Shown here: positions 1-64,000 of the stretch, piece by piece
Layout of the letters: every line of letters starts with the position of its first letter
How positions within the stretch are numbered: position 1 is the first letter of the stretch
NCBI GenBank assembly: GCA_964658305.1
Contig: OZ210885.1
Coordinates: forward strand, 24,862,001 to 24,926,000
Origin: Leptogorgia sarmentosa
Lineage: Eukaryota
Length of the DNA stretch: 64,000 bases
Reading direction: 5' to 3'
The notes under the pieces: generated by a model
Database searches by the model: none
Told to the model about the DNA's origin: nothing
What the model saw: only the letters and a program-made list of their open reading frames with translations
Translations under genes and position numbers: made by a program

Positions 1-637
1 TTTTGCCCTGAAATATGTGCCTTCAAGGCGGTTCAATTTGTAATTATTATTCTTAATGTAAATTGCAACAATTTCCTTTATTAGTAATATTACAAGCCTT
101 TTTCTGTCATATGTAGGTTGCCACAATAAATGTGTCCACCTTTAGCAGATCTTTCAAAGAGTGGAAGTTCTGCAAATTTGAAATGGAAGCTCTTCAGCAA
201 AAGAACTGGATGGAGTGTCCTCCCTGTAGAATTAGTCAGCATTCTGGACATGTGGATGGAAACATGAAGCTATATCGCTTTAGATCAGCTGGATAGTAAT
301 AATTATTTTATGATATTTAATAAACTTAGAGTTACTGAAAGTAATGAACGTCTGTACTCTCTAATAACAAAAGATCAGGATCAGGAAGAGTGGGCAACAC
401 TATGGTGTCCCATTAGAGACATTCATTATTTCACAGTTTTTTCCAAAAAAAAAAGAATTTCTTTCTAAATTCTCATTTTGAAATTCTCGTTTTGAAGTAG
501 TTGGGTTCAAAAAAAAATTAACTGATCTAAAATGAAATTTTACATGTCCCATTGGAGACATTGAAATATTCATACAAAACTCCCTAAATTGTGTGCCCGA
601 AGATTAGCCTGAACATTCAGGTTGAGTAAAAACAAAA

Positions 638-1852
638 ATGGCGGGTGTTCGTGGAGGATTATGGAAAGACGACATCGATCTTAAGATTGCATTGCAAGAT
701 CTTGTTAAGAAAGATTATAAAAGGAGTGAAATTCTAGTAACTATACAAAAAGATTTTCCTCAATATACGTGGGGCTGTGTCAAAACCCTGGATCGCCGTC
801 TCCGCCATTTTTCAATCAATTATATCGAATATGACACCCCTTTAGAAACAGTGCAGGATGCTATAGCGAAAGAACTCGAGGGACCAGGTTCTCTTTTGGG
901 TGTGCGAGCCATGACAAAGAAGTTGAGAATGCATCATGACATCAAAGTTCCGAGAAATTTAGTTAATGCTGCCATGTTTGATGCTGATCCCGAAGGACTC
1001 GAGGATAGACGACCTGCCAACAGAAAGAAAAAACGGGATGGAAAATTTGTCACCATGGGAGTTAACTGGGCTTGGAGTCTCGACGGACATGACAAGCTAA
1101 TGGGGTTCCAGAACTGGACATTTCCTCTAGCAATCTATGGTTGCTATGATACTGCATCAAGGAAAGTGATTTTCATAAAAGTTTGGAAATCTAACTCAGA
1201 TCCCAATTTTGTAGGACGTTGGTATTTTGACCACCTTTATACATCGCAGCGTATCCCATCAAAATTAAGAGTTGATCGTGGCACTGAGACTGGTATTCTT
1301 GCAACACTACATGTATTTCTGCGGCGCAATCATGGAGATATGGCTCCTGAGGACACAGTTGAGTATGGACCGTCTACCAGCAATAGAATAGAGCGTTGGT
1401 GGCGCGAATTGCATGAGAGATTGGGCAAATTTTTTAAATTTCAGCTACAACAACTGCTGGAGCAAGGCTTGTATGATCGTGAAGATGAGAATGATCGCAA
1501 GATGTTGGCATATGTTTTTATCCCCATTGTGCAAAGAGAAATTGATCTGTTTGTTGATATGTGGAATAATTCACGAACCAGGTTTCAAAGAAACACTTTA
1601 ATGCCAGATGGAATCCCCAACGTTATTTATAACTCTCCAGAAGAGTATGGTTTGGAAGATAAAGGGTGGAATCTTAGTAGAGAAGAGCTTGCTGAAGCAG
1701 CTGAGGCCTCTGGGGTTCTTAATGTACCAGATGACTTTGTGGATGAAGCTTTCCGAGCTGAATGCTCACGTCACTTACCAGATGTTGAAAGTGTGCAAGC
1801 GAAAGATGCTGCTAGGAAATACATAGAATTACGAAACATTATGAAAGCATAA
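638..1852 (+). CDS. IS3/IS481-like DDE transposase (integrase core), 404 aa, intronless
   Basis: Motifs WSLDGHDKL, YGCYDTASRKV, LRVDRGTET, GPSTSNRIERWWREL, FVDMWNN and GIPN; N-terminal helical (HTH-like) region; AAAATGGCG start context. Confidence 0.92.
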   Translation: MAGVRGGLWKDDIDLKIALQDLVKKDYKRSEILVTIQKDFPQYTWGCVKTLDRRLRHFSINYIEYDTPLETVQDAIAKELEGPGSLLGVRAMTKKLRMHHDIKVPRNLVNAAMFDADPEGLEDRRPANRKKKRDGKFVTMGVNWAWSLDGHDKLMGFQNWTFPLAIYGCYDTASRKVIFIKVWKSNSDPNFVGRWYFDHLYTSQRIPSKLRVDRGTETGILATLHVFLRRNHGDMAPEDTVEYGPSTSNRIERWWRELHERLGKFFKFQLQQLLEQGLYDREDENDRKMLAYVFIPIVQREIDLFVDMWNNSRTRFQRNTLMPDGIPNVIYNSPEEYGLEDKGWNLSREELAEAAEASGVLNVPDDFVDEAFRAECSRHLPDVESVQAKDAARKYIELRNIMKA

Positions 1853-2171
1853 ACAAGATATTCTAAATTTAGTCAGTAGTAAAACAAACTTGAAAGGCTA
1901 ATTGTGGCCAATTCATTGATAATATAACTTCTTATTTTAATTGTTTGTAAACAAAGGTTAGCTGTCACAACATTAATTCTGTGGAAATTAATGTATCCAT
2001 ATATATTAATAACTTGCACTAAAAACTGTAATGTAAGTATGTAACCAAACATAAACTAAACCAACAATATAAAAAATATGTTCATCACAGTATATGAACC
2101 TAACCTATAACATATACACTGTAGTCTGCAATCTCACTGTGTCACCATTATGCTTCTTTTACAATGACACT

Positions 2172-3805
2172 TTAACAAATTTCTTTAAAGCAAGAGTTAC
2201 AATATTGGTTGCATTTGTGCTGCCCAAAAAAATTATCTATGGCCTTTGTTGAAAGATTTCCAATGCAAAAGTTCAGTTTATCTTCATCATCCTCCTTGGT
2301 CATCAGATCGGCACTAGCTATTTCTGGATCACATAACTGGAAACCAATCCCTTGAATATCAACTAATAGGAATTTTTGTTTGCTGATAACATAAGAGAAA
2401 TGGGCTAGAGCCTCGGCTTTTTCCACAGCAGCTGTTGGAAGCTCACGATCAATATCTCCTGTATTGTTCATATACTTAACAAATGGTGATCCGTCTATAA
2501 ATTTTTCAATGGTAACAATTTCTAAGCTACCATCTGCCTCGCAATGCATTTTACCAAGAAATGCAGTATTATATGAAAACATCTCACCAGATTTATTAGC
2601 AAGTTTCCTAGCCATCTGTTTTGCAATTGATTTTGCTAAGTTGTGCATTTGCACTTGCTTCCTTGCATGTTCTTCTTCGCTTATTCCAATGCAAAGTAGC
2701 TCTTCTTTGGCTTTGTCGTTATATTTTTTCAACAACCAGGTCCCTGGAAATTGCTCATCTCCACTTGAGCACTTGTAAGCAATACGAAAACCACCTTCTG
2801 CAAATTTTTTATCCTGGATATGGAATGATACACTTTTTGACGGACTCCATTCATTGTTTACATCAAATTCTTGTACCTAAAGAAATCCCAAGACATTTGA
2901 GGGTGAGTTTGTTATTCATGGGGTTGCTTTTTTTGGGGGGGGGGGGCAGTTTGGAAAAAATATGATTATTAGTTTATTAGAAGCAAAGTTTAAGTACTCA
3001 GAAACAAATTAGAAAAGCTTAGAGAATCTATGCCAGAGCAACTCATAAAAATGACAATTTCAAAAATATAAACATTTGACTATCATGATCTGCATCACAA
3101 ACAAAATATAACGAATTTGAATGGTCTCAAGTCTCAGTACAAAAAGATAGTAATTTCAATAAAAATACTATCTTTTGAAAACGAAATTTATACCTGTATC
3201 ACCGTTTCTTTTTTCGGTTTAATAACCTGGCCCAATCTTAACATTGCTGTCACTGAAAGAGACTTCGCTACAGGTTTAGATAATGAATCTTTCTTACGAT
3301 CTTCGGGCAAATGTGCACTTTTTTGTGGACTACTTTGGACGGTTGTTGGTTTTCTTGGTTTCTTTGCACGTGGGACGAATGGGACCGGGAAATCGATATC
3401 AGCCAAATCATCATTGTCTGAATCGGTGAAAGTTTGATTAATAAATCTTACAAACAGCGTGCCATTCAGGTTTTTTATTTCGTCCAGTGATTCGATTGAA
3501 GGACCTCTTTCTGTTTCTAAGATATCGCAAGTCATACCAGGAACATTAAAACCAGCTACACACGCCCTACGTATAACGTCAATTGAGGCTTCCTTGTACA
3601 AATCGTCTTCCAAAACGTCCACCCGCTTTAGTGGTCCCATTCGGGCATATTTTTGAGAACTGCCTTTCACTTGTGCGGATAACCTTTGTATAGTTAGTTT
3701 TGGGGGTAAAAGTCTTTCTTTGCCCTTGTTTGATTTGTTTTTTTCATTTTTCCTTTTCCTCTTTTCTGCCATAGTCGCTTCGTATTTCTTAAATATTTCC
3801 GCCAT
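2172..3805 (-). CDS. Alpha-kinase (eEF2K/MHCK/TRPM7-type atypical protein kinase), 2 exons, ~438 aa
   Basis: Exon 1 3805-3194 and exon 2 2876-2172 join in frame through a GT-AG intron. Exon 2 has FAEGGFRIAYK, WLLKKY, TIEKFI, FVKYMNNTG, ALAHFSY, LLVDIQG, LCDPEIAS, GNLS and the C-terminal HKCNQYC zinc motif. Confidence 0.9.
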
Positions 3806-4283
3806 TTTTAATCACTGATCTCAATATAAACAATGGACTATATGTCTAGCATGAGGGTTTCTGATGATGTAATGTTTTCCAATGTCTCCAATGGGACATG
3901 TAAAATTTCATTTTAGATCAGTTAATTTTTTTTTGAACCCAACTACTTCAAAACGAGAATTTCAAAATGAGAATTTAGAAAGAAATTCTTTTTTTTTTGG
4001 AAAAAACTGTGAAATAATGAATGTCTCTAATGGGACACCATACAACACTTTCTGATTTAATTATTTTAGGTCTCAAAGAAACAACCTCGTACCCAGGGTC
4101 TTGATCCTCGCTCTCGAGGAAAGACCCTGGTATGGACCGATGACGTTTTACGCGAATTTCGCGTAAAATGGCGGATTGCTCATTAGGGTCGAGAGGGTGG
4201 GTCAAACATTGTCGTTATTACTATTAGTAATTAGATATGACGTTTATGTAAATATTCGAAATTTCACTTCTCTTGACCTGAAC

Positions 4284-7200
4284 ATGCAAAAACGAACTCC
4301 GAAAAAGTTTTATAGTACTAGTGAACAGATTCAAAGATCTTCCTGCCGTTTATGTCTAAAGATCTGCGATGTGACTCACGTGAAAAAGTTGTTCAGACCT
4401 GCAAACGCCAATATTCTCAAACTAGCTGAAGATTGTTCGGGCGATGTCCTTGTTAGAGACGGAAACCTGCCTCAAAATATTTGCAAACCTTGTGAGAGAC
4501 GGTTGTTGAACTACAAGGCTTTTAAAGAGCTAATTCTGAAAAGTCAAGACGCACTTAAATCACAGTCGAGAGCGAAAAGATGCCCCGAACCATCGCCTTC
4601 TTCATTGCCTGCAAGAAAGAGGGTTCACAAAGAAGCTTCATTAACACCACGAACTTTATTATTTTCTTCAAAAGAAAATACGGTGAGTTTGAAACAATTA
4701 TCTTTACTGTATTATATGTATTCTCTATGACTATTTTAATTTCCGATCTTTTTGTACTTGCTATATTCTTCAATGATAAATGGCTTGGAAAGTGCGTGCA
4801 GAGCCAGGATTGATTAATTAAATATAAAGCATTGCTTGCCTTTGTTTGTTTGTTTTTTACAATATGTTCATGGCTAATTTTAGTTTTTAAGCATGACAAT
4901 CACAAGTTTTTTCGGGTTTTGACACTACAAGGTTATTGCAAGTGTTAATAACTCATCGTCATATACGGAAGCGATATATGATGTTAACAGACGCAAAATG
5001 AAATAGTAGTTTTATACAATACATAATCACACTTTATGTCAAGTCAAACGGACGAATTTATACGCGCTACTGGCAATTCGTTTTACAAGCAATTTTTCCA
5101 AGTAATGCGCCTCAAATACACAAATTTAATTAACAGAACGACTGCTCTAACTTTAGAATTGAAAATTTGATACATCGATAACATTTTCTATAAATTTGCT
5201 TTGTTTTTTAGCCAGCTTCTTCAAATGATGCTCAACATGACAGCTCTTCTAAGAAGTTCGAATTGTCTAAAAAAGAGGTTACCTCGAAGATGCAAATAGA
5301 ACTGATTAATGCTGCCCGCAGAAATAGCAATTCTATATTGGGAAAAAGGGACTTTCCCGCGTTGTCAAATGTTGACTTCAAAGAGATAATCGAGGAAATG
5401 AGACAGCTATGTCCTACAGTTTATGAAATGGTTTTTTCTTTGTTGGAAATGGACATAGGTACTGAAAACAAGTTTCCAACCATGGCTTTGGTTTACGGCC
5501 TTACAATGTTTAAACGTTCTCGTGAAATGAGCCTGCTACAAAGATTGAACACTTTGCTTTTGATAGATGGCGACGCAAATCAAGAGGTAAAATATGAACT
5601 AGTTAGTATTACAGTAAAATTTGTTTCCCTAAATTTCCTATACATACACATTAAAGCGTTACTGTAGCTAACTAGCTATTGTAAACCGACATTCTACTAT
5701 TACTGAATTTACAAGTTACAACATGTTCTTATCAAAACAAAAGGAATGATATCCTAATGTCACGGACTCACTAGTGAGCGCAACGAACAAAGGACATTTT
5801 TGACATCATCCAGAAAGGACTAATGTAACTTGTAAATTGTAAAACTTGTACCGATATCGTAGCCTGTTTATCACATACTTCAACCGATTTCATCATTCCA
5901 ATGAAAAAGATATATCAGTGCCAATATCACAGTAATGAATGCATAACTGAAGTATGTGGTATAAATACAGTGATATATGTCTATATTTTCTTGGTTTTAA
6001 AACCTCTTTTATGTCTAATTCACTAGGTTTTGAATAGATTAAATAAGTATGGCATTTGTCTAACATCTCAGATGAAGTACCCCATTCTTGAGGACATTGG
6101 TAACCATTTTATGGATCAGGCAGTTGATCTTGTTAAAAAAGGTCATAACTTTGTGTATGTCATGGATAATATTGATTGGACAATCAAAGTTCACGAGATG
6201 CGATCCGATAACCAAAATAAAGACGTACATGCAGTAGCAACAAGCTTAGTGTTTGATCGTGTACCTAAAAAACAATTCTCCAATGATGCACCTCAACAAT
6301 CTCTTGCAAATGTTAATGTCAGAGAGATTGTCACTCCAACTGCTGAAGAAATGGCTTGTACAAGAGGGCGATACAAGGTCCTACTTGGAAATATTATCTG
6401 TGAATCTCTACAGGCCTTCAAATCTTTTAAGGATCTTGTTGGCAGCACCTCAAGTCGTTATCCGGATGAGATGCGGTCACCATCTGTCATTGTTCCCTAT
6501 CCAGTTTTGATGAAAGATGAGAAGAAATATGCTGAATTAGTTGCTGTGTTAGACACCATGGAGACATGGATTCAAGAGCTTTATTCAAAAGCTAGTATTG
6601 CTAACAACACCAGTGTACCTATTCTTTTTACTGGTCCTCCAATTGCAACAACATCTCGTCCTGATCAACCTGGATCACACATTTCACGACTCCTTCCCCC
6701 TGATGATCCTTTACCAAAGGTTCCATGCTATGGTGATCAGCTTTCAAGAGTCAGACTCGCAGGTGGCAAAGATCTTAGAGCTGGCTGCCACACTTCCAAA
6801 GATAGACTAGATCATCTCTATCCATTCAGAATAGCAGGATGGCATACAAAACAAAGCCTCACTAAAGTAAGTTTTTAAAATTTCTTGTTTTACTGAATAC
6901 TTGATGTAATGCCTGAAAAATCTACTGGTCCATGAAGACCTCTGTGGATCTTTATGTATTAAAGGACACTGTCCCAAGGAGTTAACTAAACATTTTGAAT
7001 TGCAAACACTGAAAGTTTATATTATTAGAAAAAACTATAAGAAATATTAAAAAGTTTATATCGATCATGCATTGAAGTCATCTCGATTTCTTTGTTAATA
7101 AAAAAATATTTTGTATTACATTTAGCTGATATTCAAGAAGTTATATAACAATTCTGCCAGAGAAATTGGAACACTACGATACTTCAGAGAAATGCTCCAG

Positions 7201-8404
7201 AGAAGAAATGTCACAAAGGACGTGAAGCACTTTGAAGAATGTGAACAATTGTTTCTATTAGTTGGCAAGTGTTATGTTGTAGAGGCATTGTTAAATTTCT
7301 TCAACATGTCTACAGTAAGTGATCCACCAAGAAAGAATAACCCAAATTATCGTTTAATGTCTGTGGAAGAGCAGAGGAGTACCTACTGGGATGCAATGTT
7401 GGATAAATTTATGAATGAGCACTTAACCACACCTGGTCTAGTACCTGTGGAAGGAAACATGAGGCAAGATGACATTGCAATTGAATCATCTAATGAAAGT
7501 GCAGATTTAGTGAGAGAATACTCACTTCTATTGCTGAAGTACTACTTTTTAGGTAATTGCTATATAGTAATTTTAAAGTCAAGTTAACTACAGTAGTATC
7601 TTTCTTTTTTCATATTGAAAATTCAAAATGCTATACAACCTACACATTGTTTAATTTTTGTATAAAAACACAAAGTTATCTAGTTTTTTGACAAGTTTAA
7701 ATTGTGTCCTTGTATGAAAAATCTATTATGAAAAATACTATCTATAAATTACCCTTCTCTTAGTTGCAGATATCAAGGATGCTGTTATGAAAGGGAATGG
7801 GGAGAGAATCAACCAAATTCACAAACAACTGTTGCACCACTTCAAAACTGACCCTGGGTACAATGCATATGCGATTGAGATGCTTATCAACATTATCCAA
7901 AACGAGGTTTTGCTTTCAGAAAAAGAATATTACCAGTGTACGTGGGCAGAAACTGCAAATTGGACAGGAGGAGAAGGTAAGAATTTAGAAATCGACCTCA
8001 TGCAAGAAAATCGGAACAGGGACCTAAAGAAATTGATCAAAGGCATGGGTGCAAATAAGACAGATAAAGCAATTGAACGTGCAAGTAGAGCTGTTGGCGG
8101 AGTTAGGAAAGTGATGCAGAATTTTGATGCTCAAGCAGCTGTCCGTGCCAAATCAACTGCCCACAGTCACAAATCTTCATCTTCAGATGAGCTTAAAGTC
8201 TTAAAAGACTTGCGGAACTTGAAACCTTTTGCACACAAGAGTGACAGAAAGCATCCTTCATTCCCTTCTGTGTCATCTAATCCACTATGTGATCTTGAAG
8301 GCCTAAAATTTAATGACTGGTTAAAACGTCATAAGAAAAACCTCTTGTACAGAGTTCCAACTATGGAAGATGAGATAGAAAGTGATGAGAGTGAGGACAC
8401 TTGA
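4284..8404 (+). CDS. Academ-type transposase, 5 exons, ~893 aa, with N-terminal zf-AD-like zinc finger
   Basis: Exons 4284-4682, 5212-5586, 6027-6866, 7126-7552 and 7764-8404 splice in frame at GT-AG. Motifs: CRLC...ICKPCERRL, VMDNIDW, CYGDQLS, GWHTK, DAVMKGNGER, NLEIDLMQENRN. Confidence 0.82.
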
Positions 8405-8940
8405 TATGTTATCACTAATACAATGCTCTAGACTCACTTTGTTAGTTTACTTTAATTGTGGAAGAACAGACAATTTTGCTCATAAGTAGTAGTTGTTTCC
8501 TTCAAAAGGAAATGGCAAGAAACATTTTGTGTGCATAATTTAAAAAAATCAAGTTTGTAAAAAAAAATTATGTTATCTACCACACATCCTGTGTAGGTGT
8601 TCTAGAGCTCCAAATTTAATGTAAGTGAAGTGGGTTATTATACCATTTGAAAACAATAATAGAAATCTGTAAGAGGTTCTGAAATATATTGAATCACTTC
8701 TTTCTAATTCAAGCAGCAGACATTTATTGCCATTTCCCTTCAAATGGGAACATTAATTAACACAGCACCAGGTTTCCCAGTTAATTTCATCATTTCATTT
8801 GTAAATTTTCTTAATAGTACTTGTAAGAAAGTAAACAATATTTTTACTGTATATACAACGAGAACATTTGCAAACAAACAAAATTACTGAATTTTCTCCA
8901 ATAAGCTCAAATTATATATCGTCTAATTTTATGTTATGAT

Positions 8941-11154
8941 TCATACAGTACAACTAACACAGTCACATACCAAACTGCAATTGCTGCAACATAGGTGTCC
9001 AACGACATGTTCCTCTGGTTTAAGTCCTGCATCTAAACAGTTTAAAAGGTATTCTCTCATGCATGATTGTTCCAAATGGCAGTAGGCTCTGATATTCTCA
9101 CCGATTCCTTTCTTGTTTTTACCAATGTCACGATTATTATAAAATAACAACACCTGTGATGAAGATCCGTCTCTACCAGCTCTCCCAGTTTCTTGCATGT
9201 ATTCCCTAACAGTTCCAGGTGGCCCAATGTGGACGATCTTTCTAATGGAAGGTATACCCACTCCCATGCCCATTGCAATGGTGGCAAACACCACCCTCAA
9301 CTTGGAACATGAACATCCCAGTTCTTGAAGAATTTGCTCTTTCATGGCAGCAGTTTGAGGAGAATGGAATTGTGAGAATAATCTATTTTCAGGAATCTGG
9401 TCTGCACCAGTAGGAAAATACTGCTCAGAGCCCAAAATCCTCTCAAATAGTCTATATGCAAACCCACACCATCTCAGACTTAGGTAAACAATTGTTAGTG
9501 GGTATTCGATTTTCTGTGCTAGTAGATCTTTAGCAATTGGTGTTAATATTTCTTCATACGATTCAATATCGGGGCCATTCCTGAATACTTTCTTATAGAA
9601 AATATTTGGTCGGTTAAGACTTCCTACAACTTCCAGGGGGTTTTTCATATGCAATGTGTCCTTTATTACTTGTCGGTCTTTCTTGCTTGCGGTTGCTGAA
9701 AGGGCAAGAACAGGAACTGAAGGGAAAAGAGCGCATATCATACCAAGGTTGGAATAATCTGTTCGGAAATCATCACCCCTAAAAAATTACATTTGATACT
9801 TTCAAAAAGTAGATGGGTAAAATTAATTAGAAATACATTCTTTACCAGTGTTACGGTAGTGTATTTATAACCTATTAGTATAGTCTACTTAGTCTTACCA
9901 TTCCAAAATGCAATGAGCTTCGTCCACAACAATTGCTTGAACCGAGTTTTGGTATGGCACAGATTGTAACAAATTAAATCCTGCCTTAGACGATAAACAT
10001 GCCTCGGGATGAAGAAACAGGATATCAAATAACGCATCTTTGATGTCAGGTTCATCGCTCAAATCAGCACTAAAAGGCCCCGTCCACACGTATCCGGATA
10101 AATTTGAAAACGCATAAATATTTATACGGTTACGGGTTCCGTCCACACGTAAACGGCGTTTTCGCCCACTGAAAACGGATAAATTTGAAAACGCTCTCCA
10201 GAGTGGATAAATTTGAAAACGCCGGCCAAGCGGATCCGTGTGGACGCCTTATCCGGATAAATTTGAAAACGATTTGAAAACGATGACGTAACAACTCGAA
10301 CCCAGTGCACTCGGAAGCAATGGTCGAACATAATAAAAGCTCAGAATCAGAAGTATTTTCTTTTGATGGTTGTTGATGCGATACAAGCGCTTTTTAAAAA
10401 CAAAATTTAGTGTGGCGTTTTGACAGAGCGCGTTCTACTCACATCTCTATTGTTATTGTTTGAAAGACATTGAAATAATTTATTGTGTTGTGGATTAACT
10501 GTGACATTTTTAACATTCCATTTTAAAACTTGCGTTTGTTGTTAACATTAGCCAATAATGCGCGCATTTTAGCTGTGCTGTTTTGATCAAAACAAACTCG
10601 CATTTATATTAGCCGATGAGCATGCGGGCACACATTTTTTTCTCTAAAGAGCATGCTCGGTAGGCGATGTCAGCGTTTTCAAATCGTTTTCGCGTTTACG
10701 TGTGGACGCCAAAAACGATTCAGAAACGACAACGTGTGGACGCAGACTTTTTTGAAAACGGATAAATATTTATGCGTTTTCAAATTTATCCGGATACGTG
10801 TAGACGGGGCCTAAAATCAGTTTTTAAAAAGGTGGCTCTTAAATTCGTGCTGCCATTTATCTTTTTTATCTGATCCTCGACCAGTGAATTCAATGGCGAA
10901 ACAACAAGAATAACAGCAGATGATCGGTACAAAACAACCTCATCAGATCGCCTTTGTTCATACAGGTTTCTCTCATTAAGCAGCGTTGGGAGCAACTGAT
11001 AAATCAAAGATTTACCATATCCAGTAGGCAAGACAGCCACAGTATCTCTTCGATTATATAGGGCATCCAAACACTTCGTTTGTTTCGGTTTCAGATTTAT
11101 ATTGCTATACAAATTACTTTTGTTTACTGCAGAATGAAGGCAAGACATAAACAT
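8941..11154 (-). pseudogene. RecQ-like superfamily II helicase (~450 aa reconstructed), interrupted by a MITE
   Basis: Motifs LPTGYGKS, VVSPLNSL, VVDEAHC, LALSATA, VFATIAMGMGV, QETGRAGRDG and C-terminal CMR...CCSNC. Exon 11154-9899 (contains the MITE) and exon 9778-8941. Removing the MITE plus one TSD restores the frame (KTDF-SADL). Confidence 0.9.
10075..10812. mobile_element. PIF/Harbinger-like MITE
   Basis: ~50-bp TIR AGGCCCCGTCYACACGTATCCGGATAAATTTGAAAACGCATAAATATTT; 3-bp AAA duplication; internal GGATAAATTTGAAAAC repeats. Confidence 0.75.
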
Positions 11155-12259
11155 GCTTAGTTATACAAATTCTTCCACTCCACCCCCCCCCTTAGTCGCA
11201 TGAATTTCATACGTGACGTCATCGATCCATACCAGGGTCTTTCCTCGAGAGCGAGGATCAAGACCCTGGGTACGAGGTTGTCAAAGAAACTGTTATTACA
11301 ATGAGTGTTTCATTGCTTCAAATAGAAAGTTGATTCAAACAAGAATGATGTGTGCAGAATGACAATCAACAGTGAGGTAACATCCCGATTAGCTACATTT
11401 ATTGGCATTCTCCTGTTTTATATTTCATGTTGGTTCATACTGTATATAGCGTATACTCAGTAACGTGGTCTTGGTAGAGCGGGAAAAAACTTATTGTTTC
11501 ACCTGCAAAGGGTTCGATTCCCTTATGATGTGCAATACATGGTATGTCTATATAGAGTATGCCCAGATAATATCACACTCGCCATCGTAATATTAACTGT
11601 ATACGTTTTCTTATGTAAACATTTTTAATAAAGAACAATACTCCAAGTTCGATGTGTGGTGAAACTACCTGGAGGGCTGCACGAAATAGAGCAGGGAAAA
11701 AAAGAACCTTGACGAAACTGGCCTGGAGATTCTTGGTTGCAGACACACCGTCGCCCAAGCTGCAGTAAATATGTTTCAAGGGGAAATTTACAGCTATGCA
11801 CACTATCTGCAAAAACACGTTCTAACTAAAAATAACACGCTGTTCCTGTGGTATGATGTGGTTTGTCAATACTGGCCGTGGCTTATTAAGCATGATCCGG
11901 TACTTGCTGGCCAGACAAAACCTGGGTTGTCCGTTATGCACGCTAAAGCTCATTCTTGGACATGCCAGGTATTCTATTGATTCTAATAGAATACTAATAA
12001 TAATATATGTAGAACACCGGAGAGGTTATTTTAAATGTAAAATTTAATAAACTACAGTACAGTGAACTACCTACTACTATTAGAGCAGTAGAAATCGGTT
12101 TATTGAGAAGAGTATTCATTCATTACATCTGGTTTGCCGTCCATGCATTGTCAGTGTCACGCCTGGCATTATAGAGTCCTTAGTATTACTGCTGTCATCC
12201 TCCATTCACGCACCCGTCACTCCTAGTCATACGTCTCATTTTTGTTTCTTCTATTCTTA

Positions 12260-12523
12260 GACTGCGTTTACACAACTCCGGATCGATCTGAAAACGGCGC
12301 AAAACAATAACAAAACGGCGTTTTGTTTAAACTTATCTGGAGCAGATTTGTTGAAAAACGTCACTTTTGCCGTGGTGGTACGACCACACTCTCTTGCGTT
12401 GTGTAAACACTTTCGCTGTTAATATTTCGCTACACTTTATACCAATAATGTTTAGTGGGAAAACATAATTAAGGGTTAAGCAATTTATCAGCAAATTCGC
12501 TCCGGCGTTGTGTAAACGTAGTA
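12260..12523. mobile_element. Small degenerate Harbinger-like MITE in a KDZ intron
   Basis: Imperfect inverted ends CGTTTACACAACTCCGGATCGA and TCGCTCCGGCGTTGTGTAAACG. Confidence 0.5.
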
Positions 12524-12718
12524 TTAATTTATCATCGCACAAATATTTATATGTCTTGTATATTTAAGATACTCTGGGGTGGTCGTTGGCAGAAAGACGC
12601 TGGTGCGACAACCGGCGAGGAAGTTGAGCAAATTAATAGTCATTTCTCTCGACTAGGAAATAGCACTAAACATATGTTACCAGAAGGTGTGTCATTACTC
12701 ATAGATGACTTTATATAC

Positions 12719-13151
12719 CTTATTCGTACTTAATTTCGCGTGACTTTAATTTCGCGATTTTCGCGATTGAAAAAAAATCGCGAAATTAAAGTCGCGCGAA
12801 TAAAAATCCTCGCGAAATTTAACCACGCGAAATTAAATACATTAGTTAAACAATTGGAATTGTTAAATCGTTAATAATTTCTCGATATATATGATCAACA
12901 ACAACATGTACAGCTCGCATATCGTTTTACCGACATCGACATATATAAATTTCAATAAAAGTTAAAATTCAATAAAATTCAATTGTTAAAAGTTAAAATT
13001 CAATAAATGATGGTTTTGCAAATCTGTATTTCGCGAAAATTAATGCCCTATTTCTATTTTCGGTCATCAAAATCGCGAAAATAAAGTCTCGCTAAATATG
13101 GCTTCGACAAAATCGCGAAATTAAGTACGCGCGAAATTAAGTACGAATAAG
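12719..13151. mobile_element. MITE, probably Tc1/mariner group
   Basis: Inverted ends CTTATTCGTACTTAATTTCGCG and CGCGAAATTAAGTACGAATAAG; many subterminal CGCGAAA/TTTCGCG repeats. Confidence 0.65.
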
Positions 13152-13425
13152 AATAAAATTAAAATAATATAATTTTTATTACTAAAAAGATCACATCTGT
13201 AGCAGAACAATGTTGCTGTGAATTATGAGATATTATACTGTTTGGATAATAAATCAGTTCATTCTTCCCACAGGAAGAGAGGAATTACTAACGGAACATG
13301 CTTTGGTGTGGAACAAGAGAAAAATCACACAGATGCCTGCAGTGTTGGCAAAAAGGTATATCCAGGTAAGTGTAGTTATTCTGTTGTTTGTAATACATTG
13401 TCATGTTATTTGAGTAACATGGGAC

Positions 13426-14283
13426 CAGTGAACTCAAAATAAAACTGGAACGCTAGCTGGGCGGGAAATTTTGAAGCCAATATGGCGGAAATTGAAGCTC
13501 GTCTTGTGGGTATGATCCAGGCCCCTGCGCGGATTATCCGTAGGCAATATGGCGGCAATCATGAATATGTAAAAAAAGTCTCGTCTTAACACTCAATTTA
13601 CAGACCTTTTTAGATAATAATAACACAGAATAGAGCAGGTATTCTGCATGAACAACTTTTAGAAACACTTAACGGAGCAGCAAAATTATTTTTGTATGAC
13701 ATTGTTCGAGAAAACTTTGTAAACAGACGTTTATATGCCGTATAAAAAACAAAAACAAATATTTTGTCATTGTCTGAGGTAATTAAGTCATCACTCACAA
13801 GTCACAACACGAACAACAAGAGCTCTACTTGCACAAGCCTTCCATTTACTGTTTTTAAGTTAATTACGTTTTAAGTAGCTTATATATTTCATAAAATAAT
13901 ACAAATTTGTTGAAGTTCACTCTGAACGTTCGAATTTTGTCCAAATACATTGAAGACATTGTATCCTCACAAAATAAGATAAATATTCGATCGATTGTAA
14001 ATTATTATTTAGAAATAAACTGTCCTTTGAAAATTATTTAGAAATAGCGTAAAAATCCTGCATAATTCAAACAAAAACTACAAAATTTCCGCATTTGAAC
14101 AACGAGTTTCCACAACATTGTCGGCGTTTCGTCGCCATGCTTTCACCCTTCGTGACTACCCCACGCAAAAAACACGCGTGTTTTATACCTACAAGAGAGG
14201 CTTCAATTTCCGCCATCTTGGCTTCAGGCATGTATGGGCATGTTTACCTGAAGCTAGCGTTCCAGTTTTATTTGAGTTCACTG
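13426..14283. mobile_element. Non-autonomous hAT-like element
   Basis: TIR CAGTGAACTCAAA(A)TAAAACTGGAACGCTAGCT; 8-bp TSD CATGGGAC at 13418-13425 and 14284-14291; second copy inverted at 49104-49857. Confidence 0.85.
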
Positions 14284-15824
14284 CATGGGACACACATTAT
14301 TTATATTTATTTTTGTGTTTTTAATTAATTTAATATGAAAAATAGGCAAAAAGAAATTTACAAGATCTGAAGAAAGAACTCGCTGAATCGAAGAATGACA
14401 TAGGCGCTGAAAACACAGACACCTGGATTACAGATGTGATTCAATCTGCAAAAGGTATTTTACACCGCACGAAATATTAACTAATTCCTACACATTACGG
14501 TGTCACACAGTACCAACATTAGTGATAATAAATTAACACATTACATATACTGTACGTTGAAAATAGCAATTTTGTGATACTTTACATAATTTAATCAGAT
14601 TTCTTGGTTCGTATTTTGTTTTTATGTAATAGAAGAAGAAGTGAGAAGAAAAGCTGGACCAGCTTTGTCCGAAGACGAAGAGGCTTTCTGGGCAAACGCC
14701 ATCTGTGTCGAGCCAGAATGTCAAAATGCTCCCTTGCTGGTCAATGCTGTAAAATTTTTCCAGCATACCATAGGAAAATTACGTCTTCCGACCTGTCCGT
14801 CTTGGTAGGAAAATTAAAAGAAAAGTTTGGTCAAACCTGGATGAATGTGTTGGATAACGGCGAAGAGTCTTTAAAGAAGAATGTGTCGTCAATCTTGGAG
14901 CGCAGTATGCAAACTGCACACTTTGAGATAGTTCAGCTGGCAGCTAACATGAACAAACTTGCAGGCATGTTTATACCCTATACATCCATAGCGTTGATTT
15001 ATACGCAACAATCAAACTTCTCTTTTCTCTTGACTGTTCGCGTAAAGTTTCGGTAATTAATTAACTTGACACCATAACATAAATTTCAGACTCTTCAAAA
15101 CAAAAACGCCCATTACGAACCAAAATTTCGTCCGCCAAGAACAAGTTAAAAGCCTTGGTAGATAGTTACAACAAGATCAATACTAGTAGCGTGATCAATG
15201 TCGACGACGTTCAATCTGGCGTTTTCTCTTGGATTAAAGAAAATGAATCCCAACAAGGTCAGAATAAAGTTCTTTAATAAAACTTAAGAACTAAAGTGAT
15301 AAATGTGTTACCCGCATGACATAGATAGAGCTTGCCAGAAATACACCAGTACATCAGGATAATTTTTCAAAAGCATTCAAAAAACGCGTTTGACGTACGT
15401 TAAGGTGTATACAGTATATGTACGATATTTACCTTAATAATCTCTGTACACTTGTTTAGAATTCGTTTTTCCGCTGCAGGTTATCCGATTCGTGTTAAAA
15501 AGAAAATAGCCGAATTGGAGAATGAGTGCACTCGGTATGAAGAGGAGATTAGTATTTTAGAGACAGAAATGAAAAACTTCATTAAATACTACAGGAACAA
15601 TGTTATTCGGCGTATCAAGGCAGAAGAAGCCAAGTTGTTACCTCACCTAAATAATGGTGAGTAATATCCATCAATGACATATGGGTTTCTTTGAAGTATC
15701 ATCCAACTTCGTGTCGTAATTGTTTATTTATCAACTACATATTAACGATTGTAGACACATTAAATTTAAAAATCCTTTTGTTTAGATTACCCAGAATTCA
15801 TTGACCCGAATCTAGAAGACATAT

Positions 15825-16550
15825 ATGTTATTTACCGGCTGGGAGATTATTTTACGGCCCGAGGCCGAAGGCCGAGGGACGTTTTTGAGACCGAGACAAA
15901 ATATTTTTCTACCCGGACCGACCTAAACGGTAAATAACGGATTTATTTTTTTGCTGCGCAATGCTATGATCAAACTCATAAGAAATTCCAGTGTAGCGAA
16001 CTAGATTTGAGATCAGTTGTGTTTGTTTACTTTGTTACTCTATCGCAAGTATTGCTGCTAAACAGCCAAGACGAAGTGAAAAAAAACCTTCAGTTTTAGT
16101 ACAATTGCTGCCTTTTCACTCAACATGACAATCAAAAAGGTGAATTTATTGAAATTATTTATCTTCTTTTACATTTCATGATAAAAACACGGTTAAATAT
16201 GCTTTAATACGACACCGAAATATTTCGCCGAAAATGTTTCTTCGTACTAAAAATTATTTATAAAAATATAGAAGTGAAATTAACTTTAAACTTATGTAAA
16301 TCAACTGGTCATAGTATTTTATTAAAAAGGATGAATTTAAGTCAGGATAAACTGCAGATTTTCGATATATATTGCATTTTTTTGCCATTAAAACAAACAT
16401 GCAAAGGATTTTTTATTTGCTTCGGCCATTACGGATTTAGGATTCCGGACCGTGGTCAAGATATCGTAAAATTCCGCCCGCTGCTGCAGCCAATCAGATT
16501 GCAGGAAACGCTAGGATTCCGCCCGCTGCTTATTTACAAAAAAATAAAAC
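15825..16550. repeat. Non-autonomous repeat with CCGAGGCCGAAGGCCGAGG hairpin core
   Basis: Hairpin core at ~15858-15878 and CAGCCAATCAGA motif near the other end; no TIR or TSD; resembles the other CGAG-hairpin repeats in the window. Confidence 0.45.
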
Positions 16551-18126
16551 GAGGTATTAAATAATTGTCCATTAATAATCTAATACCTTGCCAGAAAACC
16601 CCCCAGTTTTTCAGGTAGTATAAGAATTACAATATTTATTTCTTATAACTTCTTAATAGCTTAGACTTTCTTTTGTTTTGAAGGGCAGATACATGACAAA
16701 TTCAAGAGAAAGCAACGTGTTGAAAGGGAAGTTAGCCCTTTTTAGAATAGGTATAGACTTCGCAATGCGTCAATTAGAGTGTGGTGTGGAAGTGTTTTCG
16801 AATGTTCTTGGTAGTACGCCTGATATTTCTGCTGAAATAATTGATTACGTGGAAGCCGCTGAAGACGAATCGCCGTATTCTAGTGATGAAGAATTAAGTA
16901 ACAGTGAAGAGGAAGCTTGATGCGTTATGTTCAGCTAAACTATGTTGCGATGAACATTTTTACTAAATAAATTAATATATTATTGTAGTCAACTTCCATG
17001 GCATTCATAAAAACGTTCAAGGGCTGCGTGCAAATTAACACTGACTATAATTACACTGATCACTACTGGGGCCGGTTGTACGACTATGAAAACATAACTA
17101 TGTTCTATAACTACCCGTTTCGTAATTAAATGGTAGTTGACCCAAAATACGCGTTTCTGGTTGGCTAACATTCGCACCAACCATAGTTATCTTGAATATC
17201 TTCAACTATACATTTTTAATATACAACCGGCCTCTAATATATATATAATTATTTTTGATCACATGGTTTCTGTTATTGATGCGTGAATGTGTACCACAAT
17301 GATATTAATAGTAAATTATACGATTTGAGAAGCAGAAATGAATGAAAACTTTTACTTCTCAAACTGTGTAATTTCCCATGCAACTATAAATTTTTAAACA
17401 TATATAGTTATATCATAGTAAATGGGCAACTATAAATAATTAAACATATAGTTATATAGTAAAGGGAGAGTTTTGTTGTTGTTATATTAATGCAAACAGC
17501 ACCCCACAACCGCTTCCAGTTAGTCTTCTTATACGTAGTCTTAATCAGACCTAAATTAAAAAAGCTGTACTACTTTCGGTAATTAGTTTGGTATGACTTT
17601 CCAAACGCAAGGTTTTTTTCTCGGCAACCAGTTGTTTCAACGAGGTTGAATCAAGTTTTATATTTATTTATTATCAAAGAAGTGAAAGAACGTCACTTAA
17701 AACGTGAGTTTTGTCGGTGCAATCGAAGCGGCAAGAGTCGTTAATAGATCACCATGCAGAACGACATAACGTGACTCAAGCTCACAACAAGGGTCAGCGT
17801 ACGAAAGGGATTGGGCTTGAACCTACGTACAAAACAAGGTAAATTTCAAACTAAATCATTTTGTGGCGTATGTAGAGTGAAGATTATATAGCGCATTGAT
17901 TTTCGAATTCTGGCCAGTTGTTTAAAAGGTGGACAGCATTCAGGCTCAAAAATTTATAAGGGGGCGGTGCAATACCTTTCAACCCCCATTAATTATTTGA
18001 TTTATCGTTATTGCAGCAAAATGTTCCAGTTCGATAGCACAAATATCTCAGATTGAACATGGATAATGACGGTTGACATCAAACACGAACCACCTTAATA
18101 TTTTGTCCAATCATAATGAAATTTAT

Positions 18127-18780
18127 ACTATATACTATATAGTTCTATTATGAAGGTTCACATCAAACACGAGCCATGGTGAGCCACGTTAAGTTTTTAT
18201 CCAATCAAAATGAAACTTATATATTTTGTTAGTCTCACTAAATTAGTCATACCCAGAAAGTTTCAAAGAAATTGTTCAAATGCAACCGAGTTTGTTAAGA
18301 TGACCACAATATCGGCTTGTTACTATATATAGTTCTATTATGAAGGTTCACATCAAACACGAGCCAAGGTGAGCCACGTTAAGTTTTCATCCAATCAAAA
18401 TGAAACTTACATATTTTGTTAGTCTCACTAAATTAGTCATACCCAGAAAGTTTCAAAGAAATTGTTGAAATGCAACCGAGTTTGTTAAGATGACCACAAT
18501 ATCGGCTTGTTACTATATATAGTTCTATTATGAAGGTTCACATCAAACACGAGCCATGGTGAGCCACGTTAAGTTTTTATCCAATCAAAATGAAACTTAT
18601 ATATTTTGTTAGTATCACTAAATTAGTCATACCCAGAAAGTTTCAAAGAAATTGTTGAAATGCAACCGAGTTTGTTATGATGACCACAATATCGGCTTGT
18701 TACTATATATAGTTCTATTATGAAGGTTCACATCAAACACGAGCCATGGTGAGTCACCTTAAGATTTTGGCCAATCAGGA
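18127..18780. repeat. Tandem repeat, 190-bp unit, ~3.4 copies
   Basis: TACTATATATAGTTCTATTATGAAGGTTCACATCAAACACGAGCC recurs at ~18134, 18321, 18511 and 18701. Confidence 0.92.
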
Positions 18781-20184
18781 GAAAATTCCAAATTAGGAGG
18801 ATTAGACATAATACAGAATAATTTCATTTGGTTCGTGTTAGCCGGTAGGAACCATGTTGCAATGATTACATTTCATATTTGTCACGTGACTGTAAAGTCC
18901 AGAACTGTTCCTCCATAAAAGAGGTGGTCCACGCCAAAAAGCCATTAATAAAAAAAAGAATAGCAGTGGGCAAGACAACAAAACCAATTTTAGAATTTTG
19001 ATATAATAGTTATGTTTGTGACAGTAACAAGATTTGGGCAAAATCCTTGTTTCAAGAGGAACTTCATGCTGATTGTGGCTTTTTAAAGTCAGTGACAAAG
19101 CGGGATATAAGTTGAATAACGAAGACGTTGCGTAAAATGGCTCCAGCGACAAGTGGCCAAATAATAACTACCCGATGCTGCGAAAACCACTCGCAATCGT
19201 GTTCCTGTCAACATAGCCTAGCGCTGCATCCAGAATATGAAGAAATGTCGACATTTGACTACTAGACACTGACATTTGGGGATGGAAATATATGAGGACG
19301 GGAACAAAGCTGACGAATTTGGAGTCACGTCACTATATATTTTCAACGATAAGGACGGGTTTTCAACGACAAGGAATGCCACTTGTGTGTCGTGGTTGGA
19401 TAAACCTCCTTTAGCAACATTGAAGAAGATTACCTTAGCGCATGGCAATGCTGCTGTCGCATGCAGCAAAGGCAAAAATATAGACAAAGTATGGTAGTAG
19501 TTGAACACAAGTATCATATGTTTAAAAAGTGTTTGACGACAGAAGAAATGTAACCACTTGTTTCTAATTATGAAACATTTTATTATTTATACACACAAAT
19601 GTATATACATACTGTATATATAATTTCAGACCGAAAATTGTTGCCTGTTTGATATGACGCTTAAACGTCGAAAAAAGCAGATCAGATTTAATGTATTCGT
19701 CAACCAACTTTATTTTGTATTTATTAATAAACTATTATCGTGGTTTGTAGGGTATATACCAAACGAGATTCTAGTCCAATTTTCTCTATGTACAAGATAT
19801 TGGCGTGAATACATGACACTGTTTCCAGTTTTATTCTATAATTTTGCAGGTTCATGAAGACAAGTATAGTATACATTGAAAGGGAATTGAACCCTTAACA
19901 GGAGAATCTCATGAGATGTTCCTGCTCTGCCACGACAATGTGTTTAAACAAGTCTACAAATATATTATACAAATTAATTAGTAAGATGCACAGTGATTCG
20001 AATTCGAAACTGCACATGTTGGGCATATTATGCATACACAAGGCCACATGTTAACTGACCAGCTTTCTATATTAAGTTTACCCCTTACAAAACATGTTGT
20101 CATTTAAGGCTAATTTCAATGCAAAGGCATAAAATTTAATGTAAAACTGAACGTTAAACAAACTAATTAACCAAAATTATTTAT

Positions 20185-21881
20185 TTAATAAAATTTAACC
20201 AGGTTTCCAAAGGAATCCTCCTCCAACGAAAATACTGCCTCTATGGCATGAATAAAGCTGGCCATATCTGTTAATGTATTCGATGAAACAATCACTGCTC
20301 CTCGAGTACCATCCATGTGAGTGTGAGTGTCAACGGCCAAAACATATCCATTTTCTTCCGTCATTATAAGAAATGATCTATCGCCTTGAACAAATGCTGC
20401 CGCTGACTTTTTCTTCACAAACATACGTTGAATTTGAAAAGCCAGTTGAGTGGGTTTATGTGGATCACGTATGCGGACGGCCAACGGTTCGTCAACATGG
20501 ATATTCCTAATGGAACGCAGAGCAAAGGAAGCTTCGCGTGGGGTCAAATTACGTTGTCCTTGATTGGTGTCGTCGTAAATTTTGTTCCCCAAACGAATAC
20601 TTTTCTCTATCACAGAACACCACAATGGACTCAATGAACCAACACGAGGAAATAGAAGATCTAAATTCAGTATAACACTGCCCAAGATCATCGTAATGAC
20701 AGTGCAAGCGCTACTACCATTTCGACCATCAATAGTGCTTTGGCTCATGTTGACTGGAAAGACCCAACAATTTGTGCTGTTACCACCTACGTTGTAACAC
20801 TGTACATTTGAAGGCGTGGCTATTACAGACGTCATTGGATGCGGTGCAGACGAATTCACGAGCGCGATGAATGACTTGTCTGATTCGGATTGTGTATCTG
20901 CAACTGAAGTCAAAGATGGTGGTGGGCTGTCCTCCGTAATACCGCCAGGTGTTTCAGTGAAGATAACAGTACCGCGGCCAGGTACACGTCTCTGTTGTGG
21001 TCGTCGGGGCACAGCATCTTCATGATGGCTAGGTGTTGTGGACACGGAATTTCCTCGTTGTTGTGCAGAGATCAGCACATCCTGCTCTGGATGTTGCGGT
21101 GTAGGCATGGTGATGTCTCGTTGCTGGGCAGAGGCAGGTGCAGGAGCATTTCCTTCTGGTCGGCTAGGTGGTGGTAGCATGGAACTTACTTGCCGCTGGA
21201 GCTGGGTGGTGACATTTGGTTGTTGCAGCGTATGCGTGGGTGTATTCTCTTGGGGACGGTCCGGTATATCAGAGACAATAGCCTGGAGAAAGAAAGAAGA
21301 CAAGTTACAGCAATGTTGAATCATCTTTACTATAAAGCCGTATCACTGCATACAACCAACATATAATTCAAATTGTCCAATGAAACTCTCAGTGAACCTT
21401 GAACTTTAAACTCTAAGTGTGGAAAGCGTAATGAGAGCAACTTTCCAACTTTGTCGTTAAATATTTCGACTATTACTTAATGTATTATGCTCGCAGGGAG
21501 GTATTCCATGTCTCTAAAAATGTGCTGTGTGTATGGCCTCTGAACGTTTAGAGTTGAAGGTTTCAAGTTTAATGTTTATAGTTCGCAATTTATAGTTAGT
21601 TAGACTTTATTGAATTGGCTCTGTACTACATACAGTACCGTACATAATGGTGGATATTCCCCCAACATATAGGGTATATATAGAAAACTATACTATGTTT
21701 TGAACAATTCGAATCCAAGCGAAGTTGAAACATCAACTTACCGAAGCTACAGATGAAGAATGCGCAGACAGATCTTCAAACAACAATTCACCATCGTTCA
21801 CTTCAATTGTACTACTCGAGGTAACTGGCGTTTCCGCTTGGTTAGCATCACTCATATCTTCCCTGAACTTCAATGAATTTT
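20185..21881 (-). CDS. Protein with a Pro/Gln/Ser/Thr-rich linker and a C-terminal papain-like domain resembling herpesvirus tegument deubiquitinase (peptidase C76); 5' exons unresolved
   Basis: Large terminal exon 21282-20185 and upstream exon 21881-21742. Motif order SQSTIDGRNGSSAC...IRLGNKIYD...VLAVDTHTH...GAVIV matches the Q..C / G..Y / D-x-H pattern. Confidence 0.6.
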
Positions 21882-22896
21882 CTTGAGAGAAAAAAAAATC
21901 ATGAGTGATGTGATGATCCACCACTGCTAATCTGCTCATACAATTATACTGCAATCAAATGGAACTTGCTTAATTTTTCCTTATGGCGGTCAATAAAAAC
22001 GAAAACATACTTCAAAAATAAATCTTATGGCATTAATAATAGTAACACACAAACAGTACCACGACAAAACTTCTCAAAGGCCTTCATTACAATACCACCA
22101 TAAGACGACGTGCTCCTTTCTCTGATCCCCTCGCCCATAAACGCTCTAGCACAACCGGCAGTTGCGTAGAAATCGAAGATGTGACGCTGCTTTGTCCCTG
22201 GCTTGCATGAATGAAATAGAACGACCACATCATAGCTATGTTGGTGCCACAAAACATCAGCCTAAAACGGTACACTGCATGTAATATTTTATTGAGTAGC
22301 AAATAACCACGTAAACGGACAATCACCGACGATGCCTGGCCAAATGCAATCAGGAGAAAAAACTACATGGTACGTATATTTGTAAAACTTAATCGTACAA
22401 ATAAACCTTCAGTTACTAACAGTTGAGATATCCAGGAAATAGAAACGAAGGTCATTCTTTGGTTTAATGGAAAAATAGATCATCGGCATCATTAAATCAC
22501 CAATATTTTAGCTGCTTCTATGAAAAGGGCTAGCATTCATTTGTAGGCACAGAAATAATCTTACACGTGTTCTGATTTTGTCTTTCTGCACGGATACATT
22601 TGTTAATCCTTTTTTTTTAACTTTTCCTTTTTCACATTACTGATTTTCCGCTATATTAAGAAACAAGTGTAATTAATTTGGCTCACTGAGACAAATTTAA
22701 CTCTCAGCTAGCTTATGCGATTTAAACCTTTGATCTTCTCCCCTTTGTACTGACTTCACTGGTTGCCGTATCTAAGGTTAGACAAAGAAAATTATATCTT
22801 CGCAGAACTGAGTGAAATGTCGAAAATAAGTCACATTTGTTATGAAAAAATATGAGTATGAGGGGGATTGGTAAATTTACAAGTGAAACGCATTAT

Positions 22897-23460
22897 CTAT
22901 ATTTATCATTTATAGACCCTCCGCTTGGGGTATTCGGCGAAATATTTCCTGAAGTGAAGATATCATCACTAGTACTGAAGGAAATATTTCGCCGAATACC
23001 CCGAGCAGAGGGTCTATAAATGCTTTATTATACCGAAAAAAAGGTGTAAAACTTTATATATTTGAGCTTGGTAACAGTTTAGCTTTTTATTTGTGTAACC
23101 AGTATAAGCGACATCCAACAAATACACTTCGGTAATTTATAGGTATGCGTAAAATATTTTTAACGCAGTTTTTATCACCCTCATGGTGTTTGTTCGTCCT
23201 GGCATCCTCGCTCTGCCATTTTTAATTTTTAAAACAAACACAAACCGTGCAATTTCCCGCCAATTTGGAGACCTACTGTAGATGGTGGTTGTCTCGCGTG
23301 GCTACCACGAATGATATACCATGGCAAAACCATATCTCATGGTCATATCCACCGCTGCGTTCACATCCCACCCCCAAGAGGAAGATTCGGCTTTAAATCA
23401 CATGCTCACGAGCTATAAACTAATCGCTTTGATTGGACAATTCAAATTTGAGGTATAATA
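22897..23460. repeat. Non-autonomous repeat with a ~115-nt terminal hairpin
   Basis: CATTTATAGACCCTC...GGGGTATTCGGCGAAATATTTCCT and AGGAAATATTTCGCCGAATACCCC...GAGGGTCTATAAATG (~22907-23022); TGATTGGAC motif near the other end. Confidence 0.55.
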
Positions 23461-25114
23461 ATTATAGATATGCATTGAATTATGCCCATAAATTATTGAA
23501 TTGCATATATATTTGATGTTAAAAGTATCATCTAATTGATATACGCACTATGGTAAAAGAGCAAATATGTTTCCAATAGAGAAGTGAATTTAATGTTGAC
23601 TTTGCTTTTAACGTTGGTCATAACATACTCTAAAGTATTAATAGAAATTTCTGTTTGTTTGAAGTTTCAACTAACACATTGATCTGAGCATATTTGGTTA
23701 CTTGTACCATCAATGAAAGTGCTTAAACGGTATTTAAATGGTATGTTTTTTCATACAGATGATTATACTTCATCATCATGATTATACTTCATCAATTCAT
23801 ATAACAGAATTTAAATACATTTCAAAAAAATTATCCAGTATCCAGTCAGATAGACAATAGCAAAAATCCGGCCGAATAATGTTACTACTGTATAGTCTTT
23901 AGGGATCCATCCAAAGGTACACATTTAACAAAATTAACAGTTATGGTAATTACCCAATCTATTAATATATTACTGCTGAATTAGTCATGTATTCTTTGCA
24001 TGTGTTATTTATTGCATTTCATCATACTTTAATTAAAGACCACTTTTTTTGCATGAGGACTAGGTTTACATCACTTTACGAAAGTCTTCAATGACAATAG
24101 AACCTGCAAACTTAGGTTAAGGCAACAGCACACCTCACCATGTATGCACACATGTACAGACCCATACCCTCTACCTTTATTGTAAAAATTAAAATTAGGC
24201 CTCTCTTCTTTTGGGAAATCTTTGCAATGTTTGACCTTATCACTTTCCTAGACATCTGGACCAATAACTGCCAGCCCCATCCCATTCGACCCATCATTAA
24301 ATCTTGTTAACATTAAACAATGATTGGATGAGGTTTTTGTGTATATATCTATGCAGAATTATCAAGGCAATGGTGAGTGTTACTATCTGAGCTAAAGGCA
24401 AGGCTGACAACACTTACTGAGACCTTGATAATTCAACACATCACAAAAACTGCAATCAATAATTGTGTCAGTACTACGAATTTCAAAAACAAATAAACAT
24501 GACCCTTCAAACTATTTAATACAAGATCCTACAATTGTTTTCTTTTTCAATGCAGTTGTCTGCAGGTTGTGTGATTGCTTAATTTGTTAGCACACAATGT
24601 CTGACCAACCACAATGTATAATTTTAATTTATATGAGTGTAGTCAAACTATCTAAGTAGATATGTACCAAATATATATTTGTTTTATAAATATTATTCAT
24701 TTCATTCAGGTTTATTCATTTCTGCTATGAATACAGTGGGTGATATACAGGGTGTACACTGTAAAAACAGATTGGTTGAAATGACCAAAAAAAATTGGTC
24801 ACCTGGATGCATCTGAGAGAACCAATAAAAATTGGTCATTTTTACCAATAAAATTAACCAATAACTAATTGGTCATTTTAACCAGTAATAATTGGTTAAT
24901 ATAACCAAATATTTTGGTTGTTTTAACCAATTGATTAATGGTTAATTTAATTGGTAAAAACGACCAATTTTAATTGGTTCAAAGAACCAATTAAATTTTA
25001 ATTGATTCCTCAGATGAATCTGCAGATGACCAGTATTACACCTGCGCTATAAAACAATACACATCAGTGAGCATATGTATACATATGGTATTATTTATTA
25101 AAAACTATACAATA

Positions 25115-25885
25115 CAGGGTGTATCAAAAAAAAGTTTACTCGCGAAAAATGTCTTTTAGGCCGAAGCGCACGCACCCCATTGCAAACCATTGGTATATCT
25201 AAGTAGTTTGAGCCCTTCGGATACATCCTACACTAAAAGTTTGCAGAAAACGACCATTTTACGACTACGAAAAGTGTTATAAAAAGCCGTAGTAAAAATG
25301 GCTTGCGCGAAAAAATGTGAGGCGAAAAATGCAATTTGATTTGACAGCCTAAATCTATCGAACAAGTTTCATAAGTTATTCAAGTTTTGAGAAATTTGGT
25401 GCACGCTGAGACGAACGTGCGATGTCCGAAAACTGGATTTTCCGCAATTTCTTCGCGTAATTACGTACCTTTGGGAATTAGCTTCCAATTTGCATTGGTA
25501 ATTAATGCAAATATCCAATTATGCATAAATTAATCGGTAATCACGCAGGAAAGAACGCAAAATCCAGTTTTCGGACATCGCACGTTCGTCTCAGCGTGCA
25601 CCAAATTTCTCAAAACTTGAATAACTTATGAAACATGTTCGATAGATTTAGGCTGTCAAATCAAATTGCATTTTTCGCCTCACATTTTTTCGCGCAAGCC
25701 ATTTTTACTACGGCTTTTTATAACACTTTTCGTAGTCGTAAAATGGTCGTTTTCTGCAAACTTTTAGTGTAGGATGTATCCGAAGGGCTCAAACTACTTA
25801 GATATACCAATGGTTTGCAATGGGGTGCGTGCGCTTCGGCCTAAAAGACATTTTTCGCGAGTAAACTTTTTTTTGATACACCCTG
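25115..25885. mobile_element. Tc1/mariner-type foldback MITE
   Basis: TA-CAGGGTGTATC...GATACACCCTG-TA; near-perfect ~327-bp inverted arms around a ~115-bp spacer. Confidence 0.9.
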
Positions 25886-25919
25886 TATTATTTAAATAGT
25901 ACACACTTAATTATATATA

Positions 25920-26435
25920 TTTATTATATGGCAAGTGTTCTGAGCGGTCCGTCTGCTAAAATACAGCATCCTGATTGGTTCCTGAGCGGTCGGTAACCTG
26001 CAGTACGGACCGCTCACGTTTAGCGACGTCGGTTGTTTATTGAATCAAGCGACAACGAAGACGAAATAAGTTAAAACATGTCCGAACATTCTGTTCTTTT
26101 TTTGTTTCAACATTTTGTTCTTTTTTTGGTAGCCAATAACATTTTAGAGAACAATTTTTAGCGAACTTCTTCAGCTGTTCTTATATTAATTAGCCGTTTA
26201 CCGGCTTTGTTCATAGTGTTGAATTGTTGTAAACGAGTTTTGTTTATCTTTTGCCATATAATAAATAGCTTATTGACTGGGTTTGTTCGATCCGTACTGG
26301 AGGATACTGCACGGTCTCGTTCTTTTCTCGCTTGTTTATGGACCTCGCCTTCGGCTCGGTCCATAAACAGGCGAGAAAAGAACTCGACCGTGCAGTATCC
26401 TCCAGTACGGACCTCACACTCAGTCAATAACATAT
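25920..26435. repeat. Non-autonomous repeat with CTCGCCTTCGGCTCG hairpin core
   Basis: Imperfect hairpin ~26270-26430 (TTATTGACTG...CAGTCAATAA); CTGATTGG motif; flanked by a ~24-bp direct duplication ATAGTACACACTTAATTATATATA. Confidence 0.55.
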
Positions 26436-26502
26436 ATATATATAGAAAAGTCAATAAAATATATAGTACACACTTAATTATATATACATACGTAGAAAAG
26501 CT

Positions 26503-29426
26503 CTATTTCATCAAGGTCAAAAAATGTTCCACACTTACTGGCACAGCGACTGTTTTTTGCTGGGCAATTAACATGTGTTCCAGAAAAACAAATACGTTCT
26601 TACTGTGTCCAGTTGTACCTCGGGGGTATTGGGCATTGAATGCATAGTACGATGCCATTAAACTAATTACGGCATTCAAGATGGTGATCTTTCTAAATTT
26701 GGTGACAACCATGCCCTCTGCAATGAGCAGCAATGTATGGAGGTCGCCAATTGTTCCCGTTGACAGGAGTTTTGGCGATGTGCAGTCTGCCACTCTTTTG
26801 TTTAACTCACCCACTGTGTCATCCTGTGAATTGTAAACAAAATCAGAAATTTAAATATCAATCAGGCATTTGCCTATACATGGCTCACATTCTCATGCTA
26901 TTTAGAAACATTAAACTTACATCAATAATCTCCCAAAATAGCTCGCCAGTTTTACTGTTGTGGGTGGGCCTGTCTCCTAGCGCATATGGAAGGGACGCTA
27001 TGATGCATCTGTCTTCCATCTCTAAAATTGCAAAATATAATATATTTCATTTTGGTGAACCAAAATAACTAACTGATTGGTAACAATTCCATTCTCCATT
27101 TTTTAAAGTATTCTACTCGGTCACATACCCCTTTCATCTTCTGCTGTACTGAAATCGTCAATACTAGCAAGAATGCCATGGACTTCCCTGTTTTGGGATT
27201 TTTTTAGGGCCGACAGTATCTTTTGCTTGTTGACGCTCCATTTTCCTCGCATGTCCTTAACAATTTCTTCTTTGTCTAAAATCCTTCCCAATTCTGCTTT
27301 CAACTAAAAGTATGACAAATTTTTAAATGATATTGTTTACCTGAGTGGCTTTAAGACATAACAGAAATACATATTCACTGTACTGTTGATACTGAGACAC
27401 AAATTACTTAAAAGCCTACCTCAATTCCTTTACCATTCTTCAAGAAAGGGTAATCATGCAAAATCTTCCAGACACGTGTGTTATGTTCCATCACATCTCG
27501 TCTTCTTTTGGGAAACGTGTTGTCCATCAACACCTTAACTTTTTGGAGGTCTTGGGAACCATGGTTGTACAACTGGACCAATTGCTTCCTTTGCTCCTCC
27601 AATGTCTCTTCAGTCTCTCCATCAGGAAATGGAGGCAATACATCAAGAATGGCAACCTTTGTTTTTTTACGACCAGGTTTTCCTTTCGGAATGACAATGC
27701 CTTCCTCCAAAAACTTTCTTTTCTCATTTCGTGCAGATCGCCTCCTTAGGTTGAGCACTCTTTCCTGAATTTTTTTCGCCCAAAATTGCTGCAATATAAG
27801 TTTATTTTACACAGTTAGCAAAACATTGGTAACAACAAACCAATCACTTTACTTTTAACAGTTTTACCTAAAACATATTTTTGATAACTGGAATTTAATT
27901 GGGACTAGTTTAAACACAAATACATATATGATAAATATCATTGTACATACATGTCCTGCTCCAAAGCTCCCCTTCAAAAATGGATACTTTTCCACAAGTG
28001 ACAAAGAAATGTGATTTCTTTCTTGAGAGTCTGGTGAGGGAGTGTGTGCCAAAATTGATGACACAAGCTGTCTCACCAGAGCACTCTTTTCTGTTGGAGT
28101 GAGTTCCTCTCTCTTCAGTCCTTGTTCAACTGCTGGTTCCCACTATAAAACGTATTACAACTTTATTACAATGTTATTACGATTTACAACTTTAGTTATA
28201 AGCTGGTTCAGCTTTAGTTATAAGCTGCTTTTACCGGTAATTCTGATGTCAAGCTACCAGATAATTTTGTAATGTTAGATGTTGATAATCAAGCAATAAT
28301 AATATTCATATCTTACCCTTGTTGGTAAGCAAAATTGGCTTAGCCAATTATGTGCAGGTTCCAGTGGACATGTGGATATCTGGATGATAAAGACAAAATT
28401 GAAAATAATTTTTAAAACAATAATTTTTGATTTTCCACAAGGCAATGCATAATGCAGTACTACACAAGGGCACATTAGGACCATTCAATCATTGCTGGTA
28501 TGGTTATAACTTTACCTTTTTTGATTTTGTTGTACTTGGGGTGGGCTCACACCGAGTACTTTCCTCAAAGTCTAGTGTCTTCTTTGCACAACATTTGGAG
28601 CCTTTAATAACCATACAATCTTCACGAGGATGTTTAGCTTCCTTTCCAATTTCAGGCCTAGGTGACTCTGGACTACTGTGTGGTGAATTCAAACTGGTGT
28701 TAAAACCAGTACACGGTTGCTGGTCTACAGGGCTTGGCTGACTTGACAATGTCGGTGTCTTGACAAATTCTCGGACATTGACTTCAGGCGTTACACTCTG
28801 CAAGGAGCAAGAAAAAATTACCTTGTAAATACCAATCTACACTTTGTGTCTGTAAACAAAACATCAAAGGTTGAGTGAAAAAAGTAAAGATATCTTCAAA
28901 GTATGACTAACCTGGGCCTGGGAAGTGATTTCACCCCAGAGGGAAAGAAACTTCTTTCGAAGCTTCAAGCGAGGAATCATCTGATAAATATCAGTCATAT
29001 TGAGGTCGAAGAAATCCTCTCCGTCTACCTCGTTCTCTGAAAGTAAATGATAAAGGTTATATTAATTATTTGAAAGAAAACCAAAATATGCAGACACGTG
29101 TCTGTGACGCGTTAGCGCGGGATATTCAAAAGACGACCGATTACTAAAAGTATTCACAGATCGCAATGACACGTGTAAATTATAACTTAAACCGTGATTA
29201 TTTTCATAACAACTACATAAACACAATCGTAAGACGATATGCCCTGAAGTCTTAATTGAGAGGCTTAAAGCCGTAAGAGCAAGCAATAAACGCGTCAGTT
29301 TCATTTAACCCACAAAATATTTTATGTATGTTACATACCTTCAAAGACAGTTTCCAAATCGCCCAAATTCTTGCTCTTCAAGAACTCGATGACATCTTGG
29401 CAAGACAAATCTCTGGAGATAGCCAT
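26503..29426 (-). CDS. SAM-domain (SAMD3-like) accessory protein of the EnSpm element, ~9 exons
   Basis: ATG at 29426: MAISRDLSCQDVIEFLKSKNLGDLETVFE|ENEVDGEDFFDLNMTDIYQMIPRLKLRKKF (SAM fold). Later exons carry LVEKYPFLK, LMDNTFPKRR...YPFL and LMASYYAFNAQYP...FLEH, as in animal EnSpm second proteins. Confidence 0.8.
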
Positions 29427-29590
29427 GGCGCGAAGAAATTTTTCAAATTATCGACTGATTAGCCTTTTAGACTTCTGACTTTAGTGTGAAGCGTCCTCGG
29501 CAAATAGCATATAGCAAATAGACGCTGATATCTGAATACTCAAAATATCAAATTTCGCGCTGAAGACGCTTGTTGAGCCTTGGGCCAATC

Positions 29591-31899
29591 CACTGAGCTA
29601 TAAGAAGACTGGAGAGAGTGCACGCACTTTTTTTCAGATAAAAGAGTGAAGCCAAAATAATGGCGTGGATACCTGTGATTCGTCATCATTACCATGACAG
29701 CAAATACTCCGTCCTCATGGTAGGCACCACTGACCGGGCTCAAATCTGAGCCCGCTGCCGTTTTCACACCCCCCTGGTTTTTTTCAAAAAAAATTTTGTT
29801 TTTGCAGAGCTTTGACTGCTTTGTATTAAATTTTCGTTTGTTTTCAATCTTTTTTTTCATGTTTTCGAGATATTTACAGACCATGATGGTCATACATATT
29901 TTTTTCGTAACATTGATTGATATGAAAGACGATAAATGTACTTGAACGGACAAATCAAGGCTCTTGAAAATTTTATTGAATACACCATTTGATGATCCTG
30001 TTTTTTGTTCAGTGCGAATTCGGTAGAAAATTATATACATATGGTAGGTGAATTTCCTATTATTTCAACTGCTAATCACTAATCTTTGTGGTATGAACAT
30101 AGTTTTGACGATGCGAACTATCTTGAGAGTTACATGTGATGGCAAAACAGCTGTCAGTACTTGTCACCTGAGAGTGTCAAGTTAAGACCTGAGGAACTCG
30201 TTTTATAAATAAACCCAACTTTGCTGCAGGCTGTTACTTGTAAAGGATAAATTAGGGTGGATAGATTTTCATTTTAAGTCAAAGTACAGATTGCAATCAT
30301 AGCATTATAATTACTGTATGCATGTAATTCTGCCAAAACTGTCAAACACACACAAATTTCCTGTGGGGAGAGTGCAACCCAACCTAGGTAAAAGGCTAGT
30401 ACAGTACAGAGTTGGCTGACTGGAAAGGTTTAGGACTAGTTAAGGTTATGATCAGGTTGGTTATCAGTCATTTAAGAAGGCTATTCAAGTGTTGTGGATG
30501 GACTCTTAAGCCAGGTCATTCTGTTGTTTTACCACTTTACCCTTTGTCATTTTCACACTAATATGAACACATTCTGAACAATTTCACTCTGTGTAATATA
30601 TTTTTTGTTTATTACAGATTTTCCCATAAAGACAGACACCAATTATAAATCTTTGGAGTTGAAGTCAGGAATTCATCAATTTCAAGATATCTTTATACAA
30701 TTATTAGCAGCAAGCAATTTAAAACTGTACTAATATTATTTTTTTTTAAATACATATGCTCTGCTAGAAGACTAAATTCTACAATTTAATAAAATTATCA
30801 TAATATGTTATAAATATGACTGCACTTTGTTGTTGTCTTTTTGGTGCCATATCCCTTCTGGTGCCCATATACTAGAGTACTGCATGAGCAGATAATTCCT
30901 GATTTCTTAGCCCATTAGATGTCATTAATACACAAGGTTTCCCTTGTAAAACTATCAAAATTTTGGAGTTGATATCACAGGGTATAAAAACAAGGCAAGG
31001 TGTATTCAAGCAATGTAACCCATAAAGCTGCAATGCAGCCAACCTTCCAGGAAATTATACTTGTTAGAAGGAGACTTCTGCCCTTTTATTAATAGATGCA
31101 CCAACTATATCTCAGGAGTGCTTTGAATTTTCTATCAGAAAGAGATGGCTAATTGGCTATGCAGAGCTAAAAACAGCTGTAAATTTTAAGCCTCTTAAAG
31201 GCACATTGCTTGTCCATTAAGCCAGACTGTAAGTGCAAGTGTCTAACTCAGTTGATGTGGCAATATACAAAAATCCTCACTACAACTTTACTTGATCTCA
31301 ACTAATACAGGACGTTTTATTTTAATACTGCAAAAACACCAGGCCATCCCATGTTTTAGCAAAAAAAAATGCTAGAGCTCACATATGATCAATAAACAAA
31401 ATGCGAACTTTCGAAACAAACATATTTTCCATTAACAAGACGTTTCATTCTGAATTTCTGCTGTTTATAATAGCAGTTTTAATGCACTATCACATCTTCT
31501 AAATGTGTTATAAAATAGAGCTCGAAAAAATGAAAAGATGGAGTTTGACAATCAGAGCAGTTTCAAAAATCTTACCTGAAACAACTGAAAGAATACTTTA
31601 TAGTGAATTATTGTGTAGGAAAACACAACTTTATCTCCGTGTTTCAAAAAGAGAGACGTGAGCTGCAAAATCTGGGGAAAAAACTTGTCAAAATACAATA
31701 AAAAAAAATTATGAAAATATTTCTTGCAAAACCAGGGGGGTGTTTTCCATCCTCGGATGCTGAGGATCGCGGTTGGTCAGTGGTGCCTACCATGAGGACG
31801 GAGTATTTGCTGTCATGGTAACGGCTTGAAATCCGCCATGTTTTTGGCTTCACTCTTTTTCCGCGTGCGCTTCCTGCAGTATTCTATTATAGCTCAGTG
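29591..31899. mobile_element. Non-autonomous TIR element with 8-bp TSD (P- or hAT-like)
   Basis: Ends CACTGAGCTATAA and TTATAGCTCAGTG; TSD GGCCAATC at 29583-29590 and 31900-31907; perfect ~46-bp internal inverted block TTACCATGACAGCAAATACTCCGTCCTCATGGTAGGCACCACTGACC; no ORF. Confidence 0.8.
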
Positions 31900-32592
31900 G
31901 GCCAATCACGTTTAAGCATCACGATGACGTCACGTTAGCTGTCATCATGATTGATGATTGTTTTGCGATCATAGCAAAAAAGTCATTTAAATGCATATCT
32001 ATAAGGGTAATTCCCACTATATTTTTGACATTTTCTGAATTTTTTGTAGAAATTTGTGTCACTAATTGTTCGTTTGCACTTTGCACGTGACGTATGCCAC
32101 AGATAAAGTCAACATTAATAGATTATAGACTGTTTTTATTGTGGGTCATGTCACTATGGATTCGATCGAGACACGAATGATTTTCGCATTTGATTATAAA
32201 CCCCCCATATACTGTATGTTCAGGAATCAAAATAAAGTATTTCTTTGGAAGACATAGCAGGAGTTTTTGATAATATACAAGAGCTCTTTACAAACAATAT
32301 TTAGTATATTGTTTTGACATTCGCGTTCTACTCACACCTCTATTTCAAAGACATTGAAATAATTTCATTGTGTAGTGGATTAACTGTTAAATTTTTAACA
32401 TTCCATTTTCCAAACAAATTCAAATTAATAAGCGATTTTTACACAGGGCTTGTGTCATTAAGATGTTATATGGCATAATGTTGTTTTGATCGAAACCGCA
32501 TTTAGCCGATGACTCATCGCTAAACTTCATTATAAACAGCTAGGACACGGAATGCGTATCAAACATGATATCAACAGTTCGCTGTCGGTGCC

Positions 32593-32996
32593 GCAATTTT
32601 CCCTTTCGTAAACGGTCGTTGCCTTCCCAAACGGTCGATGCCTTCCTGCTCTCTTTTTACTTAGTTTATGACAAATTTAAAAACTTGAAATACGCTTAAT
32701 CCCCAACCCAAACCCTAAAATACTAACCCTAACCATAAAAGTCGGAAAAATATTGAAAAAAAAGTTATAAGTTGAAATCACTAACGCGAAAAAAAAGTGT
32801 CGAGCCGGGGTTTGAACTATAAAACTACAACGCACGCACCGCGTGCCTAACCGTCTGAGCTAATTTCGAGCTCGCTGAAAAGTATTGAAACCAAAAATAT
32901 TTATAGTGGAAATGTATTATGTAACATTTAAAATGCGAGCAGGGAAGGCGTCGACCGTTTCGGAAGGCAACGACCGTTTACGAAAGGGAAAATAGC
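32593..32996. mobile_element. Mutator-like MITE
   Basis: ~58-bp TIRs GCWATTTTCCCTTTCGTAAACGGTCGTTGCCTTCC; 9-bp TSD GTCGGTGCC at 32584-32592 and 32997-33005; internal AACCCTAA motifs. Confidence 0.85.
32797..32870 (-). ncRNA. tRNA-derived Pol III-like unit inside the MULE MITE (not a canonical tRNA)
   Basis: Minus strand reads TAGCTCAGACGGTTAGGC (A box), then GTTCAAACCC (B box), then T8; no proper cloverleaf. Confidence 0.5.
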
Positions 32997-33703
32997 GTCG
33001 GTGCCTTCAAAATTAATCGAAAAAATGGAAATATACGTTACATATTGACTGGTTAAAAGGCTTGTCATGGCCAAACTGTGTTGTCAAGTATGTACAACCT
33101 TCTTCTCAACCTGTGTTGCGGGGATGCTACATCACCTTGTTCAGGTTCATCTGCACGATCCAGGATTGCATATCGCATGTGAAGTTCCTCATTGCAATGT
33201 AACCTTCACTAAGGTTGGTCTTTTATGAATTTATTTAGAACTGGTTAACTAATGCCTATCACTGAGACGTATTTCACACATGCTGCATCTTTATTGTCAG
33301 TTAGCCTAATTTGTATATTGTGCAACATTAGAACCACCAGTATGTTACATCAAAGACTAGTATAATCACTAGTACTAGTATAATATAATATATGTTACAA
33401 TCAAAAATTTCAAGTTTAGGTCTTTCTTATATGTCAAGAACAGAGATTTATTTGAGACATGCATCTTAACACTGTAAATAAAACCTTTGCTCCTTAATTA
33501 CCAAAGTGATCTGTTCCTAACCATGCTTTACTTGTCAATTATGTCTTTATTGTAGGTGCACTCGTATAAAAGTCACCTGAGACGCAAACACAGTGACATC
33601 AATCTTACTTCACACATACCTGAAGATGTTGTCATCGAAGCTGAAAATCAACCAATGCAAAATTGTCGCAATGAAAACGATGAAGAAATGGGACTTTATG
33701 AAG

Positions 33704-34145
33704 TGTTGAGTTAGATACTGTTGCCATCGCTCTATCTTGAATACGAAGCACAACAACTTTGGAGTTTTACACAGTAATAATTTAATCATAAAAATCATTC
33801 ATATATATACAAGATTAATCTATGATAAGTATTTTAACATAACATTCTTTTACCATAAATGGTTTACAAATTTGGTCCATGCAACACATATTTTTACACT
33901 GGAATTTACGGTATACAACATTACATTTTTACCTACATAAACCAATTATCTATATATTACCATTGTCATTTTGATAATTGATTTCATTACTGAATTGACA
34001 GGATATCAGGAGCATATTCTAACACCCCCACTTGCTCTTATATTCTGAGCATCTCTACTTCTTTAATTTTTAATTACTGTTTCTCTATAATCCCATATAT
34101 TTCTATAATTCCATATATTTTTATAATCTTGTGTAACACTAACAT

Positions 34146-34193
<48 letters not shown>

Positions 34194-37100
34194 ATTATTA
34201 TACGCAGCGCATTTATGAACCTAAGAGGAAAAGCTTAAATTTTTCTAACTTACCTTTGCTAGTTGGTTTTGTGAAAATGTCAGCTATATTCTCTTCTGTA
34301 GGGACATACTTCAAACTGACAATACCGGCCTGTATCACAGACCTTATGAAATGATACTTAATGTCAATGTGTTTTGACCTTTGATGGTGTACGGGGTTTC
34401 TAGCTAAATTTATAGCTCCCTGATTGTCTACCTGAATAAGTACATCATCTCCTCCTGTACTTACCTTCATGTCTTTACATAGTTGCCTCAGAAATTTTGC
34501 TTCTTGTACGGCGTTTGCAAGGGCAATATATTCTGCCTCGCATGTCGAGAGTGCGACTGTTTGTTGCTTGCGGCTTTTCCAGGAGATCACAGGACCTGAC
34601 GATGTCAGCTGAAAATTGTACCCAGTTATACTCCGCCTATCTATCACTGATGCCCCCCAATCAGAGTCGCAAAAACCGTTTAGCTTTAGCGGTTGGTTGG
34701 ACTTTCGAAATGTCAAACCTTGGTCGGATGTACCCTTCAGATATCTTAAGACGTGTTTAGCCGTTTCGAGGTTGGCCTTTGTGGGTTTAGACAATTTTTG
34801 TGAGAGCTTCGTCACGATGTAACACAAATCGGGCCTGGTACCTGTCATAACATATATTAGGCTCCCAACCATAGCCCTATACTCACCTGGGTCTCCTAAG
34901 GCAGGTGACTCTTCTTCTGAGACCTTTTCTATACCTAAAACACACGGGGAAGGCTTGGGTTTGCAATCGGACATCCCAAATTTCAGGAGAATTTTCTCAA
35001 TGTATTGTTTCTGGTTCATTTCGATGCAAGATTCCTTGCATTTGAACTCTGTACCCAAGAACCACGATAACTCCCCCAGGTCCTTCATCTTGAACCTTTT
35101 ACCTAAAGATTCTTTCACTGTAGTCAGTAATTCAAAAAGACTGGCGGCGATAATAATATCGTCGACCCACACGATTACTATAACACATTGTTTTGGGTCA
35201 ATCATTCTCACATACACACATGGGTCAGCCTGTGACTGAGTAAAACCTTCTTTCTGCAGATACTGGTGTAATATGTTATTCCAATTTCTACCGCTTTGCT
35301 TTAAACCATATAACGATTTATTTAATTTGCACACTAGTTTCTCGCCCTTCTCACCACGTTCCTCGAAACCTTCAGGTTGTTCCATGTACAGTTCGCAATC
35401 TATAGGCGCGTTAAGGTATGCGGTTTTCACATCCATTTGGTGAACGATCATGTCATCTTGTACGACACGTTGTAGCAATGTACGGATCGAGCTCATACGT
35501 GCGGTAGGAGCGAATGTTTCTTGGTAGTCAAGCTCAGGAACTTGGGAGTAACCCTTTGCTACGAATCTTGCCTTATGGGTCTCTTCCCCATTTTGGCCAA
35601 TTTTTACAGCATAAACCCATCTTCCCCCCACTATCTGTCGGTCTTTCGGGGGAGAGACTAACTCAAAGGTATTATTATCCTTTAATGCACTTACCTCCGC
35701 CTCCATGGCAGTTTGCCACTTATCCGCCTCTGACGATTTTACTGCTTGCTTATAACATTTTGGAATGTCTACAGCCCTGAAGCAATAGTCGACAGTGTGA
35801 TTAACATTGTCATCAGTAATATACTCATCGAGGTAAGTGGGTTTGTTGCGAGCGCGGGTTGGGTATCTCGGCTCGCTGTGTTCTATCTCTACCTTACTTT
35901 CGGCATTTTCATCCGTTTGCCCGTTGGTGGCCTCCATTGGTTCGGTGGTCTCTCTATTTGGCACAATCAAGCCATCTTGGTCGTGATTGGACGCCTCTGA
36001 CACATATTTATCAAAGAATTTCACGCATCTTACCCTTTCCACTGTGTTTGTTTCTGGGTGATATACCAGATAGGCTGGACTGCCTTTGTCATAACCTACA
36101 AAAACACCTTTACGGCTCCGGTCGCCTAATTTTTTAGCATTTTGGATAAGGGCATAGCACGTTGACCCAAAGATATGCATGTTGTTGAGATTGGGTTGCT
36201 TACCTGTCAGTGCTTCATATGGAGTTTTTCCTAACCTAGAGTTGAAGCACCGATTTCTAATATACACTGCGGTCATTACCGCGTAAGTCCACAAACGTTT
36301 GGGGAGATTCGCTTCTAATAGCATGCATCTAGCCATGCTAAATAAACTACGCCACGCTCTCTCCACAGTGCCATTTTGGTGTGGGGAGTAAGGCGCACTG
36401 GTTTCATGTTTAATCGAGTTTTTACGCAGCAGTGATCTAAATTTCCGGCTGGTGAATTCAGTACCATTATCGCTCCTAATGCGTTTTACCCTACCGAAGG
36501 GTGCAATATCGGCCAAAAACCTTTCAGTAGCCTCCACTGTGTCGCTCTTCTGTTTAAGAAAGTATATAAAGTTAGTACCTGTAAAATCGTCAACGAATGA
36601 TAGGGCGTACTTAAAACCATCCTTTGCTGCTGGCTCAACTGGACCAGCCAAATCACAATGAACAAACTCGAGGGAACCTTTTGCTCTCTGATCGGGTTCT
36701 CGATTTCGATACTGGCACATTTTACCCTGTGTACATACCTCACATGTGATCTCCTGGTCATCCACGATCTTCATACCCTTAACCACACTCTGGAGTTTAC
36801 GTACATCGTTGTAATTGCAGTGCCCCAATATCTTGTGCCATTCCACGAGCGAGGATGCGTTATTTTGAGGAGATGATATACTATTTAAATAATACAATTT
36901 ACCTACCTGTTCTATGCCAAACACTATTCCCTTGGGGTCCCTGTACTCTCTAACCTGCCTATCTAAGCTAACAGCAGCCCCCTTCTCAATGGCAGCAGGG
37001 ACGGAGAAGATATTTTGCTGATAAGATGGAATATACAGCGCGTTACTAAGCATTACATCTTGTAAATTACCATTAACATCATACAATTTAACTTTGGCGT

Positions 37101-38409
37101 TACCTTTGCCTAAAACAACATTAGCTTTGCTTCCGTCAGCTAACTCTATTACATGCTTACTCGGATCAAACTTTTGATCGAAACTTACAAATTTAGATTT
37201 ATCATTAATTATATGACTCGTTGCCCCTGTATCTACTAATAGATTCGGGGTCTTACCTCCATTGGGAATACTTTCCTTGAGTGTAAATGCAAATGAATGT
37301 ATCTTCTTAGCTTCTTCTTCGTCTTCGCCGGTTTCAGCGGCCATCTTCACACCATCCTTTCTTCCTCTGCAGTCCTTGGTATTATGTGTCTTCGTCTTGC
37401 ACTTGTTGCACCACTTTGCGGTCTTCGTCCAACAATCCGAACTTTTGTGTCCTTTCTTGTCGCACTTAAAACACTTTCCGTCGAATTTCTTGTTCACGAA
37501 CATCACGTTGTCACCATCCTCTGCCTGTCTGCCGCATTTCTCGTTTTCTTCGTGGTTGCGCAACGCGATTTTGAAGTCGCCAAAACTCATTTGTTTTTCC
37601 CGTTGTATCACAACGGTCGAAAACGTTTTATACGTCTTTGGTAGCCCCTTCAGTACCATGGCAATCAGAAGTCCGTCGCTGATCACCTCATCGGCAGCCT
37701 TCAGCGCCGTGGCCGCAGTTTCCGCCCGTATGATGTAGTCCGTTATCGTCTCATTTTCTGCTTTCTTTAACGATGTTAGCTCTGTATACAACGATATTAT
37801 TCTGGGCTTTCCTTTGCCTTGATAATGTTCTCTAAGAACCGTCAGAGCTTTCTTGCCATCGTCTTTCGCCTCTCGTATGACTAGGGCCAAGCTCCTGTCA
37901 TCCAAGCATTGCACAAGTTCGGCAAATGCATCAGCGTTCTTTGCCTCACTGAGTTCTTCTTCATCGCTGCTAGGGATAAAGATCTTGTAGAGTTTTTGGA
38001 GTCGCATGTATCCCAAAAACTTCACCTCCCACAACTCATACTTATTTTCATCTCCATCAAACATTAGACCTCTCCTGGGCCCATAACCTGTTGAGTTAGA
38101 TACTGTTGCCATCGCTCTATCTTGAATACGAAGCACAACAACTTTGGAGTTTTACACAGTAATAATTTAATCATAAAAATCATTCATATATATACAAGAT
38201 TAATCTATGATAAGTATTTTAACATAACATTCTTTTACCATAAATGGTTTACAAATTTGGTCCATGCAACACATATTTTTACACTGGAATTTACGGTATA
38301 CAACATTACATTTTTACCTACATAAACCAATTATCTATATATTACCATTGTCATTTTGATAATTGATTTCATTACTGAATTGACAGGATATCAGGAGCAT
38401 ATTCTAACA
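33704..38409 (-). mobile_element. Full-length Ty1/Copia LTR retrotransposon
   Basis: 321-bp LTRs (TG...CA) at 33704-34024 and 38089-38409, identical by eye. 5-bp TSD TGAAG. PBS GGTTATGGGCCCAG next to the 5' LTR; PPT AAGTGGGGG next to the 3' LTR. Confidence 0.97.
34213..38112 (-). CDS. Copia gag-pol polyprotein (gag, zinc knuckles, protease, integrase, RT, RNase H)
   Basis: CFKCDKKGHKSSDC, LVDTGAT, HCDLAGP...SDNGTEF...NGTVER, QMDVKTAYL, WVDD, FCDSDW, RSKHIDIKYH. Copia domain order; uninterrupted; likely start MATVSNS. Confidence 0.96.
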   Translation of the reverse strand: MATVSNSTGYGPRRGLMFDGDENKYELWEVKFLGYMRLQKLYKIFIPSSDEEELSEAKNADAFAELVQCLDDRSLALVIREAKDDGKKALTVLREHYQGKGKPRIISLYTELTSLKKAENETITDYIIRAETAATALKAADEVISDGLLIAMVLKGLPKTYKTFSTVVIQREKQMSFGDFKIALRNHEENEKCGRQAEDGDNVMFVNKKFDGKCFKCDKKGHKSSDCWTKTAKWCNKCKTKTHNTKDCRGRKDGVKMAAETGEDEEEAKKIHSFAFTLKESIPNGGKTPNLLVDTGATSHIINDKSKFVSFDQKFDPSKHVIELADGSKANVVLGKGNAKVKLYDVNGNLQDVMLSNALYIPSYQQNIFSVPAAIEKGAAVSLDRQVREYRDPKGIVFGIEQVGKLYYLNSISSPQNNASSLVEWHKILGHCNYNDVRKLQSVVKGMKIVDDQEITCEVCTQGKMCQYRNREPDQRAKGSLEFVHCDLAGPVEPAAKDGFKYALSFVDDFTGTNFIYFLKQKSDTVEATERFLADIAPFGRVKRIRSDNGTEFTSRKFRSLLRKNSIKHETSAPYSPHQNGTVERAWRSLFSMARCMLLEANLPKRLWTYAVMTAVYIRNRCFNSRLGKTPYEALTGKQPNLNNMHIFGSTCYALIQNAKKLGDRSRKGVFVGYDKGSPAYLVYHPETNTVERVRCVKFFDKYVSEASNHDQDGLIVPNRETTEPMEATNGQTDENAESKVEIEHSEPRYPTRARNKPTYLDEYITDDNVNHTVDYCFRAVDIPKCYKQAVKSSEADKWQTAMEAEVSALKDNNTFELVSPPKDRQIVGGRWVYAVKIGQNGEETHKARFVAKGYSQVPELDYQETFAPTARMSSIRTLLQRVVQDDMIVHQMDVKTAYLNAPIDCELYMEQPEGFEERGEKGEKLVCKLNKSLYGLKQSGRNWNNILHQYLQKEGFTQSQADPCVYVRMIDPKQCVIVIVWVDDIIIAASLFELLTTVKESLGKRFKMKDLGELSWFLGTEFKCKESCIEMNQKQYIEKILLKFGMSDCKPKPSPCVLGIEKVSEEESPALGDPGEYRAMVGSLIYVMTGTRPDLCYIVTKLSQKLSKPTKANLETAKHVLRYLKGTSDQGLTFRKSNQPLKLNGFCDSDWGASVIDRRSITGYNFQLTSSGPVISWKSRKQQTVALSTCEAEYIALANAVQEAKFLRQLCKDMKVSTGGDDVLIQVDNQGAINLARNPVHHQRSKHIDIKYHFIRSVIQAGIVSLKYVPTEENIADIFTKPTSKGKLEKFKLFLLGS

Positions 38410-41400
38410 TGAAGTAAATGATACTTATGAGGAGGAAGAAGCTGCTAAAGCATGGAAACATCGAAATGCTCAATTCATTCTGAAAACAAAAGAAACTAAC
38501 CTTTTAACACAGAAATGTGTAAATAATATTGTTGATGATGCAACAGAGCTTGTCCGAGGAACAGTTCAGACTATTAAATCTGGTTTGCATGATTGCTTGG
38601 AAAATGCTGGCATAAATTTTGATGCAATTCCTGGGTTGAGTGACCTATTTGCTGAGGAAAATCCCATATCCAACCCAATTCAACATGTTTCCACAAAGTA
38701 TAAACAGAATGCTTACTTTAAAGAACACTTTGGATTAGTTGTAAGTGCTTTTTTTGCCTCCCTCACCCAGGTGTGGTAATTTATAGCTCGGTCAAGATTG
38801 ACAAATTTTTAATGTTTGCTTTCATCTAGGAACCTAGACGAATCACAGTTGGACACAGTTCAGTAAAGAGAAGATCTGGCACCAAATATAAACAGCAGTT
38901 AAAAGATGATGAAATTGTGTATATTCCAGTTCTTAAATCATTGGAACAAATGCTCAATATCGATTCAGTGCTTCAAGAGGTAATAAAGTTAATAGTAGGT
39001 CATGGCTGTTGAATATTATAATTCAAATAATATTATATAATAATAATAACTTTGTAATTGCACAGATCCAGAATAGCCATAAGCGTCAGCATAAAGATGA
39101 TGGTTTAATTGAAGATATTTGTGATGGACATCTATTCAAGACCCATCCATTATTTTCCAAGGACCCAAATGCACTTCAGTTATTACTTTATTATGATGAG
39201 CTGGAAATTGCAAATGCACTTGGAAGCAAGGCAGGAAAGCACAAATTAGGTAAATTTATTTGATGTAGGAAAAGGTTCATGGATGTTACAATGTTAGACT
39301 GCCAGTTATTATTTCTAGTTGAAAACTTCAAATGTTTTCTTTTTATTAGGTGTTGTTTACTACACACTTGGGAACATTAATCCCAAGCTTCGTTCACAGT
39401 GTGATGCCATTCAGTTGTTGCTGATCGCAACAACACCTGTCATAAAGAAATATGGCATTGATGTTCTTTTGGACCCATTTATGGATGACCTTAAGTATCT
39501 TGAACAAGTATGTTTTTCATTATCCATAAAGCAGTGCTTTAATTTGTCAACTACATTGCAATCATACAAATATCTTTTATTATCATAGGATGGTGGTTAC
39601 CAATTTATAGTCAAGGGGGAATCCTTATCACTTGCTGGAACAATAGTTCTAGTTTCTGGAGACAACCTTGGCTCCCAACTTATTGGTGGTTTCAAAGAAG
39701 GGCCAGGTGCACATCTGAAGTGTCGGCATTGCATGGGGAATGCCGAGGAAATTAAGTGCAAGGTATTTAAATTATAATTATATGTTCATTTCTCTTCCAT
39801 TAGTAATACTAGCTGGTACGGAGGTTAATAATGTTTGGGTAAAACATAACATAACACAGATGTTTTCAGATAATGAAAATTAAAATGCCAAACTGTTGTA
39901 CTATCCAACCAATATTTTATTTTAGTTTCTAGAAAAGTATTTTACTCTCCGCACACGTGCTGGCCATGAACGTCAATGTGAGTTAATTGACCAGAATAGC
40001 GAGTTGAGTAAAATATATGGAGTTTGTAGACGCTCAATTCTTTGCAACTCACAGTATTATCATGTGGTGGATGGCTTACCCGGCGATGCGATGCATGATA
40101 TACTTGAAGGAGTTCTCCAGTATGTGTGTAAAGAAATGTTGAAAGAATTTATCTTCAAGGATAAATACCTCACCATCGATCAGTTAAATGAAAGAATAGG
40201 CTGTTTTGATTATGGCTACTTTAATGACAGGAATAAGCCATCACCAATCGCACGCCAAACCCTAAAGAGTGACACTAATAGTCTTAAACAGAAAGGTGTG
40301 TACCATTTGAGCTGTTAGATAAATGTTACTTATTTTATCCCCTGATTTAATCCTCTTTTTGACTTTTGTTTTACCAATTAGCTAGACAAATGTGGTGCCT
40401 GGCAAAGTTCCTTCCCTTAGTAATTGGTGGTGCAATCCCAAATGAGGATGAGAAATGGCAACATTTTTTGCTGCTGCTCAAAATCATAGATATTGTGTTT
40501 GCACCTGTTACAAGTGTAGATGAACTGGCAATTCTAGAAGGTTACATTGAGGACTTTCTGTGGCAATTTACCTGCATCTACCCAGGAAGATCAATAATTC
40601 CCAAGATGCACTACATAGTTCATTACCCGGCACATATCCACAGGTACAATTTTATTTTTTTATTCTAACATTGTTTGCTCTACACTTCACTAGACATCCA
40701 CCAAGTTTCCTGTAACCATTTTCATTTAATTGTTAATTACTTATCAAGGTTTGGTCCTATGGTGCGCAGTTGGTGCATGCGCTACGAAGCAAAACATGGC
40801 TATTTTAAAAGATTAGCTATGTTTATGGGAAATTACACTAATGTTGCAGTTAGTTTGGGAGAGCGACATCAAACACGCAGTTGTTACCTGATGAGTACAC
40901 AAGCTGATAGGCCTAGAGATGACCATCTAGTAAAGAAACCTAAAATTGGTAATTTACAAAATTCTGTTATAAGTGATATACTGTTGAACTGATCACATGA
41001 TCTTTGATGAGGCAATCTCACTAAAAATTAATGACTTTACATTCTCCCTGTAATGTTTCAGAGTCTGCAAAACAAGTTGTTGCTGGTGACTGCGAACACT
41101 TTGCACTGTTAAAAGAAAAGGAGCCAATGCTTGCTGAAACTGATGTCTTGTGCCAGTAAGGTTTTCCCTGCTATTAGTCAGCTAATGGTCTGTTTATGCA
41201 GTGCTTGGCAACTGTACTCAATGTCAAACATCATGTACATTTTTATATTATTCATTGCTAGATCTTTTTTCTTTCAGTCCATCCACTGTATTCCTTCATG
41301 GAACAAAATACAGAGTTGGTGCCGTGTTGTATGTTGGGCAAAGAGATGATCTACCTGAGTTTTCATCAATTCAAGGCATTTTTGTATTTAATACAGTCAG

Positions 41401-42949
41401 CAAGATTTATTTCATTGTGAAAAGTTTAAAAACTATCATGTTTTCAAACCATTTCCACTCCTATGAAATACAAACACCTTCACTTTCAGCTGATGCTTTC
41501 ATATTGGAGCCAGAGCAGTTAAAAGTCTACCTTCCAATGCATGTAGTGAAACCATCAAGATGTGAAAACAGTCCACTATATGTTTCACCAAGTTATCTTC
41601 CCCCACAAAGAATGTAGATAGTTTCATACATGAATATATAAGTTTTAAACATGAATAACTACATAATATATGAATGTTAATGTTTTAATATAATTTACAA
41701 ACAAATAATTATTTCATCATTTTTTCGTATTTCTATCAGGAAATAGTTTATACCGTATCAATGGCCAAATCAGCCCATTAGATCGATTCGGTTCAGATCT
41801 TGTCAGTTTTGGTATTTCATGATTTTCATCTCCTTCTAAATCTTTAGTAACAGTAGTTGATGTCAAGTCCCTTTCATCTTCTGATGCTGGTAAGGTATCA
41901 TGACTATCATCAGTTTCATTTCCTGATCTCTTTCTTTTCTTTTTCTTTTCTTTCTTGGTCTTTCGTTTCCGCTTAGTGCCTTTTTTTTACCGTCTTGAAT
42001 TTCGTTTGCTAAAATACCATGTTTACTTCATTTTATTATTAATTTCTAAATGATGATGTTATCACTAAAGAAGGCAAGTTTCAAATCTTATATCTATGTC
42101 CTTGTCTTCATCGTCATGAATAATGTATGTTTTACTCTGTATACTTAAAGTATATGCACATAATTATATATTTTTTTATATAAAATTCGAATTCATTAGA
42201 AATACTGCATGGGCCATAAATACAATATGCGTGCTATTATACTTACACTTTTCTTCGCATGGTAAATCTGCTTTCTTTTTTGTCGCCTTTATTAATAAAA
42301 AAGCCTAAACATTTAATAATTCATCTAAAAGGCGAAATGCAATTTGAATTCAGATTTTATAAATGTTTAAATATGCACACCTGATCATCCACACTTGCGG
42401 CTGTTCACAGGAAAGCTCCGGCTTCTGATTGGTTATAATATTATTAATAGTAACACGGAAGTAACGCAACGGAAGTCAATCAACAAACAGTTGTTTACCA
42501 CTTTTTGGTTTATAATTATATTTGATTTGGTCATACGATTACGAAATGAAATATTAAAGGTATTTTTATATTTACAGTACTAAATCTTATTTACAACTTC
42601 GGTGCTTTCTTGCAAATGTTACATGTCCATTGTGTACTGTCGGTGACTTCATCCACTTCGGCACAATTCCTATGGGTCATAAATAATAAAGGTAAATAAT
42701 TAATATCTATATCGAAGGTATTTAGACATAATTAAAGAGCTATTTGCGTTTTCATTTGTGGCATTCTTCACCTGGACAAAAACCTATTACACATAGCACA
42801 AGGGATATTACAGAGAAGAAATTTAAAGTGCCTATGCAACGAAATTTTGTCTGTTTTTATTGTATTTCAATGATTACCACTCTCTGGTAATTTTTTTAAA
42901 CTTCCAACATTCATGTATTAAACAGAGTTAACAGACCTTTGGCACAAAT

Positions 42950-43930
42950 GCACTGCCACTATCTTAAGCATCAAACTGAGATCATTTTCATCACAGCTTT
43001 CTCAATTTAATATTCCTGTGAGGTCAGAGAAGTTCTTAACTTTGCAAATTCTATCCTTAACTAAGAAATTTTCAGACAGGTAAAAAAACTTCATGGCATC
43101 ATGGGTACTGGACTTTCTCTAGCCTTGATAGAGAGCCCCTTTGTTTGTGAGGGTATGACTTACCAGTCAAACCATTTACCACACTGATCACACTCTATCA
43201 TATTTATGTAGCTGGACATCTTGCATTTGTAGCACTGCCAATCTTTCTTCAGTTCATTTACTATATCAGGAAAATACCAATCACAGTTCAACTGATCTAC
43301 CAGACTCTTGTGCGACACATAAATTTTTGTTAAACTTACATAGATTTTCCAGTTTAGTCCAGGCTTGCTCATTAAAGTACTCCTTGACATCCTCCAAATT
43401 TAAATCAATTACTGCAGGTGGAAGTGCAGTTTTTATGTCATTTGGCCCTGCTTTGCTGGTTTTTGAAATTTTAGATACCGCACCTTTACATATTAGAGTA
43501 GTCAGCTTTTTTGTTGGTTTGACTAAAACAATTTAAAAGTGAGAAGATTTTAATGAAGTGGTAAACTTGGATTACATATTTTTTAGAAATTAAATTATAA
43601 ATGTTAGTAAGCACCTCACCTGTTCTTGTAGCATCTGACTTAGAAGGTTGAATTGGATTCCCTGGAGATGCTTTGGTATGTGACACAACAAATAACTGTT
43701 TTTTTTCATCTTGTGTCGGTTTAGCATATCGTACCTTTTGTTTTCGCTTTCGTTTTTTTGTAGTAGAGTAGAATTTTCTTTGAACATCAATTTTTTTATT
43801 TGCTGGAGCATTTGTTACTGTTTTAAGTTTATTGAGTGACTTGTTTTCACTCAAAGAAATGAAGAGGTTCTCTGCCGAATTCAAACTCTTGTCCAGTTGT
43901 TTAAGAGCAGTTTGGTCGCGTTCCGCCATG
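42950..43930 (-). pseudogene. Truncated gene fragments with a PHD-like finger, probably the C-terminus of a MULE-type transposase
   Basis: WQCYKCKMSSYINMIECDQCGKWFDW and PANKKIDVQRKFYSTTKKRKR; frameshifted; 5' part replaced by a repeat. Confidence 0.45.
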
Positions 43931-43973
43931 ATTGTACCGATGAGACTAGTGCCAGTCTCCGCCGAATATTACT

Positions 43974-44436
43974 TGTTATATAGTTGGTGTCAAAGTTCAA
44001 TTTTCCTGTTTGCTGATTCGACAAAACCGTATCACGTGCCGGTCCACAAAACGTCATGTTCGCCAACCGGTCAAAAATCAAAAAATTATTGACCGGGCAA
44101 CAATTAAATGGGCATAATGCGCATGCGCGTCAACCGTGAAGTCCAAAGTTCATTCAATCGTACGATGTTTTTTAAATTTATCGAACATTTACGACGTAAG
44201 GCGTCCTATTTAATGTCTGTTTTTTTATTTCAAAGTTCGCTCCAGTATTAAACCGGTGAATTCATTCATATTTTGACACTAAACTATATAACAAAACACT
44301 TATTTACTGAAACCTCGAGAAATATTGTGTTTTGTGGCCCCTCGACCGCCATTGTTGCCCTCGGCTTCGCCTCGGGTAACAACGGCGGTCTCGGGGCCAC
44401 AAAACACAATGTTTCCCTCGGTCTCAGTGATAAATA
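43974..44436. repeat. Copy of the CGAG/GCGAAGC hairpin repeat family
   Basis: Near-identical to 54261-54725; hairpin at 44297-44436. Confidence 0.85.
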
Positions 44437-45295
44437 TTTGACCAATTTTGAATTGGTTGGAGTTAGTTACCAATAGCTTATTGGTAAAAGTGACCAATAT
44501 TTAATTGGTCATATTTATTAACCAATTGTAAATTGGTTTAAATGACCAATTGACATTGGTTGCAACCTAAAAAATTGGTCATTTTAACCAATCTGTTTTT
44601 ACTGTGTATACAAGGGCCTGTTGGACATTCCAAGGGAGCATACAGCCAAGCATGCCTGGATTGCATCCATCCGTGATGAAATTGTGTGATTGATCAATGC
44701 ATATTCTGGGTATATGTTGGAAATAACAAATATACCATTACTGTGCAAATGCATAGTTTAAACTTTAAGGGGCTATAGGCTATATCAAGGTGTTTTCAGT
44801 AAATTCTCTCCTGAATTGCAAGTTTCAAATTCAAAAACAATAAATAGACTAAATCTAAAATAATACACATGCGTCGTTTCAAACCCCATTACAACAAAAT
44901 TCCTGCAACTTGAACAAAACATGGCATATTGTGCAAAGATTCCACGTGACACGTGTCAGAGTTGCTCAAAATATTAACCTGATACTGCCTCCCCCGGCAT
45001 AGTTCAATAGAGAGTTTGGCAACGCGACGGGAGGTAGCGACGGCGACGCAAATTTTTTTCCCGTAGACAGTCGGACCCCTCCGAGATGGTCGTACCCCTC
45101 CTTAGCTTGTGCCCAAAATCATATCGGACAGCGGATACCGAATAACTTACAAATTAAAATTATTACAGAATAATTATTATAAATGTTTGCTCATTTCCTG
45201 GTGCGGTTATTCATAGAACATGGCAGCGAACAAGGAAAACATATCGGGAGTTTTTAATCAGAATTTGAATCAGAATAGGGCTGATTATTCGTTAA

Positions 45296-46301
45296 AGGTG
45301 GGTTACAGTCCCTTCTGCGCATGTGCGCTGAGTTTGTTATGAGTAGGCTACTCATGTTACAATCATAACAAGTTCCCAGTCCTACAGAGCAATAACAACA
45401 CGCGCGGTCGCCTAAATGTTTTCACTGTCGTGGGCTGCAAGGAGCGATGGCTGATCCAGGCGCGTCAAGTTCCGTAGAAAAACCCTTCAAATACTAAGCG
45501 CAAGAAAAGAGACGCATCTAAGATATTTTTATTCGATGCTTTCGAGAGGTGGAGAGCGTTCAAACAAGAACGCAACTTGAAGACTGACCAGAATGTGGCA
45601 GATTTTCTGCTCGATAATTACGCACGGAGAAACACGTTATGGTGAGTGTGTTGATAATATAACTAAACCTTTGACCTTTTATGATGATTTTACGCTTTAA
45701 TATACTTCCCTTTACATATTTTATATGTATTCGGTGTGGAATCCAGTCGTTTCGCCCCCAAGTCGATTCGCCCCAAGTCATTACATGTCAATTTGTATTT
45801 GTAAGAATACCCCAAAACTTATTCAATATTTCAATATTCGTTAAAGCTTTTTAGCAAAATATATGAATTGCAAATAGGGGTTGATTATTCTTGTGAAGAC
45901 AAAGACCAAAAGCGTAAAATCATCATAAAAGGTCGAAGGTTTAGTTATATTATCAACACACTCACCATAACGTGTTTCTCCGTGCGTATTATCGAACAGA
46001 AAATCTGCCACATTCTGGTCAGTCTTCAGGTTGCGTTCTTGTTTGAACGCTCTCCACCTCTCGAAAGATGCGTCTCTTTTCTTGTCATATACATTTCTAG
46101 CGTCAGATATGCAACGACGCTTAGTATTTGAAGGGTTTTTTGCGGAACTTGACGCGCCTGAATCAGCCATCGCTCCTTGCAGCCCACGGCCGCGCGTGTT
46201 GTTATTACTCTGTAGAACTGGGAACTTGTTATGATTGTAACATGAGTAGCCTACTCATAACAAACTCAGCGCACATGCGCAGAAGGGACTGTAACCCACC
46301 T
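45296..46301. mobile_element. Kolobok-like non-autonomous foldback element
   Basis: TTAA-AGGTGGGTTACAGTCCC...GGGACTGTAACCCACCT-TTAA; ~400-bp imperfect inverted arms. Confidence 0.8.
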
Positions 46302-46389
46302 TTAAGCTTTCAACTTGCTAAAACAAGTAACACAACAATTAGTCACAACAAAAATATACTGTTTGCTCTGTTTTTTTTGCGGGCATGTA

Positions 46390-48309
46390 TTAGTCATCTC
46401 GCTTGTTATATCTTAGCATGACTGAGACCTCAACAGTTTCTTCCAGCGCAGCATCTTGCTGTTTGTTGAATGAATTCTGAAGCAAACTGAACACCCGCTC
46501 AGCTGAAGCAGAACTAGGTTGGACTAATAAGATCTTCTTAACTGCTGTTGACCAGCTAGGAAGAACCTTCTCATGAACAGACCACCACTTCACTTTCCCT
46601 TCCTCCGTTTCAATCTCCACACCTTCTGCAATGGCCAGATACTTCGGAAGTTCGTCGACAAGCTGGGCAATTGCAGCATCAGTAAAAAATCCAAATTGCT
46701 TTAGTTCCTGAACCGAAGCTACATCTGGGTGCAGTTCTTGCACTTTCATTGGACAGCATAATCGAGCAGCTTTGAATGCACGGACTGTGGCATGAAATTC
46801 CCTGCTGAACTTTTGTTGGTAGAATCTAAATCCTGGGGTAATGCAAGCCTTTGCTTGTGCAATTAGTTGATTGTATAATGGCACATTTCCAGCAGCATAC
46901 TGTCGAGCTTTTGCTTCAGTGTTTGGATAAGAATCGATGGCTATTGCATGAGCCAAAGCTGCCAAATGCTCATAGCAACTAAACACTAAAGGCCCATCCC
47001 CTTCAAGGTAGTATGTCGCTGAAACAAAGTGCTTCCCAGCATCAATAATTGCTGCAAGTTCAAGTTCTAAGTCACGAACACTGACTGGGTCTTCAAACAA
47101 TTCTAATAGCCTCGTTCGACATGCGGGAGAAACATCATTTTCTCTTAGAAAAGGCTCCACATCTCCAAAATACTCCACTACCTGATTGAGTACTTCCCAA
47201 AGACTCCACCATCGAGTATTCGACTTACGGAGCATTGCTGTGCCTGTTCTAGTCTTCCATAGTAACCTGGCAGCTGGACTAAGAGAAAACATTGTGTTCC
47301 AGTACCTTGAAAATGTCTCTAGAACTGTAAATTGAAAGTGTTCACCAACGTTATCAATTGTGTGAGAGAAACATGTCACATCAAAAATGTTGGGGAAGTA
47401 AAAATTAACTTGACGCAACCCGGCCCCGTTAACCGCTGCACCATCTCTCATTGCTGCCAGAAGTTGATTCGGTTTAATTGCATACTCAACAGCCAGACAT
47501 TGGATTAAGCGCTGTGCAAGTTGTTCTGCATTAAGGCTCTTTGATAGAACTTCTAATGTAACAAGTCTTTGCTTGATTTTCCATTGGTCAATAAAACGCA
47601 CGACAATAGCCAACGCTTCCCCTAGCCTAGTGCTGCCATCAAAAATTACAGAAAAATTATCATTTGCAGCAATTTCAGCTTTAACACTGTCTTTCTCTTT
47701 CTTAAGAATCAAAGGAATAAATTCAGCCAAATGTGAGCGGGATGTCAATCGATGCCCATGTTTTTCGAGAAATGGTCTCATCACGTCAGCTTTTGAAAGT
47801 GGAATTCCCGCCTTTAGAAGAGTTTCCACAAGCTCATATCGATAGAGTCTCATATCTTCGGGTAATGTAGATCCTTTTGCTCTACTGTTTCTTGCCATGA
47901 GATCAACGATGCTCTGATCTTTCATTTTGCTTTTCCTCATGATATCCTTTGATTTGATATGCTTTTGCGATTTAATGTGCTTCTGCACAGAGCTCTTCTT
48001 TTTAGAAATCGTTTCTTTGCATGCATCACATCCTAGCTTACCCGATTCCACGGTGAGATAGTCGTCTTTAAACTCCTTCAGTCGCTCCCAAGCAGACACA
48101 TTTGGACCGACAGTGCCACGGACATTTTTCTTTCCAGTGGGGTTGGTTTGTACTTTTCTTTTACGGGAAATGTCAGCCTTATCTGGTGTACTCAGTCTGG
48201 CACCCGCTGCAGCTGCTGTCTCTAAAGGATTTTCTTCGGTTGACTGATTTTCTTCTGGATTTTCCTCAGAGTCACTGCTCGAGCTTGGTAAAGTGTCATT
48301 GTCCGCCAT
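46390..48309 (-). CDS. hAT-family transposase, intronless, ~639 aa
   Basis: Zinc finger CDACK...HIKSQKH, VIFDGST, MRDGAAVN, CFSHTID, SNTRWWS, and dimerisation motif QPSSASAERVFSLL. Likely ATG at 48309. One candidate terminus (TAAGGCTGTCCACAAG on the minus strand, ~48704) with AAGTTGC subterminal repeats; the other end was not found. Confidence 0.9.
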   Translation of the reverse strand: MADNDTLPSSSSDSEENPEENQSTEENPLETAAAAGARLSTPDKADISRKRKVQTNPTGKKNVRGTVGPNVSAWERLKEFKDDYLTVESGKLGCDACKETISKKKSSVQKHIKSQKHIKSKDIMRKSKMKDQSIVDLMARNSRAKGSTLPEDMRLYRYELVETLLKAGIPLSKADVMRPFLEKHGHRLTSRSHLAEFIPLILKKEKDSVKAEIAANDNFSVIFDGSTRLGEALAIVVRFIDQWKIKQRLVTLEVLSKSLNAEQLAQRLIQCLAVEYAIKPNQLLAAMRDGAAVNGAGLRQVNFYFPNIFDVTCFSHTIDNVGEHFQFTVLETFSRYWNTMFSLSPAARLLWKTRTGTAMLRKSNTRWWSLWEVLNQVVEYFGDVEPFLRENDVSPACRTRLLELFEDPVSVRDLELELAAIIDAGKHFVSATYYLEGDGPLVFSCYEHLAALAHAIAIDSYPNTEAKARQYAAGNVPLYNQLIAQAKACITPGFRFYQQKFSREFHATVRAFKAARLCCPMKVQELHPDVASVQELKQFGFFTDAAIAQLVDELPKYLAIAEGVEIETEEGKVKWWSVHEKVLPSWSTAVKKILLVQPSSASAERVFSLLQNSFNKQQDAALEETVEVSVMLRYNKRDD

Positions 48310-49103
48310 TGTATTATTTGGTAAGTACTTCGTCTTGCAAGGTTGAATTGGATCCAGGGTAAGATGGGGAAATAAGGGTTGGTTAGGGTTAGGTTGTGTT
48401 ATGGTTGGATCCACTATATGCTTGCAAGATGAAGTAAAACATGCCTACCATTATTTTTTGGATTTTGATCGTGGCAGTTTAAACTTTAAAATATTTATTA
48501 TGCAAAAATACCAAAAGGGGAAAAGAAAATTGAACCTGTAAACAGTAAACTTGTGTTTTCAGCTGGTTTTTTTCATTATGTACTAGATTATTGCCTCAAA
48601 ATAAAAGAAGTTGCTCGAAAGAAAAAAGTTGCCTGAAATTTGAAAAGTTGCCTGAAATCGTAGAAGTTGCTCCAAAGTTGCTGAGCATCTTGTGGACAGC
48701 CTTAGGTATTATATAATAGTTAAATGTTTTAGTGTGACGTAATTGCAAGACTCCGGAGAGTGACGAAATGACAGGCTTGAATACTAATGATCCAGGGGGA
48801 GAATACCCTCCAGAAAATCGGGGACGCAATCGCGAGTGTCCTTGGTCGTTTAAAACTGAATAATAATGAGTTGCTAGTAGTTTTAGCGGTTGGCCGAGCG
48901 GGAGACTGCTGTCTACAACACGATTAAAAAAAAAAAAAAAATAATAAAAAAAATGCCGAATTTAAAGCTTGCTATGCTACGCATCGCAAGCAATAAATAA
49001 ATATCACAATATAATCATCCAACGCTCATCCACTACCATCCCTCACAACAATCATTACACACGTATATCAACCACCTTCCTCCATCATCATGTCTGTTTC
49101 CAC

Positions 49104-49857
49104 CAGTGAATAAAACTGGAACGCTAGCTTCAGGTAAACATGCCCATGCATGCCTGAAGCCAAGATGGCGGAAATTGAAGCCTCTCTTGTAGGTATAAAA
49201 CACGCGTGTTTTTTGCGTGGGGTAGTCACGAAGGGTGAAAGCATGGCGACGAAACGCCGACGATGTTGTGGAAACTCGTTGTTCAAATGCGGAAATTTTG
49301 TAGTTTTTGTTTGAATTATGCAGGATTTTTACGCTATTTCTAAATAATTTTCAAAGTACTGGAGGGAATCAATTTTTGAACATAAATAGTATGAAATATA
49401 TAAGCTACTTAAAACGTAATTAACTTAAAAACAGTAAATGGAAGGCTTGTGCAAGTAGAGCTCTTGTTGTTCGTGTTGTGACTTGTGAGTGATGACTTAA
49501 TTACCTCAGACAATGACAAAATATTTGTTTTTGTTTTTTATACGGCATATAAACGTCTGTTTACAAAGTTTTCTCGAACAATGTCATACAAAAATAATTT
49601 TGCTGCTCCGTTAAGTGTTTCTAAAAGTTGTTCATGCAGAATACCTGCTCTATTCTGTGTTATTATTATCTAAAAAGGTCTGTAAATTGAGTGTTAAGAC
49701 GAGACTTTTTTTACATATTCATAATTGCCGCCATATTGCCTACGGATAATCCGCGCAGGGGCCTGGATCATACCCACAAGACGAGCTTCAATTTCCGCCA
49801 TATTGGCTTCAAAATTTCCCGCCCTGCTAGCGTTCCAGTTTTATTTTGAGTTCACTG
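49104..49857. mobile_element. Second, inverted and internally shortened copy of the 13426-14283 hAT-like MITE
   Basis: Near-identical sequence in reverse orientation; left TIR has a small deletion; no matching TSD. Confidence 0.85.
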
Positions 49858-50585
49858 CTCTTGACCCATCCAATAGCATCAACCATTTACCTCTTTCCCA
49901 ACTCTATCTCGGCGTTGAAGTGTCGAAGCTTCTTGTACTACAGGAGTACACAGCGTTAAATAAAGATGACTTACAGCATTTTTTCCAACGGTGCCAACAT
50001 TTTTATGTCGAGCTTTGCTGCCAGCTTAAGAAGCGATTGCCTTTGGATAACGATGTTCTGAAGCAGTTGAAATTCCTCGATCCACAGACGGTTGTAAATG
50101 GTTCACTTCCAAGTATTGCCGGCATTGCCTCGCGTTTTCCAAATGTCATCTCACCAGAAAATCTTCAAAGTTTAGATCAAGAGTGGAGGGAGTTTACTTA
50201 CGATGACGAAATTTCCGATCTTGTCGATAGATGCGCTGCTGCTCCTACAGAAGCGTTTTGGGCGGAGGTTTCTCGTCTACATTCGAAAAAGTATCAGCAT
50301 TTATTGGAATTTGCTCAAGTGATGTTTACGATTCCAATCAGTAACGCTGATAGCGAGCGTGTCTTTTCACAAGTAAACTTGATTAAATATAAAACCGTTC
50401 ACAGGAACAGATTTTCTATCGAAGGTGTTGCTTCAATTATATTTGTAAAAGAAGGTGTTAAAGATGCAGCAGATTCATGTGCTCATTTCCAACCAACCAA
50501 GGAAATGATTCAAAAGTGCAATAAAGAAATGTATCATAATGTTGAAGCGGTGTACGGGACTGAAGAAGGGTCTGATACAGACTAA
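49858..50585 (+). pseudogene. 3' fragment of a second hAT transposase
   Basis: FLDP...EAFWAEV...TIPISNADSERVFSQVNLIK...RNR dimerisation domain; hAT-like end CTGGTCACACTG at 51342-51353; 5' part missing. Confidence 0.8.
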
Positions 50586-50622
50586 CACATTAAAAACAAA
50601 GTGTAACGAATACACAGCAATA

Positions 50623-51053
50623 CAGGGTGTCTGAAAAAAAAGGTAATCGAACTTTGGCATGCCATTGTGCGTTAATTACTGGGTGTATGAACGTAATTTT
50701 TGCATGGTCATAAAGATCCAGTTCTTAGCAGTTGAATGACATGTTTTTTGTGTCATTATGAGCAAAGCAGAACAAATATGAGAGCGATTAAAATTGACGG
50801 TCGAAATTGCATATTTTCACCTCTGTGCCTAAATTAAAGCAGTGCATTGTGCATAACAAACGAAAAATGCAATTAATCACGAATGTGTCATGGTAACAGA
50901 GATTTTATCAGGATTATTAATAATTATGCATAATCAGGTCGTTTGTTGAAGGGAAGGTCGTCATCTTCGAGTCCCAGAGGGAGTTAATTTTGAATAAGTT
51001 TAGCGCTCAATGGCATGTCAAAGTTGGATTACCTTTTTTTTTGAGACACCCTG
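50623..51053. mobile_element. Tc1/mariner-type MITE
   Basis: TA-CAGGGTGTCTGAAAAAAAAGGTAATC...GATTACCTTTTTTTTTGAGACACCCTG. Confidence 0.75.
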
Positions 51054-52067
51054 TTTTTTTGGGTCACGGATTTAACATTTTCAAAGTTCGAACTATTTGA
51101 ACAATATAAAGTTTTAAATTTTTAATTTGTCTTCCATATTGATACTTTGATATATTTAGTGCATAGTCTTGTTGAAAATAAAATTTGCTGTTATCTATCT
51201 CACCTATAATTATCAGTAGGAACGTTTTCGATGCCAAATTACCCCCCCCCCCCTTTTTTTGCATAAAATGCAAATCTAGTAAAATTTTGTCCTATTTAGT
51301 AAAATTTGAGCAAAGCTTTAGTAAATTCCGCTGACCAACATCTGGTCACACTGTCTTGGAATTTTAATTAAAACGATGTGGCTTTGAAATTAATTAAAAC
51401 GATGTGGCTTTGAAATTATTGCGTTGTTGTGGATATGGTTATGTGTGATGATGTTTCGATTGGATCGCATGGCGTGTGCAGGTTAAACATTGGGTGAGAA
51501 TCGTTTGTTATTTTATTATATTGTTCTATTGATCTTTTGTGTTATTGATTACTTAGTATATAGTGTTTAAATATCTAAAATAAGGTTTTGATATGTACAA
51601 TACTGGTACGTGCAGGTGTAGTACTAGATTATGTGTTGGATCATTTCAATATCTTGTGTGAGAGAGGTTTGTGTTAAACATTGTGTGTGTGTGGTGGGAA
51701 ATCCCACATAGTGATAATGCATGCTGTGTGCTTGTGTGAATCTGGATGTGGGTGCCTTCCCACTGTTCATAGGATGTAGAAATTTGCAAATTTAGAAATT
51801 AACCCTTAATTGTTCTGGTAGTTGTATCAACAACCACGATCAATTGGATAAATGTGTCCAAATCAAATCACACCCTTTCCCAAAACCCAATCCTGACCCC
51901 AACCGATCCATCCCAAGTCATAAAACTACACCTTAAAGCCAACCCCCATCCAAATCCTGCACCTAAACCCTTAGACCATCATCATGCCTGCTTCCACTTG
52001 CACAACTCCAACTTCCCCTTTTCCTTCTACGCCCCATGATCGTTCCAAGAGGAAGCACCACACAATG

Positions 52068-52660
52068 CAACTACCACCGATCCCCTCAATCGAAATCTAA
52101 CCCAAACCCTAAACCTGACCCTAACCACCTCCAACCTAAATGGATCCCTGTCGTCACCCAATCCTTAATCTGACCCTAACCAATCAAATCCGAACCCCTT
52201 GGAAGTGGTTAGTGTTAGATTAAGGATTGGGTTTGGGTTATGTTGAGGGTGTGTTTAGGGGTTAGGGTGGAATTGGTTAGGGGCAGATTAATGATTGGGT
52301 GGGGGTTTTGTTGAGGGTGTGTTTGAGGGTTAGGGTGGAATTGGTTAGGGTCAGGTTAAGGATTGGGTTGGGGTTATGTCGAGGGTGTGTTTAAGGGTTA
52401 GGGTGGAATTGGTTAGGGTCAGATTAAGGATTGGGTTGGGGTTATGTTGAGGGTGTGTTTAAGGGTTAGGGTGGGATTAAGGATTGGGTTAGGATTATGT
52501 CGAGGGTGTGTTTAAGGGTTAGGGTGGAATTGGTTAGGGTCAGATTAAGGATTGGGTTTGGGTGAGGACAGGGGTCCATTTAGGTTGGAGGTGGTTAGGG
52601 TCAGGTTTAGGGTTTGGGTTGGGGTTAGATTTCGATTGAGAGGATCGGTGGTAGTTGTCC
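52068..52660. mobile_element. Foldback element with telomere-like repeats (Mutator/Rehavkus-like)
   Basis: ~115-bp inverted arms CAACTACCACCGATC.../...GATCGGTGGTAGTTG enclosing ~5 copies of a 68-bp unit containing GGGTTAGGG; TSD not found. Confidence 0.6.
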
Positions 52661-53310
52661 ATACTGGAAAGTTTGTATGTTACGCCAAATATCTTTGGCG
52701 TAACGGAAGTGCATTTACGCCAAATTTTGGCGTAATTGATTGACTAAAATTCCCGTCCTTTGCTTTGGCGTGGCGTAAAAGCGTCAATTTTAGCTGCAAT
52801 CGTACACAAAATATTTGAGACAAACCCCCCTCTCCCCCAGCTTCAGTGTTGTTTTTATCATGCATGCGATTTATTGCCAATTTCTACGTTGGAAACTCAG
52901 CGCCATTGCGTTGGAATGACTGGTGATTAATATAATTGTTCAATAACATCAAGAACTTGGTTACAACATTGAAATTTGGGGGGAAGGGGCTGTTTTTGGA
53001 AAGTCTCAATATATTTTGTGGGCGATTGTGGATAAAATGTTGGCGTCGCGTAATTCAGGAAAAAGGTTATACCTTCCTTGATAAATGTTGTTATGGGCAA
53101 AATATCGTGGATTTGCGCGTTATGCTGATCGGCAGTGTTAACTGTCAAATATTGAAATTTTTGTTTTATAATGTGCGTAAACCTCGCGCACGTGATTTTC
53201 CTGTCGTTCAATTTGTCGGTCTCGGCCGACGCCTTCCGACGCCGAGTCGCCGTAAAATAAATAAAATATGTTGAAAACAACTGCCAGTCTGCCACTTCGC
53301 AAGGCCATTA

Positions 53311-55400
53311 ATTATCACTTATTTACTGAGACCGAGGGAAACATTTAACACTTATTGACTGGGCCCAAGGGAAACAGTGTGTTTTGTGGACCCGAGACCG
53401 TTGATGTTTCCCGAGGCGAAGCCGAGGGAAACATCGATGGTCGAGGGTCCACAAAACACACTGGTTTCCCGAGGGCCCAGTCAATAAGTGCTTTATTATT
53501 ATACCAATCGTCAAAGAAACGACAAAATAAAGCGGAACAAGTGAACAAGAATGCACGAAATATTTTATTCTTAAAATATTAATTATCACTTATTTACTGA
53601 GACCGAGGGAAACATTGTGTTTTGTGGCCCCGAGACTGCCGTTGTTGCCCGAGGCGAAGCCGAGGGCAACAATGGCGGTCGAGGGGCCACAAAACACAAT
53701 GTTTCCCGAGGTTTCAGTAAATAAGTGTTTTGTTATATAGTTTAGTGTCAAAATATGAATGAATTCACCGGTTTAATACTGGAGTGAACTTTGAAACCAA
53801 AAAACAGACATTGAATGGGACGCCTTACGCCATCAAAACATCGTAAAAATTTCAAAACATCGTACGATTGAATGAACTTTGGACTTCACGGTTGACGCGC
53901 ATGCGCATTGTGCCCATTTAATTGTTGCCCGGTCAATAATTTTTTGATTTTTGACCGGTTGGCGAACATGACGTTTTGTGGACCGGCACGTGATACGGTT
54001 TTGTCCAATCAGCAAACAGGAAAATTGAACTTTGACACCAACTATATAACAAATAAAATTAAAGCATTAGCAGGTCGTCCAAAGGTCGCGTCTTCACGTG
54101 ATGGCGCACGTGATTTTTTGTTGTTGTTCACCGGTGAATAACGTATTATCTCCCTCTTGCTGATGCGAGGGAGACAGTCTAATTTCGTCACTCTCACGTG
54201 ATACGCTCTCGACCAATGAAACACAAGAAAAGGGAAACTTTGACGATTGGTATATAATATTGTTATATAGTTGGTGTCAAAGTTCAACTTTCCTGTTTGC
54301 TGATTGGACAAAACCGTATCACGTGCCGGTCCACAAAACGTCATGTTCGCCAACCGGTCAAAAATCAAAAAATTATTGACCGGGCAACAATTAAATGGGC
54401 ACAATGCGCATGCGCGTCAACCGTGAAGTCCAAAGTTCATTCAATCGTACGATGTTTTGAAATTTTTACGATGTTTTGATGGCGTAAGGCGTCCCATTCA
54501 ATGTCTGTTTTTTGGTTTCAAAGTTCACTCCAGTATTAAACCGGTGAATTCATTCATATTTTGACACTAAACTATATAACAAAACACTTATTTACTGAAA
54601 CCTCGGGAAACATTGTGTTTTGTGGCCCCTCGACCGCCATTGTTGCCCTCGGCTTCGCCTCGGGCAACAACGGCAGTCTCGGGGCCACAAAACACAATGT
54701 TTCCCTCGGTCTCAGTAAATAAGTGATAATTATTATATACCAATCGTCAAAGTTTCTCTTTTCTTGTGTTTCATTGGTCGAGAGCGTATCACGTGAGAGT
54801 GACGAAATTAGACTGTCTCCTTCGCATCAGCAAGAGAGGGAGATAATACGTTATTCACCGGTGAACAACAACAAAAAAATCACGTGCGCCATCACGTGAA
54901 GACGCGACCTTTGGACGACCTGCTAATGCATTAATTTAATTTAATATTTTAAGAATAGAATATTTCGTGCATTCTTGTTCACTTGTTCCGCTTTATTTTG
55001 TCGTTTCTTTGACGATTGGTATATAATAAAGCACTTATTGACTGGGCCCTCGGGAAACCAGTGTGTTTTGTGGACCCTCGACCATCGATGTTTCCCTCGG
55101 CTTCGCCTCGGGAAACATCGACGGTCTCGGGTCCACAAAACACACTGTTTCCCTTGGGCCCAGTCAATAAGTGTTAAATGTTTCTCGAGGTTTCAGTAAA
55201 TAAGTGTTTTGTTATATAGTTTAGTGTCAAAATATGAATGAATTCACCGGTTTAATACTGGAGTGAACTTTGAAAACAAAAAACAGTGACAGCAGTCGAC
55301 ATTTTACTAAATTTCAAAACATCGTACGATTGAATGAACTTTGGACTTCACGGTTGACGCGCATGCGCATTGTGCCCATTTAATTGTTGCCCGGTCAATC
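53311..55400. repeat. Complex inverted cluster of CGAG/GCGAAGC hairpin repeats
   Basis: Inverted pairs 53581-54051/54260-54732, 54052-54258/54735-54940 and 53340-53580/54941-55180; partial copy 55186-55400; four ~140-nt hairpins. Confidence 0.88.
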
Positions 55401-55541
55401 AACACATCCTCAGTACTAGATTACCAATAATAGGTATATGTCAAATGCTCCTAAATTACCATTTATTGGCAATACAACGTGCATCGGTGGCTTCGGACCC
55501 AGGACACTACGATTGCAAATGCCGCGGATGCGTGTTTCAAA

Positions 55542-58500
55542 ATGGCGACCGCTAAAGGAGAGGGAAAGCGTCGTAGATCCAAACCAACACAAAGTTTGGA
55601 AGCTAGCCTTGAAGAATTACAAAAAGTGGCTAAGAATTTCAAGACATCTAAGCCTAAAAAATTAACAAAGTTTTTTAATTCGTATGATGGTTCTGGTAAA
55701 AAGGTTCCATCGGGCAAAGGGTATAAATATCGATCGACGGCCGAACGTGCTTCAAAACAACGCGTTGCAAAATCTACTCCGATAGAAGGTAGCTCTGAAT
55801 ATATAGTAGGTTCCTACTTAGAACTGTACATATGGAATTATATGTGACGATGATGTTCATTTAACTTTGTAGACGACCCATCTGAGTTATATATGGAAGA
55901 AGAATCTTCAAGTTCAAGCGGCGTGGAGACAGCAACAGGTCTGAATTGTTTTTTTTTATTATAATCCTTGTTCAGGCTGTTCAACTGAAAGATTAAAAAC
56001 GTAGACCCCTTTCTTATAAGCATTAATCTTAATCCATACTTGAGTCAGTTACTTTGTGCAATTGCTAGCTACGTAGGTTAGAAAAACATGTTTTTCCCCT
56101 GCAGACTGCAGTGCACAACTGCCACAACACATACTGTAGCAGCAACTGAACACCATATTGGAGCTGCAAATTGTTCAGGATTAACTGCGAGTGCGAGCTG
56201 TAAATAGAAAATGCAAGTTTTCCAACCTAGTGTACAAGGTCTTTGTCAAATATTTTTCAGAAAGTCTAAGTGACTGTATTGAGGCATGCAATCAAATGAC
56301 AGAAGAGATGGAATCCAATAGTCTGTCAGCATGGACAAAAAGAATGATGTCAGTTGATGCAAGCTGGGAAAGCAGTAGATCATCCATATTTGATGCCCTT
56401 CTTAGAAGCCATGCTGTCCCTTCTCCTGATGCAACTTGCTTTTCATGTCATGAAGGACATGCAGTAATAAGATGTCATCAATGTGGACCAAGGGTTTTAC
56501 TGTGCTCGGCCTGTGACGAGAAGATTCATGAAACAAACACCCTACATGACCGTGATGTTTGGATGAATGGATTTTTTCAAGCAGTTCCTCCTACGACAAT
56601 TGTATTAGAAGATGGCTCCTTAGGATTTGTTAGTAAGTTAAATTAAATTCCATTGTAAATATTACTGTAAAATAATGAAAATGAGGCTGTCGGTTGCATT
56701 TTTTAAATTTTTGACACAGGAAATGTGTGGTCATCGACTCACTCCCTTTTTCATTTGGGTAACTCTTTTATGATACCGGTACATGAAGTTGAATGATGTA
56801 GAATGTACTGTATAAAAGAAGAGAATTATGTAAGCGCAAAAGAGATTTGTATGTGTAGAGACAAAAATCCAGTGCACTTGAAAATATCAACTATTTAAAG
56901 GAAATTTTTTTGGTGACAAGAATGCTTGCAGTTAGACAAAATTTTCTCATTTATATTGTTTGATATTTTATTCTTGTTAATAGAAAGATGTCCACCTTTT
57001 GCCCTATGTAAGATGTGTTTGTTCTGCAAGGAAAAAGATACAATTGTTTCAGTTCCCTTGGATGAGTCTTGCATAGTTGTAACTTCTAGAGGTACGTAAG
57101 TATATGAATAATTGAAAAAATTTTCATGATTAAAGTGAAGCATAGTATCATATTGAGCTACATTATGAATTTGCTTTAATAGTCTACATTTTGTGAATAT
57201 TGCTAAGAAGGACAAAGGATTAAAAAGACGAACCATAATTATTTGTGAATTTAGCTTAGAAGGACAAATGATTAAAAAAGACCAACCATAATTATAATTT
57301 CCAGCATTTTTAAAATCCTGATTCTTAAATTTTAGGACGGTATGACTTGTTTCACTGCATGTATCAGTGTGGCAACTGTGAGCAGCAATATTCACCTTTA
57401 TCTTTGGATAAATTGATCGGTGAAGGATATTGGCCTGGAAGTCCAAACCAGTTCAACCAAGTTTTTTCAGACGATTTGTTTCGTCTTTGGGATTCTGTAA
57501 GGAAGCACATGCCAGGAACGTCTGAATCAGCATTTATTAGATCGCTGGGGACCATTTCAAGCGAAAAGGGCAGGGTATGCTTTTTTGAATTGTGCTTTTT
57601 AACCCATTACAATGTACATGTAGCTGATAACACAGTTACACCCAATATCCACCCTAGTATTTTACTCTCTCAAGGGTGTTTAGTTTACCAGTTGGTGGAA
57701 TGTTGAATGTGGATGCATTTTACTATAGTTGTGCACACAATTTTTGTTAATTACAATGAGATTATACATGCTGATTGGTCAATATGCCTGTTTGAATCAG
57801 GCCATCCAAAGTACGGTACAAACTTGCCTAAATTTATTTAGATGTTGCTTCAGTTGAGAAAAGCTAAGAAGCCAATTGCCTGCTGCCTAAGATTTCTCAG
57901 CTTTTTTCAACTCTCACAACATCCTAGTGTGTTTGGATCAGGCCATCCAAACCTGGAAACCATTAGGTTATTCTTTATTGTGATTTCAACCACTCATTGT
58001 GTTCATTATAAACCCAGATAAATTTGGATGCTTTTCTGTGTGACCTATTCAGTCAAGGTAACAAGAATATTCATTTTGCTGCAACAAGTTTGAATTTTTG
58101 AAAAATATATTTCTGTAGTCATCTACAATCAATGTGACAGTATTTCACCGGGCATTCAAGGAATGGTGTTTTGCTGTACATGAGATAGAAGCCATACAAG
58201 GAAAGAACTGGATGGAGTGTCCATGTTGTTTTCAACACCAGCATTCTTGCCATGTGGATGGAAATGCTAAATTGTATAGATATAGTTGTGTTCCAAGGTA
58301 CTGTTAATATACTGTTTTATTAAACTAGCATGCTTTCACCATTGTGCAGTGAAATTTTAAAAGGTTCTGTCAGTTATATTCTCCTATGTATAATAATACA
58401 TTCTACATTCTTATAATTTTGCAGAGGTGAGCGAGGCTGTTATTATGGGAACCTGTTTGTAGAAGAAAAAGAAGCTGTTGATGCTCATTTAGAAAATGTC

Positions 58501-61500
58501 TATTCATCAGGTTCATCAAAGGTATACTGCTTTTCTAATACAATTAAATTAACCACTTGATGAATGCACTCCTACACTTTCTACTTGTATCTATAATTAT
58601 ATTTTTTATGTATTTCAGAAAACCTCTGCAAATTCTTATTGTGGGACAGCTAACTGGAAAGCAGCAAGAAATACAGCAAATGCGAGGTCAAAATTAGATG
58701 AAACTGGGCTTGAGGTTGCTGGTTGCCGACATGCGCTCGCTCAAGGGGCTGTTAATATGTACCAAGGAGAATTGTTTGGCTACACACATTATCTTCAGGT
58801 TAACAGACTGGTTCCACAAGGTGTCATGTTTTTATGGCAGGATGTTGTGTGCAAATACTGGCCATGGTTCACTTCACTTCCTGAAGAACTTTCTCCCCAA
58901 GAGACATTCCTTATGAAACCTGCACTTTCAATTATGCATGGAAAAGCACACATCTGGTCTTGTCAGGTGATTGTGGCTGTATAATAACGACTACTATAGC
59001 AAGGCATATATAGAACCATGTGTGTGTGACCATATGACGATTGATATTAGAAGCTATTGATGTAGGGCCCAAGAAGAATATTTTTTACTTGAACTTCCTT
59101 ATCATGGATACAATACTGATTATAAGCTTTTCAATACTTCTTCATTTAGGTCACATGGGGTGGGCGGTGGCAAGAAGGTAGTGCATATACAACAGGCGAG
59201 GAGGTGGAGCAAATTAACAGCTACATATCAAGACTTGGATCCACGACGAAGTATATGAATGCTGCAGGTATTCATTATAAATTGTATATAAATTATATAT
59301 TACATATAGGTATTCATTATAAATTGTATATAAATTATATATTACATATATACAGATGTTTTGCAGGATCAAACTACAAAACTTGAAATGTATAACAAAA
59401 ATATTTGCTATTAGTAAAACTTCGACTAGATCTACTAACAAACTACAAACGTCGCCATTGTAGGTAGCGCATCAGAATATCAATAAGCAGCAAAAGTTCT
59501 ACTCACTATCTAAACGATACAAAAAGTTTCGACGTTTCGAGCGAAGGCCCTTCATCGGGAATTAGTAGTAGGGTCGGGGGAAAAACGCATTTGTTTTATA
59601 TAAGTGAATATATTAAAACAACACGTGACAAAGTAAAAACCAACCAACCAGATGGATTTGATAAAAAACAAGTGTAAACAAAAAATGAACGAGTTTTGAA
59701 CGATCCTTGTTGCTTGTTGATATATCTACTAACCCTAGTAATCCTAAAATTTTCATATTATTATTGAAATTTTGCAGGGCGCAATGAAGCACTTACAGAA
59801 CATGTTATGTACTGGAACAAACAAAAGGTTCTAAAGCTCCATTTAAGTTTGTCAAAGAGATATGTTGAGGTATACAGTACTTAGTTTTCACAGTTTTGCT
59901 ACTGTAGTATTTTCATTATAATTTAATTCCTATTCAATTGGCTATCTTTCTAGGTTAAAAAAATGTTGGATTCCAATAAAGAAGAACTCAGGAAAGAAAT
60001 GGATGCAATTGGTAGCCTTAACCAGCTAGAAGGAGATCACGTAGAAAATTGGAGAAAAGCAATGGTCAGATGTGGAAGACGTATGTATTCATTGTACAGT
60101 CTATTGCGTTTCATCATCTCTAAAGCAAAGGATAGTTAAGTTAATTGAGCTAGAAAATACAACACAATTGAAACTGAGGCATAGGTAAATTTTACTCTTC
60201 GCTTGTATTTTGCACTCATCAACAGGCTGATCGTCGAACCACTGGAAATCATTGGTTTGTATTTTCTACAGCTTTTCTTACCATGTTATATTTTAAGCAA
60301 GATAGATGTTAGTTAATTTGCCTGTTTCGGATTGCAGGTATTCAACTTGGAGAAGACGTGGTAAGCAAGGACGAAAGTGATTTGATGCAATATTATCAAC
60401 TCACAATTGAAATTGCTGAAGCGAATTCTCTCAAACCTTTTGTGGAAGAAGCTCGTGATGGTGTAGGCACTGCGCTCGTTACCGGAAATGATGCACTTTT
60501 CAAGCAAGCACTACAAAAGCAGGAGGAAATTGAAAGGAAAAATGGATTGGTTGAGAAACTGGAATCACGTTTGGGCATTCGTGGATGTGAAAGGTAAAAG
60601 GCGAAAGCTTTTGAAGATGGACTGCGACTTTTGGCTTCTAAGAAACGCAAGCACGTTCGCGAAGAAGTTGAAATGCTGAGTTTTTCCATTTCCCAGAGAG
60701 TAAAGAATATAAGTCGTTTGGCAGGTAGATATGTGACATTCTACGTGTTATTATTTCGAAATGAATATTCCGTATTAGTATAATTACATACAGTTGGTGA
60801 TTATTCAGAATTCTTAACGCTGATTGGCTGCCCTTGGGTGATTATTAGTTATTACACGATAATCACCTAATGCGTTTTATTTTTCAGAATGGCTGGTAGC
60901 CTTCTCAGTATGTAATGCGTCTCTAGTATTGATACAGCTGTTGATATCATCTCTTTGCAGATTCTTCTAAACAGAGATCAAGGCTACGCAGTAAGAACTC
61001 AAGCGAAAAAAAGAAACTAGAAGATTTGGTTACTCAAATGAACATGGTGAACAACGTGTTGGGTGAAACAGAAGATCACCTTAATTTTGACCAGGCTCTA
61101 AATGGCCATTTTCCATGGATAAATGGAGAAGATAATGATGGTATTTTTTCGCATAGTCTGACTCAATGTTATCATATTATAACAAAATTAACTACTGCAA
61201 ATAGTTTATACTGTAGTCTAATGTTTCTTTTATTAGATAAAGTGCCATTGCGAGCAAAGAGAAAGGCTGTTGAGATATACCTGACTGGAAAACGACTGGA
61301 AGAGGAGATTTTGCTTTTGGAGAAGGAAATGATCCGATTTCTTTGTTATTACCGAGATAAAGTTATTCCAGATCTCTCCTCTCGTTTAGATTCCCTGAAC
61401 GGTATGTTTATATTAAAATGTGTAGAACGAGGAATAAGACTAATACAAATTTAGAAATAGTACCAGAAAGTGCCAGAAATAGTTCTGTCATACTCATATA

Positions 61501-62087
61501 AATTATAATTTCTTGCTAAGATGATGTGCGAACTGATGATTTCAATGATTCCGTGACCGATTGTGAACGGTGCATTGAGGTACGTTGAGTAGATCAATAA
61601 TCTGACCATTCTACATGTAGCTATTTATCAGTCTCTTTTTCTCCTGTTTCTTCGTTTTGTTCTTGTATTGGTTCTCGCCGTTCATGTTTCCGTACAATAT
61701 ACTGTATTTAATATGTGATGGGCGGTAGTATTTGTTTTTGTTTCTATTGCTGATTTTTTTTTCAATAAATTAATTTAAGCTTATTATTCGATTATTTGAC
61801 GTTTCCACTTGATTTGTTAGGGAAAATACAAATCAACGAAATCAAGCATACAGGCATTGCATGGGGAAAGAGCTCTTATTAAAGCGGGTATCTATGTCAG
61901 CAAAACGCGGTTAAAAGAAGGAACAATATTTTTTAAACACATCGCGGAGGGTACAATTAGTGAGCTAGATCTTTCGATCCTTGAAGATGAAGATGAAATG
62001 AAGGATGAAGATGAAATGAAGGAAGAAGATGACGAGGAGGACGAGGAAATCGAGGTGGAGGAAGAGGAAGTGTGGGTGGAGGCCTAA
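55542..62087 (+). pseudogene. KDZ/Zisupton-type transposase gene B with N-terminal CxC zinc clusters, ~16 exons, one in-frame stop
   Basis: ATG at 55542. Exons include 56261-56631 (CFSC...CHQC...CSACD...H..LH), 57336-57573 (GYWPGSP), 58119-58297 (HVDGNAKLYRY), 58425-58521, 58619-58966 (LDETGLEVAGCRH...QDVVCKYWP...HGKAHIWSCQ), 59150-59267 (TTGEEVEQINS), 59778-59869, 59954-60081, 60338-60724 (TAA at 60595-60597), 60961-61141, 61237-61401 and 61821-62087 (acidic tail). Confidence 0.87.
59528..59562 (-). ncRNA. Minimal hammerhead-ribozyme-like motif (Penelope-type remnant)
   Basis: Minus strand TTC-CCGATGA-AGGGC-CTTC-GCTC-GAAACGTC-GAA; the core differs from CUGANGA by one U-to-C change. Confidence 0.55.
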
Positions 62088-63161
62088 ATCCAGCGACAAT
62101 CCACGCGAGTGAGTGGGTGTATGTGACCCGCATTATGGATGTGGAACATTCGAATGTTCCACTTCGCGTAACATAAAGATGCTATGTAGCTAGGTTCCAA
62201 TTCGGAGGAAATTAAGTGTGTTTCGCTTGTTAGGCACCATCAATTAGCTATATATTCTTGAGTTCCTGGGAAATGAGTGATTTACTATATTTCGAAAAAC
62301 AAAAATGTTAATTGTGGTAATTTTCATTGAAGATGACAGTACGATGATTGTTTTACTGAGACGGTTGGAATAACAATTAACAAGAATCATGCAGGGTCAT
62401 ATAGCTAGACAATGAATGGGAAGGGGGTGTACAGGGTGCATAAAAAAGACTAGTCTTTGAAATTCAAATTAGTTATTGTATTGAATTCATCTGACAAGCA
62501 TAAATGCCTCGAATCATTTAGCGAGCCTCAAAACAAAAAATTTTCTACTCAAGCGTCATTAACTCCATGGAGTTCAAACCAATCGGATCACAATAATATT
62601 TCATGACTAATTTCAATTTCAAAGATTAGCCTATTTTTATATTATACACCGTGGATACTCATTTATGGCTGCATGTTCTACCGGACAAATTTCTTCTGAG
62701 ATAAAATGATTATATGAACATACAGCTTCCAAATAGCGTTCTAGCTACGGTCCTGACAACAATGATAACACGTAAGTCAGTGAGTTGCCAAGTTTTTACA
62801 AACATTGTAATATATCATTATTTCTACGTTTATATATTTTATGACGTTAATTATTTTCCTTCGACGTTGTCTTGGTAGAACAGGAAGAACCGAATTTATG
62901 AATTTCCTGTTAAGGGTTCGGTTCCCTTTCTACGTAATGTTATACAGGGTGTACCAGAAAAGTGCAAAGATAAATTAAATGGTAAAGAGTACGATCGATT
63001 TTCTGTTCTGGGGAATTTAAGAGAGCTTCATAAATTCTGAAATTCTGTACTCGTGGGTTCAACTTTGTGCTGGGTATATTAAAACTTTAACAATAAATAA
63101 ATTACTTTGAAAAGGTCAGTGGGTTTCAACTTGAAAGGGAATAGCCTATTTTGGTATTATG

Positions 63162-63350
63162 TTATTATATAAAACAAATAATGAATGTTTTTATTCGTGC
63201 AATGGTAGGAATATTTTCTTAATTTCATTCGGTGAAATATGGGATGTTCCATTTAACTCGGCCTCGCCTCGTTGAATAGATCATTCCATCTTTCACCTCA
63301 TGAAAATATTCTTACCATTGCACTCATAAACATTCACTATTTGTATAATA
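63162..63350. repeat. Small imperfect-palindrome repeat with CTCGGCCTCGCCTCG apex
   Basis: GTGCAATGGTAGGAATATTTTC pairs with GAAAATATTCTTACCATTGCAC; the apex resembles the GCGAAGC family. Confidence 0.6.
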
Positions 63351-64000
63351 TAAGGCGAACTTTGTTTCTGCATGCTTTTAAGAAATATAAGACGGAGCTT
63401 TTTGCTGTGCTTACACTGTGGATAATGGATCTATTAAATAGCTATAATTTCCTCTGGCAAATTTCTAGAATTCAGCCCAATATTTAGACATTTAGACATG
63501 TACATGCAGGTGTTCCTTGTGTTCGTACAAAATTCATGATGGTTAAAAATGCTTTTGGAAGGTGGTATAATCAAGGGTTCCTCGCACTACTTTAGAGTGC
63601 GTAGTTTATGACATGACATTTTGAACAACGTTATGTTGTTTGCATAAAAGGATCTTTTAAAATGAAAATATAACTTCTTTTGTAGATTTATTTTATATGC
63701 CAATAATACAACGTGTGACGTCGCACTGCATAATGATTTCTATGAGATTGCTTATTTTGTAGCGCATAACAACATAAAATAACCAAAGCTGCATTTTATG
63801 TGCCTAAGCTATGATAATTCACTACACGGCAGTATTTCTTTGTGGATTATTTAATTTTTAACCACTTTCGAACTTAATGATGGGCTTTGGTAACCATTAT
63901 GCAGTGTGATGTCATACGTTGTATTATTTGCATACCAAACAAATTTAAATATTTCGAGATTACGTAATAAATATGAGAATTTGTCAAATATATGCATACC

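Follow-up and report, generated by a model that had tools for sequence, protein, structure and literature searches.

Why should a DNA transposon carry its own protein kinase? The question is raised by an element in the window, the whole stretch of 64,000 nucleotides of Leptogorgia sarmentosa DNA analyzed here, in which a transposase gene and an alpha-kinase gene converge between terminal inverted repeats (TIRs). To our knowledge, transposons equipped with a signaling enzyme of their own are rare. The element is 3,642 bp long (401..4042), begins with TATGG and ends with CCATA, and its left (401..563, + strand) and right (3880..4042, − strand) TIRs are perfect inverted copies of each other, each exactly 163 bp long. 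Identical target site duplications (TSDs) of sequence CAACAC flank it on both sides (395..400 and 4043..4048, both + strand). Perfect 163-bp TIRs and a 6-bp TSD enclosing two convergent genes had been described in the original prediction, and recomputation reproduced them exactly. An 18-bp motif occurs twice in the left TIR (406–423 and 545–562); within the 64-kb window the TIR motif is found at this element only, and from their sequence the two copies are candidate transposase-binding repeats.

The transposase gene (638..1852, + strand) is intronless and encodes a 404-aa DDE enzyme of the IS3EU/GingerRoot type, whose sole Pfam match is rva_4 (PF24764, E = 5e-22). The putative catalytic triad D149, D213 and E252 is kept in 50, 49 and 49 of 50 aligned homologs, respectively, and D149 falls within the range of IS3EU/GingerRoot enzymes for the first triad Asp, 100–300 residues from the transposase start. 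No HHCC motif is visible in the translation, and searches with the transposase found no relatives in viral_contigs or in prokaryotic genome_contigs. The TA..TA (TAYGG..CCRTA) termini with TIRs and the 6-bp TSD are likewise IS3EU/GingerRoot features. GingerRoot elements, which have been reported from coral and sea anemone, share the TA..TA termini, the 6-bp TSD and an integrase-like DDE transposase that lacks an N-terminal HHCC motif; the TIRs of clubmoss GingerRoot are 100–150 bp, so that those described here are slightly longer. The stop codons of the transposase and kinase genes are separated by 319 bp that contain no ORF of at least 80 aa, and hence no TET/JBP gene. The termini, TSD and rva_4 match bear out the proposed IS3EU identity, and the element is almost certainly an autonomous IS3EU/GingerRoot cut-and-paste DNA transposon.

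The kinase gene lies on the − strand and consists of exon 1 (3805–3194, 204 codons), a 317-nt GT..AG intron (3193–2877) and exon 2 (2876–2172), which together give an open spliced frame of 438 aa. Exon 1 encodes a basic N-terminal helix, a predicted beta-grasp domain, a low-confidence linker and the start of the kinase N-lobe, and exon 2 encodes the catalytic domain. The proposed intron is skipped exactly in one contig of run X8. No kind is recorded for runs X8 and X9, and stretches of the element without cover in them were left out of the evidence. A Pfam profile confirms that the protein is a genuine alpha-kinase, with exon 2 matching Alpha_kinase (PF02816) across the entire model (E = 1e-33) and containing the Gly loop, the Lys, the DIQG Asp, DPE, GNL and the zinc-binding H/H/C/C residues. 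Sequence searches of the PDB match TRPM7, MHCK-A and eEF2K. The fold matches the TRPM7 and MHCK-A kinases with a structural E-value of ∼1e-16; eEF2K and ALPK1 are also among the structural matches, and both rank below TRPM7 and MHCK-A in the sequence and structure searches. All four (PDB 1ia9, 3lkm, 7shq, 8zd3) share the fold and the catalytic and zinc motifs, but they are only ∼20% identical by structure, and the kinase described here differs from them in being transposon-encoded and in its N-terminal module.

Among 65 aligned kinase sequences, the Lys is kept in 64 and the catalytic Asp, DPE Asp and GNL Asn in all 65, and the zinc ligands are kept in 65, 63, 63 and 62. Judged from these residues, the kinase is predicted to be catalytically active. 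The element had been called intact, which holds for the open frame and all of the motifs of the kinase gene, but not for its extreme C-terminus. The copy in the window and that in run X6 are missing 2 bp near position 2195 relative to runs X2, X3, X5, X7 and X8, and the last eight residues of the window kinase therefore differ from those of the commoner allele, which at its end agrees with the consensus of the homologs. The deletion lies just past the last zinc cysteine, and all of the catalytic and zinc residues are upstream of it. Pfam finds no Melastatin or ion-channel domain in the 438-aa protein, and the kinase has no relatives in viral_contigs. As a separate observation, the kinase of a coral-metagenome pair of loci (L033/L035) is without part of the Gly loop.

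The N-terminal domain had been considered to be of unknown fold, a description that no longer stands. AF2 models residues ∼33–124 (3434..3709, − strand) with pLDDT >90, and the domain is predicted to adopt a ubiquitin-like (beta-grasp) fold. The best structural match has a VIA Z-score of 6.7 (none reaches 8), with 69 residues aligned to a CIDE-N domain at an rmsd of 2.6, and the nearest folds are CIDE-N, UBL and PB1. Foldseek returned no match for the N-terminal half at E ≤0.001 (best E = 0.014). A comparison with the CIDE-N and PB1 families gave no Pfam match and Atlas scores <0.9, which places the similarity at the level of the beta-grasp class only. The domain is present in all 37 long homologs, and 40 of 53 sequences have a basic N-terminus with at least eight Lys/Arg among 30 residues. 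A model of a close homolog, Paramuricea clavata CAB3984462.1 (P0007), contains the beta-grasp domain and the kinase only.

The element is young and recently mobile, and its insertion is still polymorphic. A joint from 381 to 4043, corresponding to an empty site, occurs in runs X2 and X3 (one sample), X5, X6 and X7, and the body of the element is also present in each of these runs with at most a few differences. Four other individuals thus have an empty site and yet hold near-identical copies. In two of the four, other flanks adjoin the TIR (one contig in X7 and two in X3). These empty-site alleles and alternative flanks substantiate the suggestion of recent activity.

The kinase is not confined to this copy. 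A convergent IS3EU transposase is found at 61 of 80 kinase loci, confirming that the two genes are linked elsewhere, and at 54 of the 57 informative loci, defined as those with at least 1 kb downstream; L018, L056 and L058 have no transposase match. Clustering at 90% identity gives 39 of 41 informative clusters with a transposase. A second complete element (L064/L065) has TATGG..CCATA ends, its own TSD (CTTGTG) and a kinase that is 37% identical, and the one-to-one pairing of kinase and transposase holds across families down to a kinase identity of 33%. Among 26 pairs left after dereplication, the transposase tree recovers 9 of the 12 splits that are well supported in the kinase tree, and the kinase and transposase distances are correlated (Mantel rho 0.47, p = 0.0002). 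Co-divergence of this kind demonstrates no more than the joint inheritance of linked genes. The one supported conflict between the trees, at L031, indicates that kinases can be swapped between lineages. Between the window copy and L001, dN/dS is 0.19 in the kinase gene and 0.24 in the transposase gene, and most unsaturated pairs fall at ∼0.1–0.5. Values of 0.7–1.6 in the close pairs L013/L015, L005/L029, L027/L054, L027/L072 and L054/L072, together with the many loci that are broken into short frames, are as expected for decaying copies. Because of the 54/57 linkage, the largely agreeing trees, a dN/dS of ∼0.2 and the near-invariant catalytic residues, we conclude that the kinase is a constant component of the transposon lineage across dozens of related elements and not one-off cargo. 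The original prediction of a stable part of the element is upheld, the kinase being neither limited to one copy nor neutrally evolving, and it is very likely a selected enzyme that serves the element.

The idea that such a module was undescribed does not survive, because the pairing is already in print for fungi, and its novelty falls accordingly. According to the accessible part of Kojima 2025 (PMC12730594), every TET+ IS3EU family of fungi has an alpha-kinase gene that runs opposite to its transposase gene; the kinase is mentioned there in two sentences, without analysis or function. The TET+ elements of rust fungi and Tuber described in that part share with ours the TAYGG..CCRTA ends, the 6-bp TSD and the opposed genes. 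With the fungal kinases compared by description only, our element differs in its animal host, its minimal 3.6-kb two-gene form without TET/JBP and the predicted beta-grasp domain ahead of the kinase. In a search that did not extend to Repbase, Dfam and most subscription papers, this was the only article found to link IS3EU and alpha-kinases, and none was found on the animal form of the pairing or its function. The word kinase is absent from the main text, as far as available, of the GingerRoot paper (PMC6839031) and of a second IS3EU/GingerRoot paper. The P. clavata homolog is named TRPM6-like in the database, and cnidarian kinase-only TRPM6-like proteins have been treated as mis-annotated and shown as a group of their own (PMC13143021); the authors derive the TRPM6/7 kinase itself from ALPK2/3. 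The main text of that study has no match to 'transpos'. Its proteins are of the same kinase-only cnidarian type as those described here, whose loci indicate that this type of kinase is IS3EU-borne, and this origin probably explains the erroneous 'TRPM6-like' annotations. A search with alignment A7, limited to 880–2510 aa, returned no long host or fungal alpha-kinases.

What might the kinase do? Capture of a host gene, as passive cargo or for the benefit of the host, has a precedent in the host gene fragments taken up by GingerRoot elements (PMC6839031, available part), but here a whole gene is kept, placed and oriented in the same way at 54 of 57 informative loci, and it co-diverges with the transposase and shows dN/dS of ∼0.1–0.5 in most unsaturated pairs, and the same arrangement is stated for fungi (PMC12730594, accessible part). 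Linkage, co-divergence and selection largely refute this explanation, which we regard as highly improbable. Action on host cytoplasmic signaling (translation elongation, innate immunity, the cell cycle or the DNA-damage response), creating a permissive state in the manner of eEF2K or ALPK1, is unlikely. These two kinases are among the structural matches and one homolog is annotated eEF2K-like, but they rank under TRPM7 and MHCK-A, their regulatory domains were not found in the 438-aa protein (by Pfam and in the homolog model), and the basic N-terminus would suggest nuclear action.

The reading that we prefer, at somewhat less than even confidence, is that of a mobile IS3EU element with a regular kinase that aids transposition, most likely by phosphorylating chromatin or silencing proteins of the host inside the nucleus. 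Such targets, and thus counter-silencing, are proposed tentatively by analogy: histones are substrates of cleaved TRPM6/7 alpha-kinases that have entered the nucleus (work cited in the available part of PMC13143021), and rust IS3EU elements also bear TET dioxygenases, which have been proposed as counter-silencing genes (PMC12730594, accessible part). The basic helix could act as a nuclear import or DNA-binding signal and the beta-grasp domain could bring the kinase to a partner or substrate. Phosphorylation of histones or silencing factors would sustain expression of the element or access to its ends. A chromatin kinase acting in trans would also aid free-riders, however, and fits one-to-one retention less well than a cognate partner of the transposase would. 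As such a partner, docking through its beta-grasp domain, the kinase might phosphorylate or chaperone the transposase and in this way govern entry into the nucleus, assembly of the transpososome or timing. This is possible but doubtful. One-to-one retention with largely matching trees among kinases down to 33% identical, the invariable presence of the domain in the long homologs and the nature of its nearest folds, CIDE-N and PB1, which serve in pairing (among others in the CAD/ICAD nuclease-inhibitor pair), all favor it, and the second protein of Harbinger elements is an analog for such a role. The swap at L031 argues against it, and the beta-grasp similarity is middling and says nothing about function. 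A complex prediction of the transposase with both kinase halves, run without alignments, scored 0.01 and is no evidence either way.

Returning to the kinase as an aid to transposition, we lean on balance toward the view that the IS3EU core includes a dedicated kinase from fungi to animals, that the animal form is a nuclear enzyme with a ubiquitin-like domain that alters chromatin phosphorylation or switches the transposase, and that cnidarian kinase-only 'TRPM6-like' and 'eEF2K-like' genes are transposon genes. Among the papers searchable, the reason why IS3EU keeps a kinase has been touched on only in passing. Because this element is small, spliced and polymorphic and its catalytic parts are intact, the question is directly testable in a two-gene transposition assay. 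For annotators, the warning is that a kinase-only 'TRPM6-like' gene met in a cnidarian genome or expression study probably belongs to a transposon. If the kinase is indeed a core gene of IS3EU, this young two-gene element would be a minimal system for testing its role.

The element at 401..4042 is bounded by perfectly complementary 163-bp TIRs with TATGG and CCATA ends, carries the TSD CAACAC on both flanks and contains two long convergent genes, an anatomy that agrees with the original prediction. The transposase ORF (638-1852, plus strand) encodes 404 residues with a single Pfam match, to rva_4 (E 5e-22). In an alignment of the query with 49 of the 120 homologues listed, a putative DDE triad is conserved at D149 (50/50), D213 (49/50) and E252 (49/50); homologues that bear names are mainly cnidarian, with a few from Ciona and Patella. 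The kinase gene (minus strand, exons 3805-3194 and 2876-2172) encodes 438 residues in a frame that is open once the 317-nt GT..AG intron between 3194 and 2876 is spliced out.

The Pfam comparison bore out the alpha-kinase assignment, with exon 2 spanning the full Alpha_kinase model (E 1e-33) and matching in sequence the kinase structures of TRPM7, MHCK-A and eEF2K. Across 65 mostly full-length kinases, the Lys is kept in 64, the catalytic Asp, DPE Asp and GNL Asn in 65 each and the zinc ligands in 65, 63, 63 and 62, these labels denoting the roles that we take the residues to have. The two Asp align with the MHCK-A Asp pair spaced 10 residues apart, and the D756A and D766A structures of MHCK-A are titled 'inactive'. 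In one family (L033:940-2298 and L035), the kinase frame is otherwise open and part of the Gly-rich loop is missing through an in-frame loss. AF2 models of P0007, the Paramuricea clavata homologue CAB3984462.1 (65 sequences, pLDDT 87), and of exon 1 (62 sequences, pLDDT 82) begin with a basic N-terminal helix, followed by a compact domain (∼33-124); a low-confidence linker leads from there to the kinase, whose modelled part gives structural matches to TRPM7 and MHCK-A (E about 1e-16). The N-terminal region had been described as basic and of unknown fold. The first part stands, since the 30 residues preceding the domain include at least 8 Lys/Arg in 40 of 53 sequences; the second gives way to a predicted beta-grasp domain, for which CIDE-N is the best match (Z 6.7, rmsd 2.6, 69 aligned), followed by ubiquitin-like and PB1 domains. 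Because this Z is middling, the claim is limited to fold class; Foldseek (best E 0.014) and Atlas (<0.9) point weakly in the same direction. The domain HMM matches all 37 representatives of at least 380 residues, most of which were in the alignment used to build it.

A metagenome scan by kinase alignment confirmed 124 stretches, and the best 80 of these (L001-L080) were inspected, from the kinase outward, for a downstream transposase. A convergent transposase follows the kinase at 61 of these 80 loci; where the sequence extends at least 1 kb downstream, the figure is 54 of 57. L018, L056 and L058, though long enough, gave no transposase match, and L033, with a transposase on either side, was left out of the count. 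When the best 80 of 124 loci and the window copy are grouped by kinase identity, linkage holds in 39 of 41 informative clusters at 90% and in 27 of 29 at 70%. The kinase is a constant component of the element lineage, and the expectation that it would prove stable, not an oddity of one copy, was upheld. Loci L064/L065 represent a second complete element (4,777 bp, TATGG..CCATA ends, TSD CTTGTG), whose kinase, at 37% identity, is broken into short frames. Intron content varies among L003-L080: the kinase is intronless in many relatives, and in many the transposase extends over >2 kb, likely with introns, the opposite of the window element.

The two genes have also diverged together. Among the best 80 of 124 loci, 41 had at least 150 residues of both genes, leaving 26 pairs after dereplication. 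The kinase and transposase trees have 10 of 23 splits in common. Of the kinase splits with good support, 9 of 12 also occur in the transposase tree, as 9 of 13 transposase splits do in the kinase tree, and there is one supported conflict, at L031 (Mantel rho 0.47, p 0.0002). This agreement shows joint inheritance of the genes, as distinct from physical interaction. The check on neutral evolution also favoured the prediction: between the window copy and L001, its nearest relative among the best 80 of 124, dN/dS came to 0.19 over 170 kinase codons and 0.24 over 293 transposase codons. Unsaturated pairs mostly give about 0.1-0.5; synonymous sites are saturated in many pairs, and several close pairs give 0.7-1.6.

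Contigs from 7 of the 11 sequencing runs containing matches were compared with the window region. In X2, X3, X5, X6 and X7, an element-free contig connects position 381 with 4043, where the right TSD starts; 53 other nucleotides separate 381 from the TSD, against 13 and the TSD in the window. This difference at 373-400 could reflect a small deletion in the flank or an older footprint; a short direct repeat (373-386) adjoins the divergent flank. The same five runs contain the element body with few differences at most, and TIR ends with flanks other than those in the window occur in X7 and in two X3 contigs. Since X2 and X3 are one sample, four other individuals lack the insertion here and carry the element elsewhere, which indicates that the element transposed recently, in line with its predicted activity. 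An X7 contig (depth 2.2) linking 1665 to 3529 is a possible internally deleted, non-autonomous derivative, or may be an error. Good but single evidence for the intron predicted at 3193-2877 comes from one X8 contig (depth 4.2, shorter side 75 nucleotides) that skips it exactly, X8 not being recorded as RNA; the other six runs compared contain no spliced joint. Near 2195, X2, X3, X5, X7 and X8 are 2 bases longer than the window and X6, giving 13 residues after the last zinc cysteine in place of 8. The longer tail has Leu at +3 and +5, like most homologues (38/65 and 54/65), so the window copy has a small terminal frameshift outside the catalytic core.

Other elements lie in the surroundings. 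A 7.2-kb element (4082-11280, 66-bp TIRs) begins 34 bp past the TSD of the studied element and has its own 9-bp TSD, TCAAAGAAA, at 4073-4081 and 11281-11289. It carries zf-AD, DUF6589 (a candidate transposase) and a convergent Helicase_C gene (8941-9786). Contigs of X2, X5 and X6 run from 4082 to sequence at 11291, so it is likewise missing there. MITE-like short elements with inverted ends of 48-57 bp or nested lie at 10075-10812, inside the 7.2-kb element, 12719-13151 and 13437-14273. A Copia-type LTR retrotransposon (33704-38409) with two 100% identical 321-bp LTRs and an open 1,312-aa frame is a very young insertion. Further features are two hAT transposase frames (46390-48444 and 49725-50585; Pfam Dimer_Tnp_hAT), an 85% inverted repeat of some 400 bp (45292-46305) and a spliced KDZ (Zisupton-type) transposase region (55455-61454; Pfam KDZ at 58553-58984). 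A 385-aa minus-strand frame (20185-21342) with a low-complexity N-terminal half gave no match in a Pfam search; its C-terminal 'GSSACT..DTH' pattern is suggestive of a papain-like peptidase.

Given its family membership, the DDE enzyme would carry out cut-and-paste transposition at a staggered 6-bp target. For the kinase, we tentatively favor, at somewhat below an even chance, a nuclear enzyme that would serve the element by acting on chromatin or silencing proteins. This reading draws on the basic N-terminus, on histone phosphorylation reported for cleaved TRPM6/7 alpha-kinases (as cited in PMC13143021) and on the TET genes carried by rust IS3EU elements (PMC12730594). A close rival, possible though somewhat doubtful, is that the kinase partners its cognate transposase and regulates it, which accounts better for one-to-one retention than does action on chromatin or silencing proteins. 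Both are likelier than a role in cytoplasmic signaling, which is improbable, or carriage as passive cargo, which is very improbable.

Novelty of the transposase and alpha-kinase module, as originally supposed, does not hold. The pairing is already stated for the TET+ IS3EU families of rust fungi and Tuber, in all of which TET is described as lying between oppositely oriented transposase and alpha-kinase genes, with 6-bp TSDs and TAYGG..CCRTA ends (PMC12730594). The element adds a member to an already known kind, alpha-kinase-bearing IS3EU. IS3EU/GingerRoot is defined in PMC10045372 and PMC6839031, in whose available main text the word 'kinase' is absent, and ancestral IS3EU is described as encoding two proteins (PMC10853768). 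The literature search returned no paper dealing with the animal form or with function; Repbase/Dfam entries, which may annotate it, lay outside that search. New here are the animal census, co-divergence, selection, the predicted beta-grasp domain and evidence of current mobility and splicing. In the Atlas, the clusters nearest P0007 (score 0.98) are a cnidarian 'TRPM6-like' cluster and clusters of alpha-kinases from Basidiomycota, which hints that the element kinases of animals and fungi may be related. Cnidarian kinase-only 'TRPM6-like' proteins have been flagged as mis-annotated (PMC13143021, whose available main text does not mention transposition), and they are likely the kinases of IS3EU elements like this one.

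What the first reader, a model, noticed from the sequence alone, without database searches (positions are those of the whole stretch)
53349..53727. Strand-specific ~140-nt hairpins with periodic tandem G.A mismatches and a GCGAAGC cap
Seen: 53587-53727 folds into one long stem interrupted three times by 5'-CGAG-3'/3'-GAGC-5' (tandem G.A/A.G) and closed by GC-GAA-GC; the other mismatches are G.T. The sister hairpin 53349-53490 has different stem sequence with compensatory changes but keeps the motif positions (one CGAG is CAAG) and the cap. Reverse-strand copies lie at 44297-44436, 54585-54725 and 55032-55173; related apices occur at ~15860, ~26343 and ~63258. Known: CGAG tandem sheared G.A pairs and d(GCGAAGC) are unusually stable in single-stranded DNA; the complementary strand would give T.C and A.C mismatches. 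Inference: selection acts on a folded single strand, implying a single-stranded intermediate and a protein that reads it. Candidates are a Crypton-like tyrosine recombinase, an HUH nuclease or a hairpin origin. The elements have no TIR or TSD and end in TA-rich sequence.
Basis: partly seen in the sequence, partly recalled or inferred. Interest (0 to 1): 0.78.

Follow-up and report, generated by a model that had tools for sequence, protein, structure and literature searches.

The report
G·A-studded hairpin ends of mini-transposons
These hairpins are one end of small, gene-less jumping elements, likely of the recombinase-driven Crypton group, and their mismatches fit only one DNA strand, which suggests that the element would move as folded single-stranded DNA, as bacterial integron cassettes do.

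Summary
In a motif-blind scan, all 8 long hairpins found in the window were of this type. All 19 of their 2x2 loops were tandem G.A, always on one strand within a hairpin. Stems covary (27 of 63 pairs).

The hairpin is only the left end of 445-560-bp gene-less elements: hairpin, ATAA-N8-TTAT dyad, inverted repeat, body, partner repeat plus 3 nt. Joining the two ends would lengthen the stem by about 22 bp and place a recombinase-type site in it, as in CTX phage attP. Metagenome contigs hold unrelated families with the same layout.

Corrections: subterminal inverted repeats exist. The G.T bias is not general (35 vs 32 A.C). Four of the five copies are two near-identical pairs in one nested cluster.

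The recombinase link is indirect. The window has no such gene. One contig has G.A hairpins 350-500 nt behind a CryptonA recombinase end, in a different layout.

Best reading: non-autonomous CryptonA-type elements likely recombining as folded single strands (0.5). A Helentron-type rival remains. This scan noted the same design on other DNA before. I found no paper describing it.

The parts
53583..54052 (+). Element B, complete 470-bp non-autonomous copy, inserted into the body of element A
   Evidence: Filled versus empty site (A body vs E body) shows a clean insert with at most a 2-nt AA ambiguity; loose ends of 7 contigs at 54052 in run X1
53587..53727 (+). Hairpin B: 63 pairs, three tandem G.A loops, C-GAA-G cap
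53721..53736 (+). Dyad site ATAA-N8-TTAT at the hairpin base (recombinase-site-like geometry; role inferred)
   Evidence: TTAT at +8 in 12 of 16 copies vs 18 of 1077 background ATAA
53733..53752 (+). Inner inverted repeat (IR-L) of B
54005..54009 (+). CCAAT box 45 nt before the right-end ATAA of B; a CCAAT/ATTGG box lies near the right end in 9 of 11 copies
54030..54052 (+). Right end of B: partner inverted repeat (IR-R) plus 3 nt complementary to the dyad spacer
   Evidence: at least 3 leading spacer matches in 9 of 11 copies with an IR-R
53345..54259 (+). Element A (about 446 bp without the nested B)
   Evidence: loose ends at 54259 in runs X1 and X5
53349..53490 (+). Hairpin A: two tandem G.A loops, one AA/GA loop, 1-nt bulge, C-GAA-G cap
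53484..53499 (+). Dyad site ATAA-N8-TTAT of A
   Evidence: sequence
54260..54729 (-). Element D, family B, 469 of 470 identical to B; sits between the right ends of A and E
54730..55177 (-). Element E, uninterrupted family A copy; its right end is joined head-to-tail to D's left end
53312..53344 (+). Left stub of an outer, broken family-B copy (5' arm up to the point where A starts)
   Evidence: (family D8)
55178..55399 (+). Remainder of the outer broken family-B copy (3' arm base, site, partly deleted body)
   Evidence: (D9, D11)
43973..44433 (-). Element C, dispersed older family-B copy (about 95% identical to B)
25921..26437 (-). Different family with the same layout (CC-GAA-GG cap, three G.A loops, dyad site, IR pair); left end approximate
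22903..23461 (+). Different family with the same layout, found without the apex motif (TGAA/TGAA loop, dyad site, IR pair)
63190..63330 (-). Older hairpin of a further family, three G.A loops
15828..15950 (+). Decayed hairpin end with GCC-GAA-GGC apex; no right end found

Best explanation
The hairpins are the left ends of 445-560-bp gene-less mobile elements, likely non-autonomous CryptonA-type (tyrosine recombinase) transposons, whose G.A-bearing strand likely folds on its own and would serve as the recombination substrate. Shown: the layout hairpin / ATAA-N8-TTAT / IR-L / body / IR-R, clean insertion without duplication, head-to-tail junctions, covarying stems and strand-fixed G.A loops. Inferred: in the folded strand IR-R pairs with IR-L. 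Joining the two ends extends the stem by about 22 bp and creates a duplex two-arm site with a small unpaired centre. A recombinase would exchange one strand pair there, releasing or inserting a single-stranded circle, and replication would complete the event, as for CTX phage attP and integron attC. The sheared G.A blocks and the C-GAA-G cap would make only that strand fold fast and stably, giving strand choice.
For: 19 of 19 2x2 loops are tandem G.A on one strand in a motif-blind scan. Outside the selected apex, G.A outnumbers C.T 47 to 12 in 22 copies, and 29 to 9 with one copy for each of 15 family groups (p=0.002); 14 of 29 2x2 loops are GA/GA and 0 are TC/TC. 27 of 63 pairs show two-sided changes; covariation score 0.41 vs 0.15 shuffled and at most 0.10 when slid. 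The middle G.A loop, not part of the search pattern, is intact in 8 of 10 aligned rows. Apex-to-site distance is 66-69 nt in 12 of the 18 copies measured (the pattern allowed 56-82). The dyad with an 8-nt spacer is in 12 of 16 copies vs 18 of 1077 background; right ends carry at least 3 nt of the spacer complement in 9 of 11. The modelled B end-junction folds into the extended stem. The same junction type occurs naturally at E|D and in a contig of run X1 (54259 to 53345). Contig L108 has two G.A/GAA hairpins 350-500 nt behind the intron-split C-terminal motifs of a CryptonA-like recombinase. It was the only hit of the recombinase profile, among 167 sequences, outside the two recombinase contigs found by family search. 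Literature (passages read): YR sites are two inverted arms around 6-8 bp, and medaka non-autonomous CryptonA are 353 and 554 bp (PMC3212892). CTX attP is a ~150-bp fold of two palindromic sites 90 nt apart (PMC5357621). Active Cryptons gained copy number despite clean excisions (PMC9977147). CGAG blocks form sheared pairs in DNA by NMR (PMC10085684). Mini-hairpins are far more stable in DNA than RNA (PMC13037366).
Against: No recombinase gene in the window (Pfam; profile) and no long coding copy of families A or B was found. The L108 match is weak (E 0.0025 and 0.058; no Pfam hit). L108 lacks the dyad site and has the gene upstream on the G.A strand, whereas the window elements have their body downstream, so it may be another subtype or a neighbour. 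Two other CryptonA recombinase contigs showed no such end hairpin: L160 is riddled with insertions and L163 is cut at the gene's 3' end. No G.T over A.C bias. The outer G.A loop is fully paired in the L119 family, and several distant families (L028, L117, L129) have only the apex loop. L111 has its apex flipped relative to the body. Palindrome arms can covary by arm-to-arm copying without selection (established knowledge). A CryptonA recombinase model resembles QRICH1 and Cre more than the integron integrase (ranks 1-2 vs 35). Kojima and Jurka found no terminal repeats in animal Cryptons.
Confidence: 0.5

Rival explanations
1. Same Crypton-type elements, but recombination is conventional on double-stranded DNA or a cruciform. 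The folded G.A strand serves another step, such as priming second-strand synthesis or protecting a displaced strand.
For: Mini-hairpins GCGAAGC and CCGAAGG occur at single-strand priming sites of phage G4 and RSF1010 ssiA (PMC13037366 passages). The intact dyad on the 3' arm is a normal duplex site. The enzyme model is closest to Cre among recombinases. The G.A loops lie 15-60 bp from the dyad.
Against: Around the actual end junction the two sides are completed into a site only by pairing with the other arm. The right end carries exactly the complement of IR-L and of 3 spacer nt.
Confidence: 0.2
2. Non-autonomous Helentrons (HINE/DINE-1 type) moved by an HUH Rep-helicase; the hairpin is an oversized 3' terminator palindrome.
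For: Read on the other strand the layout is subTIR 3 nt from the 5' end, second subTIR, then a terminal palindrome, with no TSD, as HINEs have (PMC4067079 passages). B inserted between two T on that strand.
Against: HINE palindromes are 5-10 bp and the 3' subTIR lies 38-60 bp from the end; here about 70 bp and about 150 bp. T|T flanks fit B but not C, D, E or L101. The 3' terminus is AA, not a T run. No central tandem repeats. G.A hairpins lie beside a recombinase in L108. The PIF1-like helicase in L144 is interrupted by, not contained in, the element.
Confidence: 0.13
3. No protein reads the loops: arm-to-arm copying homogenises the palindrome, and CGAG/CGAG loops persist because well-stacked sheared pairs escape correction or relieve palindrome instability.
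For: The outer loop is converted to perfect pairing in the L119 family, and an apex inversion occurred in L111, so arm copying and flipping happen. No G.T bias.
Against: It does not explain fixed polarity to the body, constant spacing, or the complete lack of TC/TC loops on the motif strand in unrelated families.
Confidence: 0.1
4. The fold is selected in RNA (small-RNA precursor or RNA signal).
For: RNA folding also favours the motif strand (B -119.6 vs -101.5). A mouse pre-miRNA is wholly Eulor5A-derived (PMC3495686 passage).
Against: No Rfam family near its gathering score. The C-GAA-G triloop is a DNA-specific stable motif. No G.U enrichment. The hairpin is always the terminus of a DNA-type element.
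Confidence: 0.05

Closest known systems
CryptonA DNA transposons and their non-autonomous derivatives (Kojima and Jurka 2011, PMC3212892, passages and supplement 1; Eulor5/Eulor6 in Kojima 2018, PMC5753468, passages)
   Same: Animal host, size class (353-554 bp), no TSD, no classical TIR. That Eulor5/6 carry a similar capped palindrome is recalled, not tested; the figure could not be seen and no supplement was available.
   Different: The passages read report no terminal repeats, hairpin or palindrome (0 occurrences of these words in three Crypton papers) and propose a circular intermediate. No coding partner was found here.
CTX phage attP with XerCD (PMC5357621 passage; PMC3442271 abstract start)
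   Same: About 150-nt fold of two inverted half-sites forming one duplex site; integration splits the site; one strand exchange then replication (inferred here).
   Different: Bacterial, host-encoded enzymes, one fixed target, no excision, no periodic G.A loops known to me.
Integron attC cassettes (PMC2727003 abstract)
   Same: Strand-specific folded site, structure conserved over sequence, unpaired centre, head-to-tail stacking.
   Different: Strand choice there is by extrahelical bases near the crossover, here by tandem G.A loops further up the stem. The site here is split between the two element ends.
SE elements, strand-biased circularizing integrative elements (PMC9345347 abstract)
   Same: Tyrosine recombinase elements that copy out a circle of one strand.
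   Different: Bacterial, four genes, 7 kb; their end structure was not compared here.
HINE / DINE-1 non-autonomous Helentrons (PMC4067079 passages)
   Same: subTIR pair, terminal palindrome outside the second subTIR, no TSD.
   Different: Palindrome about ten times longer, 8-nt dyad, non-T ends and flanks.

Membership tests
CryptonA (non-autonomous) | Autonomous partner with the same ends encodes a DUF3504 tyrosine recombinase | tested here: inconclusive
   None in the window. One weak, differently built case, L108. Recombinase contigs L160 and L163 are uninformative. No relative confirmed in viral contigs.
CryptonA (non-autonomous) | No target site duplication | tested here: met
   One filled/empty pair (B in A body vs E body), at most 2 nt ambiguity.
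CryptonA (non-autonomous) | No classical TIRs at both termini | tested here: met
   One repeat is terminal, its partner lies about 150 nt inside, behind the hairpin.
CryptonA (non-autonomous) | Terminal similarity to Repbase CryptonA / Eulor5-6 consensus | not testable with these tools
   No repeat library on hand; paper figure not readable.
Tyrosine recombinase site | Two inverted arms around a 6-8 bp spacer | tested here: met
   ATAA-N8-TTAT in 12 of 16 copies vs 18 of 1077 background. The symmetric core is only 4-7 bp, shorter than the 11-13 bp arms of textbook sites.
Folded single-strand YR substrate (attC / CTX attP) | Strand-specific structural marks | tested here: met
Folded single-strand YR substrate (attC / CTX attP) | Enzyme cleaves the folded strand; single-stranded circle exists | not testable with these tools
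   Only assembled contigs were laid; a junction contig cannot tell a circle from a tandem.
HINE / Helentron | subTIRs, one 2-4 nt from the 5' end, no TSD | tested here: met
   IR-R lies 3 nt from the terminus.
HINE / Helentron | 5-10 bp 3' palindrome; 3' subTIR 38-60 bp from the end | tested here: not met
   About 70-bp stem, about 150 bp from the end.
HINE / Helentron | Insertion in TT with T-run termini | tested here: not met
   T|T in 1 of 5 copies read by eye (B yes; C, D, E, L101 no).
Known RNA families | Match to an Rfam model | tested here: not met
   Best 23 bits vs gathering 80 in the window; best 35 vs 100 in 9 loci.

The most novel reading that the evidence does not exclude
Animal CryptonA transposons are eukaryotic counterparts of integron cassettes and CTX phage: a tyrosine recombinase copies out and inserts one folded DNA strand, chooses it by sheared G.A blocks and a GNA cap, and stacks elements head-to-tail at each other's ends.
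Probability: 0.4. Interest if true: 0.85.

Novelty: new variant of a known kind. Interest (0 to 1): 0.62.

Why it matters
How Cryptons move has not been shown in the papers read; the standing model is a double-stranded circle, and it does not explain copy gain. These ends give a defined substrate, a predicted cut region and a strand prediction, so the question becomes testable with oligonucleotides and one enzyme. A single-strand recombinase working in animal nuclei would extend a chemistry known from bacteria and could be useful for DNA insertion. The design also gives a sequence-independent way to find these repeats.

Tried and rejected
No whole genome is held for the window, so copy counts and long copies could not be sought there.

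Viral contigs: the apex pattern gave 41 loci, of which 6 (one record series: L002, L003, L028, L036, L039, L040) hold long hairpins and the rest are short or chance. A first ungapped check missed them. Three further patterns gave 43, 1 and 4 loci without such hairpins.

Metagenome scan: 58 loci. 15 were taken as real long hairpins by arm score and eye (L086, 089, 092, 100, 101, 102, 107, 108, 111, 112, 116, 117, 118, 119, 129, 138 minus the doubtful L112 gives 15); the rest were dropped. Part of that output was cut from view and re-read. L100, L102, L107 and L111 were left out of the mismatch count, and L112 was kept. L098 is a perfect hairpin in a bacterial-looking contig and was dropped.

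Prokaryote genome scan: 6 loci, 1 real (L144, eukaryote-like contig in a MAG). Recombinase searches of 380, 400 and 401 genomes found only 2 genomes with CryptonA-type genes, neither informative for ends.

The automatic IR-R finder was misled by the inverted duplicates and was replaced. In one search L144's IR-R was probably mis-picked and counts as a miss.

Summed contig depth over the elements (up to about 98,000 vs 178 in the flank) shows a repeat but is no copy number. Only one read-laying is available, so the termini rest on 11 copies.

Rejected: G.T bias as an argument; nearest-neighbour energy as a strand test (I assume the parameters understate sheared-pair and mini-hairpin stability); Rfam membership.

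Not in print, as far as searched: (the apex sequence itself occurs in 0 papers). Repbase Reports, subscription journals and the Kojima 2018 figure were not visible and may describe these ends.

Full report
Setting. The window is AT-rich (33-44% GC), repeat-dense eukaryotic DNA. Pfam finds copia, hAT, KDZ/Zisupton, DUF6589 with a DEAD/Helicase_C pair, and zf-AD pieces. An animal host is inferred; the species was not identified. No whole genome is held.

Observation. All five hairpins are at the stated coordinates with the stated loops and cap. A scan blind to the motif found 8 long hairpins in 64 kb. All 19 of their 2x2 loops are GA/GA or the complementary TC/TC, never mixed within a hairpin; this is 11 of 11 when counted once for each of 5 families. 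The five listed copies are two families. D matches B at 469 of 470 positions, and E matches A at 436 with 6 mismatches and 7 gaps.

Anatomy. Each hairpin is the left end, on the G.A strand, of a 445-560-bp element. At the hairpin base lies ATAA-N8-TTAT (12 of 16 copies; background 18 of 1077). Its right arm starts an inner inverted repeat of about 20 bp. After 250-440 nt the element ends in the partner repeat plus 3 nt complementary to the spacer (9 of 11 copies). A CCAAT or ATTGG box lies before that end in 9 of 11. Comparing B's site in A with the empty site in E shows a clean insert without duplication beyond a 2-nt ambiguity. Contigs of runs X1 and X5 leave the window sequence at 54052 and 54259.

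The cluster. 53312-55399 is nested: a broken outer B copy, A with B inside it, D between the right ends of A and E, then E. E's right end is joined directly to D's left end. A contig of run X1 joins A's right end to A's left end in the same way (54259 to 53345, one letter between, depth 193 near the flank's 178). This is more likely a genomic tandem than a free circle, and contigs cannot decide. Such a junction folds into a stem about 22 bp longer, with a small asymmetric loop in the spacer.

Relatives. A metagenome scan on apex plus a downstream AATAA gave 58 loci, about 15 with real long hairpins in several families. One more came from a eukaryote-like contig in a MAG and six from one viral record series. 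In a 10-row alignment, 27 of 63 pairs show two-sided changes; covariation is 0.41 against 0.15 shuffled and at most 0.10 slid. These rows are two related groups, so changes are not independent events. The unselected middle G.A loop is intact in 8 of 10 rows, while the outer loop is variable and fully paired in the L119 family. With neutral scoring and the apex excluded, G.A outnumbers C.T 47 to 12 in 22 copies and 29 to 9 per family group. G.T does not outnumber A.C (35 vs 32). Apex-to-site distance is 66-69 nt in 12 of 18 copies measured. L111 has the apex flipped against its body and outer loops.

DNA or RNA. NMR shows CGAG blocks with sheared pairs in DNA hairpins (PMC10085684, passages). 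A review gives 82 C for a DNA GCGAAAGC fragment and 39 C for the RNA (PMC13037366, passages). All intact caps keep C-GAA-G with three different closing stems. No Rfam family matches. Energy models separate the strands weakly, and not at all in 7 of 22 copies.

Which enzyme. No recombinase is in the window. I obtained CryptonA-type proteins from two MAG contigs and a protein search and built a profile. Among 167 held sequences it hit only those two contigs and L108. L108 carries intron-split GHRS and YKR motifs and, 350-500 nt after the stop, two G.A/GAA hairpins on the coding strand. The hit is weak, the dyad is absent and the orientation differs from the window elements. The two recombinase contigs lack usable ends. 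A model of one such protein (pLDDT 86) is closest to QRICH1 and Cre, with the integron integrase at rank 35. So Crypton membership rests on size, lack of TSD, dyad geometry, L108, a recalled resemblance to Eulor5/6, and unverified earlier notes; I put it near 0.75. Helentron/HINE shares the coarse layout but fails on palindrome size, spacing and TT flanks.

Mechanism. Shown: layout, covariation, strand-fixed loops, clean insertion, head-to-tail junctions. Inferred: the G.A strand folds when single-stranded, IR-R pairs with IR-L, one strand exchange near the spacer releases or inserts a single-stranded circle, and replication finishes it. CTX attP is a ~150-bp fold of two sites 90 nt apart (PMC5357621, passage). 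attC strand choice depends on structural marks (PMC2727003, abstract). SE elements copy out one strand (PMC9345347, abstract). Active algal Cryptons gained copies despite clean excision (PMC9977147, passages).

Prior work. Three Crypton papers contain neither 'hairpin' nor 'palindrom' in their main text, and six searches found no description. Repbase Reports and figures were not visible. This scan's earlier notes describe the same design in other genomes, most reading it as Crypton and one as Helentron. I had stated the Crypton and folded-strand reading before seeing them. They are leads, not support.

Verdict. A real, well-supported structure; a probable new description of a known transposon class; mechanism plausible and testable but unshown. 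Interest 0.62.

Noticed in passing
window 53312-53344 and 55178-55399: The outer B copy has lost its hairpin centre at mirror positions of both arms, and an A-family left end sits at each break. This looks like insertion into the folded stem, or two insertions followed by deletion.
   Followed up: partly
L111:266-407: Hairpin whose apex is inverted relative to its outer loops and body, showing that the centre can flip.
   Followed up: partly
L028:2299-3081: Two hairpin ends facing outward around a short body, a head-to-head pair like B-D, in a viral-collection contig with a different base motif.
   Followed up: no
window 6030-11160: DUF6589 ORFs with a DEAD/Helicase_C pair and zf-AD upstream; AcademH-like (label recalled).
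   Followed up: no
window 33704-38388: Copia element with an intact 1307-aa ORF and 300-bp LTRs 100% identical, so very young.
   Followed up: no
window 11690-12733 and 57329-59386: KDZ (Zisupton-type) transposase pieces with a CxC3 domain.
   Followed up: no
window 46390-48414 and 49725-50585: Two hAT-type ORFs with dimerisation domains.
   Followed up: no
window 25106-25894: Element with 346-bp inverted arms, 98% complementary, directly beside the right end of the 25921-26437 element.
   Followed up: no
window 25889-25922 and 26456-26489: A 34-bp direct repeat (82%) on both sides of the 25921-26437 element, offset by about 20 bp on the left; not a clean TSD.
   Followed up: no
window 52194-52623: 68-bp tandem array rich in TTAGGG-like words with an inverted copy of one unit to its left.
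   Followed up: no
window 24325-24458: Decayed hairpin that may be a further family of the same kind.
   Followed up: partly
window 20185-21324: 379-aa ORF on the minus strand without a Pfam match.
   Followed up: no
L144 (whole), L160, L163: Bacterial MAGs G001 and G371 contain eukaryote-like contigs with introns, a PIF1-like helicase and CryptonA recombinase genes; probably host contamination.
   Followed up: partly
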